Source of the DNA: Candidatus Lustribacter sp.
Lineage (GTDB): Bacteria > Vulcanimicrobiota > Vulcanimicrobiia > Vulcanimicrobiales > Vulcanimicrobiaceae
NCBI GenBank assembly: GCA_965277805.1
Contig: OZ255842.1
Span: 1,312,001-1,376,000 of the forward strand
DNA: 64,000 nt
Reading direction: 5' to 3'
Made by a program: the position numbers and the translations under genes. The notes beneath the pieces were generated by a model. The model made no database searches. It was not told the origin of the DNA and saw nothing but the letters and a program-made list of their open reading frames with translations. Below are positions 1-64,000 of the stretch, piece after piece (within the stretch, counting starts at the first letter, position 1; every line of letters begins with the position of its first letter).

Positions 1-635
1 CGGGTCTTGCCGGCGTAGTCGATCGCTTCGCCGCCCAGCGCTTCGATGATGTCTTCGAGCGAGTGCGGGTTACGCGATGATTCCCAGCCGTTGACCGATT
101 CCGGGCGAATGATGTGGCAGCCGTAGAACGGCGCGACCTTCAAGCCGCGCAGCGGGTTGACGACCATCTTCTTGAGGTTGTCCAGGCCGATGTCGTCGAT
201 CAACAGCCACAGCAGATGGCGCACCATCACGCCGCCGTTGTACTTGGCGCCGAACTTGCCGAGGATCGCGTTCGCTTGACCCATGTGCGCTTCGGACTCG
301 AGCAGCTCTTTGTTAGCTGCGCGCATGTGTCCGGTGCAGGTCGAGCAGATCGTGATCACGTCGTCGAGTCCGAGCGCTTCGGCCTGCGCGTACGTACGAG
401 CGTTGAGCACGCGCGCGACGTCGCGGTTGGTGTCGTTGAGCACCGATGCGCCGCAGCACGCCGCGGCGGTGAGCTCGACGAGTTCGATGCCGAGTTTGTC
501 GGCCAGCAGCATCGTCGAGTTGAACAATTCCTTGCACGACTCTTTGGCGACGCAGCCGGGGAAGAAGCCGTACTTGCGCATTTGCGCCGACTTGGATTGC
601 CGCTTGGCCTGCGGCGCTTCAATGGTGGCGGTCAT
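1..635 (-). CDS. HdrB/SdhE-like CCG-domain protein (anchor subunit of type E succinate dehydrogenase), truncated by window edge
   Basis: Not in the ORF track. Read manually from ATG at 635, which overlaps the sdhB stop: MTATIE...YGFFPGC...CCG...ITICSTC...APFYGCHIIRP, typical CCG-domain motifs. Confidence 0.88.
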   Translation of the reverse strand, partial: MTATIEAPQAKRQSKSAQMRKYGFFPGCVAKESCKELFNSTMLLADKLGIELVELTAAACCGASVLNDTNRDVARVLNARTYAQAEALGLDDVITICSTCTGHMRAANKELLESEAHMGQANAILGKFGAKYNGGVMVRHLLWLLIDDIGLDNLKKMVVNPLRGLKVAPFYGCHIIRPESVNGWESSRNPHSLEDIIEALGGEAIDYAGKT

Positions 636-1588
636 GCGAGTGTCGGGGCCTCCAGGGTGTCGAAAATCATCGCGATTTCGTTGACTTTCGGGACGGGTTT
701 GAGGAACATCGGCGGGATCTTACCGGCCATCGCGAGCCGCAGCCCGAACGGCGCGACCTTGATCAGGCCTACGATATTGAAACGTCCGACCGTGCCTTGG
801 ATGACTTCCGTCTCGTGCAGCATGCCGGTGTGCTTGATCGTTTTGGCGATGACGAGCGCGTGGCGCGGACCCGGATGGTCGACCAGGCCCTCTTCGATCG
901 TGGCGCGCTTGACGGCGATGATGTCGTCCTGCGGATCGACGTGTTTGGGGCAGTACGAGCACGCGTAGCAGTGCGCGCATAGCCACAAGAAGTCATCGCT
1001 GATCTGCGCGGCGCGTTCCTTGCGCTTCGAGTCGCGCACGTCTTCGATGAAGCGGTACGCGTACGCGATCGCGGCCGGACCGGCAAACGCCGGATCGACC
1101 GACACCACCGGGCAGAGCGCGTAGCACGTCGCGCACATCACGCAGTTCGCGACCGCCACGAGTTTCTGCATGTCTGCCGGCGAAACGCGGCGTTCGGTCT
1201 CGTGGTCGGAATCTTTGTCGGCCGGTTGCAGATACGGCTTGAGGCGCGAGTACTTGTCCCAGAACGGATCCATGTGGACCACGAGGTCCTTCATGGGCTG
1301 GAAGTTCGGCATCGGGTCGACGGCGACGGTGTTGTCGCTGCGCAGCACGCTCGCGATCGGCGTGCGGCACGCGAGGCCGGTCGTGCCGTTGATGTTCATC
1401 GAGCACGAGCCGCAGATTGCGGAGCGGCACGAACGGCGGAAGGAGATCGAGCCGTCTTTTTCCGCTTTGACGTTCTCGAGCGCGTCGAGCACGGTCATCG
1501 TGGTGGGTAGGTCGCACTCGACGCGGTCGCGGTGCGGCTCGACGTCGGTGGCTTGATCGTAACGGTAAATATCGAGTGAGAAACTCAT
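632..1588 (-). CDS. sdhB: Succinate dehydrogenase/fumarate reductase Fe-S subunit with C-terminal extension
   Basis: RRSCRSAICGSC 2Fe-2S motif; CVMCATCYALCP and CAHCYACSYCP clusters; adjacent to the flavoprotein gene. Confidence 0.93.
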   Translation of the reverse strand: MSFSLDIYRYDQATDVEPHRDRVECDLPTTMTVLDALENVKAEKDGSISFRRSCRSAICGSCSMNINGTTGLACRTPIASVLRSDNTVAVDPMPNFQPMKDLVVHMDPFWDKYSRLKPYLQPADKDSDHETERRVSPADMQKLVAVANCVMCATCYALCPVVSVDPAFAGPAAIAYAYRFIEDVRDSKRKERAAQISDDFLWLCAHCYACSYCPKHVDPQDDIIAVKRATIEEGLVDHPGPRHALVIAKTIKHTGMLHETEVIQGTVGRFNIVGLIKVAPFGLRLAMAGKIPPMFLKPVPKVNEIAMIFDTLEAPTLA

Positions 1589-1589
1589 G

Positions 1590-3275
1590 CTAGTACGTCC
1601 GCACTTCCGGAAGGAACTTGGTGAAGGTTACGCCGCGTGAGTAGTCGGGTTCGGGATCGGTCGTCGGGCCCTTGAAGTGCATGAGCGTGTGCTTCATCCA
1701 ATTCTTGTCGTCGCGATCGGGGAAGTCCGTGCGGGCTTGCGCGCCGCGCGATTCCGTGCGCTTGCGCGCGCCCATCATCGTCGTCATCGAGATGTCGACC
1801 AGGAACTCGGTTTCGAGCAATCCGACGAGGTCGGTGTTGAACGTCTTCGATTTATCCATCGTCGTCATCTTTTGCGCCATTTCGCGCACCTGACGCAGCG
1901 CGGCTTCACCTTCGGCGAGCGTCTTGTCGTCGCGGAAGATGAAGGCGTGATCGCTCATCGCGGCATTCAGCGCTTTGCGCGTTTGCGGATGGCGCTCGCC
2001 GCCGGTGCGGGCCAGGATGCCGTTGATGCGGTCCTGTTCGCTCTTGAACGTCTTCTCCGAGGGCCGCACGTCGCCGACCGACTTGATGTAGTTCGCGGCG
2101 TGCGTGGCCGAGCGGTGTCCGAACACGATCGTCTCGAGCAGCGAGTTGCCGCCGAGCCGGTTCGCGCCGTGAACGCTGACGCAAGCACATTCGCCGGCCG
2201 CATAGACGCCGGGGATGTTCGTTGCGCCGTTCTTGTCGGTTGCAATGCCGCCCATCCAGTAGTGCATGCCGGGCAGAATCGGGATCGGCGTGTCGATCGC
2301 GTCTTTGCCGGTCGCGTCGAGCGCGAGCTCGCGAATCTGCGGCAAGCGTTCGAGAATCTTTTCGCGTCCGAGGTGGCGCAGGTCGAGGAACACGCAGCCG
2401 TTTTCGCCGCGGCCTTCCATAATCTCGGTCCACTCGGCACGCGAGACGACGTCGCGTGAGGCCAGTTCGCCCTTGTTCGGGGCGTACTTGAACATGAAAC
2501 GTTCGCCGTCTTTATTGAGGAGGTAGGCGCCTTCGCCGCGAGCCGCTTCGGAGAGCAGCACGCCGTTCTCTTTGAGCGAGGTCGGATGGAACTGGACGAA
2601 CTCCATGTCCATCAGCGGGATGCCGGCGCGGTAGCAGATCGCCATACCGTCACCGGTCGAGGCGTAGCCGTTGGTCGTCTTCGCATACGCGCGTCCGGCG
2701 CCGCCGGTGGCGAAGATCGTGGCCTTCGCTTGGACGAGTTCGAGCTCGCCGTTACGCATGTTATAGGCGGTGATCCCGGTACCCACGCCGTCTTCGACGC
2801 ACAGGGCGGTCGCGAAGTACTCTTCGTAAACCTTGATGTTGAAGCGTTCGAGCTGTTCCCACAGCGAGTGCAGGATGACGAGGCCGGTCACGTCGGCCGA
2901 GAAGCACGTGCGGGGGAAGCTGGCACCGCCGAAGGGGCGTTGCGCGATCCGTCCGTCGGGCATGCGGGAGAAGATGCAACCGCGGTGCTCGAGCCAGATG
3001 ATCTGGCGCGGGGCATCCTCGGCCATGGCCTCGATGGCGTCCTGGTCGCCGAGATAATCGGCGCCCTTGACGCAGTCGAAGGCGTGGGCCTCCGGAGTGT
3101 CCGCCTCTTCGTTGCCGAGGGCGGCGTTGATGCCGCCTTGCGCCGCGCCGGAGTGGCTGCGGACCGGATGCATTTTCGAGACGATCGCGACGTCGGCACC
3201 GCGTTCGGCGGCTTCTACCGCTGCGCGCATGCCGGCGAGGCCACCGCCGACCACGACGATGTCGTGTTTGATCAC
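1590..3275 (-). CDS. sdhA: Succinate dehydrogenase/fumarate reductase flavoprotein
   Basis: GGGLAG FAD-binding motif, RSHSGAAQGG covalent-FAD His, QFHPT, SEAARGEG, HGANRLGGNSL. Confidence 0.95.
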   Translation of the reverse strand: MIKHDIVVVGGGLAGMRAAVEAAERGADVAIVSKMHPVRSHSGAAQGGINAALGNEEADTPEAHAFDCVKGADYLGDQDAIEAMAEDAPRQIIWLEHRGCIFSRMPDGRIAQRPFGGASFPRTCFSADVTGLVILHSLWEQLERFNIKVYEEYFATALCVEDGVGTGITAYNMRNGELELVQAKATIFATGGAGRAYAKTTNGYASTGDGMAICYRAGIPLMDMEFVQFHPTSLKENGVLLSEAARGEGAYLLNKDGERFMFKYAPNKGELASRDVVSRAEWTEIMEGRGENGCVFLDLRHLGREKILERLPQIRELALDATGKDAIDTPIPILPGMHYWMGGIATDKNGATNIPGVYAAGECACVSVHGANRLGGNSLLETIVFGHRSATHAANYIKSVGDVRPSEKTFKSEQDRINGILARTGGERHPQTRKALNAAMSDHAFIFRDDKTLAEGEAALRQVREMAQKMTTMDKSKTFNTDLVGLLETEFLVDISMTTMMGARKRTESRGAQARTDFPDRDDKNWMKHTLMHFKGPTTDPEPDYSRGVTFTKFLPEVRTY

Positions 3276-3318
3276 TACCTTGATGCCCCTTATGGACGAG
3301 TGAAACCGAATTGCGAGG

Positions 3319-3327
3319 AGTGTACCA
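3319..3327 (-). promoter_or_regulatory. Extended -10 element (TGGTACACT) for the sdh operon
   Basis: TGn-TAnnnT match about 45 nt upstream of the sdhA start. Confidence 0.45.
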
Positions 3328-3434
3328 TTAGATTGAAGCTGAGCGCCCGGATTTTCGTCGGACGATCGGTCCTACCATGCGGAGTCTGCGCCAGTAGTGG
3401 CGAACGGACGGATAGTACCGTCGGAAAGGACAGC

Positions 3435-4979
3435 GTGCGCTCGGATCCAGGACTGACCGCTCCCATCAATCCTCCCCCGCAATTACCAGCAAGTTCGGCA
3501 GTGGTCACCAACCTCATCGAGGATCTGGCGCCCTTTTTCGACGACGGCGCGGCGGGACTGCAGCGACTGGTCTCGCGCATCCCGCTCCTGCTGGAAGTCG
3601 ACCGGGCTTACGTCGCGCGGATCAGTCCCGACGGCATGCGCTTCACGGTTACCCAGGCCTCCAAGGGCGACTGGCCGGATCTGCTCGGCTACACGCAATC
3701 GGCGGGCCGGCTGCCGGCCTTCGCCCGCGGCGCGCTCAAAAGCGGCGTCCAGGCGACGATCGATGATGCCCTGACCTTCCCGTTCACCCCCCAGCAGCGG
3801 AAGATGCTCTGGTACGGCGGCCTGCGCGGCACGGTGCTGACGCCGATCCGCTCGAACGGCGTCTGGATCGGCGCCCTGATCGTGGACGTGCTCAAGGCGC
3901 AGCGGATCTGGGACTTCCTGGTGCTCGACGCCTGTCGCTCGCTTGCTTTGGCTATCGGCGCCCGGCTGGCCCTCGCGAAGCTCGGCGACCACCTGGTAAC
4001 CGACGAGCGCGACCCGGTCCACGACATGCAGCGGCAGAACGTGATCGCTAACCTCGCTCACTTGCTGGATACCTCGAACGATCCTAACGCCGTGAGCGCG
4101 GAGGTGGTGGAATCGCTGGGCGCGCTGCACTGGGTACGCGCTGCCCGGCTGGCTCCGGCCGAAGACGAGGCCGACGTCGTTAAAAGCGCTCAAGCGAGCG
4201 AAGCGCTGGTCGTTACGAACCAGGACGGTACGACGCACGTCGGGCTCGCCCTTATGAATGAAGGCGAGCGCTTCGGCGGCATCGACATCGAACTCGCCGG
4301 CACGTCGCTGACCGACGTCGAGGAACAGTTCTTACGCAGCGTGCAGACCTTCGCGGGCTCGGCGTATGTGAGCGCGCTGCGGCGCGCGCGCCCGCGCAAC
4401 GAAGCGCTGTACGATTCGCTGACCGGCTTGCTCAATTTCCGCTCGATCAACGAAGTGCTGGTCGACGCGGTGCACGCCTCGAAGTCGTCCGGACGGCCGG
4501 TGTCGGTCTGGCTGCTCGATATCGACCGGCTCGACGGGATCAACCGCGATCACGGCTACGCGATCGGCGACGATGTCGTGAGCTATGTCGGACATACATT
4601 GCAGACGGTCGTCTCGTCGCGCGGCTCGGTCGGCCGAGTCGGCGGCGGCCTCTACCTCGCGCTCTTTCCGGGGATGGATCACGACGAAGCGTCGGTGCAG
4701 GGCCGCATGATGGTCGAGCGCATCACGAAGAATGTACCGCCGCATCTGCCGCAAATCGCGCTCTCGATCGGCGTTTCGGCCTTTCCGCTCGATGCGGGCA
4801 GCCAAGACGATCTCGTCCGCTTTGCGCGCCTCGCCCTCTACATGGCGAAGGGCAGCGGCAGCAACCGCGTCGTCGCCGCCGATCCGAAGAATCCACGCTG
4901 GGTCAGCGACGCACGAGCAGCCTTCGTGCGCTCGGTAACCGAAGCGCAGATGCCTACATCACTGCAGGAGCGCCGCTAG
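3435..4979 (+). CDS. GAF + degenerate GGDEF-domain protein
   Basis: N-terminal GAF-like region; DSLTGLLN...LDIDRL...NRDHGYAIGD GGDEF scaffold with A-site GGGLY. Start moved to GTG 3435 after GGAAAGGA (alternative GTG 3501); the ORF-track extension overlaps sdhA. Confidence 0.82.
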   Translation: MRSDPGLTAPINPPPQLPASSAVVTNLIEDLAPFFDDGAAGLQRLVSRIPLLLEVDRAYVARISPDGMRFTVTQASKGDWPDLLGYTQSAGRLPAFARGALKSGVQATIDDALTFPFTPQQRKMLWYGGLRGTVLTPIRSNGVWIGALIVDVLKAQRIWDFLVLDACRSLALAIGARLALAKLGDHLVTDERDPVHDMQRQNVIANLAHLLDTSNDPNAVSAEVVESLGALHWVRAARLAPAEDEADVVKSAQASEALVVTNQDGTTHVGLALMNEGERFGGIDIELAGTSLTDVEEQFLRSVQTFAGSAYVSALRRARPRNEALYDSLTGLLNFRSINEVLVDAVHASKSSGRPVSVWLLDIDRLDGINRDHGYAIGDDVVSYVGHTLQTVVSSRGSVGRVGGGLYLALFPGMDHDEASVQGRMMVERITKNVPPHLPQIALSIGVSAFPLDAGSQDDLVRFARLALYMAKGSGSNRVVAADPKNPRWVSDARAAFVRSVTEAQMPTSLQERR

Positions 4980-5056
4980 CGCGAACGAGCGGTCCTTCTG
5001 CCGGCCAACCCTCGAAGGCTAAAACAGCAACTCTTCCCGAAAACAAGTAGAACCCC

Positions 5057-8574
<3,518 letters not shown>

Positions 8575-8578
<4 letters not shown>

Positions 8579-9786
8579 AACTGCCGCAGGGGGTTCGCGA
8601 CTGGCTGCCGCACGAGCTCGCGCGCAAGCGCGACGTCGAACAAATCTTACGCGCGGTGTTCGGGCGCTGGTCGTACGAAGAAGTGCAAACGCCGACGTTC
8701 GAACGCTTCGACGTCATCGAGAAGGGGCTCGGCCACGAGCTGACCGAGCTGTCGTTTCAGTTCAACGATCGCCGTTCGACCGCGCTCGCGCTGCGGCCGG
8801 AGCTCACGACGCCGATCGCGCGGCTCGTCTCGACGCGAATGCGTGAGGCTCCGCTGCCGCTGCGCCTGTCGTACGTTGCGACGGCCTTCCGCTACTACGA
8901 ACAGCCGCAAGAAGGCCGGATGCGCGAGTTCACGCAGGCCGGCGTCGAGCTGATCGGTTCGCCCGGCATCGACGCCGACGCGGAGACGCTCTTCATGGCG
9001 ATCGAAGCGTGCGATGAGATCGGGATGCGCGACGCCACCTACGACATCAACGATTCGCGCATCGTCGACGGCCTGCTGGCCGGCGTCGGCTTGAGCGGCG
9101 ATGCGATTCCAGCCGCCAAAGCGTTGATGAAGGAGCGCAACATCGTCGGCTTGCGCGCGTTCGAGAAGCCGCTGCTGATCGAATTCGCCTTGCGCCGCGG
9201 CGGGCGCGACGGCATCGCGGCGGCGCGCAAGGTGTGCGCGACGCCGGAGAGCCAGGCCGCCCTCGACCGCCTCGAGACGCTGCTGATCCGTGCGGCCGCG
9301 CTCGGCTACGGTGACCGCGTGTCGGTCGACTTCGCGCTGTTGCGCGACCTCGATTACTACACCGGATTCATCTTCGAAGGCTATCTGCCCGAAATCGGTT
9401 TTCCGCTGTGCGGCGGCGGTCGCTACGATTCGCTGCTGCCGAAATTCGGCTATGCGGTGCCAGCCGTCGGCTGGAGCGCCGGCGTCGAACGCCTGCTGAT
9501 CGCGCTCGAGCGGCGCGGCAAGCACATCACGCGCCGGCGTCATCGCGTCGACGTGCTGGTGAGCGGAGCCGACGTCGTGGCGACGCGCGAACGCGCCGCC
9601 GGCAACGTCGTGCGCTACGCATCGAGCGGCCAGGATGAAAAGGAACTGATCGCCGAAGCGCGCGCGCACGGCATCCCGCGCGTCGTCATTGCGGAGAACG
9701 GCGACATCCGTGAAGTTCGCGTCACCGCCACGCCCGAAAAACGCCTGCCCAAGGCCAACACGCCGCGCAAGACGGAAGCGCTCTGA
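8575..9786 (+). CDS. hisZ: ATP phosphoribosyltransferase regulatory subunit
   Basis: HisRS-like motifs (LRPELTTPIAR, REFTQAGVELIG, YYTGFIFE, GGGRYD); directly upstream of short hisG. Confidence 0.93.
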
Positions 9787-10412
9787 TGCTGACGATCGCG
9801 ATGCCCAAAGGCGCGCTCTACGACGACTCGGCGGCGCGCTTGCGTACCGCGGGCATCGACGTTCCGGACGACGTCGGCCGCAAGCTCGCGGTCGTTACCT
9901 CGGACGGCACGCAATTGCTGTTCTTGCGTCCCTCGGACGTTCCGGCATACGTCGAGTTCGGCGCGGCCGATTGCGGGATTACCGGCAAAGACGTGCTTTG
10001 GGAAACCGATCGCACGGTGAGCGAACTCGCCGACCTCGGCTTCGGCTACTGCCGTTTGTGCGTTGCTGCGCGCCGCATCGACCGCTATCACGAGGGCGCC
10101 CCGTTTCCGACGTTCTTGCGCGTGGCGACGAAGTTCGCGCGCTCGGCGGAGGCGTACTTTGCCGAGCGGGATTTGCCGGTCGAGCTGATCCCGCTCCACG
10201 GTTCGGTCGAGCTGAGCCCGGTCGTCGGACTGGCCGACCTGATCGTCGATCTCGTGGCGACCGGCAACACGCTGCGCGAACACGACATGGTCATCGTCGA
10301 TGAGATCGCGCCGAGCACCGCTCGCTTTGTCGTGAACCCGGTGCGCTTCCGCACGAAGTACGACGAGATCACGGCGCTGCTCGAACGGCTCGACGGCACC
10401 GTTCGCGCATGA
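9786..10412 (+). CDS. hisG: ATP phosphoribosyltransferase, short form
   Basis: TIAMPKG, DVPAYVEFGAADCGITGKD, GSVELSPVVGLADLIVDLVATGNTLRE; 208 aa. Confidence 0.96.
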   Translation: MLTIAMPKGALYDDSAARLRTAGIDVPDDVGRKLAVVTSDGTQLLFLRPSDVPAYVEFGAADCGITGKDVLWETDRTVSELADLGFGYCRLCVAARRIDRYHEGAPFPTFLRVATKFARSAEAYFAERDLPVELIPLHGSVELSPVVGLADLIVDLVATGNTLREHDMVIVDEIAPSTARFVVNPVRFRTKYDEITALLERLDGTVRA

Positions 10413-11698
10413 TCGTCGTTGACGCCGCCGACGAGCAGGCGCTAGCGCCGCTTTACGCCGGTGGCTGGGACGCGCCGCGCGACGTGCGCGACCGCGTGGC
10501 GAACATTCTCGATGACGTGCGCGACCGCGGCGATGCGGCCGTGGTGGAGTTGACGCAGCGCTTCGATCACCCCGAAGCGAGCGTTGCGACGTTGCGCCGC
10601 GACGTGCCGGTGCGCAAGAACGCGCGCGGCCTGGTTCCCGAGGTGATCGCGGCGGGGCTAGAACTCGCGCGCGAACGCATCACCGATTATCACGCGCGCC
10701 AAAAGCCGGCCGAGATCCGCTATCACACCGCCGATGCGAGCGAATACGCATTTCTCTCGCGGCCCTTGCATAGCATCGGCGCCTACGTGCCGGGCGGCAG
10801 CGCGTCGTTGCCCTCAACCGTGCTGATGACGGTCGTTCCGGCCAAGGTCGCGGGCGTGGATCGCGTCGTGGTTGCGACGCCGCCGCAGCGCGACGGCTCG
10901 ATCAATCCGGCGATTCTCTACGCTTGCAGCTTGTGCGGCGTCGACGAGCTGTATGCGGCCGGCGGCGCGCAAGCCATCGGCGCGCTGGCATTCGGGACGG
11001 CGACGCTGCGGGCGGTCGACAAGATCGTCGGGCCCGGCAACGTGTACGTTACCGAGGCCAAACGTCAGGTTTTCGGCGTGTGCGGCATCGACGGTTTGGC
11101 CGGTCCGTCGGAAGTGCTGGTCGTGTGCGACGAGCGTGCGCGGCCCGAATTCGTCGCCGGTGAGCTGATCGCGCAAGCGGAACACGACCCGCTGGCCCGT
11201 GTCGCGGCCGTGTCGCGCGATCGTGCGATCCTCGCTGCGGTCGCGGCGCTTTTGACCGGCGACTTCGCGCGCGAAACCGGTCGCGGCGAGATCGTGCAGC
11301 GCGTGCTGGACGAACGGACCTGGCTCATCCATGCCGGCAGCGAGAACGCGGTGTTCGAGGTCATCGAGCGCTTTGCGCCCGAGCATCTCTCGCTGCAAAT
11401 CGCCGATCCGTGGAGCCTCGTGCCGCGCATCCGGCGCGCCGGCGCGATCTTCATCGGGGACCACACGCCGGTAGCGGCGGGCGATTACATCGCCGGCACC
11501 AACCACACACTGCCGACGTCGGGCGCGAGCCGTTTTGCGTCCGGCTTGCGCACGGCCGACTACTATCGCACGATGTCGGTGGTCGAAAATAGCGCGCAGC
11601 GGATGGCCGCGGACGCCGAAACGCTGGCCGCGCTGGCCGAGTTCGAAGGGCTGCCGGCGCACGCGCGCACGGCTCGCATGCGTATCGAACCCCGATAG
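10409..11698 (+). CDS. hisD: Histidinol dehydrogenase
   Basis: YVPGGSA, DKIVGPGNVYV, AGPSE, QAEHD, APEHL, GDYIAGTNHTLPT. Confidence 0.97.
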   Translation: MIVVDAADEQALAPLYAGGWDAPRDVRDRVANILDDVRDRGDAAVVELTQRFDHPEASVATLRRDVPVRKNARGLVPEVIAAGLELARERITDYHARQKPAEIRYHTADASEYAFLSRPLHSIGAYVPGGSASLPSTVLMTVVPAKVAGVDRVVVATPPQRDGSINPAILYACSLCGVDELYAAGGAQAIGALAFGTATLRAVDKIVGPGNVYVTEAKRQVFGVCGIDGLAGPSEVLVVCDERARPEFVAGELIAQAEHDPLARVAAVSRDRAILAAVAALLTGDFARETGRGEIVQRVLDERTWLIHAGSENAVFEVIERFAPEHLSLQIADPWSLVPRIRRAGAIFIGDHTPVAAGDYIAGTNHTLPTSGASRFASGLRTADYYRTMSVVENSAQRMAADAETLAALAEFEGLPAHARTARMRIEPR

Positions 11699-11714
11699 CG
11701 AATAGGTCCTTCCG

Positions 11715-12524
11715 ATGGTAAGCACCCGGATCCGGCTGGTCGCGCTGGACCTCGATGGCACGCTCGTCGGGGCCGATCTCGCGATCTCGGCGCGCGTGCG
11801 CGACACGATCGCCAAGGCACGCACGCGCGGCGCGGAAATCACGATCGTCACCGGCCGGATGTTCGCGGCAACGAAGCCGTTTGCGCAAACGCTCGGGATC
11901 ACCGGCCCCGTCGTGTGCTACCAGGGTGCGGCGATATTCGAAGTTGCGACCGGCTCGGTGTTGCGTCAAACGCCGGTGCACCAAGACGTGACCCGTACGG
12001 TGCTCGCATGGGCGGAAGAACACCACGTGCACGCGCAGTGCTATGCGGACGACAAACTCTACATGCAAGAGGTCAACCGCTTTTCCAAGCGCTACACCGA
12101 TCTCGCGAAGGTCGAGCCCACCCTCGTGCCGTCGCTGCGCGCGGCGTTTGCCGATCAGCCGTCGATCAAGATCGTGCTGGTCGACGATCCGGGACCCTCG
12201 GAGCAGCATCTCGCCGACCTGAAAGCGCTGCTCGGCGATCGCGCGTATCTCACGCGCAGCCATGTCGATTTCGTTGAAGTCCTCGCGCCCGAAGTGAACA
12301 AGGGTGAGGCGCTCGCATTCGTCGCGCAGCGGTACGGCGTAACGCTGGCGGAGACGCTGGCGGTCGGCGATGCCTGGAACGACGTTCCGCTGATCACGGC
12401 CGCCGGCATCGGCGTTGCGATGGGCTCGGGACCGCCGGAACTCTTCGCGAAAGCCGATGCGGTCGTCGGCGACGTCGCACACGACGGCGTTGCCGAAGCG
12501 ATCGAACGGTACGTGCTCACGTGA
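11715..12524 (+). CDS. Cof-type HAD-IIB phosphatase
   Basis: DLDGTL motif I, VTGR motif II, NKGEAL and GDAWND motifs III/IV. Confidence 0.92.
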   Translation: MVSTRIRLVALDLDGTLVGADLAISARVRDTIAKARTRGAEITIVTGRMFAATKPFAQTLGITGPVVCYQGAAIFEVATGSVLRQTPVHQDVTRTVLAWAEEHHVHAQCYADDKLYMQEVNRFSKRYTDLAKVEPTLVPSLRAAFADQPSIKIVLVDDPGPSEQHLADLKALLGDRAYLTRSHVDFVEVLAPEVNKGEALAFVAQRYGVTLAETLAVGDAWNDVPLITAAGIGVAMGSGPPELFAKADAVVGDVAHDGVAEAIERYVLT

Positions 12525-13276
12525 GCACCGCCTCGCGCGTTCGCCGGCGCACGAAACCCTCGATTGCTGTTCGCGTGCGCACGTTCTGGGTGATCGCGCT
12601 GCTGTCGGCTTGCGTCGTTGCGGCGCTCGCCGTGGCGTTCACGAATGCGCCGCAGTTGCGGGTGCATTCGGTCACGGCGAACGTGCCGGCGAACGGTCCG
12701 GTGACGAAGGATGCGGCGATCGCCGCGGCGCGCATCGATCCCGATGCGAACTTGTGGCTATTGAATACCGGCGCGATCCGCGCGCGTCTCGATGCTATTC
12801 CGTATGTTGCGAGCGCCGTCGTTCACCGCGCGCAGTTTCCGCATCCGGCTGTCGTGCTCGATGTAACGCTGCGCGTGCCGACCGGATGCGTGACGACCTC
12901 GAGCGGCACGATGACGATCGATGCGAGCGCGCGCGTGCTGCAGACGGGCTGCGTCTCGACGGCTTTGCCGCAAGTCGATATCGGCAGCGGTCCGGCCGTG
13001 GCGCCGGGCGCGATTCTGACCGCCCCCGACATCGACCGCTTGCTTGCTGATGCGCGTGCGATCGGCGAGCACATTCCGGTCCATACGGTGCGCCGCGACC
13101 GCTTCGGCGGACTCGAGGCGATCGACAGCCGCGGGGTGCTCCTGAAGTTCGGATCGGATGCCGACTTAGCAGCCAAGCTCGCCTTGGTCGAGCCGATCCG
13201 GCGCAGCGCCGGAGGGCGCCCGCTGCGGGTCATCGACCTGCGCGCCCCAGCCACCCCGGTGGTCGAATTTCCATAG
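12521..13276 (+). CDS. ftsQ: Cell division protein FtsQ/DivIB
   Basis: Basic N-tail, single TM helix, POTRA-like region, C-terminal IDLR; immediately upstream of ftsA-ftsZ. Confidence 0.8.
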   Translation: MSTASRVRRRTKPSIAVRVRTFWVIALLSACVVAALAVAFTNAPQLRVHSVTANVPANGPVTKDAAIAAARIDPDANLWLLNTGAIRARLDAIPYVASAVVHRAQFPHPAVVLDVTLRVPTGCVTTSSGTMTIDASARVLQTGCVSTALPQVDIGSGPAVAPGAILTAPDIDRLLADARAIGEHIPVHTVRRDRFGGLEAIDSRGVLLKFGSDADLAAKLALVEPIRRSAGGRPLRVIDLRAPATPVVEFP

Positions 13277-13301
13277 ACCTTGTAGGGACTGCGCCTCTCA
13301 C

Positions 13302-13317
13302 CCACAATATATAGTGT
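13302..13317. promoter_or_regulatory. NrdR-box-like palindrome upstream of ftsA
   Basis: CCACAATATATAGTGT versus recalled consensus acaCwAtATaTwGtgt. Confidence 0.55.
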
Positions 13318-13341
13318 TCATAGTATGGAAGGCGGCTTGTA

Positions 13342-14565
13342 GTGGCACGCGGCGAGATTATCGCTGGGCTAGACATCGGCACGACGAAAACGTGTGCCGT
13401 CATCGCCGCCTCGGGTCCCGACGGTTTGGAGATCATCGGGATCGGCGAAGCCCCCTCAACGGGCATGCGGAAAGGCGTCGTGACGGACCTCGAAGAGACC
13501 GTCCGGGCGATCGAAGCGGCGACCGAAAAGGCCGAGCGGATGGCTGGTGTCCACGTGTCGCACGTGTACGTCGGCGTCACCGGCGAGCATATCCAATCGA
13601 CGAACAATCGCGGCGTGGTCGCGGTCTCCGGTGAGGATCGCGAGGTCATTGCCGCCGACGTCAAGCGCGTCGTCGATGCATCGAAAATCATCAACCTCGC
13701 GGCCGACCGTCAAATCATTCACGCCTTGCCGCGGCATTACACGATCGACGGACAAGACGGCGTTACCGATCCGCTCGGGATGTCCGGCAGCCGCCTCGAA
13801 GTCGACACGCACATCATTACCGGCGGCGCGACGTTCATCGCGAACGTGCTCAAGTGCGTGCACCGCGCGGGCCTCGAACCGGCCGGCATCGTGTTCGAGC
13901 CGTTGGCATCGTCGGCGGCGACCCTGCTCTCGGAAGAGAAACACGTCGGCTGCGTGCTGCTCGACATCGGCGGCGGCACCACGGACATCGCGGTGTTCGC
14001 CAACGGCGGCGTGATTCACAGCGCCACGATTCCGGTCGGCGGCAACATCCTCAGCAACGACATCGCGTTGGGGCTGAAAACGACGTCGGCCGAAGCCGAA
14101 AATGTCAAACGCACGTACGGTTCGGGACTGACGCGTCCGGACGAAGCGGAACAGACGTTTCACGTGAAGACGCTCGACGGCCGCAGCACGCGCGAGGTCA
14201 CGTCGGGGCAGCTGCGCGCGATCGTGCTGCCGCGCGTGCTCGAGATGTTCCGCCTTGCAAAATCGAACATCGTCGAACATCTGCCGCGCGATCAAGTGCT
14301 GAGCGAAGTCGTCATCACCGGTGGCGGCGCGCACCTGCGCGGCATCGAAACGACGGCTGCCGAGATCTTCGGCCTGCCGGTGCGTTTGGGGGTTCCGGCG
14401 ACGATCGCCGGCTTGACCGATTCCGTCAAACAGCCGGAATACGCGACCGCCGTCGGCCTCGTGCTGTTCGGCCCGCGCGGCGAAGCCGCCCCGCATCTCA
14501 ACGGCCGCACCGGCGGCACCGCATTCGCCAAGCTTTGGACGTGGTTCACGTCCATCTGGAACTGA
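13342..14565 (+). CDS. ftsA: Cell division protein FtsA
   Basis: [28 protein letters not shown]; amphipathic C-terminus [13 protein letters not shown]. Confidence 0.97.
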
Positions 14566-14699
14566 GCGCGATGACGAGCGGCGATCCACAGTATTCGCCG
14601 TTTACACATCGTCCACAGAAGTCTGGACCGGCTAGGCCCCACCCATCGTCCGAACCAACTCTACTGCAAACTCGTCTCTTCCCGGAGGACCCGCACATC

Positions 14700-15773
14700 A
14701 TGGCCGACGCGAAACGTTTCGTCCCCGAACACGCCGCGACAATCAAAGTTCTGGGGCTGGGCGGCGGTGGTTGCAACGCCGTCAACCGCATGATCGAAGC
14801 CGGGCTCTCCGGCGTTGAGTTCTATGCAATCAACACCGACGTTCAAGCGCTTCGTTCATCGAGGACGGACAACACGGTGCAGATCGGTGCGAACCTCACG
14901 CGCGGTCTCGGCGCGGGCGCGAATCCGAACATCGGGCGCGAAGCCGCGGAAGAATCGCGCGAAGATCTCGCGATGCTGCTCGACGGTGCCGATCTCGTGT
15001 TCATCACGAGCGGCATGGGCGGCGGCACCGGTACGGGCGCGGCGGCAGTCGTGGCCGAACTCGCGCGCGAATCGGGTGCGCTGACGATCGGCGTGATCAC
15101 GAAGCCGTTCGCCTTCGAAGGCCGCAAGCGCATGCAGGCGGCCGAGCGCGGCATCGCCGATCTCGAAGCCAAATGCGATACGCTGATCACGATTCCGAAC
15201 GAGCGCATCCTGCAGATCATCGAGAAGCGCACGCCGCTCAACGAAGCGTTCGCGTACGCCGACGACGTGCTGCGTCAAGGTATTCAGGGCATCTCCGATC
15301 TGATCACGCAACCCGGGCTGATCAACCTCGACTTCGCCGACGTGAAGACGATCATGACGGATGCCGGCTCCGCGATGATGGGCATCGGTGAAGGTTCGGG
15401 CGAGCATCGCGCCGCCGACGCCGCGCAGAAGGCGATCGCTTCGCCGTTGCTCGAGACCACGATCGAAGGCGCGCGCGGCGTGATCTTCAACATCACCGGC
15501 GGCCCCGATCTTTCGATGTACGAAGTGAACGAAGCGGCCGACATGATCAGCCGCGCGGTCGACTCCGAAGCGCAGATCATCTTCGGCGCATCGATCGATG
15601 CGGCAATGCAAGGCCGCGTTCGCGTTACGGTCCTGGCGGCCGGCTTCGGCACGCGTCCGCTGCGCACGAGTTCGGCGCTCGGCTCATCCGCGCACCCGCT
15701 CGACTTCGACAAGATCGCTCCGGTCAACATGGACGACATCGAAGTTCCGGCGTTCCTGCGCTATCGGGCGTAA
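14700..15773 (+). CDS. ftsZ: Cell division protein FtsZ
   Basis: [31 protein letters not shown]-terminal [12 protein letters not shown] at 14700 follows GGAGG. Confidence 0.98.
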
Positions 15774-15779
15774 GGCGAA

Positions 15780-16949
15780 GTGGTCGCGGCAGCGACGAGC
15801 GATCGGGCCATCGCGATTCGCCGCGAGATCCATCGTTTTCCCGAATTAGGCTTCGAAGAACATCGGACGTCGGCGCTGGTCGAGCGCGAACTCGACGAGC
15901 TCGGTATCGAGCATCGGCGGGTTGCAGGAACCGGCGTCGTCGGGGTGATTCGCGGCGCGTTGCCGGGCAAGACGGCGGGGCTGCGCGCCGACATGGATGC
16001 GCTGCCGATCGATGAAGACTCGGGCGAGTCGTGTGCGAGCGAGGTGCCGGGAAAGATGCACGCGTGCGGTCACGACGCGCACACCGCCATGCTCTTGGGC
16101 GCGGCGCGCGAATTGAGCGGCCGGCGCGCGACGTTGCACGGTAACGTCGTGCTGCTCTTTCAACCGGCGGAAGAAGGACCGGGTGGCGCGGAACCGATGA
16201 TCGCCGCCGGCGCGCTCGACGATCCGCGCGTCGATGCGATCACGATGCTGCACGTCGATCCGCGCCTGCCGACCGGCAAGATCGGCATCACGCCGGGTCC
16301 GGTGAACGCGGCCGCCGACGAATTGCATCTTACGATTCGCGGATCCGGCGGACACGGCGGTTATCCGCATCTCGCCGTCGACGCGATTCCGGCGGCTGCG
16401 GCGACCGTGCTGGCACTGCAAAATATCGCGTCGCGCGAAACGGATCCGTTTGCGTCGCTGGTCATCACGATCGGCACGATCGCGGGCGGTTACCGTAACA
16501 ACGTGATCGCGGATCGCGTGCAGATGACGGGGACGATTCGCACCTACGATCCCACGATTCGAAAGGGCATCGAAGCGCGCATCCGGCGCATCGCCGACGG
16601 CGTTGCGGCCGCGTATGCGTGCACCGCCGAGATCAACGTGGCGTACGGGTATCCGCCGGTGGTGAACAACGTCGCGCTCGCGCGCGCGTTCACCGACTAC
16701 GTGCGCGAACGCAACGGCACGCCGGTCGAACAGTTGCCGCCGACGATGGGCGCGGAAGACTTCGCGTATTTTGCCGAACGCGTGCCGGGCGTCGTGGCGC
16801 GGCTGGGCATCTATAACGAAGCGCTCGGGTCGGTGCACTCCGGCCACAGCCCGCAATTCCGGCTCGATGAGGCGGCGATTCCGACCGGCATCGCGACCCT
16901 GGTCGCCTTCGCCGAGGGCGTGACCTCGGGAGCGATCCAGCCGCAATAG
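15780..16949 (+). CDS. M20 family amidohydrolase
   Basis: LRADMDALPI, MHACGHDAH, FQPAEEG, GAEDFAYF. Confidence 0.93.
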   Translation: MVAAATSDRAIAIRREIHRFPELGFEEHRTSALVERELDELGIEHRRVAGTGVVGVIRGALPGKTAGLRADMDALPIDEDSGESCASEVPGKMHACGHDAHTAMLLGAARELSGRRATLHGNVVLLFQPAEEGPGGAEPMIAAGALDDPRVDAITMLHVDPRLPTGKIGITPGPVNAAADELHLTIRGSGGHGGYPHLAVDAIPAAAATVLALQNIASRETDPFASLVITIGTIAGGYRNNVIADRVQMTGTIRTYDPTIRKGIEARIRRIADGVAAAYACTAEINVAYGYPPVVNNVALARAFTDYVRERNGTPVEQLPPTMGAEDFAYFAERVPGVVARLGIYNEALGSVHSGHSPQFRLDEAAIPTGIATLVAFAEGVTSGAIQPQ

Positions 16950-16987
16950 ATTGGGGATGCTTGGCCGCTTGCCCCAATATCTAGTGG
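16941..16987. promoter_or_regulatory. Tandem NrdR-box-like sites (31-bp period) upstream of the SRPBCC gene
   Basis: CCGCAATAGATTGGGG (16941-16956) and CCCCAATATCTAGTGG (16972-16987). Could also act as a hairpin after the amidohydrolase. Confidence 0.5.
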
Positions 16988-17030
16988 TTAAGGAAGGTTA
17001 AGCCTGCCGGCGGCGCCAAACATTTGCTGC

Positions 17031-17534
17031 ATGGCGGTCCCCGCGTATACGTTCGATCGCCCGTCGACTCGGGCGATCCACCGCGCTCAAGACGTCGCCT
17101 CGCCGGCGGCCACGGCGTTCGCAAGGATTTGCGAAGTGGAGAAGTGGCCGGTGTGGCTATCGTTTCTGCGCTCGGCGCGGCTCACCGAGCCGCACCTGCC
17201 GTTCGGCGAAGGCAGCGAGGTAGCGATCCGCTCGCGCTTGCCCGGCGAAGAGGAAGAGCTCTTCGAAGTCGACCGGTTCATCCCGGGTTTCCACATGTCG
17301 CTGGTCGGCGCGTTTTCGTGCCGGCGCCGGCTGGACTTCCGGGTCGAGCAGAAGTCCGAGCGCTCGAAGGTCGTGGTCAAGCTCGACTACCCGACCTACG
17401 GCGGAGTCGTCGCCGCCCTGGTCGACCGCCTCACGCTGCGGCGGAGACTCGAAACGGCGCTCGGCGACTCGCTGCTGCACTTCAAGGGCTTGGTTGAATT
17501 TGACCGCGAGGACGGCGTCCTGACCGATTTTTGA
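17031..17534 (+). CDS. SRPBCC/polyketide cyclase-like protein
   Basis: EKWPVW...GS beta-rich core with a long C-terminal helix, START/SRPBCC-like. Confidence 0.7.
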   Translation: MAVPAYTFDRPSTRAIHRAQDVASPAATAFARICEVEKWPVWLSFLRSARLTEPHLPFGEGSEVAIRSRLPGEEEELFEVDRFIPGFHMSLVGAFSCRRRLDFRVEQKSERSKVVVKLDYPTYGGVVAALVDRLTLRRRLETALGDSLLHFKGLVEFDREDGVLTDF

Positions 17535-17556
17535 CGGTGCACGCGGCTAGCAGTCG

Positions 17557-17585
17557 TTGCGCCATAGTGCTAGTTTTGATACACT
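17557..17585 (+). promoter_or_regulatory. Sigma70-type promoter for the FmdB-family gene
   Basis: TTGCGC-N17-TACACT with extended TG. Confidence 0.55.
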
Positions 17586-17621
17586 GTTCGACGATCCGAT
17601 CTTGCGTTCTGGGAGTTAACC

Positions 17622-17975
17622 TTGCCACTTTACGAATATCAATGTCGCGCGTGCCGGAAGACGGCGGAAGTGCGCCATGGCTTCAAGGAAACGTTCGAGG
17701 GCAAGTGCGAGGCCTGCGGCGGCGAGATGGCGCGCGTGTTCACCCCGGCCGGAATCGTCTTCAAAGGCTCGGGCTTCTACCTGACGGATTCGCGCTCGGC
17801 GGCCGAAGCGAAGTCAGCGGCCGCGAGCAAGAGCTCAACGTCGAGCGAGGGCTCCACGGCCACCCCCGCGGCGTCCTCGTCGGAAGGCTCGTCGTCCACC
17901 CCGGCCGCCGCGGCAACGCCGGCTCCGGCCGCTGCGGCGACCCCCGCGCCGTCTAAGTCCGAAAGCGCCGCTTAG
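17622..17975 (+). CDS. FmdB family zinc-ribbon protein
   Basis: PLYEYQCRAC...CEACGG...FKGSGFYLTD plus Ser/Ala/Pro tail; GGGAG ribosome-binding site before TTG. Confidence 0.92.
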   Translation: MPLYEYQCRACRKTAEVRHGFKETFEGKCEACGGEMARVFTPAGIVFKGSGFYLTDSRSAAEAKSAAASKSSTSSEGSTATPAASSSEGSSSTPAAAATPAPAAAATPAPSKSESAA

Positions 17976-17985
17976 GCCGTCGGCG

Positions 17986-18300
17986 ATGGATCCGTCCGCC
18001 CTGGTAAGGATCGGCTCCATCGTTGCCGTTCTGATCTTTCTCGATTTGCTGTTCGTCGAGCTGCGACGCATTTTCCGCGAAGGCAAACGCATCGTCGTGC
18101 GCCTCGCCGGATACGCCGACTTGCCGATCTTCGATCTCCTCGCCGCGAGCGAGCACGACATCAACCGCATCGTCACCGCGATCGACGCGCTCGCGTCGCT
18201 CGCTGACCGCACCCAAATCGCGCTCGAGTCGCTGCGCCGCGTTTATCGTCCGAAGGGTTCGTCGCCGGGCGGAGTGCCGAAGGGCGTGTCGCCGGGCTGA
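17986..18300 (+). CDS. Hypothetical single-TM protein
   Basis: N-terminal hydrophobic helix followed by a helical region; follows the FmdB gene; 3' end overlaps the convergent gene. Confidence 0.6.
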   Translation: MDPSALVRIGSIVAVLIFLDLLFVELRRIFREGKRIVVRLAGYADLPIFDLLAASEHDINRIVTAIDALASLADRTQIALESLRRVYRPKGSSPGGVPKGVSPG

Positions 18301-19595
18301 GCCTCGGGATGCCCCTCGGGCGGCTCCCAGTTCCATCCGAAGCCGGCCCGTTCTTCGGGATCGGGCGACAGGCCGAACGGATCCGGATCCTCCGGCAGCG
18401 CGAACGGTGTCCCGAGCGGTGACGGGCGTCCAGCCGGCGGCGGCACACCGAACGGCGCCGGGTCGGGCATGCCGAAGGCGGGCATTTGGCCCGGAGTGCT
18501 CGGCACCCCGAACGGTGCCGGTGTGGCCGGAGCCGGCGGCGGCGGTGCGAACGGCGCTGCCGGTTGCGGCGGCGCCGCCGGTTGGGCCGGTGCGGCCGGC
18601 GGCGGAGCGACCGCGGGCTGTGGCGGTGCCGCGGCCGGCGGTTGTGCGCCCGGCGGCGGCAGCACCGGCGGAAACTCGGCGCCGGGCATCGAGGCGGCGT
18701 AGGCCGGCGGCGGCGTGACCGGTGCCGGACCGGGGATCGGAGCCCCAGGCGGCGCGCCGGGTGCAGCCGGCGCTTTTGGTGCGACGGCTGCGGCTGCGGC
18801 GGCTGCTACCGCGGCGCGGCGCTGCTCGAGTTCCGCCATCTCGGCAGCCGTTTCTTCCCGGAAGAGCGTGCCGGCCGAGGCGCGCACCGGTTCGCCCGCG
18901 CCGAGCGCGACGAGCACGAAACGTGAGAGCGGCGAGAGCTGGGCCTCGGGGCTTTGCGCGAGCTCGCGCAGTTCGTCGAGATAGGCCTGCGGCATCTGTT
19001 CGACTTCCATCGCGTCGAGGATCAATCCGACCGTCTCTTCGACCGCGAAGCGCGGCGCCAAACGCGTGAACGTGAATTGCTGCATCAGCACGTCGGCTTT
19101 GACCATTGCGAGCAGCTTGCGCCAGTAGTCGATGGGCTTGTACTCTTCGAATGCGCCGGCTTCATATTTCGCGCGCGAATACAGCTCGGAGATGCGTTTA
19201 CCTAACGGATCGGAGGGCGGCGCGGGCTCGACGATGATGATGCGCTTGCCGACGCGCGCAAGTTCCCACACGATCTGCGTGTGGAACGTCGGATCGATTT
19301 CGTGCAAGTAATGGAACGCAACGATCGCATCGAAGCTGCTATCGCGCGCCGGAATCAGCGTGGTGCTGCCGCGCAAGGTGGGAATGCCGAGCGTTTCCAG
19401 TTCCGCGAGCTTCGCTGCATCCGATTCAATGACGCTGACGTCGACGCCGATCTCGATCGCGCGCTTCACCCACAGCCCGTCGTTCGCAAAGCCGCAGAAA
19501 AGAACGCGGTCGCCGCGTACGAGCGACATCGCGTCCCAGATGAGTTGGTCGATCCGGCGCGATTCGCGCAGAAACTCGGCAGCGTAATCCAGCAT
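18243..19595 (-). CDS. Class I SAM-methyltransferase-like domain with Pro-rich, PFG-repeat C-terminal tail
   Basis: SFDAIVAFHYLHEI...ELARVGKRIIIVE methyltransferase core; degenerate motif I (VLFCGFANDG). Start ATG 19595 chosen. Confidence 0.72.
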   Translation of the reverse strand: MLDYAAEFLRESRRIDQLIWDAMSLVRGDRVLFCGFANDGLWVKRAIEIGVDVSVIESDAAKLAELETLGIPTLRGSTTLIPARDSSFDAIVAFHYLHEIDPTFHTQIVWELARVGKRIIIVEPAPPSDPLGKRISELYSRAKYEAGAFEEYKPIDYWRKLLAMVKADVLMQQFTFTRLAPRFAVEETVGLILDAMEVEQMPQAYLDELRELAQSPEAQLSPLSRFVLVALGAGEPVRASAGTLFREETAAEMAELEQRRAAVAAAAAAAVAPKAPAAPGAPPGAPIPGPAPVTPPPAYAASMPGAEFPPVLPPPGAQPPAAAPPQPAVAPPPAAPAQPAAPPQPAAPFAPPPPAPATPAPFGVPSTPGQMPAFGMPDPAPFGVPPPAGRPSPLGTPFALPEDPDPFGLSPDPEERAGFGWNWEPPEGHPEAQPGDTPFGTPPGDEPFGR

Positions 19596-19666
19596 AGCAG
19601 CGCCAAACGGTTCGGCGGCCAAGAGAGCCCGCCCTCGGGTCGCGTGTAGGGTTAAGGTAAAAGCAG

Positions 19667-20053
19667 CTAGACGCCCGTCAGCCGGCGGCACCCCGGATCG
19701 GCACCAAATCTGTTCGGCCCGCGGGTCCCATCACTGCAATACCAAACGAGCAAAACGATTGCGCCCAGCACCGGTACGAGCCCCAACAGATACCACCAGC
19801 CCGTCCGGTTCACGTCGTGAAGTCTGCGTACGCTGACCGCCAGATGCGGCACTAACGTGCCGAAAACGACGATCGAATATAAGACGATCGCCAACGCGGG
19901 AAGCACGAGCATCGCAAAGTAGCTTACGACGCCTGCAAGCAAGATCGTAAGCGAGTGGAAGAGCGTAAAGTACCAATACTCTAAGCGTCGTGCGCGGCCG
20001 TCAAACGACGCGTATCGAGCCAATGACAGTCTGACCGCTTCGAAGAGGCTCAT
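19667..20053 (-). CDS. DUF805 (YhaH-like) membrane protein
   Basis: FDGRARRLEYWYF, VSVRRLHDVNRTGWW, GTRGPNRFGADP. Confidence 0.92.
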   Translation of the reverse strand: MSLFEAVRLSLARYASFDGRARRLEYWYFTLFHSLTILLAGVVSYFAMLVLPALAIVLYSIVVFGTLVPHLAVSVRRLHDVNRTGWWYLLGLVPVLGAIVLLVWYCSDGTRGPNRFGADPGCRRLTGV

Positions 20054-20143
20054 AGATCGCCACCACATTAGGCACCAAAGGCAGTCGGTTGCTTCGCCTA
20101 GATGGTACTCCGCCGGCAAGCCCCTTGTTTCAGGGATGGACGT

Positions 20144-20344
20144 TTAGCGGCGGCCCTGGCCCTCTTGCGGTGCAGATGACGCGGTAGCCCCGCGATCCGC
20201 TTCCGAGCGGCGTCGTCTTCGGAGAATCGCGCGCTGCGCGCGGCGCGTAGCCCACGACGTGAGGCGGTTCGGACAGTCGTCGCGATGATCGTGGTACGTG
20301 ATGCCGTCGCGCAAGGTAACAGTCGGGCAGTCGCAGGCGAACAT
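20144..20344 (-). CDS. Small Cys/His-containing protein (CxC...HxH...C)
   Basis: MFACDCP...YHDHRDDCP; GGGTAC element about 9 nt upstream of the ATG. Confidence 0.4.
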   Translation of the reverse strand: MFACDCPTVTLRDGITYHDHRDDCPNRLTSWATRRAQRAILRRRRRSEADRGATASSAPQEGQGRR

Positions 20345-20706
20345 ACGCGAAACGTACCCGCCGGTCGACGGGCCGGATCATGCGCATGTTCGGTGTGACA
20401 TCGCGCACCGTCGCGTGAGGCTTACCGCCCTGAATCGGGAACGTGCTGGACCACGAGCACGCCGTGGCTGCCAGCCGTAACGAGGTGTACGTCTTGTCGG
20501 AGGGTGCCAACGACCACTGCCGGCCCGTTGAAATCGTCAATATCTTCGATCTGCACGGGATCGCCTAGGCCGTCGTAGCCGTTCTCGTTGTCGGCGTATT
20601 TCTCCGAGCCGATATTGCCGAGGTCCATGTCCTGCTCGCAATTCGATAGCGGATTCATCCGGCGGCCGGTTGCACACTGTTTTCCCGGCGCAAGCTCTTT
20701 CGACAC

Positions 20707-20940
20707 TCAAAAGGGGCGAAGTGCGCTTGCGCGCACTCGCACGAAGCGCTGGCAGTTCGAACACTTGGGTACGTAGGTGTCGGCAACGACTTCGGCCGTG
20801 GCTTCAGCGAGATGGGCGCGGCAAGCGGTGACGATGACGCGGCCAGCCTGCACGCGGAGCGATTCTGACTATCGCTCACCGAGGTCGAGATGCGCGCGGC
20901 TGGAAGCCGCCCGGACCCAACGCGCGGGCGCCTTGGTCAT
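20707..20940 (-). pseudogene. Small Zn-finger-like gene with in-frame TAG; paralog of 21148..21444
   Basis: Manual translation MTKAPARWVRAASSRAHLDLGER*SESLRVQAGRVIVTACRAHLAEATAEVVADTYVPKCSNCQRFVRVRASALRPF*; TAG at 20871-20869; TTGTCC-N16-TAGACT promoter 5 nt before the ATG. Confidence 0.8.
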
Positions 20941-21147
20941 GGGCTAGTCTAGCTCGCCGGCCCGCGCGGACAAGTGTGACGGAGTGCCGTTTGTAACGTG
21001 ATCTTAGCGGCTACCAATCGGCGAGTGCGCGCATGCCACAGCCGAGGGCCCTTTCTGTCTTTTGGCTGTGAGCCGAACTAATGTGATCACACGCTAAGTT
21101 CCCGGTACAAATCAGCGAAGTGCGTCCGATCGGGGAAGACGTGGACA

Positions 21148-21444
21148 ATGACCACTTCGCTCCCACGCTGGGTCCGTGCCGCTACGGGCCGTGCTCACCT
21201 CGATCTCGGCGAACGGGCCGCTAAAAGTCTTCGCGTCCTATCCGAACACGTCATCGTGACGGCCTGCCGCGCACACGTCGACGCAAGAGCCGAGCCCGTG
21301 GCCGACAATCATCAGCCACTGTGCTCAAACTGCCAGCGCATCGCCCGCGTCCACGTAACACGACAGACTTCTGATATTTTTGGTGATCATCGGAGGCCGG
21401 CATCGCCGCCGGTGCGTGATCCTCTCGCGGAGAAAGGCCGGTAG
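21148..21444 (+). CDS. Small Zn-finger-like protein (H...C...CxxC)
   Basis: RWVRAATGRAHLDLGER...VIVTACRAH...LCSNCQR; conservation with the inverted paralog supports coding. Confidence 0.75.
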   Translation: MTTSLPRWVRAATGRAHLDLGERAAKSLRVLSEHVIVTACRAHVDARAEPVADNHQPLCSNCQRIARVHVTRQTSDIFGDHRRPASPPVRDPLAEKGR

Positions 21445-21508
21445 CGCGCGCGGCCTTGCGAGGATGCCTGGCGTCACCAACTGCGCTTATCGCCGTGCGC
21501 CGAGAACG

Positions 21509-21529
21509 TGGGGAAGGTGGGACTCGAAC
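21509..21529 (-). repeat. Direct repeat of the tRNA-Leu 3' end (distal att site)
   Basis: TGGGGAAGGTGGGACTCGAAC, identical to 24209-24229. Confidence 0.92.
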
Positions 21530-21666
21530 GCGCCCCTATAGGCGATAGTACAGCATGCTGGGGCCCTTCGCCGTACGCAACATGATAAGTTTTGACGAGC
21601 CAGGACGGCCGGCGGGTAGCAAACAGGTAGCCGGGATGACCCAATTCGACGTTCTTGCCCTGCCGC

Positions 21667-21912
21667 CTAAAAGAGCGGCCGATCGTTCATACCTGCTATG
21701 ACCTCACTCTTCAAGCCGAAGCGCTCACATGCCCGGCAACAGCCTCGCTAAAGTAGCTCTCAGCGTTGGGAGCGGATACTGCGCCAATTAGGTTTTCGGG
21801 CTCGATAGGAACCACGATTCCAGCAGCCTTTTTGTCTGAACGGCTCTATGTAGCGCCATATGTACGAGTCGTCGGATAGTTCTAGTGCCGCGCTCGGATG
21901 AGTCTTGTACCG
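21667..21912 (-). pseudogene. Internally deleted, frameshifted DUF2971-like remnant
   Basis: N-terminal YKTHP...DDSYIWRYI directly joined in other frames to C-terminal GIVVPIEPENLI...APNAESYFSEAV...ERFGLKSEVI...RPLF*. Family assigned from recalled motifs. Confidence 0.5.
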
Positions 21913-22039
21913 TCCGACTAAGCGTATTTTGTCAGGCAGGTAGGTTGCGAAAGGCATCGCTGGTCCGGCGTCAGGTCCAGAGCGATTGGACGAGTGTGCA
22001 TACCGCGACCGTCGACATTGTTCCGCGGACCCCATTGTT

Positions 22040-22230
22040 GGATTTCCCGAGAACTCGCGACACCTGAGCGGGGTTCCAGGGGCCCGGTTCTGGTGGTTTG
22101 CGCGTCTCTGTTAAGCTGTTTAGCGATAGCGGCTAGCGACACGGAATCTATGAGCTCGGCGATCGTCTGCGCTATGTGGCTGTATGCAGATACGGCGCCG
22201 GCACTTATGACGGCAGACGCGATGGCGCGC
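22040..22230 (-). pseudogene. Serine recombinase/resolvase C-terminal remnant, frameshifted
   Basis: SLAAIAKQLNRDAQTTRTG followed after a frameshift by PWNPAQVSRVL, the recombinase DNA-binding motif. Confidence 0.62.
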
Positions 22231-22259
22231 CCTCGCGCGGGCGACATTAAAGCCACCGG

Positions 22260-22757
22260 CTAAACTCGCGAGGTGGAAGGAGCTGGCCGCTTGCGATCGC
22301 GATACCATTTTTCGCTCTTCCCGTCGACAGCGCTTTGCAGTTCTCGGTATGCCGATCCAAGCTGGACTGCATTCGGCAATCCTAGAAGCGTAAACAGTCT
22401 GAGTGCGTACGGTGGGTGGATCCAGCCATCCCCATTGCATGCGTCTCGCACAGCTCTAGCGTTGCCCTGTGTAAGTTCCGGCGTGATGCGAGCGTCCAAC
22501 TCATCATCGCGCTGGCCCGCGATTTCCATTCCGACGTTCAGAAGAACGGCGAAACCTCTTCGAAAAAATTCGTCGGCCTCTGCTACTGCCGCTCCGAATT
22601 CTGGATCGTCACGTACTGATTTCACGGCGATGCCCCTCGCAACTGGTGCAGGACATGCCCTTAGCGATAACGCGTATAAATCCTCATCAGCCGACGACGA
22701 GGCGTCGATTCGTAGTCTGATCTGTACGGCAGCGCGGAACCGAATCGCAAGGTTCAT
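22260..22757 (-). CDS. Hypothetical protein (islet cargo)
   Basis: 165-aa ORF with globular composition and no recognised motif. Confidence 0.5.
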   Translation of the reverse strand: MNLAIRFRAAVQIRLRIDASSSADEDLYALSLRACPAPVARGIAVKSVRDDPEFGAAVAEADEFFRRGFAVLLNVGMEIAGQRDDELDARITPELTQGNARAVRDACNGDGWIHPPYALRLFTLLGLPNAVQLGSAYRELQSAVDGKSEKWYRDRKRPAPSTSRV

Positions 22758-23069
22758 CCGCCCGGTATTAGCCCTGGAGTATAACCAGCCAGGGAAGACC
22801 CGTATCGGGCGATCGCAACCTCCGCGTGCCGACGTCAGAGATTAGGCCGATTCGGACAGTTGCAAAAGAAGACCGCGTGCCAACCGATCGCGCCATCCCC
22901 GTCGCGTGGGTGCTAGTGTATGACGTTCATGACGCGGTGAGGGCGCTGCGTAGGTTGGCGAGCGGGGTCCTCAGAGGGGGTCATCGTGACAGACCACCCT
23001 TTGGGGTTCCAAATCGTAGCTGCAATTCGGTAAAGCTAGCGGCCGCAGTGTGGTCGGCGATTGTTGATA

Positions 23070-23738
23070 TTATTCCGGCGAGCTCCAGCGCAGGTCTGTG
23101 CATCCCTCCGCTAGTGCCTGCTCTACGACGCGCTCAGTAAGTAGCCGCTTCGAAGACAAATTCTTTCCGTAAGAGGCGATCACTGGAGATCTTTCGCGTG
23201 CCCTCTGCTTCGCCGTAGACTCGCTAAAGGCCATTACGATCACCGCGTCATCCCAGGTTACACGTTTACCGACTTTGTACGCGTATGGCGGCAAGGCGGA
23301 GGCTATTCGTGCCAAGGTAGCTTCGTCGATTGGTGAACGCCACGCGCAGGCACGAATCAGTTCATCCCATTGGTGACTAACCGTTTCGCGGTACATATTC
23401 AGCTCGGCACGTTCTCTGATATAGTATTGCTCTGCAAGTGCGAGGTTGTCCGGCCGAAGGAAGTAGTGCGTATCGAATTCATTGTCCGATACAAGCTCTA
23501 AAATCTCAACATGGAACGCACTCTCGCCGTCTACGCTGTAACGCGCAAACAATAGCGCGTCTCCGCTCTCTGGCAAACCCGCGCGCATTTTTCGAAAATG
23601 ATCGCGCAGCCGGCGCCCTATGTCTTTCGCCTCACCGACATATCGCTGCCCCGTGTCGGTATGCACAATGGCATATATGCCACTCTGGTCGATGAATTCG
23701 AGAGCTTGCTCCATCAGGCTGCGCTGCTCCATACTCAC
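23070..23738 (-). CDS. GIY-YIG nuclease family protein
   Basis: SGIYAI...RYVGEA...RRLRDHF...LAEQYYI...LN: GIY, YVG, catalytic Arg, Glu and Asn all present. Confidence 0.85.
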   Translation of the reverse strand: MSMEQRSLMEQALEFIDQSGIYAIVHTDTGQRYVGEAKDIGRRLRDHFRKMRAGLPESGDALLFARYSVDGESAFHVEILELVSDNEFDTHYFLRPDNLALAEQYYIRERAELNMYRETVSHQWDELIRACAWRSPIDEATLARIASALPPYAYKVGKRVTWDDAVIVMAFSESTAKQRARERSPVIASYGKNLSSKRLLTERVVEQALAEGCTDLRWSSPE

Positions 23739-24208
23739 TTTTAGTCCTCACGGGATGGAGAGACGCTGCAGTATTGGGTCCGCAATCTGCCCAAGACTTC
23801 GAGGCAGAGATCGCGCAGGAGCTAACCGTTAATCGTAAGGACGCCCCGCAAGGCACGAAATCGCCGCTTGAGGCGCGAAGCGTCTGGGATGCCCGCAGCC
23901 TAACACCGTCATCCAGAACCGATTCGAAATGCTCCTTGCTCGGGTCGTTCGCTGCTCCTTGGTAACGCGAATACTTTCGTCGAGCCCGACGTTCCGGGCA
24001 CCACGCGACAACGGTCCGGTACACTGAGCCTTGACGACCTCGGGCCGCCGTTACCCCGCGACTCGGATCATATGGTTCCCGCCGGCGGACGCAGATAACG
24101 CGCTTCCGAAGACCTGACGGACTTGTCAGACGACGAAGCGCTAGACATTGTGGCGGGTCTCAAGCCCTCCGAGAGGGGCAAGACGCCACGGAGTAAGGGT
24201 TATTTGAA

Positions 24209-24291
24209 TGGGGAAGGTGGGACTCGAACCCACATGAGCTCTCACTCGGCTGCTTTTGAGGCAGCTGCGTCTACCATTTCGCCACTTCCCC
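24209..24291 (-). tRNA. tRNA-Leu (CAA)
   Basis: GGGGAAG/CTTCCCC acceptor stem, GCTGC-CTCAAAA-GCAGC anticodon arm, long variable arm, GGTTCGAGTCC T-arm; CCA not encoded. Confidence 0.96.
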
Positions 24292-24336
24292 GGGCGCCTT
24301 GGGCGGTTCGCGGCTGACCGCTCGCACTCTTCTCGA

Positions 24337-25647
24337 TCAAACCATCGCGGTTTCGTGGCGTTCGACGACCTGGCGCACGATCTCCGCGTTCGGAACGCCA
24401 TCCGGCGCGACGACATCGAACGACAGCAACTCGCCGAACCGGTTCTGCGTGGCGTCGCGGACCAGGCCGATCGGTTCACGACCGGCCTTCAAGTCGTCGA
24501 TCGCTTTCAGCATCAAACGCCGAGCGGCGGCGATCGCGATGTCGCTCGTGGCGAGATGTTCCTTGGTGCGATTTTGGATGCGGCCGGGCGTTTCGGTTGC
24601 AAACGCGTCGTGCGTGTTGAAGTTAGTGCCCATCCCGGTGAAGTTTTCGTTCATCTTCGTGCGGTCTTGCATGAAGCGATTCGCTTGCGAGCGCGTGATG
24701 TGGTACTCATCGGAATACTCGCCCGGTTTGCGGAGGTGGTTGGGCAGACGGTGATCGTCGCTCAACGGTTGATCGCGGCGGACGAAGAAATTCCAGCGCC
24801 AGTGCGTTTGGTCGTCGATCGGCACGTGGAAGTGTCCGATTTGCCCGTCGCCGCCTTGCGGGCCCGCGATGACGGAGAAGTTCGGCATCCCGAAGTAGGT
24901 CACGCGCAAGTACTTGCGTCCCAGGCCCGCCGTGCGGTTCTGAAAGATGCGCACGCCGAACGCGGTGTCTTCCACTTCCAGGCGCGCGGGTTCGGCCGGA
25001 TTGATGTCGGCGAGCACCACGTCATCTTTCGCCATGCCCACCACGCGCAGCGCGCCGAAATTGAGTCCGGGACGACGGTTGGGATCGAATGATTTGTGCA
25101 AGAACCCCACGTGCGAGGGATCGTAGTTGCCCTCGTTCGCTTGCAAGTAGTTGCAGTCGATGAAGAGCTTGTGCACGTGGATGTTCGGTTCGGGATACGT
25201 GAAAAAATCGTAGTTCGGAAATACGGGCGGCTCGCCCGGGCCCATGTAGCAGAAGAACGCACCGGCACGTTCGACGACCGGATAGGATGTCTGGCGAATT
25301 TTGTCTTTGAACGTGCTCTCTTTCGGCTCTGCCGGCTGTTCGAGACATTTCCCGGTGACGTCGTAGAGCCAGCCGTGATAGAGACAACGCAGCCCGCCGT
25401 CTTCGAGCCGGCCGAACGAGAGATCGGTGCCGCGGTGACAGCAATGACGATCGAGCAAGCCGACGCGATGCTGCTGATCGCGGAAGAGCACGAGCTCTTC
25501 GCCGAGGATATCGACCGGCACCGGTGCGCCGCCGGCCGGCAATTCGCTTGAAAGCGCGATCGGCTGCCAGTACCGGCGCAAGAGTTCGCCGCCGGCGGTT
25601 CCCGGGTTGGTGCGCGTGAGCGCGTCGTTCTGTTCCTGCGTCAACAT
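24337..25647 (-). CDS. Rieske non-heme iron oxygenase (phthalate 4,5-dioxygenase/LigX-like)
   Basis: CCHRG...CLYHGW Rieske motif, EGNYDPSHVGFLH mononuclear-iron motif, EHLATSDIAI; GGAGG before ATG 25647. Confidence 0.92.
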   Translation of the reverse strand: MLTQEQNDALTRTNPGTAGGELLRRYWQPIALSSELPAGGAPVPVDILGEELVLFRDQQHRVGLLDRHCCHRGTDLSFGRLEDGGLRCLYHGWLYDVTGKCLEQPAEPKESTFKDKIRQTSYPVVERAGAFFCYMGPGEPPVFPNYDFFTYPEPNIHVHKLFIDCNYLQANEGNYDPSHVGFLHKSFDPNRRPGLNFGALRVVGMAKDDVVLADINPAEPARLEVEDTAFGVRIFQNRTAGLGRKYLRVTYFGMPNFSVIAGPQGGDGQIGHFHVPIDDQTHWRWNFFVRRDQPLSDDHRLPNHLRKPGEYSDEYHITRSQANRFMQDRTKMNENFTGMGTNFNTHDAFATETPGRIQNRTKEHLATSDIAIAAARRLMLKAIDDLKAGREPIGLVRDATQNRFGELLSFDVVAPDGVPNAEIVRQVVERHETAMV

Positions 25648-25715
25648 CGCTGCGATCCTCCGGCGGCTACGGGTAACGTGCTTATTGTTGCATGATTGAA
25701 CGACCTTCGCTGCGA

Positions 25716-28700
25716 TCACGCCGGCGCCGGATGCGCGGCTAACCACTGCCGTTCGGCCGTCGCTAAGGCTTGGGCGGCGGAAAGCCCGAGCGTGCGGGCG
25801 AGCGCGTAGGTGGTGCGGAGGGTACCCGATGATGCGACCAGCGCGAGCGTGCCGTTGCTGCCGTAGCGCGTCCAGGTCGCCTGCGCGACGGCTGCCGGCG
25901 CCCAACTCACGACGATCGTTTCGCGCGGAGTCCAGGCCATGAATGCCGGACTCGTCGTCACCGTTGCTGTTGCGGGAGCCTGAAGCGCCGATAGCGTGAC
26001 CGCACGCTGATCCGGTGCGGTCCCTTCGAAGCTCACGCGTTCGTCGACGATGAGTCGCGTCGCGCCGGCGGCGAGCCGCACGGTTTTCTCGAAGCGCGCA
26101 CCGCCGCCGAGGTCCGGCGCGTCGTAGGTGAAGCGTACGACGGCTTCCGCGCCCGTGGCGCGCACGATCTGCGTGCGATACGCGCGATTGAAGGTACCGG
26201 CGGGATAGGTGTGCGTGTACTTTGCGATGCGATCGGTCGTCGAAGGCGGCGGCGGCAGCAGCACGTCGTCGCGTAACGCACCGGTCGCGTTGACCGCGTT
26301 GTACGGCAACGCACTGCGCGCGGCGAAGACGATGAGCCGTGCGCCGCCGCCGGGAGCGAAGATCGCCACGATGCGATCGTTCGCGAGCGTCACCGTCCGG
26401 TCGCCGCTGCCGAATGCCGAACCCACGATGACACGCGCGACGCCGGGCACGACGGACGGCAGCGCCACGTGCACGGTTTGGCGCGCGTTGAGCGCCACCG
26501 AAGGTTCGTTCGCGCGCGCCGGGTTCGGACCGCGCATGGGCAGCGTGCCCGTTGCCGGCGGCGCGCTGCCGCCGAGCACGATCAGACGCGCGTCGCGCGG
26601 CGCCACGGTAAACGGCGGCACGTCGAAGGAACCGATGCCGGTCCACGTGACGCCGCCGAAGCGGCGGGGCGAGTTCGACCAGTTTGCCGCGACCCCGAAG
26701 GTGGCGTCGGGTCCGGCTAACACGGCGATGCCGCTGCCGAGTTGGTTCGGTACTTGCGCGCGAATCGCGATCCGCAGTTGCGCCAGGCTCCGTAGCCGCG
26801 CCGCGATTGCGGGCAGCGGCGGACGAACGAACGGCGGGACCACGATCGTGCGATATCGCCGCAGGCGCGCATCGCTCGAGAAGCGCAAGTCGACGACGTC
26901 GCAGGTGAGGCCGCGCGTGTTGCACGTGCGCAGCGCCGCCTTCAATTCGGCCGCGATCGCGCCGATGTCGTCGTTGGAAAGCGCCGCCGGATCGGACGCG
27001 CTGACTTCGTCGGCGATCGCGATCGTTGCGACCCGATGCGTCGCGGCCAGCAACGCACCGTATCGCCGGACCTCGTCACCGAAACGTTGGGTCGGTGCCC
27101 AGCGGGCCGGACGGCTGCGCAGCAACGCGTCGGGGTCGCGCGGAATCGCTGCGTCCCAACTGTAGAAGGCATTGGAGAACGGCGCTTCCCAGCCGAACGG
27201 CGCGAGCGTGTCTTGCAGCGGAAAGTCGACCACGCCGTGCACGCCCCAGCTCAGCATTTCGGCCAGTGCCAGCGTGGTGTTCGACGGATCGGCCGGACGC
27301 GGCAGCGGATCTTCGGGCGAGGCGAGCCAGCCGGCTTGAAACTCGCTCGACGCCGGGGGCACGCGTTCTTGCGTCGTCAACGTCGCCGTTGCGAAATCGA
27401 GTTCGACGCGATCGTGATCGCCGATCGAGTAGGCGTCGCTCTGGTACCAGTTGCCCATCGCCCACACGGGCGACGCCGCCGGCACTTTCATATCGTAGGT
27501 GTTGATGAACGTCGGCACGACGGGGCCTGTCACGCTGCGCACCTGCGTATCGAGCCAATGCAGATATGCTTGAAAATGCGGCGCGGGCCAGGTCTGATTG
27601 TCGATGTAGGCGCCCTGATCGTCGTCCAGCGCCACCGCGATCACGAGATCCGCGTACGGCACGAACTCCGCCAGCGCGTGATGCAGCCAGCGCGCCGCAT
27701 AATAGCGATGGGTTGCGTTGCGCATCCACTCTGCGGCTGCATCGTCGCTGTGCGCGTTTTGCAGCGTGGCGGTGGCGGGATAGCGCCCTTCGAGGATGTC
27801 GTGCAGCGGCATCCCGTACGCGGGCCGGCGCAGGAGCCACGCCGGATAGCCGCCGTTACGCCACTCGTTGCGAATCACGGGGCCCGGCCGCACGATCAGG
27901 TGAAAGTGCAGCTCGCGCGCCAACTGCAGCACCCGGCGCAGATTGCGGCGCGGGTTCGTATGGCCGTCGAAGTCGAATTTGCCGTCGGATGTTTCGTGCC
28001 AGTTCCACGGCACGTAGAGGTCGAGGGTGTTGGCGCCGGCGGCGCGCATGGCGACCATCGAGTCGCGCCAGCGTTCGGGCGGAATGCGTTCGTAGAAGAA
28101 CGCGCCGCCGAAAAAGAAGAACGGCTTGCCATCGACGAGCAGCTGCGGCGTGCCGTCGCGCTGCACGACGCGCGCGTGCGTGAACGTCGCCGCTTCGGCG
28201 CCGCGCGGTACGGTCGCGAACGCCAGAAGCAGCAGCGCGGCGGCGATCGCGAAGGGCCAGGTCGCTCGCACGCGCGCGCGGATCAGAAAGATCACTGCGC
28301 CCGCGGCCAGCGTCGCGGTGCCGAAGGCCATCGCGATTAGCCCCGAGCTCCAGAAGAGAAAGAACCAGGCGGCGAGCGCGACGATGACCGGCAACGGGTA
28401 GAGCGGCAGACGATATGGCGCCGGCTCGGCGCGCATGCGCAGCACCATAACCGCGAGGTTCCCGCCGACGCCCTGTACCAGCACGAGCCCGGCCGTGAGC
28501 GCGTTGATCACCGCGTCCAGCGGAAAGAGCGTGGCCGGCAACGCCAAGAGCCCCAGCGCGAGCAGCGAGATGTGCGGAAAGCGTTTCGTCGCGTGCAGCC
28601 GCGCGAAGGGCGCCAGGAAATCGCCGTCGCAGGCGGCGGCGTACGGCACGCGCGAGGCGCCGAGCAAACCGCCGTATACTGAAGCAAAGCAGGTGACGAG

Positions 28701-29558
28701 GATCGTTACCGTGATGACGACGGCGGCCGCATGTCCGGCAGTTCGCTCCACAGCTTGCGAGGCGACGAAGGTCGAGTGTGCGACCTCGCTGAGCGAGAGC
28801 GCGGAGAAGACGCCGAGGTTCAGCGCGACATAGGCCACTCCGGTGATGAGGATCGAGATGACGACGGCGAGCGGAATCGTGCGGACCGGCGCGATGACTT
28901 CGTCGCCGATTTGCGGCACGCTCTGGTATCCGGCATAGTCGTAGAGGGTGTAGACCATCGCGGCACCGAGCGCAACGACGTTCAGACCGCGCAGCGAAAA
29001 GGCCGGCGCGAGCAGCGCTCCCACCGGTTGCGTGGGGTGGAAGAACCCGCACGCGGCGATTGCAACCAACGTGAGTACGGCGATCGCGCTGAGCGCGAGC
29101 GCGGTGCGGGCGATGTGCGGAATCTTCTGGTAAAGCGCCCAGAGCGTGACGACGCCGACGCCGAGCGCGACGGCGTGCGCGGCGATGGGCTGGGCCAACA
29201 CGGGAACGAGATAGGCCGCGTACTGCGCGAAGCCGATGTATCCGCTCGCGATCGACAGCGGCAGCGCGAAGAGGTACTGCCAGACGAATATGAAGGCGAC
29301 GATGCGTCCCGGTCCGTGCGCGCCGAAGGCTTCGCGCAGATAGGCGTAGGTGCCGCCGCTACGCGGAAAGCGCGACGCGAGCTCGGCATAGCACAAGCCG
29401 TCGCACAGCGCCACGAGGGCGCCGGCGATCCACGGCCAGATCGTGATCGAGCCGTGCATCGCCGCGACGACGAGCGGGATCGTGATCAGCGGTCCCGCGC
29501 CGACGATCGTCGCGACGTTGATCGCGACGGCGCTGCGCAGCCCGACCCCGCGGATCAA
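25716..29558 (-). CDS. APC amino-acid permease fused to a GH35/GH42-like glycoside hydrolase
   Basis: Residues 1-~430 are an APC permease (IVGAGP, YAELASRFPRSGGTYAYL, YAGY). Then a signal-like helix, then GH35 motifs YVPWNWHE, RPGPVIRNEWRNGGYPAWL, SEFQAGW. Confidence 0.88.
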   Translation of the reverse strand: MIRGVGLRSAVAINVATIVGAGPLITIPLVVAAMHGSITIWPWIAGALVALCDGLCYAELASRFPRSGGTYAYLREAFGAHGPGRIVAFIFVWQYLFALPLSIASGYIGFAQYAAYLVPVLAQPIAAHAVALGVGVVTLWALYQKIPHIARTALALSAIAVLTLVAIAACGFFHPTQPVGALLAPAFSLRGLNVVALGAAMVYTLYDYAGYQSVPQIGDEVIAPVRTIPLAVVISILITGVAYVALNLGVFSALSLSEVAHSTFVASQAVERTAGHAAAVVITVTILVTCFASVYGGLLGASRVPYAAACDGDFLAPFARLHATKRFPHISLLALGLLALPATLFPLDAVINALTAGLVLVQGVGGNLAVMVLRMRAEPAPYRLPLYPLPVIVALAAWFFLFWSSGLIAMAFGTATLAAGAVIFLIRARVRATWPFAIAAALLLLAFATVPRGAEAATFTHARVVQRDGTPQLLVDGKPFFFFGGAFFYERIPPERWRDSMVAMRAAGANTLDLYVPWNWHETSDGKFDFDGHTNPRRNLRRVLQLARELHFHLIVRPGPVIRNEWRNGGYPAWLLRRPAYGMPLHDILEGRYPATATLQNAHSDDAAAEWMRNATHRYYAARWLHHALAEFVPYADLVIAVALDDDQGAYIDNQTWPAPHFQAYLHWLDTQVRSVTGPVVPTFINTYDMKVPAASPVWAMGNWYQSDAYSIGDHDRVELDFATATLTTQERVPPASSEFQAGWLASPEDPLPRPADPSNTTLALAEMLSWGVHGVVDFPLQDTLAPFGWEAPFSNAFYSWDAAIPRDPDALLRSRPARWAPTQRFGDEVRRYGALLAATHRVATIAIADEVSASDPAALSNDDIGAIAAELKAALRTCNTRGLTCDVVDLRFSSDARLRRYRTIVVPPFVRPPLPAIAARLRSLAQLRIAIRAQVPNQLGSGIAVLAGPDATFGVAANWSNSPRRFGGVTWTGIGSFDVPPFTVAPRDARLIVLGGSAPPATGTLPMRGPNPARANEPSVALNARQTVHVALPSVVPGVARVIVGSAFGSGDRTVTLANDRIVAIFAPGGGARLIVFAARSALPYNAVNATGALRDDVLLPPPPSTTDRIAKYTHTYPAGTFNRAYRTQIVRATGAEAVVRFTYDAPDLGGGARFEKTVRLAAGATRLIVDERVSFEGTAPDQRAVTLSALQAPATATVTTSPAFMAWTPRETIVVSWAPAAVAQATWTRYGSNGTLALVASSGTLRTTYALARTLGLSAAQALATAERQWLAAHPAPA

Positions 29559-31465
29559 GCGGTCAATCCGAACACGTCACGATAGAATTGCAGCTCGCGC
29601 TCGAGCACCCGTACGATCGTCTCGGCCTTACGGAAGCCGTGGCCTTCGCCTTCGAACGCTTCGTAGACGACCGGCACGTTGCGCGCGATCAACGCGTCGC
29701 GCATCGCGGTCGCTTGATTGGGCGGCACGACGCGATCGTCCAGGCCCTGGAAGAGCAGCACCGGCACGTCGATCGTCGCCACGTGGTTCACCGGGGAGCG
29801 CTCGCGATAGCGCTCGAGCGTTTGCGGCAACGGGCCGACCAACCCGTCGGTGTAACGCGCTTCGAACTTGTGCGTGTCGGCGGCCAGCGCTTCGAGCTCC
29901 ATCACGCCGTACAGGCTGACCGCGGCCGCGAAGACGTCCGATGTGGCGACGGCGAGCAGCGCGGTCATGCCGCTGGCGCTGCCGCCGCGAATCGCGATTT
30001 GCGCGGGATTACAGCGGCCGCTCTCTGCCAGCGAGCGTGCCACGTTGATGCAGTCGCGGACGTCGATCTCGCCCCATGCGCCGGCGAGCCGTCCGCGGTA
30101 GGTGCGTCCGAAGCCCGAGGAGCCGCGGTAATTGACGTGCGCGACCGCAAAGCCGCGCGAGGTGTAAAATTGAATCCCAATGTTGAACGCGTTGGTGTGC
30201 ATCGAGGTCGGCCCGCCGTGGCTCATCACGATCAGCGGGGGCCGCTCGCCCGCCGGACCTGCGTAGCGCGCGTTTCGTGGCGGATAGAAGAACGCGTGCA
30301 CGTCTTCCCCGTCATCGGAGCGAACCGTCAGCGCTTCGCCGATGCTCACGCCGTCAGCCTCGAGAACTTGCGCGCTCGCCGCACGCACGACGGTGTGCGA
30401 CGGATCGCCGATCTTCGGCGCGTAGCACACGGCGGCCGGCGCGTCCGGCGGTGCCGCGAGATAGACCGCGCCGTCGCGAAAGGGCAGCGGCGTGGTGTCG
30501 ACGGGGCCGTACGGCAATTCGCGCACGGTTCCGGACGCGATCAAACCGGGGTGCACGCTCCCGTCGCGCACGTAGGCGCATAGCACGCGCGCATCGTCGA
30601 GCGGCGCGATCATCGCGCGGCCGAACACCCACGGCGGTTCGGCAAACTCCGCCGCCAGCGGCGCGAGCGCGTCGATGCGGTCGCCGTGCAGCGCGTAGAC
30701 ATTCCACCAGTTCGTGCGGTCGGAGGTGAAGAGCAGCGTTCCGTCCGGCGTCCACGCCGCGGCCACGATCGCTTCGCCGCCGCCTTCACCCGCGACGCAG
30801 CGCGTTTCGCTCGAGCTGCCGTCCCGCGCCACGCGGGCGACGTAGAGCCGCGTCGCATCCCACGGCATGCCGGGGTGATTCCAGGCGATCCAGGCCAGCT
30901 TCGTTCCGTCGGGCGAGAGCTGCGGCGCGAGCACGAAGTCGGTTCCGCCGGCGACGATGGTACCCGCGTTCGCTGCGGCTTCGACACCGCCGGCCATCGA
31001 GAAGACGACGATTGCGTTGTCGGGCGCGGTCGGCGGACGGTCGCGGTGATCTTCGCGCACCGCGTAGACCCGTTCGCTCGCGACGTCGATCGCGAACCCG
31101 GCGTAGCGGCAGCCCGGCACCGCGATCAGGGCCCGCGGCTTGCGCCCGGCCTCGGCGAGCCACACGCTGCCGTCACTGCGCTCCGAGTACACGACCCGGC
31201 CGTCGCGCACGGCGTATGCTCCGCCGCCGTACTCGTGCACGCGATCGCCCACGTCGGCGGACGGGGGCAGCACGTCGTGGGGCGGATGGCCGGGTGACCA
31301 GCGCACGAGCGCTCGGCGGCCTCGCTCCGCCGGACGCAGCTCGAGCCAGGTCACGGTGTCGCCGTCGACGGCGAGTTCCGAGAACGCGAGGGTCGCACCG
31401 GAGACCAGCTGCGGGGTCACCGTTGAGTCCCACATCCCGAAGCGCGCGACGGTCGTACCTTCCAT
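29555..31465 (-). CDS. S9 family (prolyl oligopeptidase/acylaminoacyl) peptidase
   Basis: HGGPT, NYRGSSGFG, GGSASG nucleophile, DDRVV, GEGHGFR; start ATG 31465. Confidence 0.93.
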   Translation of the reverse strand: MEGTTVARFGMWDSTVTPQLVSGATLAFSELAVDGDTVTWLELRPAERGRRALVRWSPGHPPHDVLPPSADVGDRVHEYGGGAYAVRDGRVVYSERSDGSVWLAEAGRKPRALIAVPGCRYAGFAIDVASERVYAVREDHRDRPPTAPDNAIVVFSMAGGVEAAANAGTIVAGGTDFVLAPQLSPDGTKLAWIAWNHPGMPWDATRLYVARVARDGSSSETRCVAGEGGGEAIVAAAWTPDGTLLFTSDRTNWWNVYALHGDRIDALAPLAAEFAEPPWVFGRAMIAPLDDARVLCAYVRDGSVHPGLIASGTVRELPYGPVDTTPLPFRDGAVYLAAPPDAPAAVCYAPKIGDPSHTVVRAASAQVLEADGVSIGEALTVRSDDGEDVHAFFYPPRNARYAGPAGERPPLIVMSHGGPTSMHTNAFNIGIQFYTSRGFAVAHVNYRGSSGFGRTYRGRLAGAWGEIDVRDCINVARSLAESGRCNPAQIAIRGGSASGMTALLAVATSDVFAAAVSLYGVMELEALAADTHKFEARYTDGLVGPLPQTLERYRERSPVNHVATIDVPVLLFQGLDDRVVPPNQATAMRDALIARNVPVVYEAFEGEGHGFRKAETIVRVLERELQFYRDVFGLTA

Positions 31466-31483
31466 GCGCCGGTCTTTGCCGGT

Positions 31484-31510
31484 GGAACTGCTCCGCTCCG
31501 CCTCGCGTTG
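31484..31510 (+). promoter_or_regulatory. ECF-sigma-type promoter GGAAC-N17-CGTT upstream of the M16 peptidase
   Basis: GGAAC 31484-31488 and CGTTG 31506-31510, 8 nt before the GTG start. Confidence 0.5.
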
Positions 31511-31518
31511 AGGCTGGT

Positions 31519-34179
31519 GTGACATCTTCGTTTCGCCGTCTGTTTGCCTGCGTTGCCGCGCTGACGCTTCTGGCCGTGCCGCTGACCGCGTCATCGCAAG
31601 ATACCGCCGGCGGGGTCAACATCGCGCACGCGACGCTCTCAAACGGGCTGCAGGTCTACGTGCTGCAAGACCGCCTCTCGCCGGTCGTCTCGATGTACAC
31701 GAACTACCTGACGGGCGCTAACGACGAGCCGATCACGGGCCTCGCCCACGCGCAAGAGCACATGATGTTCCGCGGCAGCAAGACGATCGACGCATCGCAG
31801 TTCTCCGATACCACTGCGATCACCGGCGGATCGTACAACGCCGATACGCAGAACGAGATCACGCAATATTTCTTCGAGATGCCCGCGCAGTATCTCGACA
31901 TAGCGCTCAACCTCGAACGTTCGCGCGCGACCGGCATCCTCGATGCGCAGAGCGGCTGGGACGCCGAACGCGGCGCGATCACGCAGGAAGTCGTGCGCGA
32001 CAATTCCGGCGCCTCGTACCGGCTCTACGTGCAGATGATCCACCACATCCTCGCCGGCACGCCGTACGCCGACGAAGGTCTCGGCACGGTCGACACGTTC
32101 AAGAAAATCCAAGCGCCCGACCTCAAACGTTTTTATGCGCGCTGGTACCATCCCAACAACGTGATCATGGTGATCGCCGGCGACGTCGATCCGCAAACGA
32201 CGATCGCCAAAGTGCGGTCGCTCTTCGGCTCGATTCCGGCGGCGCCGCTACCGCCGCGCAAGAGCGTGCACTTGCAACCGCTCACGCCGGTCACGCTGCG
32301 CGACAACAGCTCGGATGACATCACGCTCGCGATGGTCGGTTACCGCGTTCCCGGCTACGACGATCCCGATTACTACGCATCCGAAATTCTCAACGACGTG
32401 CTCAACAGCCCGCGCGGCGCGCTCTATGCCTTACAGGCCACGGGAAAATCGCTCGGAACGTTCGCGCAGGCGTCGACCCATCCGGGCGCCGGTATGTCGC
32501 TCGTCGGTTCCGCGGTTCCGGTAACGACGCCGGGCGACACCGCGGTAGCCGACGTCAAAGCCGTGATCGACGCCTACAAACAGAGCGGCTTGCCGCCCGA
32601 ACTCGTTGCCGTGGCGAAGGCGCGCGAACTCGCGCAAGCGCAATCTGCGAGCAACTCGATCAACGGTCTCGCGCAACTGTGGAGCCAAGAGCTGGCGGTC
32701 GAACACCGCACGCCGGATGACGAACTCGCGGGGCTCCAAAAAGTCAGCGTCGACGACGTCAATCGCGTCCTGCGGAAGTATTACGACAACGCCACGGCCA
32801 CGGTCGCGGTCGCGACGCCGAAGGCGGCGTCGGGGTCGGCATTCGGCGGCCGCGAAGGCGAGGACAACAGCGTTCCACCGACCGCGCATACCGCGCTTCC
32901 GGCGTTCGCTCGCAACGTGCTCGCACAACTGCACGTTCCCCAATCCGCCGTGCATCCGACGCAGCAAACGCTGCCCAACGGCATCAACCTGATCACCGTG
33001 CAGAGTTCGATCTCGCCGACGGTCGTGCTGCGCGGTGAAATCCGCAGCAATGCCGACGTGCAGGCGCCCCCGGGCAAAGACGGCGTCGACGACATCCTCA
33101 ACGGACTCTTTCAATACGGCACGACGACCTACGATCGCATCGCGTATCAGACCGAACTCGATAAGATCGCGGCCGACGTGAGCGCCGGCAGCGCCTTCAG
33201 TCTCAACGTGCTGGCGAAGGATTTCGATCGCGGCGTGACGCTGCTCGCCGATGACGAACTGCATCCTGCGCTGCCGGCCGATGCGTTCGCGATCGTCAAA
33301 GCGCAAGCGGTCGGCCAGCTCACCGGGTCCGTGCAAAGCCCGGATTTCAAGGCCCGGCGTGCGCTGGCCAATGCGCTCTATCCGGCCGGCGATCCCGCGC
33401 GCCGCCAGGCGACGCCCGACACCGCCGGCACCGTGACGCTCGACGACGTGAAGAATTACTACGCGTCGACGTTCCGGCCCGATATCACGACGATCGTGGT
33501 CGTCGGTGACGTGACGCCGGAACACGCGCGCGCGACGGTGCAAGCGGCGTTCGGCGGCTGGACGGCCAGCGGTCCCCCGCCGGATGTCTATCCGCCGGCC
33601 ATCCCGCGCAACGCGCCCTCGCAGGCCATGATCCCGGCGACCGGACGCATTCAGTCCGACGTAACGCTGGCTCAAACGCTGCCGCTTACCTATAACGATC
33701 CGGACTATCCGGTGCTTCAGCTCGCGAACGCCGCGCTGAGCGGCGGTTTCGGCTCCCTGCTCTATCACGATGTCCGCGAAGTGCACGGCTATGCCTACTC
33801 CGTCTCCACGTCGGTTGCGGGCGGCCATAACCGCTCGACGTTCCGGGTGAACTTCGGGGCGTATCCGCAGAACGCGGACCGTGCCAAACAGCTGATCGTT
33901 ACGGATCTCGCATCACTGCAAAAGAAAGACTTGCCCGCGGACCGGCTCATCCGGGCGAAGGCGCTGCTGATCGGCGAATTGCCGGTGCGCAGCGAATCGT
34001 ACGACGGGGTGGCGAGTACGCTGCTCGCGTATGCGGTCACCGGCCGCCCGCTGGATACGGATCGGCGCTACGCGCAAACGGAACTCGCCGCATCGGCGGG
34101 CGCCGTGCGAGCCGCGATGGCCAAGTGGATTCGCCCGCAAGGCTTTGCCGTCGTCACCCAGGGACCGGCAGGCCGCTAA
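31519..34179 (+). CDS. M16 family zinc peptidase (pitrilysin-like), secreted
   Basis: Signal peptide, GLAHAQEHMMFRGS (HxxEH), two-lobed repeat, C-terminal VREVHGYAY. Confidence 0.93.
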   Translation: MTSSFRRLFACVAALTLLAVPLTASSQDTAGGVNIAHATLSNGLQVYVLQDRLSPVVSMYTNYLTGANDEPITGLAHAQEHMMFRGSKTIDASQFSDTTAITGGSYNADTQNEITQYFFEMPAQYLDIALNLERSRATGILDAQSGWDAERGAITQEVVRDNSGASYRLYVQMIHHILAGTPYADEGLGTVDTFKKIQAPDLKRFYARWYHPNNVIMVIAGDVDPQTTIAKVRSLFGSIPAAPLPPRKSVHLQPLTPVTLRDNSSDDITLAMVGYRVPGYDDPDYYASEILNDVLNSPRGALYALQATGKSLGTFAQASTHPGAGMSLVGSAVPVTTPGDTAVADVKAVIDAYKQSGLPPELVAVAKARELAQAQSASNSINGLAQLWSQELAVEHRTPDDELAGLQKVSVDDVNRVLRKYYDNATATVAVATPKAASGSAFGGREGEDNSVPPTAHTALPAFARNVLAQLHVPQSAVHPTQQTLPNGINLITVQSSISPTVVLRGEIRSNADVQAPPGKDGVDDILNGLFQYGTTTYDRIAYQTELDKIAADVSAGSAFSLNVLAKDFDRGVTLLADDELHPALPADAFAIVKAQAVGQLTGSVQSPDFKARRALANALYPAGDPARRQATPDTAGTVTLDDVKNYYASTFRPDITTIVVVGDVTPEHARATVQAAFGGWTASGPPPDVYPPAIPRNAPSQAMIPATGRIQSDVTLAQTLPLTYNDPDYPVLQLANAALSGGFGSLLYHDVREVHGYAYSVSTSVAGGHNRSTFRVNFGAYPQNADRAKQLIVTDLASLQKKDLPADRLIRAKALLIGELPVRSESYDGVASTLLAYAVTGRPLDTDRRYAQTELAASAGAVRAAMAKWIRPQGFAVVTQGPAGR

Positions 34180-34736
34180 AGCAGCCGCGCCTCGAGGGCC
34201 GCGCGCAGCGGCGAGTCCGGTTCGTGGTAGCGCTGTGCGAACTTGGTGAGCATTTGGCCGGTGAGGCCCCACACGTGCACGTCGCCGTAGTCGAAGATCG
34301 CGGTCTGGATGGCGCGGTCCTCGACGACCTCGACGCCCGGATGTACCGCGCCCGGCGCCAGAATCGCCGCCAGCGGAACGAGGTGAGCCGCCGAGGCTTC
34401 GTTGAGGTCGACGACCAGCGGAGTGCCCGGCGCGACGACCCCGATGAAGGCCGTGACGTTGAAGATGTTCGTCCGCTGCCGGAGGGGTTCGAGCTGTCCG
34501 ACGATCGTGATCGCCGCGGGCTGGATCCCGATCTCTTCATATAGCTCGCGCGTTCCGGCGCGCGCCAGGTCGCCCTCGTCCGCGTCATCGACGGCCCCGC
34601 CGGGAAACGCGATCTGGCCCGCATGGCGGCGCAGATGGGTGGCGCGCTCGACGAAGACAACCTCGTGCGGCGGGTTTGCGAAAATCGGGATGACGACCGC
34701 GGCCAGGCGCCGCGGCGCCTCTGCGCTCTCAGTCAT
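34176..34736 (-). CDS. Nudix CoA pyrophosphatase family
   Basis: LRRHAGQIAFPGG...RELYEEIG and VWGLTG. Confidence 0.9.
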   Translation of the reverse strand: MTESAEAPRRLAAVVIPIFANPPHEVVFVERATHLRRHAGQIAFPGGAVDDADEGDLARAGTRELYEEIGIQPAAITIVGQLEPLRQRTNIFNVTAFIGVVAPGTPLVVDLNEASAAHLVPLAAILAPGAVHPGVEVVEDRAIQTAIFDYGDVHVWGLTGQMLTKFAQRYHEPDSPLRAALEARLL

Positions 34737-34798
34737 CGCTTCTAAGAGTGCGATCCGGGGGAAGGCGGTTCCTCATCTCCGGGGCGTATACAGGCCGT

Positions 34799-35212
34799 AT
34801 GAAACTCTCCCGCGCGTTGCCCGTCATCGCCCTCAGCCTCATCGCGTCTGCGGCACTGTCCACGCACTCGCTCTCCGCCCAAAGCGGCGGCGCCTATACG
34901 TCCGATCAGGCCAAAGCCGGTGCCGCGATCTATGCCGCACAGTGCTCCATGTGTCACGGTCAAAAACTCGAAGGAGGCGCCGGCCCGCAACTCGCTGGGT
35001 CGGACTTCATCGGCAAGTGGACCGGTCAAACGGCCGACGATTTGCGCGACGTCATCGCGACCCAAATGCCGCTGACGAGTCCCGGCAGCCTCAAGCCGGA
35101 CCAAGTGCTGCAAGTGCTCTCATACATTTTGCAACAGAATGGCTACCCGGCCGGTGACAGTGCGTTGACCGCTCCCAAAACGAAGACCGTGAAGATCGTT
35201 AAGCAGGGCTGA
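34799..35212 (+). CDS. Class I cytochrome c
   Basis: Signal peptide, CSMCH heme motif, GPQLAG, distal MP. Confidence 0.9.
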   Translation: MKLSRALPVIALSLIASAALSTHSLSAQSGGAYTSDQAKAGAAIYAAQCSMCHGQKLEGGAGPQLAGSDFIGKWTGQTADDLRDVIATQMPLTSPGSLKPDQVLQVLSYILQQNGYPAGDSALTAPKTKTVKIVKQG

Positions 35213-35287
35213 ATATAGCCCGCAAGAAGTTTTCAGCTTTAACGGAGGCGGAGGGTAGCCAGTGCCGCCCTCGCGAAATTTCCGGTC

Positions 35288-35743
35288 ATGGTAAAGCTGA
35301 CGGTTAATGGTACTGATCACGTTTTAGATGTTCCGGATGAGATGCCGCTCTTGTGGGCCGTTCGTGACGTCGTCGGGCTGACGGGCACGAAGTTCGGCTG
35401 CGGCATCGCAGCCTGCGGCGCGTGCACGATGCACGTCGACGGCGCGGCGGTGCGCACGTGCGTGCTGCCGGTGAAAAACGCCGTCGGCAAAAAGATCACG
35501 ACGATCGAAGGCCTCGCTCCGGTCGACAAACCGCATCCGGTGCAAGCCGCGTGGGTCGCGCAGAACGTGCCGCAGTGCGGTTACTGTCAGTCGGGCCAGA
35601 TCATGGCCGCGGCCGCGCTGATCGAGAAGAAGCCGCATCCGACCGATGCGGACATCGACGTTGCGATGACCAATATTTGCCGCTGCGGCTGCTACCCGCG
35701 CATCAAGTCCGCGATCAAAGCCGCCGCCGCGAGCATTGCATGA
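35288..35743 (+). CDS. (2Fe-2S) small subunit of isoquinoline 1-oxidoreductase/xanthine dehydrogenase family (IorA-like)
   Basis: [30 protein letters not shown]. Confidence 0.93.
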
Positions 35744-37872
35744 CCGCCGCTCTCGAACGCAAGGATTTTCTGCGCGTTTTCGCCGTTGCGGGCGCCGGGC
35801 TTGCGCTCGGTCTCGAGTTCACGCCGGCCGCGGGCGAAAGCGCTCCGGCGGATTTCTCGCCGGTCGTGTGGTTGAAGATGCATCCCGACGGGCGCACCAC
35901 AGTCGTCCTGAATTCCAGCGAAATGGGTCAGGGCGTCGCAACGTCGCTGCCGATGATGCTCGCAGACGAGCTCGACATCCCGATGTCGACCGTCTCGTTT
36001 GAGTTTTCGCCTGCGACGCTTCCATACTACAACCCGGTGCTCAAGGGTCTCGAAACCGACGGCAGCCGCACGACCCCAACGATGGGTCCGGTGATGCGCA
36101 AGGCTGGAGCGACGGCGCGCGCGATGCTGGTCGCGGCGGCCGCTCAACGCTGGAGCGTCGACCCGAAAACCTGCACGACCCTCAACGGCGTCGTGACCGG
36201 CCCGACCGGTCAAAAGGCAAAGTACGCCGATCTGATCGCGCTCGCAGCGACGCTGCCCGTACCGGCCGACGTGCCGCTGAAAACGTTCGATCAGTTCCGC
36301 ATCATCGGCACGCGGCGCGGGCGCCTCGATGCCGGACCGAAGTCCGACGGGCGCGCGATGTACGGCATGGACGTCAAGGTTCCGGGAATGAAGTACGCGT
36401 CGATCGAGAAGCCGCACCAGATTGGCGCCACCGTGGCGTCGTTCGACGCAACGGCCGCACTCAAAGTGCACGGCGTGCGCAAGGTCGTCCAAGTGCCGCA
36501 AGGCGTGGCGGTGATCGCCGACAACACGTGGGCTGCTTTCCAGGGCCGCAAGGCATTGAAGATCGTTTGGCAAGACGGCCCCAACGCGAAGGTCAGCACC
36601 GCGTCGATCTATGCGGCCGCCCACGACGCGGTCAAGACGCCGGGACTCACGCAAAAGAAAATCGGTGACGTCGACGCGGCGCTGGCGACCGGAAAGACGA
36701 TCCAGGCATCGTACGAGTCACCGTATCTGGCGCACGCCACGATGGAGCCGCTGAACGCGACCGCCGACGTGCGCGCCGACCGCGTGACCATCTGGACCGG
36801 CTCGCAGGCGCAGACCCAGGCTCAGAAACTCGCTTCGACCATCACCGGCATTCCGATCGAAAACATTGCCGTCAACACGGTCTTCCTGGGCGGCGGCTTC
36901 GGCCGGCGCGGCTGGTCTGACTTTGTCGGCGACGCGGTGACCGTTTCGAAGGCCGTCGGCATGCCGATCAAAGTCGTGTGGTCGCGCGAAGACGATATCA
37001 ACAACGACCGCTTCCGCGGCGGCTCGGCGCACCAACTCACGGGCACGTTGTCGCCCGACGGTAAGATCGTCGCGCTGCGCCATACGATGGCGAGCGAGTC
37101 GCACGTGCATCAAGAGCTGCCGTTCATCATGACGCCCGCCGGTTTGGACCCGCTCGCGGGCAACGGAAGTACCAACCACCCCTACCAGGTCGCGAACCAG
37201 CTCATGAGCTGGCACGAACTGCTGGCATTCAACGCGATGCCGGTCGGGTTTTGGCGTGCCCCGTACGCCAACGTCAACGTGTTCGCAACGGAGTCGTTCA
37301 TCGACGAATTGGCGCACGCGGCGGCGCAAGACCCGGTCGCGTTCCGTCTGGCGAATATGGACCCGTCAGCGCGGGCCTCAAACGTGTTGCGCCGCGCCGC
37401 GGATCTCGCGAAGTGGAGCACGGCGCCGCAGGCAGGCCGCGCGCGTGGCATTGCGGTGGCGAACGTTGCGAACGGCTGGATCGCCACGGCGGCCGAAGTC
37501 TCGCTGGTCGATAACAAGCCGAAGGTCCACCGTGTCTGGAATTCGGTCGATGTCGGGCAGCCGATCAACCTCGACGGCCTCGAACAGCAGATCTCGAGCG
37601 CGGTCATCTTCGGTCTGGGCGCTGCGCTGATCGGGAAGATCACGTTCGAGAACGGAACGCCGATGCAAACGAACTTCGACGCGTATCATATCCTGAAGAT
37701 GGCCGACACGCCGGAGATCATCACGGACATCGTTCCCAGTCATGAAAACTCGTCCGGCGCGGGCGAAACGGCCGTGCCTTGCGTCATGGCGGCGGTCACG
37801 AACGCGATCTTCGCTCTGAACGGCAAGCGCATTCGGACGCTGCCCATTAGCGACGCGCTGGCGACGGCCTAG
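35740..37872 (+). CDS. Molybdopterin-binding large subunit (IorB-like), copy 1
   Basis: [28 protein letters not shown]; start ATG 35740 overlaps the iorA stop. Confidence 0.93.
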
Positions 37873-37884
37873 ACCGGCAATCGC

Positions 37885-40008
37885 GTGACCACGGCTCTCG
37901 ATCGCAAAGACTTTCTGCGCATCTTCGCCGTGGCCGGTGCCGGGCTCGCGCTCGGCGTCGAGTTCGCGCCGGCGCAGGCCGAAGCGGCGGCGGCACCGTC
38001 GTTCGTGCCGATGGCCTGGATCGAAATGGGGAACGACGGCCTAACGACGGTCGTCATCAACCAAAGCGAACTCGGTCAAGGCATTACGACGGCGCTCTCC
38101 ATGTGCGTTGCCGACGAACTCGATGTACCGATGTCGAGCGTGCGTTTCCGCATGGCGCCGGCCGAAACGAAATACTATAACCCCGTCTCGAACGCGATGG
38201 GCACCGGCGGCAGTAAGAGCACGCCGACGATGTCGCCGGTGATGCGCAAAGCCGGTGCCACTGCGCGCGCGATGCTCGTGACCGCGGCTGCAACGAAATG
38301 GGGCGTCGATCCCGCGGCGTGCACGACGTCGAACGGCGTCGTGTCGGGGCCGGCCGGACAAAAGGCGAAGTACGTTGACCTCTTGACCGCCGCGGCATCG
38401 GTGCCGGTACCGGCTACCGTCACGCTGAAGACGGCCGATCAGTACAAGATCATCGGCACGCGTCAGCCGCGCCTCGACGTCAAGCCGAAGTCGAACGGCA
38501 CGGCCGTTTACGGCATCGACGTCAAGGTGCCGGGCATGAAGTACGCCTCGATCGAGAAGCCGCTGCAGATCGGCGGCACGGTCGCGTCGTTCGATGCAAG
38601 CGACACGCTCAAGGTCCCCGGCGTGCGTCGAGTTCTCCAAGTGCCCTCGGGCGTTGCGGTGATCGCCGACAACACGTGGGCGGCGTTCCAAGGCCGCAAG
38701 GCGCTGCGCGTGACGTATGCGCCCGGTCCGAACGCCGGGCTCACGACCGAATCGTTGTACGCGAAAGCGCGCGCGCTGGCCAAAACGCCGGGCGGCGTGC
38801 TCAAGAGCGCCGGCGACGTTACCTCGCCGCTCAGCGGAACGGTCGTGACCGCGATGTACGAGACGCAGTATCTCGCGCACGCGCCGATGGAACCGATGAA
38901 TACCACCGCCGACGTGCGCGCCGATCGCGTCACGATTTGGACGCCGACGCAGGCACAAACGAAATCCCAGGCGGTCGCTGCTGCGATCGCGGGCGTGCCG
39001 ATAACCGCGGTGACGGTCAACACCACGTTCGTCGGCGGCGGCTTTGGCCGGCGCGGCGAAACCGACTACGTTGCCGACGCCGTCGCGACGTCGAAAGCCG
39101 CCGGCATCCCGATCAAGCTGATGTGGACGCGCGAAGACGACATCCGCAACGATCCCTACCGCGGCGGCACCGTCTCATCATGCGTCGCGGCGCTGACGCC
39201 GGACGGCACGCTCTCGACGCTCAAGCAGACCGTCGTGAGCTCGTCGATCAACATTCGCACAAGTCCGGCGCTGATGAAGAACGGCGTCGACACCGCGGCC
39301 GGGAACGGCATGACCAACACGGCCTATAACGTTCCGAATCTGCTGGTCGACTGGCATCTGCTCGACGTGGCGATTCCGGTCGGTCACTGGCGCGCGCCGT
39401 ATGCCAACGCGAACACGTTCGTCACTGAATCGTTCATGGACGAACTCGCGCACACCGCCGGCAAAGACCCGGTCGCGTTCCGCTTGGCGATGATGGAGCC
39501 GGATTCGCGTGCGCGCACCGTGCTCGAACGCGCGACGAAACTGGCCAATTGGGGCGCCACGCTGCCGGTGGGACACGCGCAGGGCGTGGCCATGGGTCAG
39601 TGGGACGGCGCGTGGATCGCTATGGTCGCCGAGATCTCGTTGCCCGGCGGCAAGCTCAAAGTCCACAAGCTAACGGCGACGGTCGACGTCGGTCAGCCGA
39701 TCAACATCGACGGCCTCGAGCAGCAGATCCCGAGCGCGATGGTCTACGCGCTTTCGGCCGCGCTCGGCGGCAAGATCACGTTCGCCGACGGTGGCGCCGT
39801 GCAGAAGAACTTCAACGATTTCACCGTGCTGCACATGAACGACTCGCCGCAATTCGTGGTCGACATCGTACGCAGCACCGGCAAATCGACCGGTGCGGGT
39901 GAAATCGGCACGCCGGCCGTCGCGCCCGCGCTGGCGAACGCGATCTTCAGGCTGACCGGCAAGCGTCTGCGGACGCTGCCGCTCACCGACGCCCTAGCAA
40001 CCGCTTAG
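37885..40008 (+). CDS. Molybdopterin-binding large subunit (IorB-like), copy 2
   Basis: [30 protein letters not shown]; clearly paralogous to copy 1. Confidence 0.93.
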   Translation: MTTALDRKDFLRIFAVAGAGLALGVEFAPAQAEAAAAPSFVPMAWIEMGNDGLTTVVINQSELGQGITTALSMCVADELDVPMSSVRFRMAPAETKYYNPVSNAMGTGGSKSTPTMSPVMRKAGATARAMLVTAAATKWGVDPAACTTSNGVVSGPAGQKAKYVDLLTAAASVPVPATVTLKTADQYKIIGTRQPRLDVKPKSNGTAVYGIDVKVPGMKYASIEKPLQIGGTVASFDASDTLKVPGVRRVLQVPSGVAVIADNTWAAFQGRKALRVTYAPGPNAGLTTESLYAKARALAKTPGGVLKSAGDVTSPLSGTVVTAMYETQYLAHAPMEPMNTTADVRADRVTIWTPTQAQTKSQAVAAAIAGVPITAVTVNTTFVGGGFGRRGETDYVADAVATSKAAGIPIKLMWTREDDIRNDPYRGGTVSSCVAALTPDGTLSTLKQTVVSSSINIRTSPALMKNGVDTAAGNGMTNTAYNVPNLLVDWHLLDVAIPVGHWRAPYANANTFVTESFMDELAHTAGKDPVAFRLAMMEPDSRARTVLERATKLANWGATLPVGHAQGVAMGQWDGAWIAMVAEISLPGGKLKVHKLTATVDVGQPINIDGLEQQIPSAMVYALSAALGGKITFADGGAVQKNFNDFTVLHMNDSPQFVVDIVRSTGKSTGAGEIGTPAVAPALANAIFRLTGKRLRTLPLTDALATA

Positions 40009-40946
40009 CGCAAGAAGAGTTCGCGCGCGTCGAAGGCTTTGTCGATCGCCTTCGACTTCGCCATTTCATCGATCACCGGTTGCACGAGTTTCGGATCCAG
40101 CGTGAGGCCCTGCTCGACGCGCGTCATCTTCCGCACCGTAGCCGCATCGACCGACGTGAAGGTTGCGATGAGATCGACCGTTTGGTCGTGATGGCTGTTG
40201 CAGTAGGCGGCTGCATCGCGCGTTGCTTTCGTGAACGCATCGATCGCCGGACGGTGAGCGGCCGCGTAGTCGGACGCCGCAAACCAAGCTGTGTAGAGCC
40301 AGCGCGGCGCGATCGACATCAGCGGATGCGTGAGCAGCCGCAACCGCGGATCGATCAACGCGACTTCGACGGCCGGCTCGTTCATCGAACCGGCGTCGAC
40401 GCGGCCGGTCGCGATGGCTTCGACCATTGCACTGATCGGCAACTCGACGAATTTCAACGAAGCGGGGTCGCCGCCGTTTTTCTCCATCCACGTGCGCGCT
40501 GAGATCGTGTAGATGTCGCCGATGCCGTAGACGCCGAACGTCTTGCCGTTGAGGTCGGCGCCGGTCTTGATCGGAGAATCGGTCTTCACGAACATGCCGT
40601 CGATCGGCGCCGCGCTCGTGTAGACGCCGGCCGGCGCGACGATGACGATTTTCAAGCCCTTGGCGTAGGCTTGGATGAGCGGCGTGATGCTCGACTTGCC
40701 GACCTGATACGCGCCGCCGGCGACGCCGGCGGTGATCGCGGGCCCGCTGCGTTCGGGGGTTACGGTGACCTCGAGTCCGTTGCGCTTGTAGAGCCCGCTC
40801 TGCACGGCGTAGAGCACCGGCGTGATCGAGTCTTCCGGAACGCCCGCAACGGCGAGCGGCGTGAACGTTTGTGCGCCGGCCGTTTGCGGCAGCGCCAGCG
40901 CGGCGGCGGTGGTCATGCCGAGCATGTTCCGCCGCGAGAGGGTCAC
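40005..40946 (-). CDS. ABC transporter substrate-binding protein (NMT1/SsuA family), Tat-like signal
   Basis: SRRNML signal, IKTGADLNGKT, GRVDAG. Confidence 0.85.
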   Translation of the reverse strand: MTLSRRNMLGMTTAAALALPQTAGAQTFTPLAVAGVPEDSITPVLYAVQSGLYKRNGLEVTVTPERSGPAITAGVAGGAYQVGKSSITPLIQAYAKGLKIVIVAPAGVYTSAAPIDGMFVKTDSPIKTGADLNGKTFGVYGIGDIYTISARTWMEKNGGDPASLKFVELPISAMVEAIATGRVDAGSMNEPAVEVALIDPRLRLLTHPLMSIAPRWLYTAWFAASDYAAAHRPAIDAFTKATRDAAAYCNSHHDQTVDLIATFTSVDAATVRKMTRVEQGLTLDPKLVQPVIDEMAKSKAIDKAFDARELFLR

Positions 40947-41614
40947 TATGGGGCCGGCGCCTCGGCGGCGGGTGCGTTTTGCGCGGCCTCTTCGGCGGCC
41001 GCGGCCACGGCGACGACCTCTTCGTATGCGGCTTCGGTCTCTGCTAAGAACTGTTGTGCAGCCTCGAGTGCGGCACGTGCGCGGTTCACGGCTTCTTGGG
41101 CGGTGGCGACGCTGGCCGACCGCAGTGCGACCTGCAGCGTGCGCATCGCTTTGGCGGCCGCTTCGCGCAGCTCGTCGACGGTCTTGCCGTTGGCCGGATA
41201 TTGCGCGATGCCGCAGCTCGGGGCCAGCACTTCCTCGTTCTTGCCGGCGCGCATCGGCTCGGCGATGCTGGTGCGCAGTTTCGAAGCCAGCGCCAGCGTC
41301 TCGAACTTGCTCGAGAGGCCGCGGAAGACGACCATGAACTCATCGCGGTCGACGCGCCCGACGATGTCTTGCGGCCGCAGGCATTCGGCGATGCGATTGG
41401 CGGCTTCGCGCAGCAGATGGTCGGTCACAACGCTGCCGTACGCTTCCTTGAGCAGTGCGAAGCCATCAAAGCCGATGTAGCCGAAGGCAATCAGCTCGCC
41501 GTCGGCAGCGGCTGCGACGGCCTCTGCGGCCGCAGCGTCGAGGGCTTCGCGCGTGAGCACGCCGGTCAGGCGGTCGATATCCGGATTGGCGGGGGTGGGC
41601 GCTTTGTCGGCCAT
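40946..41614 (-). CDS. Degenerate GGDEF-domain protein with C-terminal Ala-rich coil
   Basis: DRLTGVL...LRPQDIVGRVDRDEF...GIAQYP; start ATG 41614. Confidence 0.8.
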   Translation of the reverse strand: MADKAPTPANPDIDRLTGVLTREALDAAAAEAVAAAADGELIAFGYIGFDGFALLKEAYGSVVTDHLLREAANRIAECLRPQDIVGRVDRDEFMVVFRGLSSKFETLALASKLRTSIAEPMRAGKNEEVLAPSCGIAQYPANGKTVDELREAAAKAMRTLQVALRSASVATAQEAVNRARAALEAAQQFLAETEAAYEEVVAVAAAAEEAAQNAPAAEAPAP

Positions 41615-41653
41615 ATGGGTACGGTGGTTCCCTTTCGGTGGGTCGCGCTCCGT

Positions 41654-41695
41654 TAAAAGGCAACGCGCGCGGGCCGCAAGGGCACGCGCGCGTTG
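41654..41695 (-). terminator. Intrinsic terminator after the zinc-ribbon gene
   Basis: CAACGCGCGCG...CGCGCGCGTTG stem followed by CCTTTTAA on the minus strand. Confidence 0.6.
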
Positions 41696-41718
41696 GTTGG
41701 CTTTAGGCCGAGGGGAGG

Positions 41719-42081
41719 TTAGCGGTACGAACCGCCGCCGCCGCCGCCGCCACCGCGCGACTGGAAGCAGTCGCGGCAGTAAACCGGCTTGTCGCCGCGC
41801 GGTTGGAACGGCACGGAGGCCTTGCCGCCGCACTGGCTGCACTTCACTTCGAACATCTCGCGGGGGGCGCGATCGCCACCGTAGCTGCCGCCGCCGCCGC
41901 CCGAGCTGTAGCTCGAACCGCCGCCGCCGGCTCCACGTTGAGCTTTACGCGCCGCGCGGCAATCCACGCAACGGTTCGGCTTATTGGTGAAGCCCTTCGA
42001 GGCGAAAAACTCTTGTTCGCCGGTGCTGAACGTGAAGGGTGCGCTGCAATCAACGCAATTGAGGGTTTCATCGGTATACAT
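41719..42081 (-). CDS. Zinc-ribbon + CxxC-x17-CxxC domain protein
   Basis: CVDC...EQEFFASKGFTNKPNRCVDCR and CSQCG...VPFQPRGDKPVYCRDCF with Gly-rich linkers. Confidence 0.92.
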   Translation of the reverse strand: MYTDETLNCVDCSAPFTFSTGEQEFFASKGFTNKPNRCVDCRAARKAQRGAGGGGSSYSSGGGGGSYGGDRAPREMFEVKCSQCGGKASVPFQPRGDKPVYCRDCFQSRGGGGGGGGSYR

Positions 42082-42250
42082 GTATTCGGGTCTTCAATCT
42101 TAGGAAGAAAGCGCTAGAGGATCAACTCGTCATTCCTGGGTTTGAAGACTGCTCAACAAGACCATGTAGACTCTGTTTGATACCAACCAACCGGCGCTGC
42201 GGTCGAATCGGCCCCGTCAACATAGCACATAAGTCGGAATCCGTATCGTT

Positions 42251-43396
42251 TTAGAGCTCAGAAGGCTCGAGAATGTGCGGGGTTATGAGGAAGACCACCT
42301 CATCGCGCTGCCGCGAGGTCGCTTTATTCCGGAAAAACTGCCCGAGGATGGGGATATCGCCCAAGAATGGCAGTTTCGAGATCGTCTCGGAGGAGGTGTC
42401 TTGGAAGAGCCCGCCGAGCACGATCGTTTCCCCGTCGCGCACCCGCAACACCGCGTCGACCTTCCGGTTCGCGATGATCGGAAAGCTCGCGTTGAATCCG
42501 ATGATTTCGGAATATTGCGGATGCACCTCGGCCGTGATGACGCCGTCCGCGCCGATCGTCGGCGTGACGCGCAATTGCACCCCGACATCGACGTTCGTAA
42601 CCGTGGGGAAGCCCGTCTGTTCGTTGACCGTGACGATCGGATATTGTTCGCCGACCAGCAACGTCGCCTCGCGATTGTTGAGCGTCGCGATGCGCGGCGT
42701 AGCGAGGATCTGCGCGTGGCCGTTTTGCACCAGCGCATTGAGCTGGGCATTGATCGCGAGCGAGCCCCGCGTCAGCGCGTAAGGAAATTGCGCGACGGCG
42801 CCGGCGCCAAAACCGGTGCCGCCGAACTGAATTCCCACATTGCTGCTGTCGTCAACCGGTTTGACGTCGGTGACGCGCACCTCGAACATCACTTGGCGGC
42901 CGGGTACATCGATGCTGCTCAAGAGCGACGTCGCTGCCGTCTGCGCGTCCGCGCCGCCGCTCACGACAACGGTGTTCGAGCGGTCGTCGGCAATCAGGCT
43001 CGCATCGGGCAGCACGCCTTTGAGCTCTTTTACGGCGTCGGACGGTTTGGCGTTACGCAATGCAACACTCACCGCGCCGGTGGAGGCGCCGTAGCGGTGG
43101 TTCATTGCGGTCGCGTCGCCGACGAAAACGATGTTGCCGGTTCGATGGGTTTGCAAATCGTACGCTTGGGCAAGGGTCGCGAGCGCCGTATCCGCGTCGA
43201 CGTTGTGGAGACGAAACGTAATCCGGCGCGGCTTGACGGACGCGTCGGCGACGATGTTCAAACCAGATTGCCGCGCGATCAGGCCGATCACATCGCTCAG
43301 TTCGGTGTCGCGCGCGTTGATCGAGATCGGAACGCCGGCCGACGCGCGGGTGAAGATGAGGCCCCAAAGGAGCACGGCGGTGAAGAAGCGCCGCAT
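42251..43396 (-). CDS. pilQ: Type IV pilus/T2SS secretin (short PilQ-like)
   Basis: N0 and N3 domains; QVMFEVRV, ATPRIATLNN, GETIVLGGL, LPFLGDIPILGQFFR, FLITPHI. Confidence 0.88.
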   Translation of the reverse strand: MRRFFTAVLLWGLIFTRASAGVPISINARDTELSDVIGLIARQSGLNIVADASVKPRRITFRLHNVDADTALATLAQAYDLQTHRTGNIVFVGDATAMNHRYGASTGAVSVALRNAKPSDAVKELKGVLPDASLIADDRSNTVVVSGGADAQTAATSLLSSIDVPGRQVMFEVRVTDVKPVDDSSNVGIQFGGTGFGAGAVAQFPYALTRGSLAINAQLNALVQNGHAQILATPRIATLNNREATLLVGEQYPIVTVNEQTGFPTVTNVDVGVQLRVTPTIGADGVITAEVHPQYSEIIGFNASFPIIANRKVDAVLRVRDGETIVLGGLFQDTSSETISKLPFLGDIPILGQFFRNKATSRQRDEVVFLITPHILEPSEL

Positions 43397-43881
43397 TACC
43401 GCTTCGCCGCCGGCTCGAGGGTCAGCCGCTTGCCGTTCGCGAGCACGACCGCATCGTTTGTGATCTCGATAATGCTGGAGCCGTCGAGCCCGTCGCCGGC
43501 GCTGACGAGTTTTGAACCCTCGGCGGAGTCGACGATCGCGGTGGGATGCGTTCCCGTCACGATTGCGGCGACGTGCGAGGGGACCACCGCCGGAGCGAGT
43601 GGTGCAGCAACGCGCGGTAGCGGCAATTGCGGCAAATGCGGAGGCACAGCGGGCAGCGCAGGCGGCGGATCGTCGTCGACCGGCGCGCGCGGCGCGAACG
43701 CGTCGCCTTCTGGAGTGACCGCTGGTGGTGCCGGATCGACGCGCGGTTCGGCGACGCCGGCGACACGAGTGCGCGTGTTGAACTGCGAACGTGCGCCCGA
43801 CGGCGCGAGTACGATCGCGGCGCCATAGCAGAGCAGTGCTGCCGCACCGAACAACAACCGTTTATTGTGGGCGAACGTCAT
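43396..43881 (-). CDS. PilP-like pilus assembly protein
   Basis: TM helix, Pro-rich linker and small beta domain (AIV...VSAGDGL...ITNDAVVL); lies between pilO and the secretin. Confidence 0.6.
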   Translation of the reverse strand: MTFAHNKRLLFGAAALLCYGAAIVLAPSGARSQFNTRTRVAGVAEPRVDPAPPAVTPEGDAFAPRAPVDDDPPPALPAVPPHLPQLPLPRVAAPLAPAVVPSHVAAIVTGTHPTAIVDSAEGSKLVSAGDGLDGSSIIEITNDAVVLANGKRLTLEPAAKR

Positions 43882-44446
43882 GGGGTTGCTCCGGTGCTTC
43901 GCGCATCAAGAGGACATGGAAGGCAGCGTTCAATTGCGGCGTTCCGCCGGGACGCCGCTCGGCATTGCTGAGCGACGCGACGCCGATGTGTACGGCGCCG
44001 TCGCGATCGTTGAGATCGCGAACGGCACGGATGACGTCGCCGTACGGGCCGCGGAACGTCAGATCGAAGGGGATCGCTTCGATCGATGCGGGCGCGGAAG
44101 CCGCAGATGCAGACGGCGCTCCGACACCGGCAGCGACCCCTTCGACCACAACGCCGTCGTGCTCGGCCACGGCAGCGACGCTCCGCAGAAAACGATCGAC
44201 TGTCGCCGCGCGCCGATCGCCGGTGTGCAGGCGCGCGAGTTGCGCGGCGAGATCCGACCGATCGGCTTCGAGTGCGGGGATGCGCCGCGTCATCGCGAGG
44301 CTGCGGTCGAGCGTTGCACGCGCGGCATCGATCTGCGCGTAGAGATCGCCGGCGGTGGCTTCGAGTGGCGCGAAGACGAAGGCGTAGCCCGCGACGGCGA
44401 TGACCAAGACGGCAAACGCGCTCGCGCGCGGCACGTCGATGTTCAC
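43862..44446 (-). CDS. pilO: PilO-like pilus assembly protein
   Basis: TM helix, coiled coil, ferredoxin-like domain (PFDLTFRGPYGDV); GTG start overlaps the pilN stop. Confidence 0.72.
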   Translation of the reverse strand: MNIDVPRASAFAVLVIAVAGYAFVFAPLEATAGDLYAQIDAARATLDRSLAMTRRIPALEADRSDLAAQLARLHTGDRRAATVDRFLRSVAAVAEHDGVVVEGVAAGVGAPSASAASAPASIEAIPFDLTFRGPYGDVIRAVRDLNDRDGAVHIGVASLSNAERRPGGTPQLNAAFHVLLMREAPEQPHDVRPQ

Positions 44447-44997
44447 GGGTGCTGATCCCAGCCGATGACGAAGTCCAGCACGTGGCCGCTGCGGCCGGTC
44501 GCTGCGATCGAAACTAAACGCACGGACGCGCGCTGGTCGAGACCCTGCACGCGGCGCAGCATCGTGCCGATCTCGGCGACGCGCGTCGAGCGCCCGCCGA
44601 TCGTCCATGCGCCGGCGGGTGTCGAACCGACGCTCGTCAGCCACGTTGCCGGAGGCAAATCGTTTCCGATGCGGGCGATCGTATTCGTCGCGACGAGCAC
44701 ATCGCGGCGCGCCGCACTGACGGCGGCCCGGATGGTGCGCATTCGCGCGACGCTCGCCATCAGGTTCCGTGCGCGCCGTTCGTCGCTAGCCGACTCACGT
44801 ATGCGAAGCTGCAACGCGGCCAGTTCATCCTGCAGCGCCGTCGCCCGCCGCACTTCGAAACTCCACGTCGCTGCGACGCCGAGCAGGGCGAGTCCGATCA
44901 GCAGAAGCGGCACGCGCACGGAACCGCCGAGTACGACGGCGGGGACGGCAATTCGCCAGCGTTCGTAGGCGGGTTGAAGGTAGTTGAACCGGATCAC
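44443..44997 (-). CDS. pilN: PilN-like pilus assembly protein
   Basis: N-terminal FNYL (INLL-like), TM helix, coiled coil, LPPATWLTSV. Confidence 0.75.
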   Translation of the reverse strand: MIRFNYLQPAYERWRIAVPAVVLGGSVRVPLLLIGLALLGVAATWSFEVRRATALQDELAALQLRIRESASDERRARNLMASVARMRTIRAAVSAARRDVLVATNTIARIGNDLPPATWLTSVGSTPAGAWTIGGRSTRVAEIGTMLRRVQGLDQRASVRLVSIAATGRSGHVLDFVIGWDQHP

Positions 44998-45935
44998 GAT
45001 GCGATGCTCCACAGGCTCAGGCCGTAGGCGAGCGACCAGTCGGGAGCGGCGGCGCGCAACACGTCGGGCGGGAGGGTCTCGGAGCAGTCCGGCGGCAGCG
45101 TTGCCGGCACGGCCGCGTAGCCGGTTGCGCGCTCGATCGCCGAGCCGAAGCCGGGGATGCGGCTGCCGTTTCCGCACAGCACCACCGGGTGAATGCCGTC
45201 ATAGCCGCGGGCGCGCGCATCCGCGAACGCTTCTGCCAGCGCGGTGATCAGCGTGTCGCGCGGCGCTTCGCCGGCACCGCCGAAGCCGACGTTGCGCTTG
45301 CGGTTTTCGGCCGTGCCTGCATCGACGCCCAGCGATTGCGCGATCGCGTCCGTCATCGCCTCGCCGCCGATTGGTATGCGCACCGTGTAGGGAATCGTCG
45401 CGCCGAAGACCGTCAAGCGTGTCGCCTCGCTGCCGACGTCGATGACGGCGCCGGCGTCGGGATGCGAACGTCGCAGCGCGAACGCCGCGTCGTCGACGGC
45501 AAGCGGCCGAAGCCGCGCTCGTTTGGCGATGCCGAGCGCGTTGTCTAACGCGTCACGCCGCACGGCGCCGATCGCCCAGCACGCCGGCGTGTTCGTCCGG
45601 ACGAGCGATACGGCGGCTTCACCGATCGGGTAGCCGACGAAGCGCGCCGCCTCGAAGCGCGCGGCGTTCACCCGTTCCCACGGTGACATCGCCGGAAATT
45701 CGGCCGTGCAAAGCAGCGCATCGGGCGGCGCGAGGGCGAGCACGCAGCGACGCTCTTGCGTCTGTAAGTCCTCGATCGCCCAACGCATCGCTTCGACCGG
45801 GTCGCCGTCGTGATCGTGAGCCGCGACCGCCAGCAATTTCGGCGGGCCACCGCCGGTTTTCGCCGTGAGCGCGACTCGGACGCGGCGCTGCCCGATGTCG
45901 ACGCCGAGCGGCAGCGTTGCGAGCTTGGACGTCAT
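44994..45935 (-). CDS. pilM: PilM actin-like pilus assembly protein
   Basis: LGVDIG, VIDVGSEAT, IPIGG, VLCGNGS, LAYGLSL. Confidence 0.85.
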   Translation of the reverse strand: MTSKLATLPLGVDIGQRRVRVALTAKTGGGPPKLLAVAAHDHDGDPVEAMRWAIEDLQTQERRCVLALAPPDALLCTAEFPAMSPWERVNAARFEAARFVGYPIGEAAVSLVRTNTPACWAIGAVRRDALDNALGIAKRARLRPLAVDDAAFALRRSHPDAGAVIDVGSEATRLTVFGATIPYTVRIPIGGEAMTDAIAQSLGVDAGTAENRKRNVGFGGAGEAPRDTLITALAEAFADARARGYDGIHPVVLCGNGSRIPGFGSAIERATGYAAVPATLPPDCSETLPPDVLRAAAPDWSLAYGLSLWSIAS

Positions 45936-46531
45936 GCGTGGAATCCGAACGGTGCGAGCAGCGTTGCAAACGTGCCGGCCGCGATGAACGGACCGAAACG
46001 GATGCTCGTATGCCGCTGCGCCCGCCGCGTCGCGAGCAACCATGCACTGTACGCGCCGCCGAACACGAAGGCCAGCGCGATCGCCGTGAGACCGCCCGCC
46101 AGACCCAGCGCCATCCCGAGCGTGGCGCCGAGCTTGACGTCACCGAGGCCGATACCGCGCCCGCTGCTGATCGCATGCAATGCGAGCAGTGCTGCGCCGA
46201 CCGCCGCCGCACCGCAGCAGCCGTCGATGACCGAACCGTTCGCGGCCGCGAGCACGAACGATGCGAGCAGCATCGTCGCGGTGAGCGGATCGTAGATCGA
46301 ACCGGTCCGGGCGTCGACGAGTCCGGCGACGGCAACGCCGGCCGTTGCCGCAACCGCGGAAGCGGAGATGCCTGCGAACGAAGCGATGCACGCGGTGATC
46401 GCTGCAGCGGCGGGAAGCAGCGGCGGCAGCGAACCGATGGTCATCCGGCGGCGGGCGGCCGCATCATCGGCGATCATCCAGTACATCACGGTCGCGCCGC
46501 CCGTCGCGGTGGCGGCGAGTGCGGCGTTCAT
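45932..46531 (-). CDS. Prepilin peptidase (A24 domain only)
   Basis: GLVDARTGSIYD and GLGDVKL catalytic Asp motifs, FGPFI; no N-terminal Cys-rich domain. Confidence 0.85.
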   Translation of the reverse strand: MNAALAATATGGATVMYWMIADDAAARRRMTIGSLPPLLPAAAAITACIASFAGISASAVAATAGVAVAGLVDARTGSIYDPLTATMLLASFVLAAANGSVIDGCCGAAAVGAALLALHAISSGRGIGLGDVKLGATLGMALGLAGGLTAIALAFVFGGAYSAWLLATRRAQRHTSIRFGPFIAAGTFATLLAPFGFHA

Positions 46532-47052
46532 CGTAGCGTTCCTAACATGGTGCGCGCGGGCGTGAAATCCGGATCGTCGGCGAGTGCGCGCAGGGCGTAG
46601 CGGCGAGCGGCGCGGCGGTCGGCGCGATGGAGCGCCATGCGGGCGGCAAAGTGTTCGTAGCGAGCGTCATGCGCGAGCGATCCGGCGCGCGCGAAATCGC
46701 GTTCTGCATCGAGCCAGCGGCGCAGCTGGATCTCGGCGAACGCGCGGTCGGCGAAGAGACCGGGCTCCGATGCATCGTTCGCGAGCGCGCGCGTCGCGAC
46801 GGCAACTGCTTGCACCGCACCGCTGCGATCGTGGCGCAGTGCGAGTTCGAACGCGAGCCGGTCGGCGGCCACGACGGATGACGGGTCGAGCCGCGCGGCG
46901 CGGTCGTAGAATCGGATCGCCGCCGGCACGTCGCCGCCGCGTAACGCGTCATCACCGCGCGTCACGATCGCTGCGGCCAACTGTCCATGAAAGAGAACGA
47001 ACGCGGCGGCGAGGCTGGAACCGGCAACACACAACCGACGAATGCGCGTCAT
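46528..47052 (-). CDS. Membrane-anchored TPR protein
   Basis: N-terminal hydrophobic segment; TPR patterns (AAIRFYDRAARLDP, ALADDPDF); ATG 47052 overlaps the upstream stop. Confidence 0.75.
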   Translation of the reverse strand: MTRIRRLCVAGSSLAAAFVLFHGQLAAAIVTRGDDALRGGDVPAAIRFYDRAARLDPSSVVAADRLAFELALRHDRSGAVQAVAVATRALANDASEPGLFADRAFAEIQLRRWLDAERDFARAGSLAHDARYEHFAARMALHRADRRAARRYALRALADDPDFTPARTMLGTLR

Positions 47053-47708
47053 ACCAGCAAACCGTAGTACGTGCCGAGCGCGATCATCAGCGCGCCCGAG
47101 ATGACGGCCGGCGCCGGACTTGCGTTCCAGGTTCGGAACGCGCGCGCGCACAGCGAGCCGAACGTTCCGACCGCAAACAACGGGGCAGCGTGTCCGAGCG
47201 CAAACGCCGCGAGCAGTTCGACTCGCGGGGCCGGACTGGCATCGACGCTCATGCCAGCTACGGCCGCCACAATCGGCGTGCAACACGGCGATACGACGAA
47301 CACTGAAGCCGCCCCGATACTGAACACCGCGCTGATCCGGTGCGGCGGCGCGCTTTCGCGCTTCACCGGGTGTTCGTGGTCGCATGACGACCCGCGGCAA
47401 AGGGTTATCACGCCGCCGGCAGCGAGCGCGCAGGCCAGGATGACGTACAACGCGGACGCATGACCGGCAACGTGCGCGAGGAGACCCGCAGCAAATCCAA
47501 GCGCCGTATACGCCGTCACCATCCCGGCCACGAAGGCGGCGATCGTGAGCGCGCGGCGGCGTTCGCCGAGAAGCGCCGCAATCGCCACGTAGCGCGGCGC
47601 GACGCACGGCCCGAGGCTCGTTACGGCTCCGGCGACGGCCACCACCGGCAGACGGCCGGCGTCGCCGCGCGCGATCGCGTCGATACTGAGCGCCACCGGG
47701 TCGATCAT
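47049..47708 (-). CDS. CcdA/DsbD transmembrane disulfide-reductase-like protein
   Basis: Multiple TM helices with GPCVAP and SPCCTP redox Cys motifs, FALGHAAPL. Confidence 0.85.
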   Translation of the reverse strand: MIDPVALSIDAIARGDAGRLPVVAVAGAVTSLGPCVAPRYVAIAALLGERRRALTIAAFVAGMVTAYTALGFAAGLLAHVAGHASALYVILACALAAGGVITLCRGSSCDHEHPVKRESAPPHRISAVFSIGAASVFVVSPCCTPIVAAVAGMSVDASPAPRVELLAAFALGHAAPLFAVGTFGSLCARAFRTWNASPAPAVISGALMIALGTYYGLLV

Positions 47709-48208
47709 TGGGTTTGCATGCCCGTGCCGGACGTGTAGGTGATCGTCGTTGACGTGCAGCCCGGGCCGCAAACGGAACCGTCGGTACTGCCGGTCTTTTG
47801 CAGTTTCGCCAAGGTCGAGCCGACGTGTACCCCCGGACAGGTGATGACGTACGAGGGCGGTGCGCCGCCGCTCTGTTCGGTGACTTTGACCGTATAGAAC
47901 TGCGTCAGATCGACGGCAGCCGGATCCTTCGGCGTGTTGTTGAGATAAACGGTGCCGGCGGCGTTGGTAAAGTCGGCCGGATCGGCGTTGAAGTTGGCCT
48001 GCCCGTTGGGCTCGTACGTTTGCAGATCGGCGTAGACGAGTTCCAGGGCCGTGGCGATCGAGCGAAGATTGGACTCACACGCCGACGTCGCGGCCTGGGC
48101 GCGGGCGTTGACGAAGTTCGGTATCAGAATACCGGCGAGGATGGCGATGATCGCGACGACGATCATCAACTCGATGAGCGTAAAGCCGCGTTCGCCGTTG
48201 CGTTCCAT
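47705..48208 (-). CDS. Type IV major pilin
   Basis: Short leader and G/FTLIELMIVVAIIAILA N-methylation motif with E5; four Cys residues. Confidence 0.92.
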   Translation of the reverse strand: MERNGERGFTLIELMIVVAIIAILAGILIPNFVNARAQAATSACESNLRSIATALELVYADLQTYEPNGQANFNADPADFTNAAGTVYLNNTPKDPAAVDLTQFYTVKVTEQSGGAPPSYVITCPGVHVGSTLAKLQKTGSTDGSVCGPGCTSTTITYTSGTGMQTQ

Positions 48209-48313
48209 GAACGCGATAGTGCCCGCTTAGGGGCACCATATGCACGCTATTTTTGCTTTTTTTTCCAGCGCTTCGATGCGCACTTCGTTGCGGCTGAGCA
48301 AAGCAGCGGATTG

Positions 48314-49015
48314 TTACGCCACCTTTTGCGAAAGTTTACCAAGAGCGCGGGCCAAGAGTTTGGAGACTTGGCTTTGTGAGAGACCGAGCATCGCCGCAAC
48401 CTCGGCTTGGGAGAGGCCGGCACCGAACGTTCCGAGCACGATCGTGCGCTCGCGTTCGTTCAGCTCGTCGACCGCGATCAGCAGCGTGAGACGTTCTTCG
48501 ATTGAGACGCCGGACGATGAGGCGGCCATCATGTCGAAGCGGTTCCCATAGCGCGGATCGGCGTCATAGGATTGAACGCGTCGCGCGGACTGGAGCTGCT
48601 CGACGACGGTGATGCCGACGCCGAGCGCGGCTGCGAGCTGCTGCGCGGTGGGCTCGGCGTGCAGATGTGCCGCCAGCGTCTCCCACGCCGCGACGTAGTG
48701 ACGGTCGAGCGAACGCAGCCAACGCGGCACGCGGATCGCCCGTTCGCTATCGCGGACGTAGTGCATCAGTTCGCCGACCATGACGATCCAAGCGTACGGT
48801 TCGAACGGCGTCGTCCGTTCCGCGAGATAGGCGTCGGTTGCTTTGACGAGACCGATGGCCGCGACTTGTTCCAAGTCGGCCGGATCGCTCTCGGGCCGGC
48901 GAAACTTACGCGCCCCGCGCTTGCACAAGTACATGTGGGCGGCGACGACGGCATCGCGATTGATTCGCGAACGGTCGGCGAGGTAACGGTCGATGACGGC
49001 TTGGCGTTCGTTCAT
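48314..49015 (-). CDS. Group 3 sigma factor (SigB/SigF-like)
   Basis: DLEQVAAIGLVKA, GELMHYVRD...IRVPR, region 4 SQAEVAAMLGLSQSQVSKL. Confidence 0.9.
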   Translation of the reverse strand: MNERQAVIDRYLADRSRINRDAVVAAHMYLCKRGARKFRRPESDPADLEQVAAIGLVKATDAYLAERTTPFEPYAWIVMVGELMHYVRDSERAIRVPRWLRSLDRHYVAAWETLAAHLHAEPTAQQLAAALGVGITVVEQLQSARRVQSYDADPRYGNRFDMMAASSSGVSIEERLTLLIAVDELNERERTIVLGTFGAGLSQAEVAAMLGLSQSQVSKLLARALGKLSQKVA

Positions 49016-50226
49016 TGAGCCACACTCCCGATGAGCTGGTAGAGCGGAATGAAGACGGAATAGACGATCAGGCCCACGATGACGCCGAGCACGGCGATCA
49101 GTGCGGGTTCGATGACGGCGCCGAGCGTTGCGATTGCCGCAGCGACGTCCGATTCGAAGTACTCGGCGGCTTTGGGCAGCAGCACGTCGAGCATGCCCGT
49201 TTCCTCGCCCACGCCGGTAAGCGCAATCAGCATCGGATCGAAGATTCCGGCCGCGGCCAGCGGCGGCGTGAGAGCTTCGCCTTCGCGCAATGCGATCGCA
49301 ACGTGATGGAGCGCGGCGCTGTGGACGGGGCTGCCGGTGACCGGGATCACGACGTCGAGCGCCGCGCTCAACTCGATCCCCGAATGAACCAGCGTTCCGA
49401 GCATGCGCGCGAAGCGTGCCGTAATCGTTTTGCGCAGCAGCGTGCCGACCACCGGAAGGCTCAGACGGAAGCGGTCGAACGCGTAGCGGCCCGCGCTCGT
49501 GCGGCTGATGAGCGCACCGCCGGCGCCTGCGGCGGCGACAAATACGATGGCGGCCGACACGACGGCCGGCATTCCGGCCGCATTGCCGAGCGCCATCAGT
49601 ACACGCGTTGAAAGCGGAAGCGGGACGTGAAATGATGCGAAGAGCGCGGAGAACATCGGAACGACGCGCACGATCAGAAACGTGACCAGGGCGAGCGACG
49701 CGCAGAGCACGGTCGCGGGATAGGCTAGCGCCGCGATCACGCTCTTACGCAGCGCTTGGTCGCGTTCGAGGAACAGCGCGATACGCTCGAGCACGTCGTC
49801 GAGGATGCCGCCGCTCTCCCCGGCGGCAACCATTGCCACAATCAGCGGGGAAAAGGCGCGCGGGCTGCGCGCAAACGCGGCGCTGAGCGGTTCGCCGCGT
49901 TCGATGTCACCGAGCACGTCGCGTAAGGCGGCGGCGAAAGTCGCGCTCTCGCTGCGTTCGATCGTCACGGTTAGGCCGCGCCGCAGCGGGACGCCGGCGC
50001 GAACCAATGTCGCAAACGACCGGAAAAATGCGACGCGTGCGCGCCCCAACCCGGCGCCGGGACGCGGCAGGTGGAGATCGCTATGCCACAGGCGCTGCGC
50101 TTCCAAGCTCGTGACGAAGAGCGCGCGACTGCGCAAGCCGGCGACGGCGCTCTCACGGTCGGCGGCACTGAGCGATCCGTTGATGCGGGCACCGCCGGCG
50201 GTGCGCGCCGAGTAGTGGAAGTCCAT
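49012..50226 (-). CDS. pilC: PilC/GspF inner-membrane platform protein
   Basis: AGESGGILD, AYP, GEETGMLD, IEP; ATG 50226. Confidence 0.93.
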   Translation of the reverse strand: MDFHYSARTAGGARINGSLSAADRESAVAGLRSRALFVTSLEAQRLWHSDLHLPRPGAGLGRARVAFFRSFATLVRAGVPLRRGLTVTIERSESATFAAALRDVLGDIERGEPLSAAFARSPRAFSPLIVAMVAAGESGGILDDVLERIALFLERDQALRKSVIAALAYPATVLCASLALVTFLIVRVVPMFSALFASFHVPLPLSTRVLMALGNAAGMPAVVSAAIVFVAAAGAGGALISRTSAGRYAFDRFRLSLPVVGTLLRKTITARFARMLGTLVHSGIELSAALDVVIPVTGSPVHSAALHHVAIALREGEALTPPLAAAGIFDPMLIALTGVGEETGMLDVLLPKAAEYFESDVAAAIATLGAVIEPALIAVLGVIVGLIVYSVFIPLYQLIGSVAQ

Positions 50227-51302
50227 TACCCGGCCACGCGCTCGAGGTCGCGAACTTCGGCCGGCCGGCTCGCTACGAGCCGGGCCGCATCGAGCGCGAT
50301 GGTGCCGCGCACGACCAGTTCCGAGAGCGACGTTTCGAGGGTGCGCATGCCCGCCGCGCGGCCGGTCGCGATTGCGTTGCGCAACTGGTGCGTTTTGCCT
50401 TCGCGAATCATAGCGCGCACCGCGTCGGTGCCGATGAGGATCTCGCTGCTTGCGATGCGTCCTTCGCCGTTGCGCAAGGGCACGAGCCGCAGGGAAACCA
50501 CGGCCAGTAGCGTCGACGCGAGCTGCGTGCGGATCTGACCCTGTTGCGCGCCGGCACACGCGTCGATGATGCGATCGACGGTTTGGGCCGCATCGCTCGT
50601 GTGGAGCGTCGTGAGAACGAGATGCCCGGTTTCCGCCGCCGAGAGTGCGGCTTCCATCGTCGCGCGATCGCGCATCTCACCGATCAGGATGACGTCCGGA
50701 TCCGCCCGCATGAAACCGCGGATCGCGGCGGCGTAGTCCGGGACGTCACGACCGATCTCACAGTGCGCGATTACCGAGCGCTCCGGACGGTGAACGTACT
50801 CAACCGGGTCTTCAACCGTGAGGATGACGCGTTCGGTCGTGCGATTGATGCGGTCGATCAGAGCAGCGAGCGCCGTCGTCTTGCCGCTCCCGGTGGGTCC
50901 CGTGAAAACGATCAGGCCGCTCGTCCGCTTCGCCAGGCTCGTTACCACGGGCGGGAGCGCCAAATCCTCGAGAGCGGGGATCTCGCCGGCCAGAAAACGG
51001 AAGGCTAGCTTGGTGCCCGACATCGTCGAGTACGCGTGCAGACGGTACGGTGCGCCGATCCCCTGGCGGCAAGCGACATCGGCCGCGCCGTGCTCTTTCC
51101 AGCGCCGGCCGTGGCCGGGCAGTAGCGCGGCTTCCAAGAACGCATCGAGTGCGGCCGTCTCGAGCGGCGGCACGTCGAGCGCGGTAATGCGTCCGTTGAT
51201 GCGCAGCGCCGGCGCATCGCCCGTGCCGGCGTGCAGATCCGTCGCGCCGCGTCCGCGAGCGAGCGCGATGAGTTCCTTGAGCCGCACGAGGTCGAGGCTC
51301 AA
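50226..51302 (-). CDS. pilT: Type IV pilus retraction ATPase
   Basis: GPTGSGKTT, EDPVE, GEMRD, AETGHLVLTTLHT, AVRAMIREGK (AIRNLIRE-like). Start TTG 51302 or GTG 51311. Confidence 0.93.
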   Translation of the reverse strand: MSLDLVRLKELIALARGRGATDLHAGTGDAPALRINGRITALDVPPLETAALDAFLEAALLPGHGRRWKEHGAADVACRQGIGAPYRLHAYSTMSGTKLAFRFLAGEIPALEDLALPPVVTSLAKRTSGLIVFTGPTGSGKTTALAALIDRINRTTERVILTVEDPVEYVHRPERSVIAHCEIGRDVPDYAAAIRGFMRADPDVILIGEMRDRATMEAALSAAETGHLVLTTLHTSDAAQTVDRIIDACAGAQQGQIRTQLASTLLAVVSLRLVPLRNGEGRIASSEILIGTDAVRAMIREGKTHQLRNAIATGRAAGMRTLETSLSELVVRGTIALDAARLVASRPAEVRDLERVAG

Positions 51303-52516
51303 CGCACCCACCAGCCGACGACGCGCTCGACTTCGGCAAAGCTGGTGGTGCCCGCAACGATCTTTGCCGCGGCATCGTGATAGAGCGAACGGTGGCCGCG
51401 TTCGGCCGCGATGTGGGCCAGCGTCGCGCTCGAGGTGCCCGCCGCGATCGCTTCGCGGATCGCATCGTTCGCTTCTAGCACTTCGAAGATCCCGGTGCGT
51501 CCCGAATAGCCGGTTTCATCGCACGCCGCGCAACCCGCGGGAACGTACCAAATCGGCGCGTTGTCGGGAAGCATCCCGCGGATGTGCGCGGGAACGTCGG
51601 CCGGCTGCCGGCAGAAGCTGCAGAGTTTGCGCACCAGACGCTGCGCGACGACCGCCGTCAGTGCCGCAGCCAACGAGTGGCGAGCAACGCCCAGTTCGAC
51701 GAGGCGGTCGATCGTGCGCGCAGCGTCATTGCTGTGTACGGTCGCAAACACGGTCTGTCCGGCGAGCGCGGCGGATACACCGACAGCAGCGGTTTCGTCG
51801 TCGCGCATTTCCCCGATCATGATCACGTCGGGGTCTTGCCGAACGAACGCGCGCAACACGGCCGGAAACGTCAGCCCCGCGCGCACGTTCACTTGCACCT
51901 GTGCGGTTTGCGCAAGGCGCGCTTCGATCGGATCTTCGACCGTGCACACGTTGCGCAGCTCGCGGTCGAGTTCGGCGATCGATGCGTAGAGCGTCGTCGT
52001 CTTGCCCGAGCCGGTTGGACCGCTCACGACGACGAACCCCCACGGCGCGTGCGCGGTGCGCCGGTACGCCGCGAGTGCCGTGGGGCTCATTCCGAGATCG
52101 TCGAGCCGCGGCAGCGCCACGTGGTGGTCGAGCAGGCGGATGACGAGCTTCTCGCCGTCGATCGTTGGGATTGAGGAGACCCGTGCATCGATGCTGCGGC
52201 CCTCGACTACCACCGAATAGCGGCCGTCTTGCGGCAAGCGGCGATTGGCAATGTCGAGCCCGGCCAAGAGCTTGATGCGCGAGACGAACGGTGCGTAGAG
52301 GTCGCGCGCGATCGGCTCGCCGGGTCGCATGACCCCATCGACGCGCAGTCGGGTCCGGCCGGCGCTGTCGGCAGACGGTTCGATGTGGAGATCGCTCGCC
52401 CGCGCGGCGACGGCCCGGCGCAAGCTGGTATCGACTGCCCTCGTGACGGGCGCACCGGGATCGGCGGATGCTGAAGCGTCTAACGCTAAAAGCGCAGACG
52501 GTCGTAACGCGGCCAT
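51299..52516 (-). CDS. pilB: PilB/GspE extension ATPase (short form)
   Basis: ASDLHIEP, RRLPQDGR, GPTGSGKTTTLY, RQDPDVIMIGEMRD, tetracysteine CSFC/CAAC. Confidence 0.92.
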   Translation of the reverse strand: MAALRPSALLALDASASADPGAPVTRAVDTSLRRAVAARASDLHIEPSADSAGRTRLRVDGVMRPGEPIARDLYAPFVSRIKLLAGLDIANRRLPQDGRYSVVVEGRSIDARVSSIPTIDGEKLVIRLLDHHVALPRLDDLGMSPTALAAYRRTAHAPWGFVVVSGPTGSGKTTTLYASIAELDRELRNVCTVEDPIEARLAQTAQVQVNVRAGLTFPAVLRAFVRQDPDVIMIGEMRDDETAAVGVSAALAGQTVFATVHSNDAARTIDRLVELGVARHSLAAALTAVVAQRLVRKLCSFCRQPADVPAHIRGMLPDNAPIWYVPAGCAACDETGYSGRTGIFEVLEANDAIREAIAAGTSSATLAHIAAERGHRSLYHDAAAKIVAGTTSFAEVERVVGWWVR

Positions 52517-52611
52517 TTCACGGAAATTATCCGGCCGCGGGCGACTCGGCAGAAATTCCTACTATGGGTTATGCCACCAAACTGGCACATACCCGGCGCG
52601 CAAGGGGACCC

Positions 52612-53025
52612 ATGATCAGCTTTACGGACTACCTGACGATTAACACCAAAGAGCGCTACGAAATACGTGACATCACGGAAGAGGTCGAGCGGGTGCGGGC
52701 CCAGGCGAAGTTACGCGAAGGTTTCGTGCTGGTGAGCACGATGCACATCACGTCGAGTATTTTTGTGAACGATCACGAGACCGGGCTCTATGCCGACATC
52801 ATGAAATGGCTCGAGGGGCTGGCGCCGTTCGGGAAGGACTACAAGCATCATCTCACCGGTGAGGACAATGCCGACGCGCACCTCAAGCGGATGATCCTCG
52901 GTCATCAAGTGCTCGTGCCGGTCACCGATGGGAAACTCGACCTGGGTCCCTGGGAGCGCGTGCACTACGGCGAGTTCGACGGCCGCCGCAACAAGCGCGT
53001 CTTGCTGAAGGCGTTCGGGTTCTAG
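52612..53025 (+). CDS. yjbQ: YjbQ family (secondary thiamine-phosphate synthase) protein
   Basis: HITSSIFVND, HH..GEDNADAHLK, LGPWE...EFDG. Confidence 0.9.
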   Translation: MISFTDYLTINTKERYEIRDITEEVERVRAQAKLREGFVLVSTMHITSSIFVNDHETGLYADIMKWLEGLAPFGKDYKHHLTGEDNADAHLKRMILGHQVLVPVTDGKLDLGPWERVHYGEFDGRRNKRVLLKAFGF

Positions 53026-53861
53026 GCGTTCTCGATGTCCAGGCCGACGTCGAGCACGCGGACGCTGTGCGTGAGGGCGCCGCTTGAGATCAGGTCGACG
53101 CCGGTCTCGGCGACGGCGCGCACGGTGGTGTGGTCGATGCCGCCCGAGGATTCGAGCAGGGCCCGGCCGGCGGTGCGCACGACGGCGGCGCGCGTTTGTT
53201 CGATTGAGAAATTATCCAGCAGCACGATGTCGGCGCGGGCGGCGAGGGCCTCGTCGAGCTGTTCGATCGAATCGACCTCGACCTCAATCTTCACGAGATG
53301 GCCCGCGTAGGCGCGTGCCGCTTCGATCGCCGGGCGGATGCCGCCGGCGACCGCGACGTGGTTGTCCTTGATCAGGATCGCATCGTCGAGACCGAAGCGG
53401 TGGTTGGCGCCGCCGCCGTGACGGATCGCCGCTTTCTCGAGTGCGCGCATGTTGGGCGTCGTCTTGCGCGTGTCGATGATGACGGCGTTCGTACCTGCGA
53501 CGGCTTCGACGAGCTTACTCGTCGCGGTCGCTACGCCGGAGAGATGGCTCAGGATGTTGAGCGCGGTGCGCTCGCCGGCCAAGATTGCCCGCAGCGGCCC
53601 GTGAACGCTCGCGATCGGGGTTCCCGCGCTCACCCGATCGCCGTCGGCGGCATGCAGCTCGACCCGGACCCGCTCGTCGATGAGCGTGAACGTCCGGGCG
53701 AACGGCTCGACGCCGGAGATCACGCCGGTTGCGCGGCCGACGGCCTTCGCCGTCCCCATCGCGTCCGGGGCGACGATCGCGTCGGTGGTGATGTCGCCGG
53801 CGCGGCCGAGGTCCTCGCGCAGTGCTGCCTTCAAGAAATCTTCGTAGATCAGTCCGATCAT
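53022..53861 (-). CDS. nadC: Quinolinate phosphoribosyltransferase
   Basis: [32 protein letters not shown]. Confidence 0.96.
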
Positions 53862-54853
53862 ACGGCGATCATCGCTTCGAGCGCGCGCTGCGCCCGAACG
53901 CGGATTGCCTCGTCGACCAGCACCTCGTCTTGCAGCGTCTCGAGCGAGCGCAAAATCTTCGGCAGCGTCGTGCGCTTCATGTGCGGGCAGAGGTTGCACG
54001 GCCGCACGAACTCGACGTTGGCGAATTCGGCGGCGACGTTATCGCTCATCGAACATTCGGTAAGCATCACGACGCGCTTATCCTGATGATCGCGCACGAA
54101 GTCGCTCATCGCAGCGGTCGAACCGGCGAAGTCCACTGACGCCAGCACGTCGGGCGGGCATTCGGGATGCGCGATCACCACGATCCCCTCGTCGCCTTCG
54201 CGGAGCTGCTCGACGTCGATCGCGCGGAAGCGCTCGTGCACTTCGCAGTGGCCGTGCCACGGGATGATCTCGACGTCCGTGTTCGACGCGACGTAGCTCG
54301 CGAGAAACGCATCCGGCAGCATGAGCACGCGCGGTGCGCCGAGCGATTCGACGATCTTCACGGCGTTGGACGACGTGCAGCAAATATCCGATTCGGCCTT
54401 GACCGCGGCGCTCGTATTCACGTACGTGACGACCGGCACGCCGGGATAGTTCTCGCGCAACGCGCGCACGTCGGCGGCGGTGATCGATTCGGCCAGCGAA
54501 CAGCCGGCGCGCGCATCGGGCACAACGACCGTGCGATGCGGGTTGAGAATCTTCGCGGTCTCACCCATGAAGTGCACGCCGCACACCACGATGATGTCGG
54601 CGTCGACGCGGCAGGCTTCGCGCGCGAGTTGCAGCGAGTCGCCGACGATATCGGCCACGCCGTGGAAGATCTCCGGCGTTTGGTAGTTGTGCGCGAGAAT
54701 CACCGCGTTGCGTTCGCGTTTGAGGCGATTGATCGCATCGATGTACGGTGCGAAGAGATCCCACTCCGCGGGAGTAATGACGCGCGAGACGCGGTCGTAG
54801 AGGGGGTGCGTGCGTTCCGCGATCGCGGGGGTAAGGGGCAGAAGATCGATCAT
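53858..54853 (-). CDS. nadA: Quinolinate synthase
   Basis: [38 protein letters not shown]. Confidence 0.96.
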
Positions 54854-54883
54854 AGGGGCCGGCTTTGCGGTAGTGAGCGGCCC

Positions 54884-54904
54884 TTATTCTAATACTGAGA
54901 AAAA
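54884..54904. promoter_or_regulatory. NadQ-operator-like imperfect palindrome overlapping a TAGAAT -10 for nadA
   Basis: TTATTCTA-ATACT-GAGAAAAA resembles recalled ttATRCTC-n5-GAGYATaa. Confidence 0.55.
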
Positions 54905-54926
54905 GAAGATGATGCGACTAAAGTCG

Positions 54927-55832
54927 CTATCGGATGCCGATTCCCGGGTCCGGACGCTCGGCGAGCACGTCCGGGCGGAAGCGGAACGTCTCGGCCGGCC
55001 GGCCCGAGGTGCGGCGGTGACCGCCCGTGCTCTCGACGATGCCGCTCTCGGCCACGAGGCGGCGGAAGTTGGGCCCGTGCAGTTCCATGCCGGCCAGTGC
55101 CTCGACCGTGGTTTGGAGTTCGGAGAGCGTGAACGTCTCGCCGATCAGCTCGAACACCACCGGACGGTACTTGATTTTGCCGCGCAGCCGGCCGATCGCG
55201 GTCGCCAAGATCCGGCGGTGATCGAGGTCCATCGGCTCACCGAGCGTCGCGATCGCATTCGCGCCTTCGGGCGCCATGCTCAATTCGTAGAGGCACTCGT
55301 AGCGCTCGAGCACGGCTTCGTTATTCCACGGCGCACCGTCGAGGCCGAACGCCACGCGTGCGCGGAACGCGCGGCCCGCGTCGTCGCGCGCGGCCGCGGT
55401 CCAACGGCGCAGCAGCGGCACGATCGTGCGATCGAGGATCTCGGGCCGCCCGGCACGCGCGTCTTCCCATGGAAAGAAGCGATACCAATCGAGCCACGTG
55501 CCGCCGCGCGACGCGCTATCGGCTTCATCCATGCCGGTCAGCGCCAGATATCCCACGCTGACGTAGCGGGGACCGCCGCTCACCTCGCGCGGGTCGCGGT
55601 GCCGGTCACCGAACGTGTAGAGCTGCTCGAGGTAGCCTTCGCGCAAGCCTGCCTGATCGCTCAACACACGGCGCGCCGCGAGTTCGAGCGTGCGATCGAG
55701 TGCCGGCGTAAACGCGCCGCTGGGCAAGCGCGGCCGGCCGTCGGGCGCGAACGTGAGCACGTGGGGTGTATCCGCGCGCACGCCCACAACGACTGCGTCG
55801 ATGCCCAAGCGCGCCGGAGTTTCCTCGGCCAT
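54927..55832 (-). CDS. nadQ: NadQ/NrtR-family Nudix-wHTH transcriptional regulator
   Basis: EQLYTFGDR, WYRFFPWED, DHRRILATAIGRLRGKIKYRP, FTLSELQ, NFRR, GRPA; adjacent to nadAC. Confidence 0.88.
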   Translation of the reverse strand: MAEETPARLGIDAVVVGVRADTPHVLTFAPDGRPRLPSGAFTPALDRTLELAARRVLSDQAGLREGYLEQLYTFGDRHRDPREVSGGPRYVSVGYLALTGMDEADSASRGGTWLDWYRFFPWEDARAGRPEILDRTIVPLLRRWTAAARDDAGRAFRARVAFGLDGAPWNNEAVLERYECLYELSMAPEGANAIATLGEPMDLDHRRILATAIGRLRGKIKYRPVVFELIGETFTLSELQTTVEALAGMELHGPNFRRLVAESGIVESTGGHRRTSGRPAETFRFRPDVLAERPDPGIGIR

Positions 55833-55884
55833 TGCCGTTCCCAGTTCGCGGGGGCCTCCGTCTGACCCACCGAAAAACGAATCG

Positions 55885-56400
55885 GTGAAGGTATGCATCG
55901 TAGCGCTCGCGCTCGTGGTCCTGGGCGTGGCGCTGCCGGCGCAAGCCGCCACGTATCGTGGCGTAGCAAGTGCGCCGAGCGTGGTCTGGATTTCGGGGGA
56001 CATGCCGGCACCGGTTCCGAGTGCTGCGATCCATCAGACGAGCAAAACCTTCGTTCCCGCACTGCTCGTCGTTCCGGCCGGCTCGAGCGTGCGTTTCCCC
56101 AACGACGATCAGTTCTATCACAGCGTCTACAGCGACTCGCCGAGCAATCCGTTCGACCTGGGCCTTTACGACAATGGTCCCGGCAAGAGCGTCGAGTTCG
56201 ACAACGCCGGCGTTGTCGAGGTGCGCTGCCACGTGCACGGATCGATGCACGCGACCATCGTGGTGGTCGACGGTCCCTACGTGGTGACCGTGAAACCGAA
56301 CGAGCGTTACCGCATCGCGGGCGTGCGCCCGGGTTTGCGCGTGCTGCACGTGTGGAGCGAGGGCGGCACGATCACGGCGACGCCGGTGGTGGTTAGATAG
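55885..56400 (+). CDS. Secreted cupredoxin-like protein
   Basis: Signal peptide; FPNDD..HSVYS and CHVHGSM type-1 copper ligands. Confidence 0.82.
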   Translation: MKVCIVALALVVLGVALPAQAATYRGVASAPSVVWISGDMPAPVPSAAIHQTSKTFVPALLVVPAGSSVRFPNDDQFYHSVYSDSPSNPFDLGLYDNGPGKSVEFDNAGVVEVRCHVHGSMHATIVVVDGPYVVTVKPNERYRIAGVRPGLRVLHVWSEGGTITATPVVVR

Positions 56401-57634
56401 CGCGCAAGCGCTCCATCACGACGCGCTGGGCAAACTTGACTTCGCCGCTCGCGCGCGGCGGCGGCACGATCTCGCCGCGTACGACGAGCGCAACGAACGC
56501 GGCAACGCAGCGGCGATCGAATTGGGTTCCCTCGCCGCGTTGCAGTTCGGCTACGGCGGCATCGGCACCGAGGCCGGCGCGATACGGCCGATCGGTCGTC
56601 ATCGCATCGAAGGCGTCGGCGACCGCGATGATGCGCGCGCCGAACGGGATGTCCGTTCCGACGAGCCCATCGGGATAGCCGCGTCCGTCCCAACGTTCGT
56701 GATGGTGCAGAATGCACGGATGGATATCGCACATCGACGGGATGCCGTCGATCAGTCCGGCGCCGATCACGGGATGGCCGCGAATCAGCAACCGTTCTTC
56801 ATCATCCAGCGGTCCGTTCTTGAAGAGCACCGCATCGGGCACGCCGACCTTTCCGATGTCGTGCAGCAGTGCGGCGTGTTCGATCGTCTGCGTTTCCGCG
56901 AGCGATAGCCCGAGATCGATCGCCAAGAGGCGGCTGTACGCGGCCACGCGGCGCGAGTGTCCGGCGGTATACGGATCGCGCAAGTCGATCGTTTCCGCTA
57001 AGGTCGTGAGGGTTTGGAAAAACGAGTCCTGTGCTTCACGCCGGCGGCGTTCGATCTCGCGCGAAGCACCGGCCGCTAGCGCAACGAGGGCGCAGAAGAT
57101 GAGGGCGACGACGGCGGTGGTCGCCGCGGCGACCTGGAAACGTTCGCCGGCAAACTGATTGTGAAGCTGCCCCGGCACGACGTCGATCGCAACGACGAAC
57201 CGCTTGCCGCTGCCGGTGACGAACGGCTCGTACATCGTGCGCGTATCGTGGTGGTCATCCGAGATGATCGAGTCGCTGGCTTGCGTTTGTGCGACGAGTG
57301 CAGCAGCGGGCGGTGCGGAAAGCGGGTAGACCGGCCGGCCGTCGGTGCGGTAGACGCGCAGCGCGGAGATGAACTCGCGCAGCGTAGCATCTCCGGCGGC
57401 GGCGCGAAATTCGGCGGAGAGGGCCGGCGTGAGATGCCCGGCGGCCGCGTAGCCTTCGAGCGGCAGCGCGATCTTCGCGTCGATTTGGCCGACCGCCGTC
57501 ACGACTTCGTCGCGTTCGACCGATTGCTGGTGCAGCGACTCGAGCACGAATGCCAGCACAACCGCAGCTGCGAATGCGGCCGCAAAGGTGGCCAGCGTGA
57601 AGCGCGTGAGGAACGTCAGCCGCGGCAGCTTCAT
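56393..57634 (-). CDS. Membrane-bound HD-GYP phosphodiesterase
   Basis: Two TM helices flanking a sensor domain; TAGHSRRV, LLHDIGK, HHERWDGRGYP, ADAFDAMTTDRPY. Confidence 0.93.
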   Translation of the reverse strand: MKLPRLTFLTRFTLATFAAAFAAAVVLAFVLESLHQQSVERDEVVTAVGQIDAKIALPLEGYAAAGHLTPALSAEFRAAAGDATLREFISALRVYRTDGRPVYPLSAPPAAALVAQTQASDSIISDDHHDTRTMYEPFVTGSGKRFVVAIDVVPGQLHNQFAGERFQVAAATTAVVALIFCALVALAAGASREIERRRREAQDSFFQTLTTLAETIDLRDPYTAGHSRRVAAYSRLLAIDLGLSLAETQTIEHAALLHDIGKVGVPDAVLFKNGPLDDEERLLIRGHPVIGAGLIDGIPSMCDIHPCILHHHERWDGRGYPDGLVGTDIPFGARIIAVADAFDAMTTDRPYRAGLGADAAVAELQRGEGTQFDRRCVAAFVALVVRGEIVPPPRASGEVKFAQRVVMERLRAI

Positions 57635-57638
57635 GCGA

Positions 57639-58160
57639 TTATGAAACGAAACCGGTGGCGTAGCTGCGCACGCCGAGCGCTTGTGATAGCAGCGCGACGT
57701 GCGTCGTTTCCACGCCGAGGATCGATGCCGCGACGCCGGCCAAGGCCCGGTCGTGCAGCTCCGGGATGACCGAGAGGTACGTCGATGCCGCCTTCATTTC
57801 GACGACATTCGCGAACGCGATGACGTCGTGTTCGGTTGCGAGCGGCGGATAGGCGATCGGTGCGATCGCGGTTGACGGCACGGCACCGGCGCTGCGCACG
57901 GCGCCCATGAGCGCATCGCGGTGGGCGGTGTGGTCGGCGGCGAAGCGCGAGGCGATGGCCAGCACCGGCGCCGAGAGAAGTTTCGTCGCCGCGGCGTCGG
58001 CGTAGGCTTTGATGCCGGCGCGCTCGAGTTCGATCGCGCTGTTGAGCGTTGCGATATCGTCCGGATTCGCGGTGGCGGCGGCTGCCGCGAACTGCGACAA
58101 AAGTGGCAGGCCGAATGCGGCGATACCGGTTCCAAAGACGAGCAGCCGATTTCGATTCAT
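57639..58160 (-). CDS. Exported ferritin-like domain protein
   Basis: Signal-like N-terminus; LNSAIELE...Y, H..H, E...TYL, ILGVETTH. Confidence 0.82.
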   Translation of the reverse strand: MNRNRLLVFGTGIAAFGLPLLSQFAAAAATANPDDIATLNSAIELERAGIKAYADAAATKLLSAPVLAIASRFAADHTAHRDALMGAVRSAGAVPSTAIAPIAYPPLATEHDVIAFANVVEMKAASTYLSVIPELHDRALAGVAASILGVETTHVALLSQALGVRSYATGFVS

Positions 58161-58170
58161 GCTGCTTACA

Positions 58171-58197
58171 TTACGTTAAAACCGGCGGCTTGGATGG
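58171..58197 (-). promoter_or_regulatory. ECF (SigK-like) promoter CCATCC-N16-CGTAA upstream of the ferritin-like gene
   Basis: Motif lies 10 nt upstream of the ATG; resembles recalled ECF18/19 promoter consensus. Confidence 0.4.
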
Positions 58198-58230
58198 CCG
58201 CAGCCGTAAAGATACGCAGTGTTTGGTTTG

Positions 58231-59478
58231 TTAATGCGACGTAAGGACGACTCCGATTGCCGCCACCGTCATGAGACCGATCGTGATCCAGAGCCAGATT
58301 TGCGAGCGCCGTCCGTTGCGCCAGCGGCCCATCGTAGCGGTACTGTTCCCAGTGCACACGACGCCGATCAGAAGCGGGATCGCGACGAAGCCGTTGACCA
58401 CCGCCGACCAGTAGAGCGCGGACACGGCATCGAGCCGCATCAAATCGGCCACTACGCCGAGCGCGATGCCGGCTGCGATCACGCTATAGAAGGGCACCGC
58501 TGCACTCGGCTTCGCGTCGAGCGTGCCGGTCCAATCGAAGGCTTCGGCCATCGCAAACGCCGACGAGCCGGCGAGCACCGGCACGGCGAGCAATCCCGCG
58601 CCGACCACGCCGAGGGCGAAGAGCAACTCGGCCCATGGGCCGGCGAGCGGGCGCAGAGCGCTCGCCGCGTCGGCCACGCTGTTGATGGTCACGTGATGGC
58701 GGAAGAGCGTCGTCGCGCTGATCAATACGATGAACCACGCGATCACGTTCGAGTAGAGCATGCCGGTCACGACGTCGGCGCGCATTTCCGTGATGGCGGA
58801 TTTCGTCGAGCCCTTGCGCTCTTCAACAGTCGTTTGACCGGCGGCGACCTCCTCTTCGACCTCGAGGGCAGCTTGCCACACGAATAGATACGGCGTAATG
58901 GTCGTGCCGAGAAATCCGACGAACGTGGCCATCCAGAACTTGTTGAATTGTATCTCGGGCAGAAACGTGTGCCTGATCGCCTCGGCCCAGTTCACGCCGA
59001 CAACGACGGCGCTGACGACGTAGGCGAAGAGGGTGAGGCAGAGCCATTTCACGATGTCGGCGAACACGCGATACGACGCAAAGACTTGCACACCGATCAG
59101 CAGCGCACCGAACACCACAGCCCACGCCCCGGAGGGAATGGGCGTCACGAGCGCGGCCGATGACGACATGCCCGCGATGTCGGCGGCGATGTTGAGCGTG
59201 TTGGCGGCGACCACGAGGGCAACGAGCACGCGCAAGAGCCACACCGGCATGACCCGCCGCATCGAGGCGATCAAGCCAGAACCGCTCACGATTCCGATGC
59301 GTGCGCACATCTCTTGCACGGCGATCATCATCGGAATCGTGATCAGTGCGACCCACAGCAAACCGTAGCCGAGACTCGCGCCCGCGATCGAATAGGTGGC
59401 GATGCCCGAAGGGTCGTCGTCGGAGGCGCCGGTGATGATGCCGGGGCCGAGTTTTTGCGCCCAGACGGGCAGTTTCAC
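58231..59478 (-). CDS. NRAMP-related divalent metal transporter
   Basis: LGPGIITGASDDDPSGIATYS, QEMCARIG, GTTITPYL; about 11 TM helices. Confidence 0.9.
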   Translation of the reverse strand: MKLPVWAQKLGPGIITGASDDDPSGIATYSIAGASLGYGLLWVALITIPMMIAVQEMCARIGIVSGSGLIASMRRVMPVWLLRVLVALVVAANTLNIAADIAGMSSSAALVTPIPSGAWAVVFGALLIGVQVFASYRVFADIVKWLCLTLFAYVVSAVVVGVNWAEAIRHTFLPEIQFNKFWMATFVGFLGTTITPYLFVWQAALEVEEEVAAGQTTVEERKGSTKSAITEMRADVVTGMLYSNVIAWFIVLISATTLFRHHVTINSVADAASALRPLAGPWAELLFALGVVGAGLLAVPVLAGSSAFAMAEAFDWTGTLDAKPSAAVPFYSVIAAGIALGVVADLMRLDAVSALYWSAVVNGFVAIPLLIGVVCTGNSTATMGRWRNGRRSQIWLWITIGLMTVAAIGVVLTSH

Positions 59479-60995
59479 TAGCGCCCGGTGGTTTGGTCGA
59501 GAAAGTCGAGTTCGGCCGTGCGAAACGCGGTGCCGGTCGAAACCGTATCGCCGAAGACGATGAAACGGTCGCCCGCGGGCGTGTAGGGGGGCCACACGCT
59601 CGTGCCGGGCGGATTCGGATTTCCGGTTTTGGCGAACTGCGTCCACATGGTTTCCATCGCTTCGGAGACGGCGTTGTCGGTCGCGTCGAACGCGGGTGCC
59701 GGCGCACCGACTCCGTTCACCGCCGGTGCGTTGAACACATACGGCAATTCGTCACTGTGCCCGGGAAGTTTTCCGGCGCGCGCGCGAGTGAAGAGGTAGC
59801 GGTAGACCGGGGCGCCGGCTTTGGCCATGACCACGGCCATTTTGCGGACGCCGGTGTTGATGTCCATGTCGCCCACGATCGTCGCTTCAGCGTTCAGCGC
59901 GCCGGCGTCGTCGGAGGCCGGATAGAACGCGCGCGCCTGCGGTGCCGAGGCGCCGAAGCGTTTCTTCAACGCGGCATCGTACATCGCGAGCGTTTTCACC
60001 GGAATACCGCGCGCGAAGAACGAGCCTTCGTTGACGTTGTTGCCGACGATGATCGGCACGACGGTTTCCTTACCGGCTGCATAGGCCGCGCGCTCGTCGG
60101 GCACGACCACGTTGTCGGCGATCGGACCCAGCGTGATCGCGAGATCGCTGCGCGTGTCGGGATCGAGCGGCGGAATGCGTTTCATCAGGTCGTCTAGAGA
60201 CATCGCACGCAGCGCGGCGAGGCCGGCACCCGCGGCTAGCGTTACACCGGCCGCTTCGGCCTCCGCGAGTTTCAACTGCGGACGGAAAACCGGCGCGCTT
60301 TCCATGATCGCGCGTTCGAACAGGCCTTTTGCGCGCGGCATGGTCATCAGCGCCGAGACCGAGCCGGCGCCGGCGGACTCGCCCACGATCGTCACGTTGT
60401 GCGGATCGCCGCCGAATGCCGCCGCGTTCGCCTGCACCCAGTGCAGCACCGCGACTTGATCGAGCAGACCGTAATTTCCCGACGTGCGATCGGGCGATTC
60501 GGCAGTCAGCGCCGGATGCGCGAGGAAGCCGAAGACGTTGAGGCGGTAGTTGAACGTAACGAGCACCACGCCGTGACCTGCGAGCGACGTGCCGTCAAAC
60601 GTCGGTGAGTTCGCGGCTCCCACCGCGTAGCCGCCGCCGAAGATGTAGATCATCACCGGCAAGTGCGCGCCGGCGCCGGCCGGCGTCCAGACGTTGAGCG
60701 TCAGGCAGTCTTCGCTGTTCGGAACGCCGGGCGGCGCGGGCTGGGCGCACTCGGGTCCGAACGCCGTTGCGTCGCGTACGCCGGTCCAGCGGGCCGGTGG
60801 CTGCGGTGGTTTCCAGCGCAGCGGCCCCACGGGCGGTGCGGCAAATGGGATGCCTTTGAAGGATCGCACGTCGCCGCCCGTGCCGGACACGATCCCGGCG
60901 GTGGTCTGGGCCGTCACCGCCGGCGCATCGGCAGCGCGTGCGGCGCCGAGCGATATTGCGGCGACGACGGCAAAACCGGGAACGGCTAGACGCAT
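59478..60995 (-). CDS. Secreted type-B carboxylesterase/lipase
   Basis: KGIPFAAPP, SEDCLTLNVW, GNYGLLDQ, GESAG, HSDEL; signal peptide. Confidence 0.93.
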   Translation of the reverse strand: MRLAVPGFAVVAAISLGAARAADAPAVTAQTTAGIVSGTGGDVRSFKGIPFAAPPVGPLRWKPPQPPARWTGVRDATAFGPECAQPAPPGVPNSEDCLTLNVWTPAGAGAHLPVMIYIFGGGYAVGAANSPTFDGTSLAGHGVVLVTFNYRLNVFGFLAHPALTAESPDRTSGNYGLLDQVAVLHWVQANAAAFGGDPHNVTIVGESAGAGSVSALMTMPRAKGLFERAIMESAPVFRPQLKLAEAEAAGVTLAAGAGLAALRAMSLDDLMKRIPPLDPDTRSDLAITLGPIADNVVVPDERAAYAAGKETVVPIIVGNNVNEGSFFARGIPVKTLAMYDAALKKRFGASAPQARAFYPASDDAGALNAEATIVGDMDINTGVRKMAVVMAKAGAPVYRYLFTRARAGKLPGHSDELPYVFNAPAVNGVGAPAPAFDATDNAVSEAMETMWTQFAKTGNPNPPGTSVWPPYTPAGDRFIVFGDTVSTGTAFRTAELDFLDQTTGR

Positions 60996-61051
60996 AGCTC
61001 GTAGCATTGTACCGGCGTAGCGTGCGCGCCGTGGAAATTCCTTGCCGAGCG

Positions 61052-61891
61052 TTAGGTCGGTTGGGGTGATGCTGACGGCACGTAGGCCGGAGTGGGTGTG
61101 ATTTCCGGCGCCGGCGACGCGGAGGGCGAGGGCGCCGCTGACGGCGACGCGGTTGGTGACGGCGACGGACTCGGCGGCGGCACGCACGGCTGCGGCAGTA
61201 TTTGCGCGTGTAGTCCCTTTGCGATCGTCGTCTCGATCGGGCCCGGTGTGGGGGTCGCAGTCGCTGACGGCGCCGGCGAAGGTGCGGCTGACGGCGACGC
61301 TGCATCGGCGTCCGGCGGCGCTTGACCGGTCGCGGCCGCATCGGGCGTCGCGGTCGCTACGGGGGACGGGGTCGCGCATGGGACGGCCGGCGCGTAGTAA
61401 TGTTCGGTAAAGCCGATCGCGATGTCGCGCTTGAGCGTCTTGCCGAAATAGCTGTCGGGAAACATGTGTACTAGGCGGTTGAGGTAGATCCACGCACGAT
61501 CCTGATTCGCCTTGATCCAGATCTTGCGCTCGACTTGCACCGCCAGAAAATATGTGCGCGCGAGCTGCGGATCGCGCGGGTATTTGCGCGCCCAGTCGTT
61601 CAGCGCGTCCTCCGCCAGCGCGATTTTGTTGACGATATTTTGGTCCGTCGTGTGATCGCCCGACGAGATCGCCGCATCGCGAAACGTATTGTTCATGCCG
61701 AGGAAGCTCATCTTCAGGCGACCGAAGTATTCATCACCCGGGGCGGAGTTCTTGAAGCGTTCGCGTTCGGCTTGTTGCCACTTCGTTAGTTTCGCCGGCG
61801 GCGGCGGCGCCGGCGCCGCGCTCGCTGCAATAGCGGTGACGGCGAGCGCGGCAAAAATTGCGGGCAAAGACGGCTTCACCGGCCGCCTCAT
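61052..61891 (-). CDS. Secreted hypothetical protein with Pro/Ser/Ala-rich C-terminus
   Basis: Signal peptide, helical core (APGDEYFGRLKMS...YPRDP), two Cys, PSPS repeats. Confidence 0.75.
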   Translation of the reverse strand: MRRPVKPSLPAIFAALAVTAIAASAAPAPPPPAKLTKWQQAERERFKNSAPGDEYFGRLKMSFLGMNNTFRDAAISSGDHTTDQNIVNKIALAEDALNDWARKYPRDPQLARTYFLAVQVERKIWIKANQDRAWIYLNRLVHMFPDSYFGKTLKRDIAIGFTEHYYAPAVPCATPSPVATATPDAAATGQAPPDADAASPSAAPSPAPSATATPTPGPIETTIAKGLHAQILPQPCVPPPSPSPSPTASPSAAPSPSASPAPEITPTPAYVPSASPQPT

Positions 61892-62218
61892 TTGAAGCGC
61901 GCGCGCGGCCTCCTGGAGGCCCAAGCGGGCGGTAGCAACGGGGTGTCCCGGCTGGGCAGCGAAGGCAATCGGACGCTTATCAGGAGGCCGTCAGGATGCA
62001 TCGCCGGCACCCGCCCCGGCGCCGGTGGAGCATTTCGTCATGGTCGAGGGCACCGTCACCGGCAAGACGTTCAACGAGCTCACGCCGGGCGCCGCAACCG
62101 GAGGCTTCGGCGTCCGCGCGGCGGCTGAAGTGCCGGTGATCGACGTCATCACGGCCCGTCCGACGCGCTTCACAACGCGCTCTTCATGGGTGCCGGCCTG
62201 AAGTTCTAGCGAGAAGTC

Positions 62219-63166
62219 TTAGCGGGCCGGCGCCCAGATCAGCGACGTCGCTGCGACCGGTGCCTGGCCCGAGTACTTCGCCGCGGTGTTGATCGGCGGC
62301 TGAACCAGCCGCGGCTCGAGCGTCACCGCGTACGGTACGCGGTTCATGCGGTCGACGATCGTGGGATCGAGCTTGAGGTACTTGAGCAGGATCGCGGCCG
62401 ATTCTTTGTGGTGCGCGTTGGCCCAGAGCGCCGTGCGATGCATGACGGTCCCGAAGCGCAGCGCGACGTCGGCGTGCGACGCGAGCCACGATTCGGTGGC
62501 GATCCAGCCGGTGGCTTGATAGCGCGGGGCCACGCTTTCGGCGGCCCGCGCGAGGATGTGCAGATCGCCGGCACCGGCGGTCAAGAACGGCTCGATCACG
62601 TACGCCGCATCGATGCGGCGTTGCGCGATCGCGGCCGACATTGCGGGAAACGGCAGCTCGATAAACTTCACGTCGGCGGACTTGCCGCCGTTCTTGTCGA
62701 TCCAGGCGCGGGTCGCGAAGTAGGTGAGATCGTTGAGACCGCTGACGGCGACCACTTTGCCGTTGAGGTCGGCGGCCTTCTTGATCGGTGAATCTTTGAT
62801 CGTCACGAGCGCCGCGGTCGGCGAGGCGGCGTCGTAGAGCCCGGCCGGGGCGATGTAGAGAATCGGAATGCCCTTGCCGCGCGCATCGGCAACCGATCCG
62901 ACCACCGCGTTCCCGATATCGCCGCCGCCGCCCGCGAGCGCCGCGATGATCGCACCGCTATTCGTCATCGCGGTGATCCGCACGTCGAGACCGGCATCTT
63001 TGAAATAGCCCAAGTCCTGCGCGTAGTACACTTCGGCCGAATTGTCGGCCGGCAAGTTGATGAGGTTGATGATGGCCGGTGCGTCGGCAGCGCGGGTTGC
63101 GGTGGTGACGCCGAGCGTCAAGACCGCTGCCAGCAGCGCAATGGTGAGTCGTCGAGTTGCGATCAT
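62219..63166 (-). CDS. ABC transporter substrate-binding protein (NMT1/SsuA family)
   Basis: Signal peptide, GYFKDAGLDV, ADLNGKVVAV, RIDAA..IEPF. Confidence 0.88.
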   Translation of the reverse strand: MIATRRLTIALLAAVLTLGVTTATRAADAPAIINLINLPADNSAEVYYAQDLGYFKDAGLDVRITAMTNSGAIIAALAGGGGDIGNAVVGSVADARGKGIPILYIAPAGLYDAASPTAALVTIKDSPIKKAADLNGKVVAVSGLNDLTYFATRAWIDKNGGKSADVKFIELPFPAMSAAIAQRRIDAAYVIEPFLTAGAGDLHILARAAESVAPRYQATGWIATESWLASHADVALRFGTVMHRTALWANAHHKESAAILLKYLKLDPTIVDRMNRVPYAVTLEPRLVQPPINTAAKYSGQAPVAATSLIWAPAR

Positions 63167-63169
63167 GTC

Positions 63170-64000
63170 CTACTTTGCGGGTGCCCAGATGAGTGAGTTG
63201 GCCGGAACGGCCGGTTGGCCCGTATACTTCGCGGCGGTGTCGATCGCCGGCTGAATCAACGATTGTTCGAGCGCGAGCGCGTAAGGCGCGCGATACATCT
63301 TGGCCGCGACCACCGGATCGACTTTCAAGACTTTCTCCAAGATCTCGGCCGACTCTTTATGATGCGCGTTTGCCCAGATGGCCGTGCGGTGGATGGCGGC
63401 GCCGAAGCGCAGCGCAACGTCGCCGTGGGAGGCGAGCCACGATTCGGTCGCGATCCAGCCGGTGGCCATGTAGCGGTTCGCAACCCCGGTCGATGCGCGG
63501 GCCAGCAAACGAGTGTCGCCCAAGCCGGCGGTGTAGAACGGCTCGACCGTGTAGGCGGCATCGACGCGATGGCTGACGACCGCGATCGCCATTTGCGGAA
63601 ACGGCAGCTCGACGTACTTCGAATCGGCCGAGTTACCGCCGTTCTTGTCGATCCATCCGCGCGTGGCGAAGTACGTTAGGTCGTTGAGGCCGCTGACCGC
63701 AATGGTCTTGCCCTTCAGGTCGGCGGCGGTTTTGATCGGCGAATCTTTCGCGACGATCAGCGCGGCCGTCGGCGAGGCGATGTCGGACATCCCGGCCGGT
63801 GCCAAAAAGAGAACTGGGATACCCTTGCCGCGCGCATCGGCCACCGACCCGACGACGGAGTTGCCGATGTCGCCGCCGCCGCCGGCGAGTGCTGCGATGA
63901 TCGCGCTGCTATTGGTCATCGCGGTGATGCGCACGTCGAGACCGGCGTCTTTGAAGAAGCCCATCTCTTGCGCGTAATAGACCTCGGCCGAGTTGTCGGC
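63170..64000 (-). CDS. ABC transporter substrate-binding protein (NMT1/SsuA family), tandem paralog, 5' end beyond window
   Basis: Frame is open to the window edge (ADNSAEVYYAQEMGFFKDAGLDV); closely similar to 62219..63166. Confidence 0.88.
   Translation of the reverse strand, partial: ADNSAEVYYAQEMGFFKDAGLDVRITAMTNSSAIIAALAGGGGDIGNSVVGSVADARGKGIPVLFLAPAGMSDIASPTAALIVAKDSPIKTAADLKGKTIAVSGLNDLTYFATRGWIDKNGGNSADSKYVELPFPQMAIAVVSHRVDAAYTVEPFYTAGLGDTRLLARASTGVANRYMATGWIATESWLASHGDVALRFGAAIHRTAIWANAHHKESAEILEKVLKVDPVVAAKMYRAPYALALEQSLIQPAIDTAAKYTGQPAVPANSLIWAPAK

Follow-up and report, generated by a model that had tools for sequence, protein, structure and literature searches.

The window, i.e., the whole stretch of 64,000 nucleotides analyzed here, carries on its reverse strand an uninterrupted open reading frame of 1280 codons plus stop, whose TTG start codon overlaps the TGA stop codon of the upstream open reading frame 29555..31594 (gcTTGAtcc), so that the two genes are start/stop-coupled (Table 1). 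An earlier note on this DNA had claimed a single frame encoding an APC permease, a Sec-like signal, and a GH35 glycosidase. The frame indeed translates without stops and contains all strings quoted there (RARVRATWPF, AIAAALLLLAFA, AEA-A, HTNPRRNL, EWRNGG, and ALDDDQG), and the order of the parts holds, with Pfam AA_permease_2 at residues 6–412, a thirteenth helix at 432–450, and Glyco_hydro_35 at 472–579.

Table 1. Features of the fused gene and its upstream neighbor, in coordinates of the window.
Feature	Coordinates	Strand	Remarks
Fused gene	25716..29558	(-)	1280 codons plus stop; start codon TTG overlapping the upstream gene's stop
APC/LAT-type permease core	28278..29558	(-)	Residues 1–427, 12 transmembrane helices; Pfam, hydropathy, xCT alignment
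Positively charged cytoplasmic loop R427–T433 (RARVRAT), n-region	28260..28280	(-)	Column counts, 121 sequences
Helix 13/h-region, W434–V450	28209..28259	(-)	WPF conserved, hydrophobic core variable
c-region P451–A456 (PRGAEA)	28191..28208	(-)	Predicted signal peptidase I cut A456/A457, between nucleotides 28191 and 28190
In-frame GTG, codon 430	28269..28271	(-)	Present in the window; column not conserved
GH35 (β/α)8 barrel	27036..28190	(-)	Residues 457–841; Pfam, AF2 model, nearest structures
Invariant D645-D646-D647	27618..27626	(-)	End of predicted strand β4
Invariant E739 in SEFQAGW, predicted nucleophile	27342..27344	(-)	Predicted strand β7
Second (α/β, GlmA-type) and third (β) domains	26541..27035	(-)	Residues 842–1006; VIA alignments, PF22369 on relatives
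C-terminal tail domain, galactose-mutarotase-like β-supersandwich	25719..26540	(-)	Residues 1007–1280; AF2 model, Foldseek
S9 (prolyl oligopeptidase family) peptidase gene, upstream	29555..31594	(-)	Start/stop-coupled to the fused gene

Conservation of the fusion and its genomic setting

The search for the domain architecture proposed in the earlier note retrieved both the permease and the GH35 Pfam domains in 116 of the 120 best homologues, at identities down to 50%, and a cluster of 97 members with the identical domain set is present in the ESM Atlas. The length of the open frame is an unreliable sign of fusion, as four of 14 unfused loci (L020, L022, L026, and L027) show frames of 1094–1367 amino acids; hence, a query spanning the junction (residues 287–556) was used. 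Of the 301 genomes searched from this bacterial family, 290 gave a match, and the junction is free of stops in all 150 matches listed, which represent at least 147 genomes (139 without eight unpublished ones) and more than 30 genus codes; the names of the sources indicate Eremiobacterota/Baltobacteraceae. Sequence support across 28200–28300, also called for earlier, is provided by a 1384-nt contig from two runs of one sample, possibly the origin of this DNA; the contig covers positions 27900–28600 with no differing letters and no gaps. Two other runs, X3 (DNA) and X4 (metatranscriptome), yielded only diverged fragments, and among the pieces listed none spans the stretch. The alternatives of a stop or frameshift at the junction, or of halves encoded separately in all relatives, are contradicted by these uninterrupted matches, and, together with the contigs of the two runs, they refute an artefact or a strain-specific read-through. 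Thus, the fusion is real and conserved across a family of soil bacteria, and is due neither to chance nor to read-through.

In the literature searched, we found no description of a permease joined to a glycosidase via an internal export signal and no paper combining AA_permease_2 with Glyco_hydro_35; a search of the Eremiobacterota literature likewise yielded nothing on a fused permease–glycosidase. Each part is known by itself (APC permease, Sec signal peptide, GH35 enzyme), and the novelty is in their layout.

The permease is absent from 14 of 30 sampled loci; in 13 of these 14, the unfused enzyme starts, at the same position, with an ordinary N-terminal signal peptide. In an unrooted tree of 30 of the several hundred enzyme copies, fused and unfused forms interleave, and well-supported branches force at least six changes. 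One unfused enzyme is syntenic with the fused genes, occupying the corresponding site, and three of five standalone permeases end with …RAR..WPFA/E; given an unrooted tree of this sample, these two observations are no more than hints of repeated fission. In four of five genomes with the unfused enzyme, a relative of the permease is placed either on a different contig or at a distance of 1.5 Mb, and three of five high-quality genomes lacking the enzyme keep a permease 43–50% identical. Due to the interleaving in the tree, the unlinked unfused genes, and the permeases kept without the enzyme, functional coupling of the two parts is weak. Prediction of a complex between the permease (residues 1–456) and the enzyme (residues 457–936), made from one alignment, gave no answer (score 0.00) and is silent on binding.

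The S9 peptidase, which has no signal peptide, is found upstream in one of 18 related loci, that of the same genus, and the pairing is seen only within the genus. A gene of the PF00756 “putative esterase” family is divergently adjacent in 17 of the 18 loci, including both unfused ones; further upstream, genes for CBS/cystathionine-lyase are found in 14 loci and CofD recurs as well, and genes for FtsZ, an M20 peptidase, and a methyltransferase-like protein recur downstream. We rejected the neighbors as an operon that would name the substrate and read this context as a conserved chromosome backbone.

The permease and the linker

AA_permease_2 (PF13520) is matched with 103.4 bits, above the cut-off of 27. 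The hydropathy scan, a check of the linker topology that had been suggested earlier, yields 12 helices and then the thirteenth behind the positively charged loop RARVRAT. Positions 3–427 of the family profile align to residues 42–468 of xCT (E = 2e-45), and the permease is aligned end to end with helices 1–12 of xCT and LAT1. Its best solved relatives are the SLC7 light chains (xCT, 2e-45; LAT1, 1e-34; b0,+AT) and the bacterial structure 6f2g, and the match to the curated LAT subfamily TIGR00911 (112 bits) falls short of the cut-off of 701.8. According to these comparisons, the N-terminal 427 residues are a predicted 12-helix permease of the APC superfamily closest to SLC7/LAT, a relative rather than a curated LAT member. 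In the APC fold, the C-terminus following helix 12 is cytoplasmic.

The columns of the linker were counted in 121 aligned sequences. In the n-region, R427 is retained in 103 sequences, A428 in 114, and R429 in 100, and arginine is the commonest residue (101) at column 432; helix 13 opens with W434 (113), P435 (117), and F436 (113). Around the predicted cleavage site, proline at -6 is found in 103 sequences, and alanine at -3 and at -1 in 100 each, with position -2 and the hydrophobic core being variable; the four commonest states at +1 are Ala (66), Gln (25), gap (8), and Thr (4), with no Pro among them. The core following WP comprises 13–19 residues in 16 fused loci and 11–20 residues in 13 of 14 unfused loci. 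Taking all this into account, residues 427–456 show the complete set of sequence features expected of a Sec signal peptide: the n-region is basic and the h-region short, a helix breaker stands near -6, the residues at -3 and -1 are small, and no proline follows at +1. The Sec-like signal suggested for the linker is borne out down to its conserved A-x-A site. Two points call for caution: in this Ala-rich linker, part of the A-x-A conservation could be inherited from the ancestral signal peptide, and the invariant WPF may reflect a structural role of helix 13 in the permease.

The GH35 enzyme

Glyco_hydro_35 (PF01301) matches with 113.4 bits against a cut-off of 27, covering only positions 1–104 of the 319 of the profile. 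The AF2 model of the C-terminal 824 residues (pLDDT 90.9, pTM 0.92) has a (β/α)8 barrel with GH35 enzymes as its nearest solved structures. The best sequence matches in PDB are 5gsm, 8oug, and 5gsl; Foldseek finds four GlmA structures with E from 2e-24 to 3e-21, and VIA gives Z of 35.6 for 5gsl and 34.6 for 5gsm, GH35 entries (GlmA, SGT, and others) filling the top structural ranks with Z of 30–36. The VIA alignments to GlmA and SGT extend through model residue ~541–550, and PF22369 (GLMA_2nd) is detected on relatives. The latter fits the second domain better than the GH42-like assignment made earlier, since the Pfam GH42 match is located in the barrel (488–578).

Alignments of 66 and of 69 sequences show no variation in the triplet D645-D646-D647, which lies at the end of β4 in the model (strand 183–189, mature numbering). 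In the series of acid/base motifs DDDQ/DDEQ/DNEQ/ENEY, it replaces Glu-Asn-Glu of galactosidases, GlmA-type relatives having Asp-Asp-Glu. Hence, the residue aligned with the glutamate that serves as the acid/base at the end of β4 in GH35 (Asn-Glu; Asp-Glu in GlmA) is an aspartate, D647. The glutamate nucleophile has a counterpart, E739 in SEFQAGW, assigned by alignment and DSSP to the predicted strand β7 (281–284, mature numbering). Y515, E565, E739 within SEFxxGW, and D645–D647 are all invariant and are equally kept in the free secreted copies. The enzyme is probably a retaining exo-β-glycosidase, with E739 as its predicted nucleophile.

The earlier proposal that the enzyme resembles GlmA rather than the ENE β-galactosidases agrees with its nearest relatives, which are GlmA-type by both sequence and structure, and with the DDD of the acid/base region. 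In GlmA_Tk, the C2 amino group is bound by D178, the residue ahead of the acid/base E179, and exchange to D178N abolishes activity, according to excerpts of PMC6566704; D646 aligns with this aspartate. The glucose-acting transferase IaSGT has Asn at the same position (excerpts of PMC8861115). This suggests a 2-amino sugar at subsite -1, and we infer an amino-sugar substrate for the enzyme. Because of D647, in place of the glutamate of the characterized GH35 enzymes compared, the chemistry may differ or the activity may be weak.

GlmA provides the best sequence matches and the best or tied-best structures, with 473–493 residues aligned over the barrel, the second domain, and part of the third. 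It differs in having Glu as the acid/base and E347 as the nucleophile, whereas here the predicted nucleophile is in the classical SEFxxGW about 92 residues past the acid/base position; moreover, R563 aligns with Cys101 of GlmA, and the fused protein is bacterial, predicted to be exported, linked to a permease, and equipped with a mutarotase-like supersandwich tail. The NCBIfam GlmA equivalog NF041127 is matched with 112.8 bits, far under the cut-off of 1500, and only at positions 9–114 of 782. IaSGT, the GH35 β-1,2-glucosyltransferase from Ignavibacterium album (PDB 7vkw and related entries), has the same three-domain layout (Z of 30–34 over 466–474 residues) and belongs to the same GlmA-near branch (PMC8861115, excerpts); excerpts of the same source give N175-E176 and no signal peptide for IaSGT, in contrast to D-D and the predicted export here. 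Sequence and model comparisons together place the enzyme in the GlmA-like branch of GH35, nearest to the archaeal GlmA exo-β-glucosaminidases.

The tail, i.e., the last 270 residues, is modeled with pLDDT of 92.5 and has invariant polar residues in its alignment columns; its Foldseek matches are C-terminal domains of GH38, a 4-α-glucanotransferase, and aldose epimerases (E from 2e-6 to 1e-3).

Proposed processing of the fused protein

In the reading we prefer, with a probability of about 0.6, the gene is a conserved, genuine fusion working as a two-protein precursor whose enzyme is exported and probably split off by signal peptidase I. The 12-helix LAT/SLC7-type permease would end in the cytoplasm, and the next 30 residues would act as a Sec-type signal peptide with a basic loop, a core of 13–19 residues, Pro at -6, and Ala-x-Ala. 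This segment would insert in the N-in/C-out orientation and thereby take the GH35 enzyme of 824 residues through the inner membrane. Cleavage by signal peptidase I after A454-E-A456, probably the next step, would yield two proteins, a permease of 13 helices that stays in the membrane and a soluble glycosidase, beginning with ATFTHAR, that enters the periplasm; the product of the glycosidase might then be handed over to the permease. FbcH, the cytochrome b/c1 precursor of Bradyrhizobium japonicum, similarly combines a polytopic membrane protein, an internal signal-like segment, and an exported protein in one chain, and these are separated by processing; the cargo differs, and both products of FbcH belong to one complex. 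The envelope of the family's cultured member consists of an inner membrane, a thin layer of peptidoglycan, and an outer membrane with LPS (PMC9758169, excerpts), and therefore the released enzyme would stay periplasmic.

A possible, if rather unlikely, alternative is that helix 13 is an uncleaved signal anchor, holding the glycosidase covalently on the outer face of the permease. Heteromeric amino acid transporters (HATs) provide the model here: they consist of an SLC7 LAT light chain and an SLC3 heavy chain (4F2hc or rBAT), which is a type II protein with one N-in helix and a GH13-type, glycosidase-fold ectodomain, linked to the light chain by a disulfide (PMC8537225, excerpts). The SLC7 light chains and 6f2g being the best solved relatives of the permease, the orientation of helix 13 and the enzyme, which is that of the type II heavy chains, and the nearly invariant WPF are all consistent with such tethering; the fusion also persists in roughly half of the searched genomes of the family, which calls for an advantage over two genes. 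By analogy, the tethered glycosidase could release its product beside the transport pathway or act as an SLC3-like ancillary ectodomain. However, a free position -2 between conserved Ala(-3) and Ala(-1), together with Pro(-6), marks a cleavage site rather than an anchor, the core matches in its short length those of the cleavable signal peptides of unfused copies, and many sister genomes have unfused enzymes unlinked to the permease.

It is even more doubtful that the glycosidase stays on, or docks back onto, the LAT-type permease as a bacterial HAT counterpart with a live enzyme, which would cut a periplasmic amino-bearing glyco-conjugate and pass the product into the transporter. Both systems combine a LAT-type 12-helix permease with one extra N-in/C-out helix bearing a large glycosidase-fold ectodomain. 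HATs have a separate, disulfide-linked heavy chain with a GH13-type ectodomain; here, the ectodomain is of GH35 and is joined to the permease by a peptide bond, through a linker that seems cleavable. It has kept its catalytic residues, whereas the SLC3 ectodomains are described without shown activity in the excerpts of PMC8537225. The resemblance to HATs is one of analogy rather than of homologous ectodomains.

Loss of hydrolase activity, leaving a GH35-like module for binding, sensing, or chaperoning, seems improbable. DDD instead of ENE or DDE at the acid/base site of all family members, the partial match to the Pfam GH35 profile, and the precedent of 4F2hc and rBAT, glycosidase folds for which excerpts of PMC8537225 give no shown activity, point in this direction; nonetheless, all the remaining residues of the catalytic site and of subsite -1 are invariant, and are kept equally in the free secreted copies, and an aspartate acid/base is reported for the GH2 exo-glucosaminidase CsxA (PMC6566704, excerpts).

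Finally, a read-through artefact, or production of the enzyme mainly as a separate protein from the GTG at 28271, is very improbable: this codon 430, marked as a possible start, is indeed in frame directly ahead of the hydrophobic core, and initiation there would yield a normal-looking signal peptide, but its column is not conserved in the 121 sequences (R 39, V 18, I 17, L 11), no start-type codon was seen between helix 12 and WPF in three other fused loci inspected, and the junction is uninterrupted in all listed matches and in the two-run contigs.

Under more than 30 genus codes, the family retains one chain in which a polytopic transporter is followed by an exported enzyme, with an apparently working cleavage site between them, and the Asp-Asp-Asp catalytic motif sets the enzyme apart as a subgroup of GH35. 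Since the family includes a cultured member, bench work is possible. If the chain is cleaved, it would represent a bacterial case, and a widespread one, of a single gene yielding two proteins through an internal signal peptide, and a natural system for the handling by Sec and signal peptidase of a signal that follows 12 helices. If uncleaved, the chain would parallel, in a prokaryote, the puzzling animal pairing of a LAT with a partner of glycosidase fold.

The permease–glycosidase fusion and its distribution

The permease and the enzyme share a single ORF (see the table), and the uninterrupted frame described in the earlier note was recovered, the translation having no stop and containing all the strings quoted there. 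Its start codon, TTG, overlaps the TGA that closes the upstream ORF, which encodes an S9 prolyl-oligopeptidase-family peptidase, and in which a signal peptide was looked for and not found. The source genome is a single 5.53-Mb contig with one enzyme copy, and a 1384-nt contig spans positions 27900–28600 with 0 differing letters and 0 gaps (two runs from one sample, which may itself be the source of the window DNA).

Features of the fused gene and its neighbourhood
Feature	Window coordinates	Strand	Residues of the fused protein	Details
FtsZ ORF	13854–15773			639 aa
Methyltransferase-like gene	18243–19691
Interval preceding the fused gene end	19700–25700			~6 kb
GIY-YIG ORF	23070–23738
Fused ORF	25716..29558	minus		1280 aa; ORF listing
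AA_permease_2			6–412	Pfam
13th hydrophobic stretch			432–450	hydropathy scan
Glyco_hydro_35			472–579	Pfam; profile positions 1–104 of 319 only
Conserved polar tail stretch	~26178–26282		1093–1127
S9 peptidase ORF	29555..31594
Two adjoining molybdopterin-domain ORFs	35422–40008			816 and 707 aa

A whole-protein query yielded 775 matches, and 116 of the 120 best have the Pfam domains of permease and GH35 enzyme together; these are mostly ~1250–1440 aa long, with identity down to 50%. Source names among the 120 best include Candidatus Eremiobacteraeota, Baltobacteraceae, Elarobacter, and Velthaea, and two partial entries bear the labels Acidoferrum and Dongiaceae. The enzyme domain is present in 278 out of 401 genomes of the phylum (12 unpublished genomes included) and in 275 out of 296 within the window's own family, the only two matches outside the family being weak (E 1e-18 and 1e-20). 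The 270 residues that span the junction (287–556), used as a query, match 290 out of 301 family genomes (14 unpublished ones included), and the junction is free of a stop in all 150 matches listed, which represent 147 different genomes and 38 genus codes, as counted from the list of matches (eight of the 150 rows are from unpublished genomes, and 139 genomes remain without those). In the ESM Atlas, a cluster labeled Vulcanimicrobiota unites 97 members with this set of domains. The permease–enzyme fusion is real. Given the two-domain homologues, the stop-free junctions, and the ESM Atlas cluster, it is not a strain-specific read-through; the earlier note had named separately encoded halves in all relatives as evidence against the fusion, and what is seen instead is fused relatives across the family.

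The interval separating the fused gene's end from the methyltransferase-like gene has a G+C content below that of the fused gene (0.66–0.72), down to 0.53–0.63 over 23000–25700, and contains only short ORFs without Pfam matches, except for the GIY-YIG ORF. Since its flanking genes are ~0.1–1 kb apart in several relatives (loci L037, L042, L048, and L051), it appears to be an insertion specific to this genome. In 17 out of 18 related loci (L037–L053), the permease–glycosidase gene or the unfused glycosidase gene has a divergent PF00756 “putative esterase” gene as its immediate upstream neighbor; this neighbor is absent from the window, whose genus has the S9 peptidase instead and an M16 peptidase gene on the other strand. 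In 14 out of 18 related loci, the strand of the fused gene also encodes, ~2.5 kb upstream of it, cystathionine beta-synthase-like PALP and CBS domains and Cys/Met PLP-enzyme domains; in L044 and L053 (11989–14346, 785 aa) they read as one open frame, which may be a fused CBS–cystathionine lyase or two genes merged by ORF calling. In the FtsZ ORF, the tubulin/FtsZ GTPase domain begins at residue 297, and Pfam matches nothing in the ~290 residues at the N-terminus; all 639 aa align in one frame in L051, and the two parts match separately in other relatives. Either the N-terminal extension is long and conserved, or the ORF was called too long. Both molybdopterin-domain ORFs, each with xanthine dehydrogenase/aldehyde oxidase-type cofactor-binding domains, are also found in the same-genus genome L036.

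The linker and the unfused copies

In the hydropathy scan, the 12 helices give way to a basic loop, RARVRAT, after which comes a 13th stretch of hydrophobic residues. The permease is APC/LAT-like, yet falls under the curated LAT subfamily score; it aligns at full length with helices 1–12 of xCT and LAT1. In the APC fold, as in these two transporters, the C-terminus is cytoplasmic, and therefore helix 13 has to run from inside to outside, leaving the enzyme outside the inner membrane.

In the alignment of 121 sequences, the basic side of the linker is well conserved (R427 in 103, A428 in 114, R429 in 100), as is the start of helix 13 (W434 in 113, P435 in 117, F436 in 113), which is followed by a variable hydrophobic core and a c-region with P451 (−6) in 103, A454 (−3) in 100, and A456 (−1) in 100 sequences. 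Position −2 is free, the four commonest residues being Ser (23), Gly (17), Ala (17), and Arg (14), and at +1 the four most frequent residues do not include Pro. Such a pattern is the textbook one for selection on a signal peptidase I site. FbcH provides a precedent for an internal signal peptide.

Among the 30 best loci, the permease is in frame upstream in 16, and in the other 14 none lies within 1.5 kb. All but one of these 14 unfused enzymes begin with an ordinary signal peptide, at the place taken by helix 13 in fused proteins; its core comprises 11–20 residues, in agreement with the 13–19 residues after WP read from the 16 fused loci, and in the sequence of the remaining copy, L022, no clear hydrophobic run was found. 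On a maximum likelihood tree built from enzyme residues 1–480 of 30 sequences and midpoint-rooted solely for display, the fused and unfused states interleave, with eight changes by parsimony and at least six forced by well-supported branches. In four out of five genomes with the unfused enzyme, a standalone permease with 48–54% identity is encoded 1.5 Mb away or on a different contig (completeness of the fifth genome, 72%), and three out of five standalone permeases terminate in ...RAR..WPF plus a few residues. Two unfused enzymes occupy the syntenic site of the fused genes, adjoining the same divergent esterase gene. Of five good genomes lacking the enzyme, three have a permease with 43–50% identity, and two have none. 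Taken together, these observations indicate that the permease–enzyme link has been repeatedly made or broken and that the two activities are not obligatorily coupled; the linker likely acts as a signal peptide in both contexts.

Fold, catalytic residues, and relatives of the enzyme

In the AlphaFold2 model of the enzyme (pLDDT 90.9, pTM 0.92, 69-row alignment), the invariant D645-D646-D647 lie at the end of strand β4, and the invariant E739 (SEFQAGW) on β7. The solved relatives found by sequence are, best first, GlmA_Tk (5gsm, 8oug, 5gsl), 6jow, and the beta-1,2-glucosyltransferase 7vkw, with matches covering only approximately the first 106 enzyme residues. Foldseek also places GlmA structures on top (E 2e-24 to 3e-21). 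The VIA-align leaders are 5gsl (Z 35.6, rmsd 3.0, 480 aligned) and 5gsm (Z 34.6, 493 aligned), with the transferase (Z 34.1) and classical GH35 galactosidases (Z ~33) close behind; only GlmA, the transferase, and GH42-type entries align through approximately model residue 540–550.

In GlmA_Tk, E179 is the acid/base, E347 is the nucleophile, and D178, preceding the acid/base, binds the C2 amino group, D178N being inactive (PMC6566704). The glucose-acting transferase has Asn at this position (PMC8861115). Our enzyme resembles GlmA_Tk in having Asp here (D646), which favors an amino sugar as the substrate, although such a preference, judged by one aligned residue, is tentative and somewhat less likely than not. 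It differs from GlmA_Tk at the acid/base position itself, with Asp (D647) in place of Glu, a defining GH35 feature, and the catalytic chemistry may differ. Asp is the reported acid/base in the GH2 glucosaminidase CsxA (PMC6566704). The best NCBIfam enzyme model, the GlmA exo-beta-glucosaminidase equivalog, gives 112.8 bits against a cut-off of 1500. Since the Glu acid/base is absent and the equivalog score lies below its cut-off, the protein is best filed not as GlmA but as a probable distinct GH35 subgroup, related to both GH35 and GlmA.

A scan of 1.84 billion representative proteins produced 134 matches at E ≤ 1e-30, whose motifs can be arranged as a gradient. Fused and free members of the core family have RNE/DDDQ/EF; a second tier with 38–46% identity has LNE or CAE with DDDQ, is 1082–1538 aa long and not fused, and includes a cluster named Candidatus Acidoferrales; beyond it, the motifs are DDEQ, DNEQ, and ENEY, the DDEQ proteins being GlmA-type, with GLMA_2nd and GLMA_C domains and one cluster named Bathyarchaeota.

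The tail (last 270 residues), folded alone with pLDDT 92.5, may be likened to the galactose-mutarotase-like beta-supersandwich of GH38 mannosidases, 4-alpha-glucanotransferase, and aldose epimerases, the structure matches being weak (E 2e-6 to 1e-3, TM ~0.5). This domain has invariant polar residues of its own: one strongly conserved polar stretch reads ATGALRDDVL.QPPPS.TDRIA.YTHSYPAGTFNR as a consensus, and its G, R, D, S, D, I, T, P, G, R, and Y are invariant in 50 sequences, which suggests a putative second binding or catalytic site.

Proposed maturation of the fused protein

The best-supported reading, with a probability of about 60%, is a two-protein precursor: the permease would be inserted co-translationally, the enzyme would be exported by the internal signal peptide, and signal peptidase I would cut after A-E-A456. 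The proposed export is supported by the topology and the behavior of the unfused copies, and the proposed cleavage by conservation. As a cultured family member has a Gram-negative envelope (PMC9758169), the freed enzyme would remain periplasmic. Product hand-over from the enzyme to the permease is doubtful.

An uncleaved enzyme tethered to its transporter, which would be comparable to animal transporters that pair a LAT with a heavy chain (PMC8537225), is unlikely; the c-region columns speak for cleavage. That the GH35-like domain is non-catalytic is quite improbable; the Asp at the acid/base position speaks for it, and the invariance of D645-D646-D647 and E739 against it. It is highly improbable that the fusion is an artefact or that the enzyme is made mainly from an internal start; the GTG at 28271 (codon 430), put forward in the earlier note as a possible source of a separate enzyme, stands in a column that is not conserved (Arg 39, Val 18, Ile 17, Leu 11, n = 121).

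No description of the permease–GH35 architecture was found in the searched literature. In this family, the permease–signal–enzyme arrangement is real, conserved, and, in that literature, undescribed, and its parts are already known.
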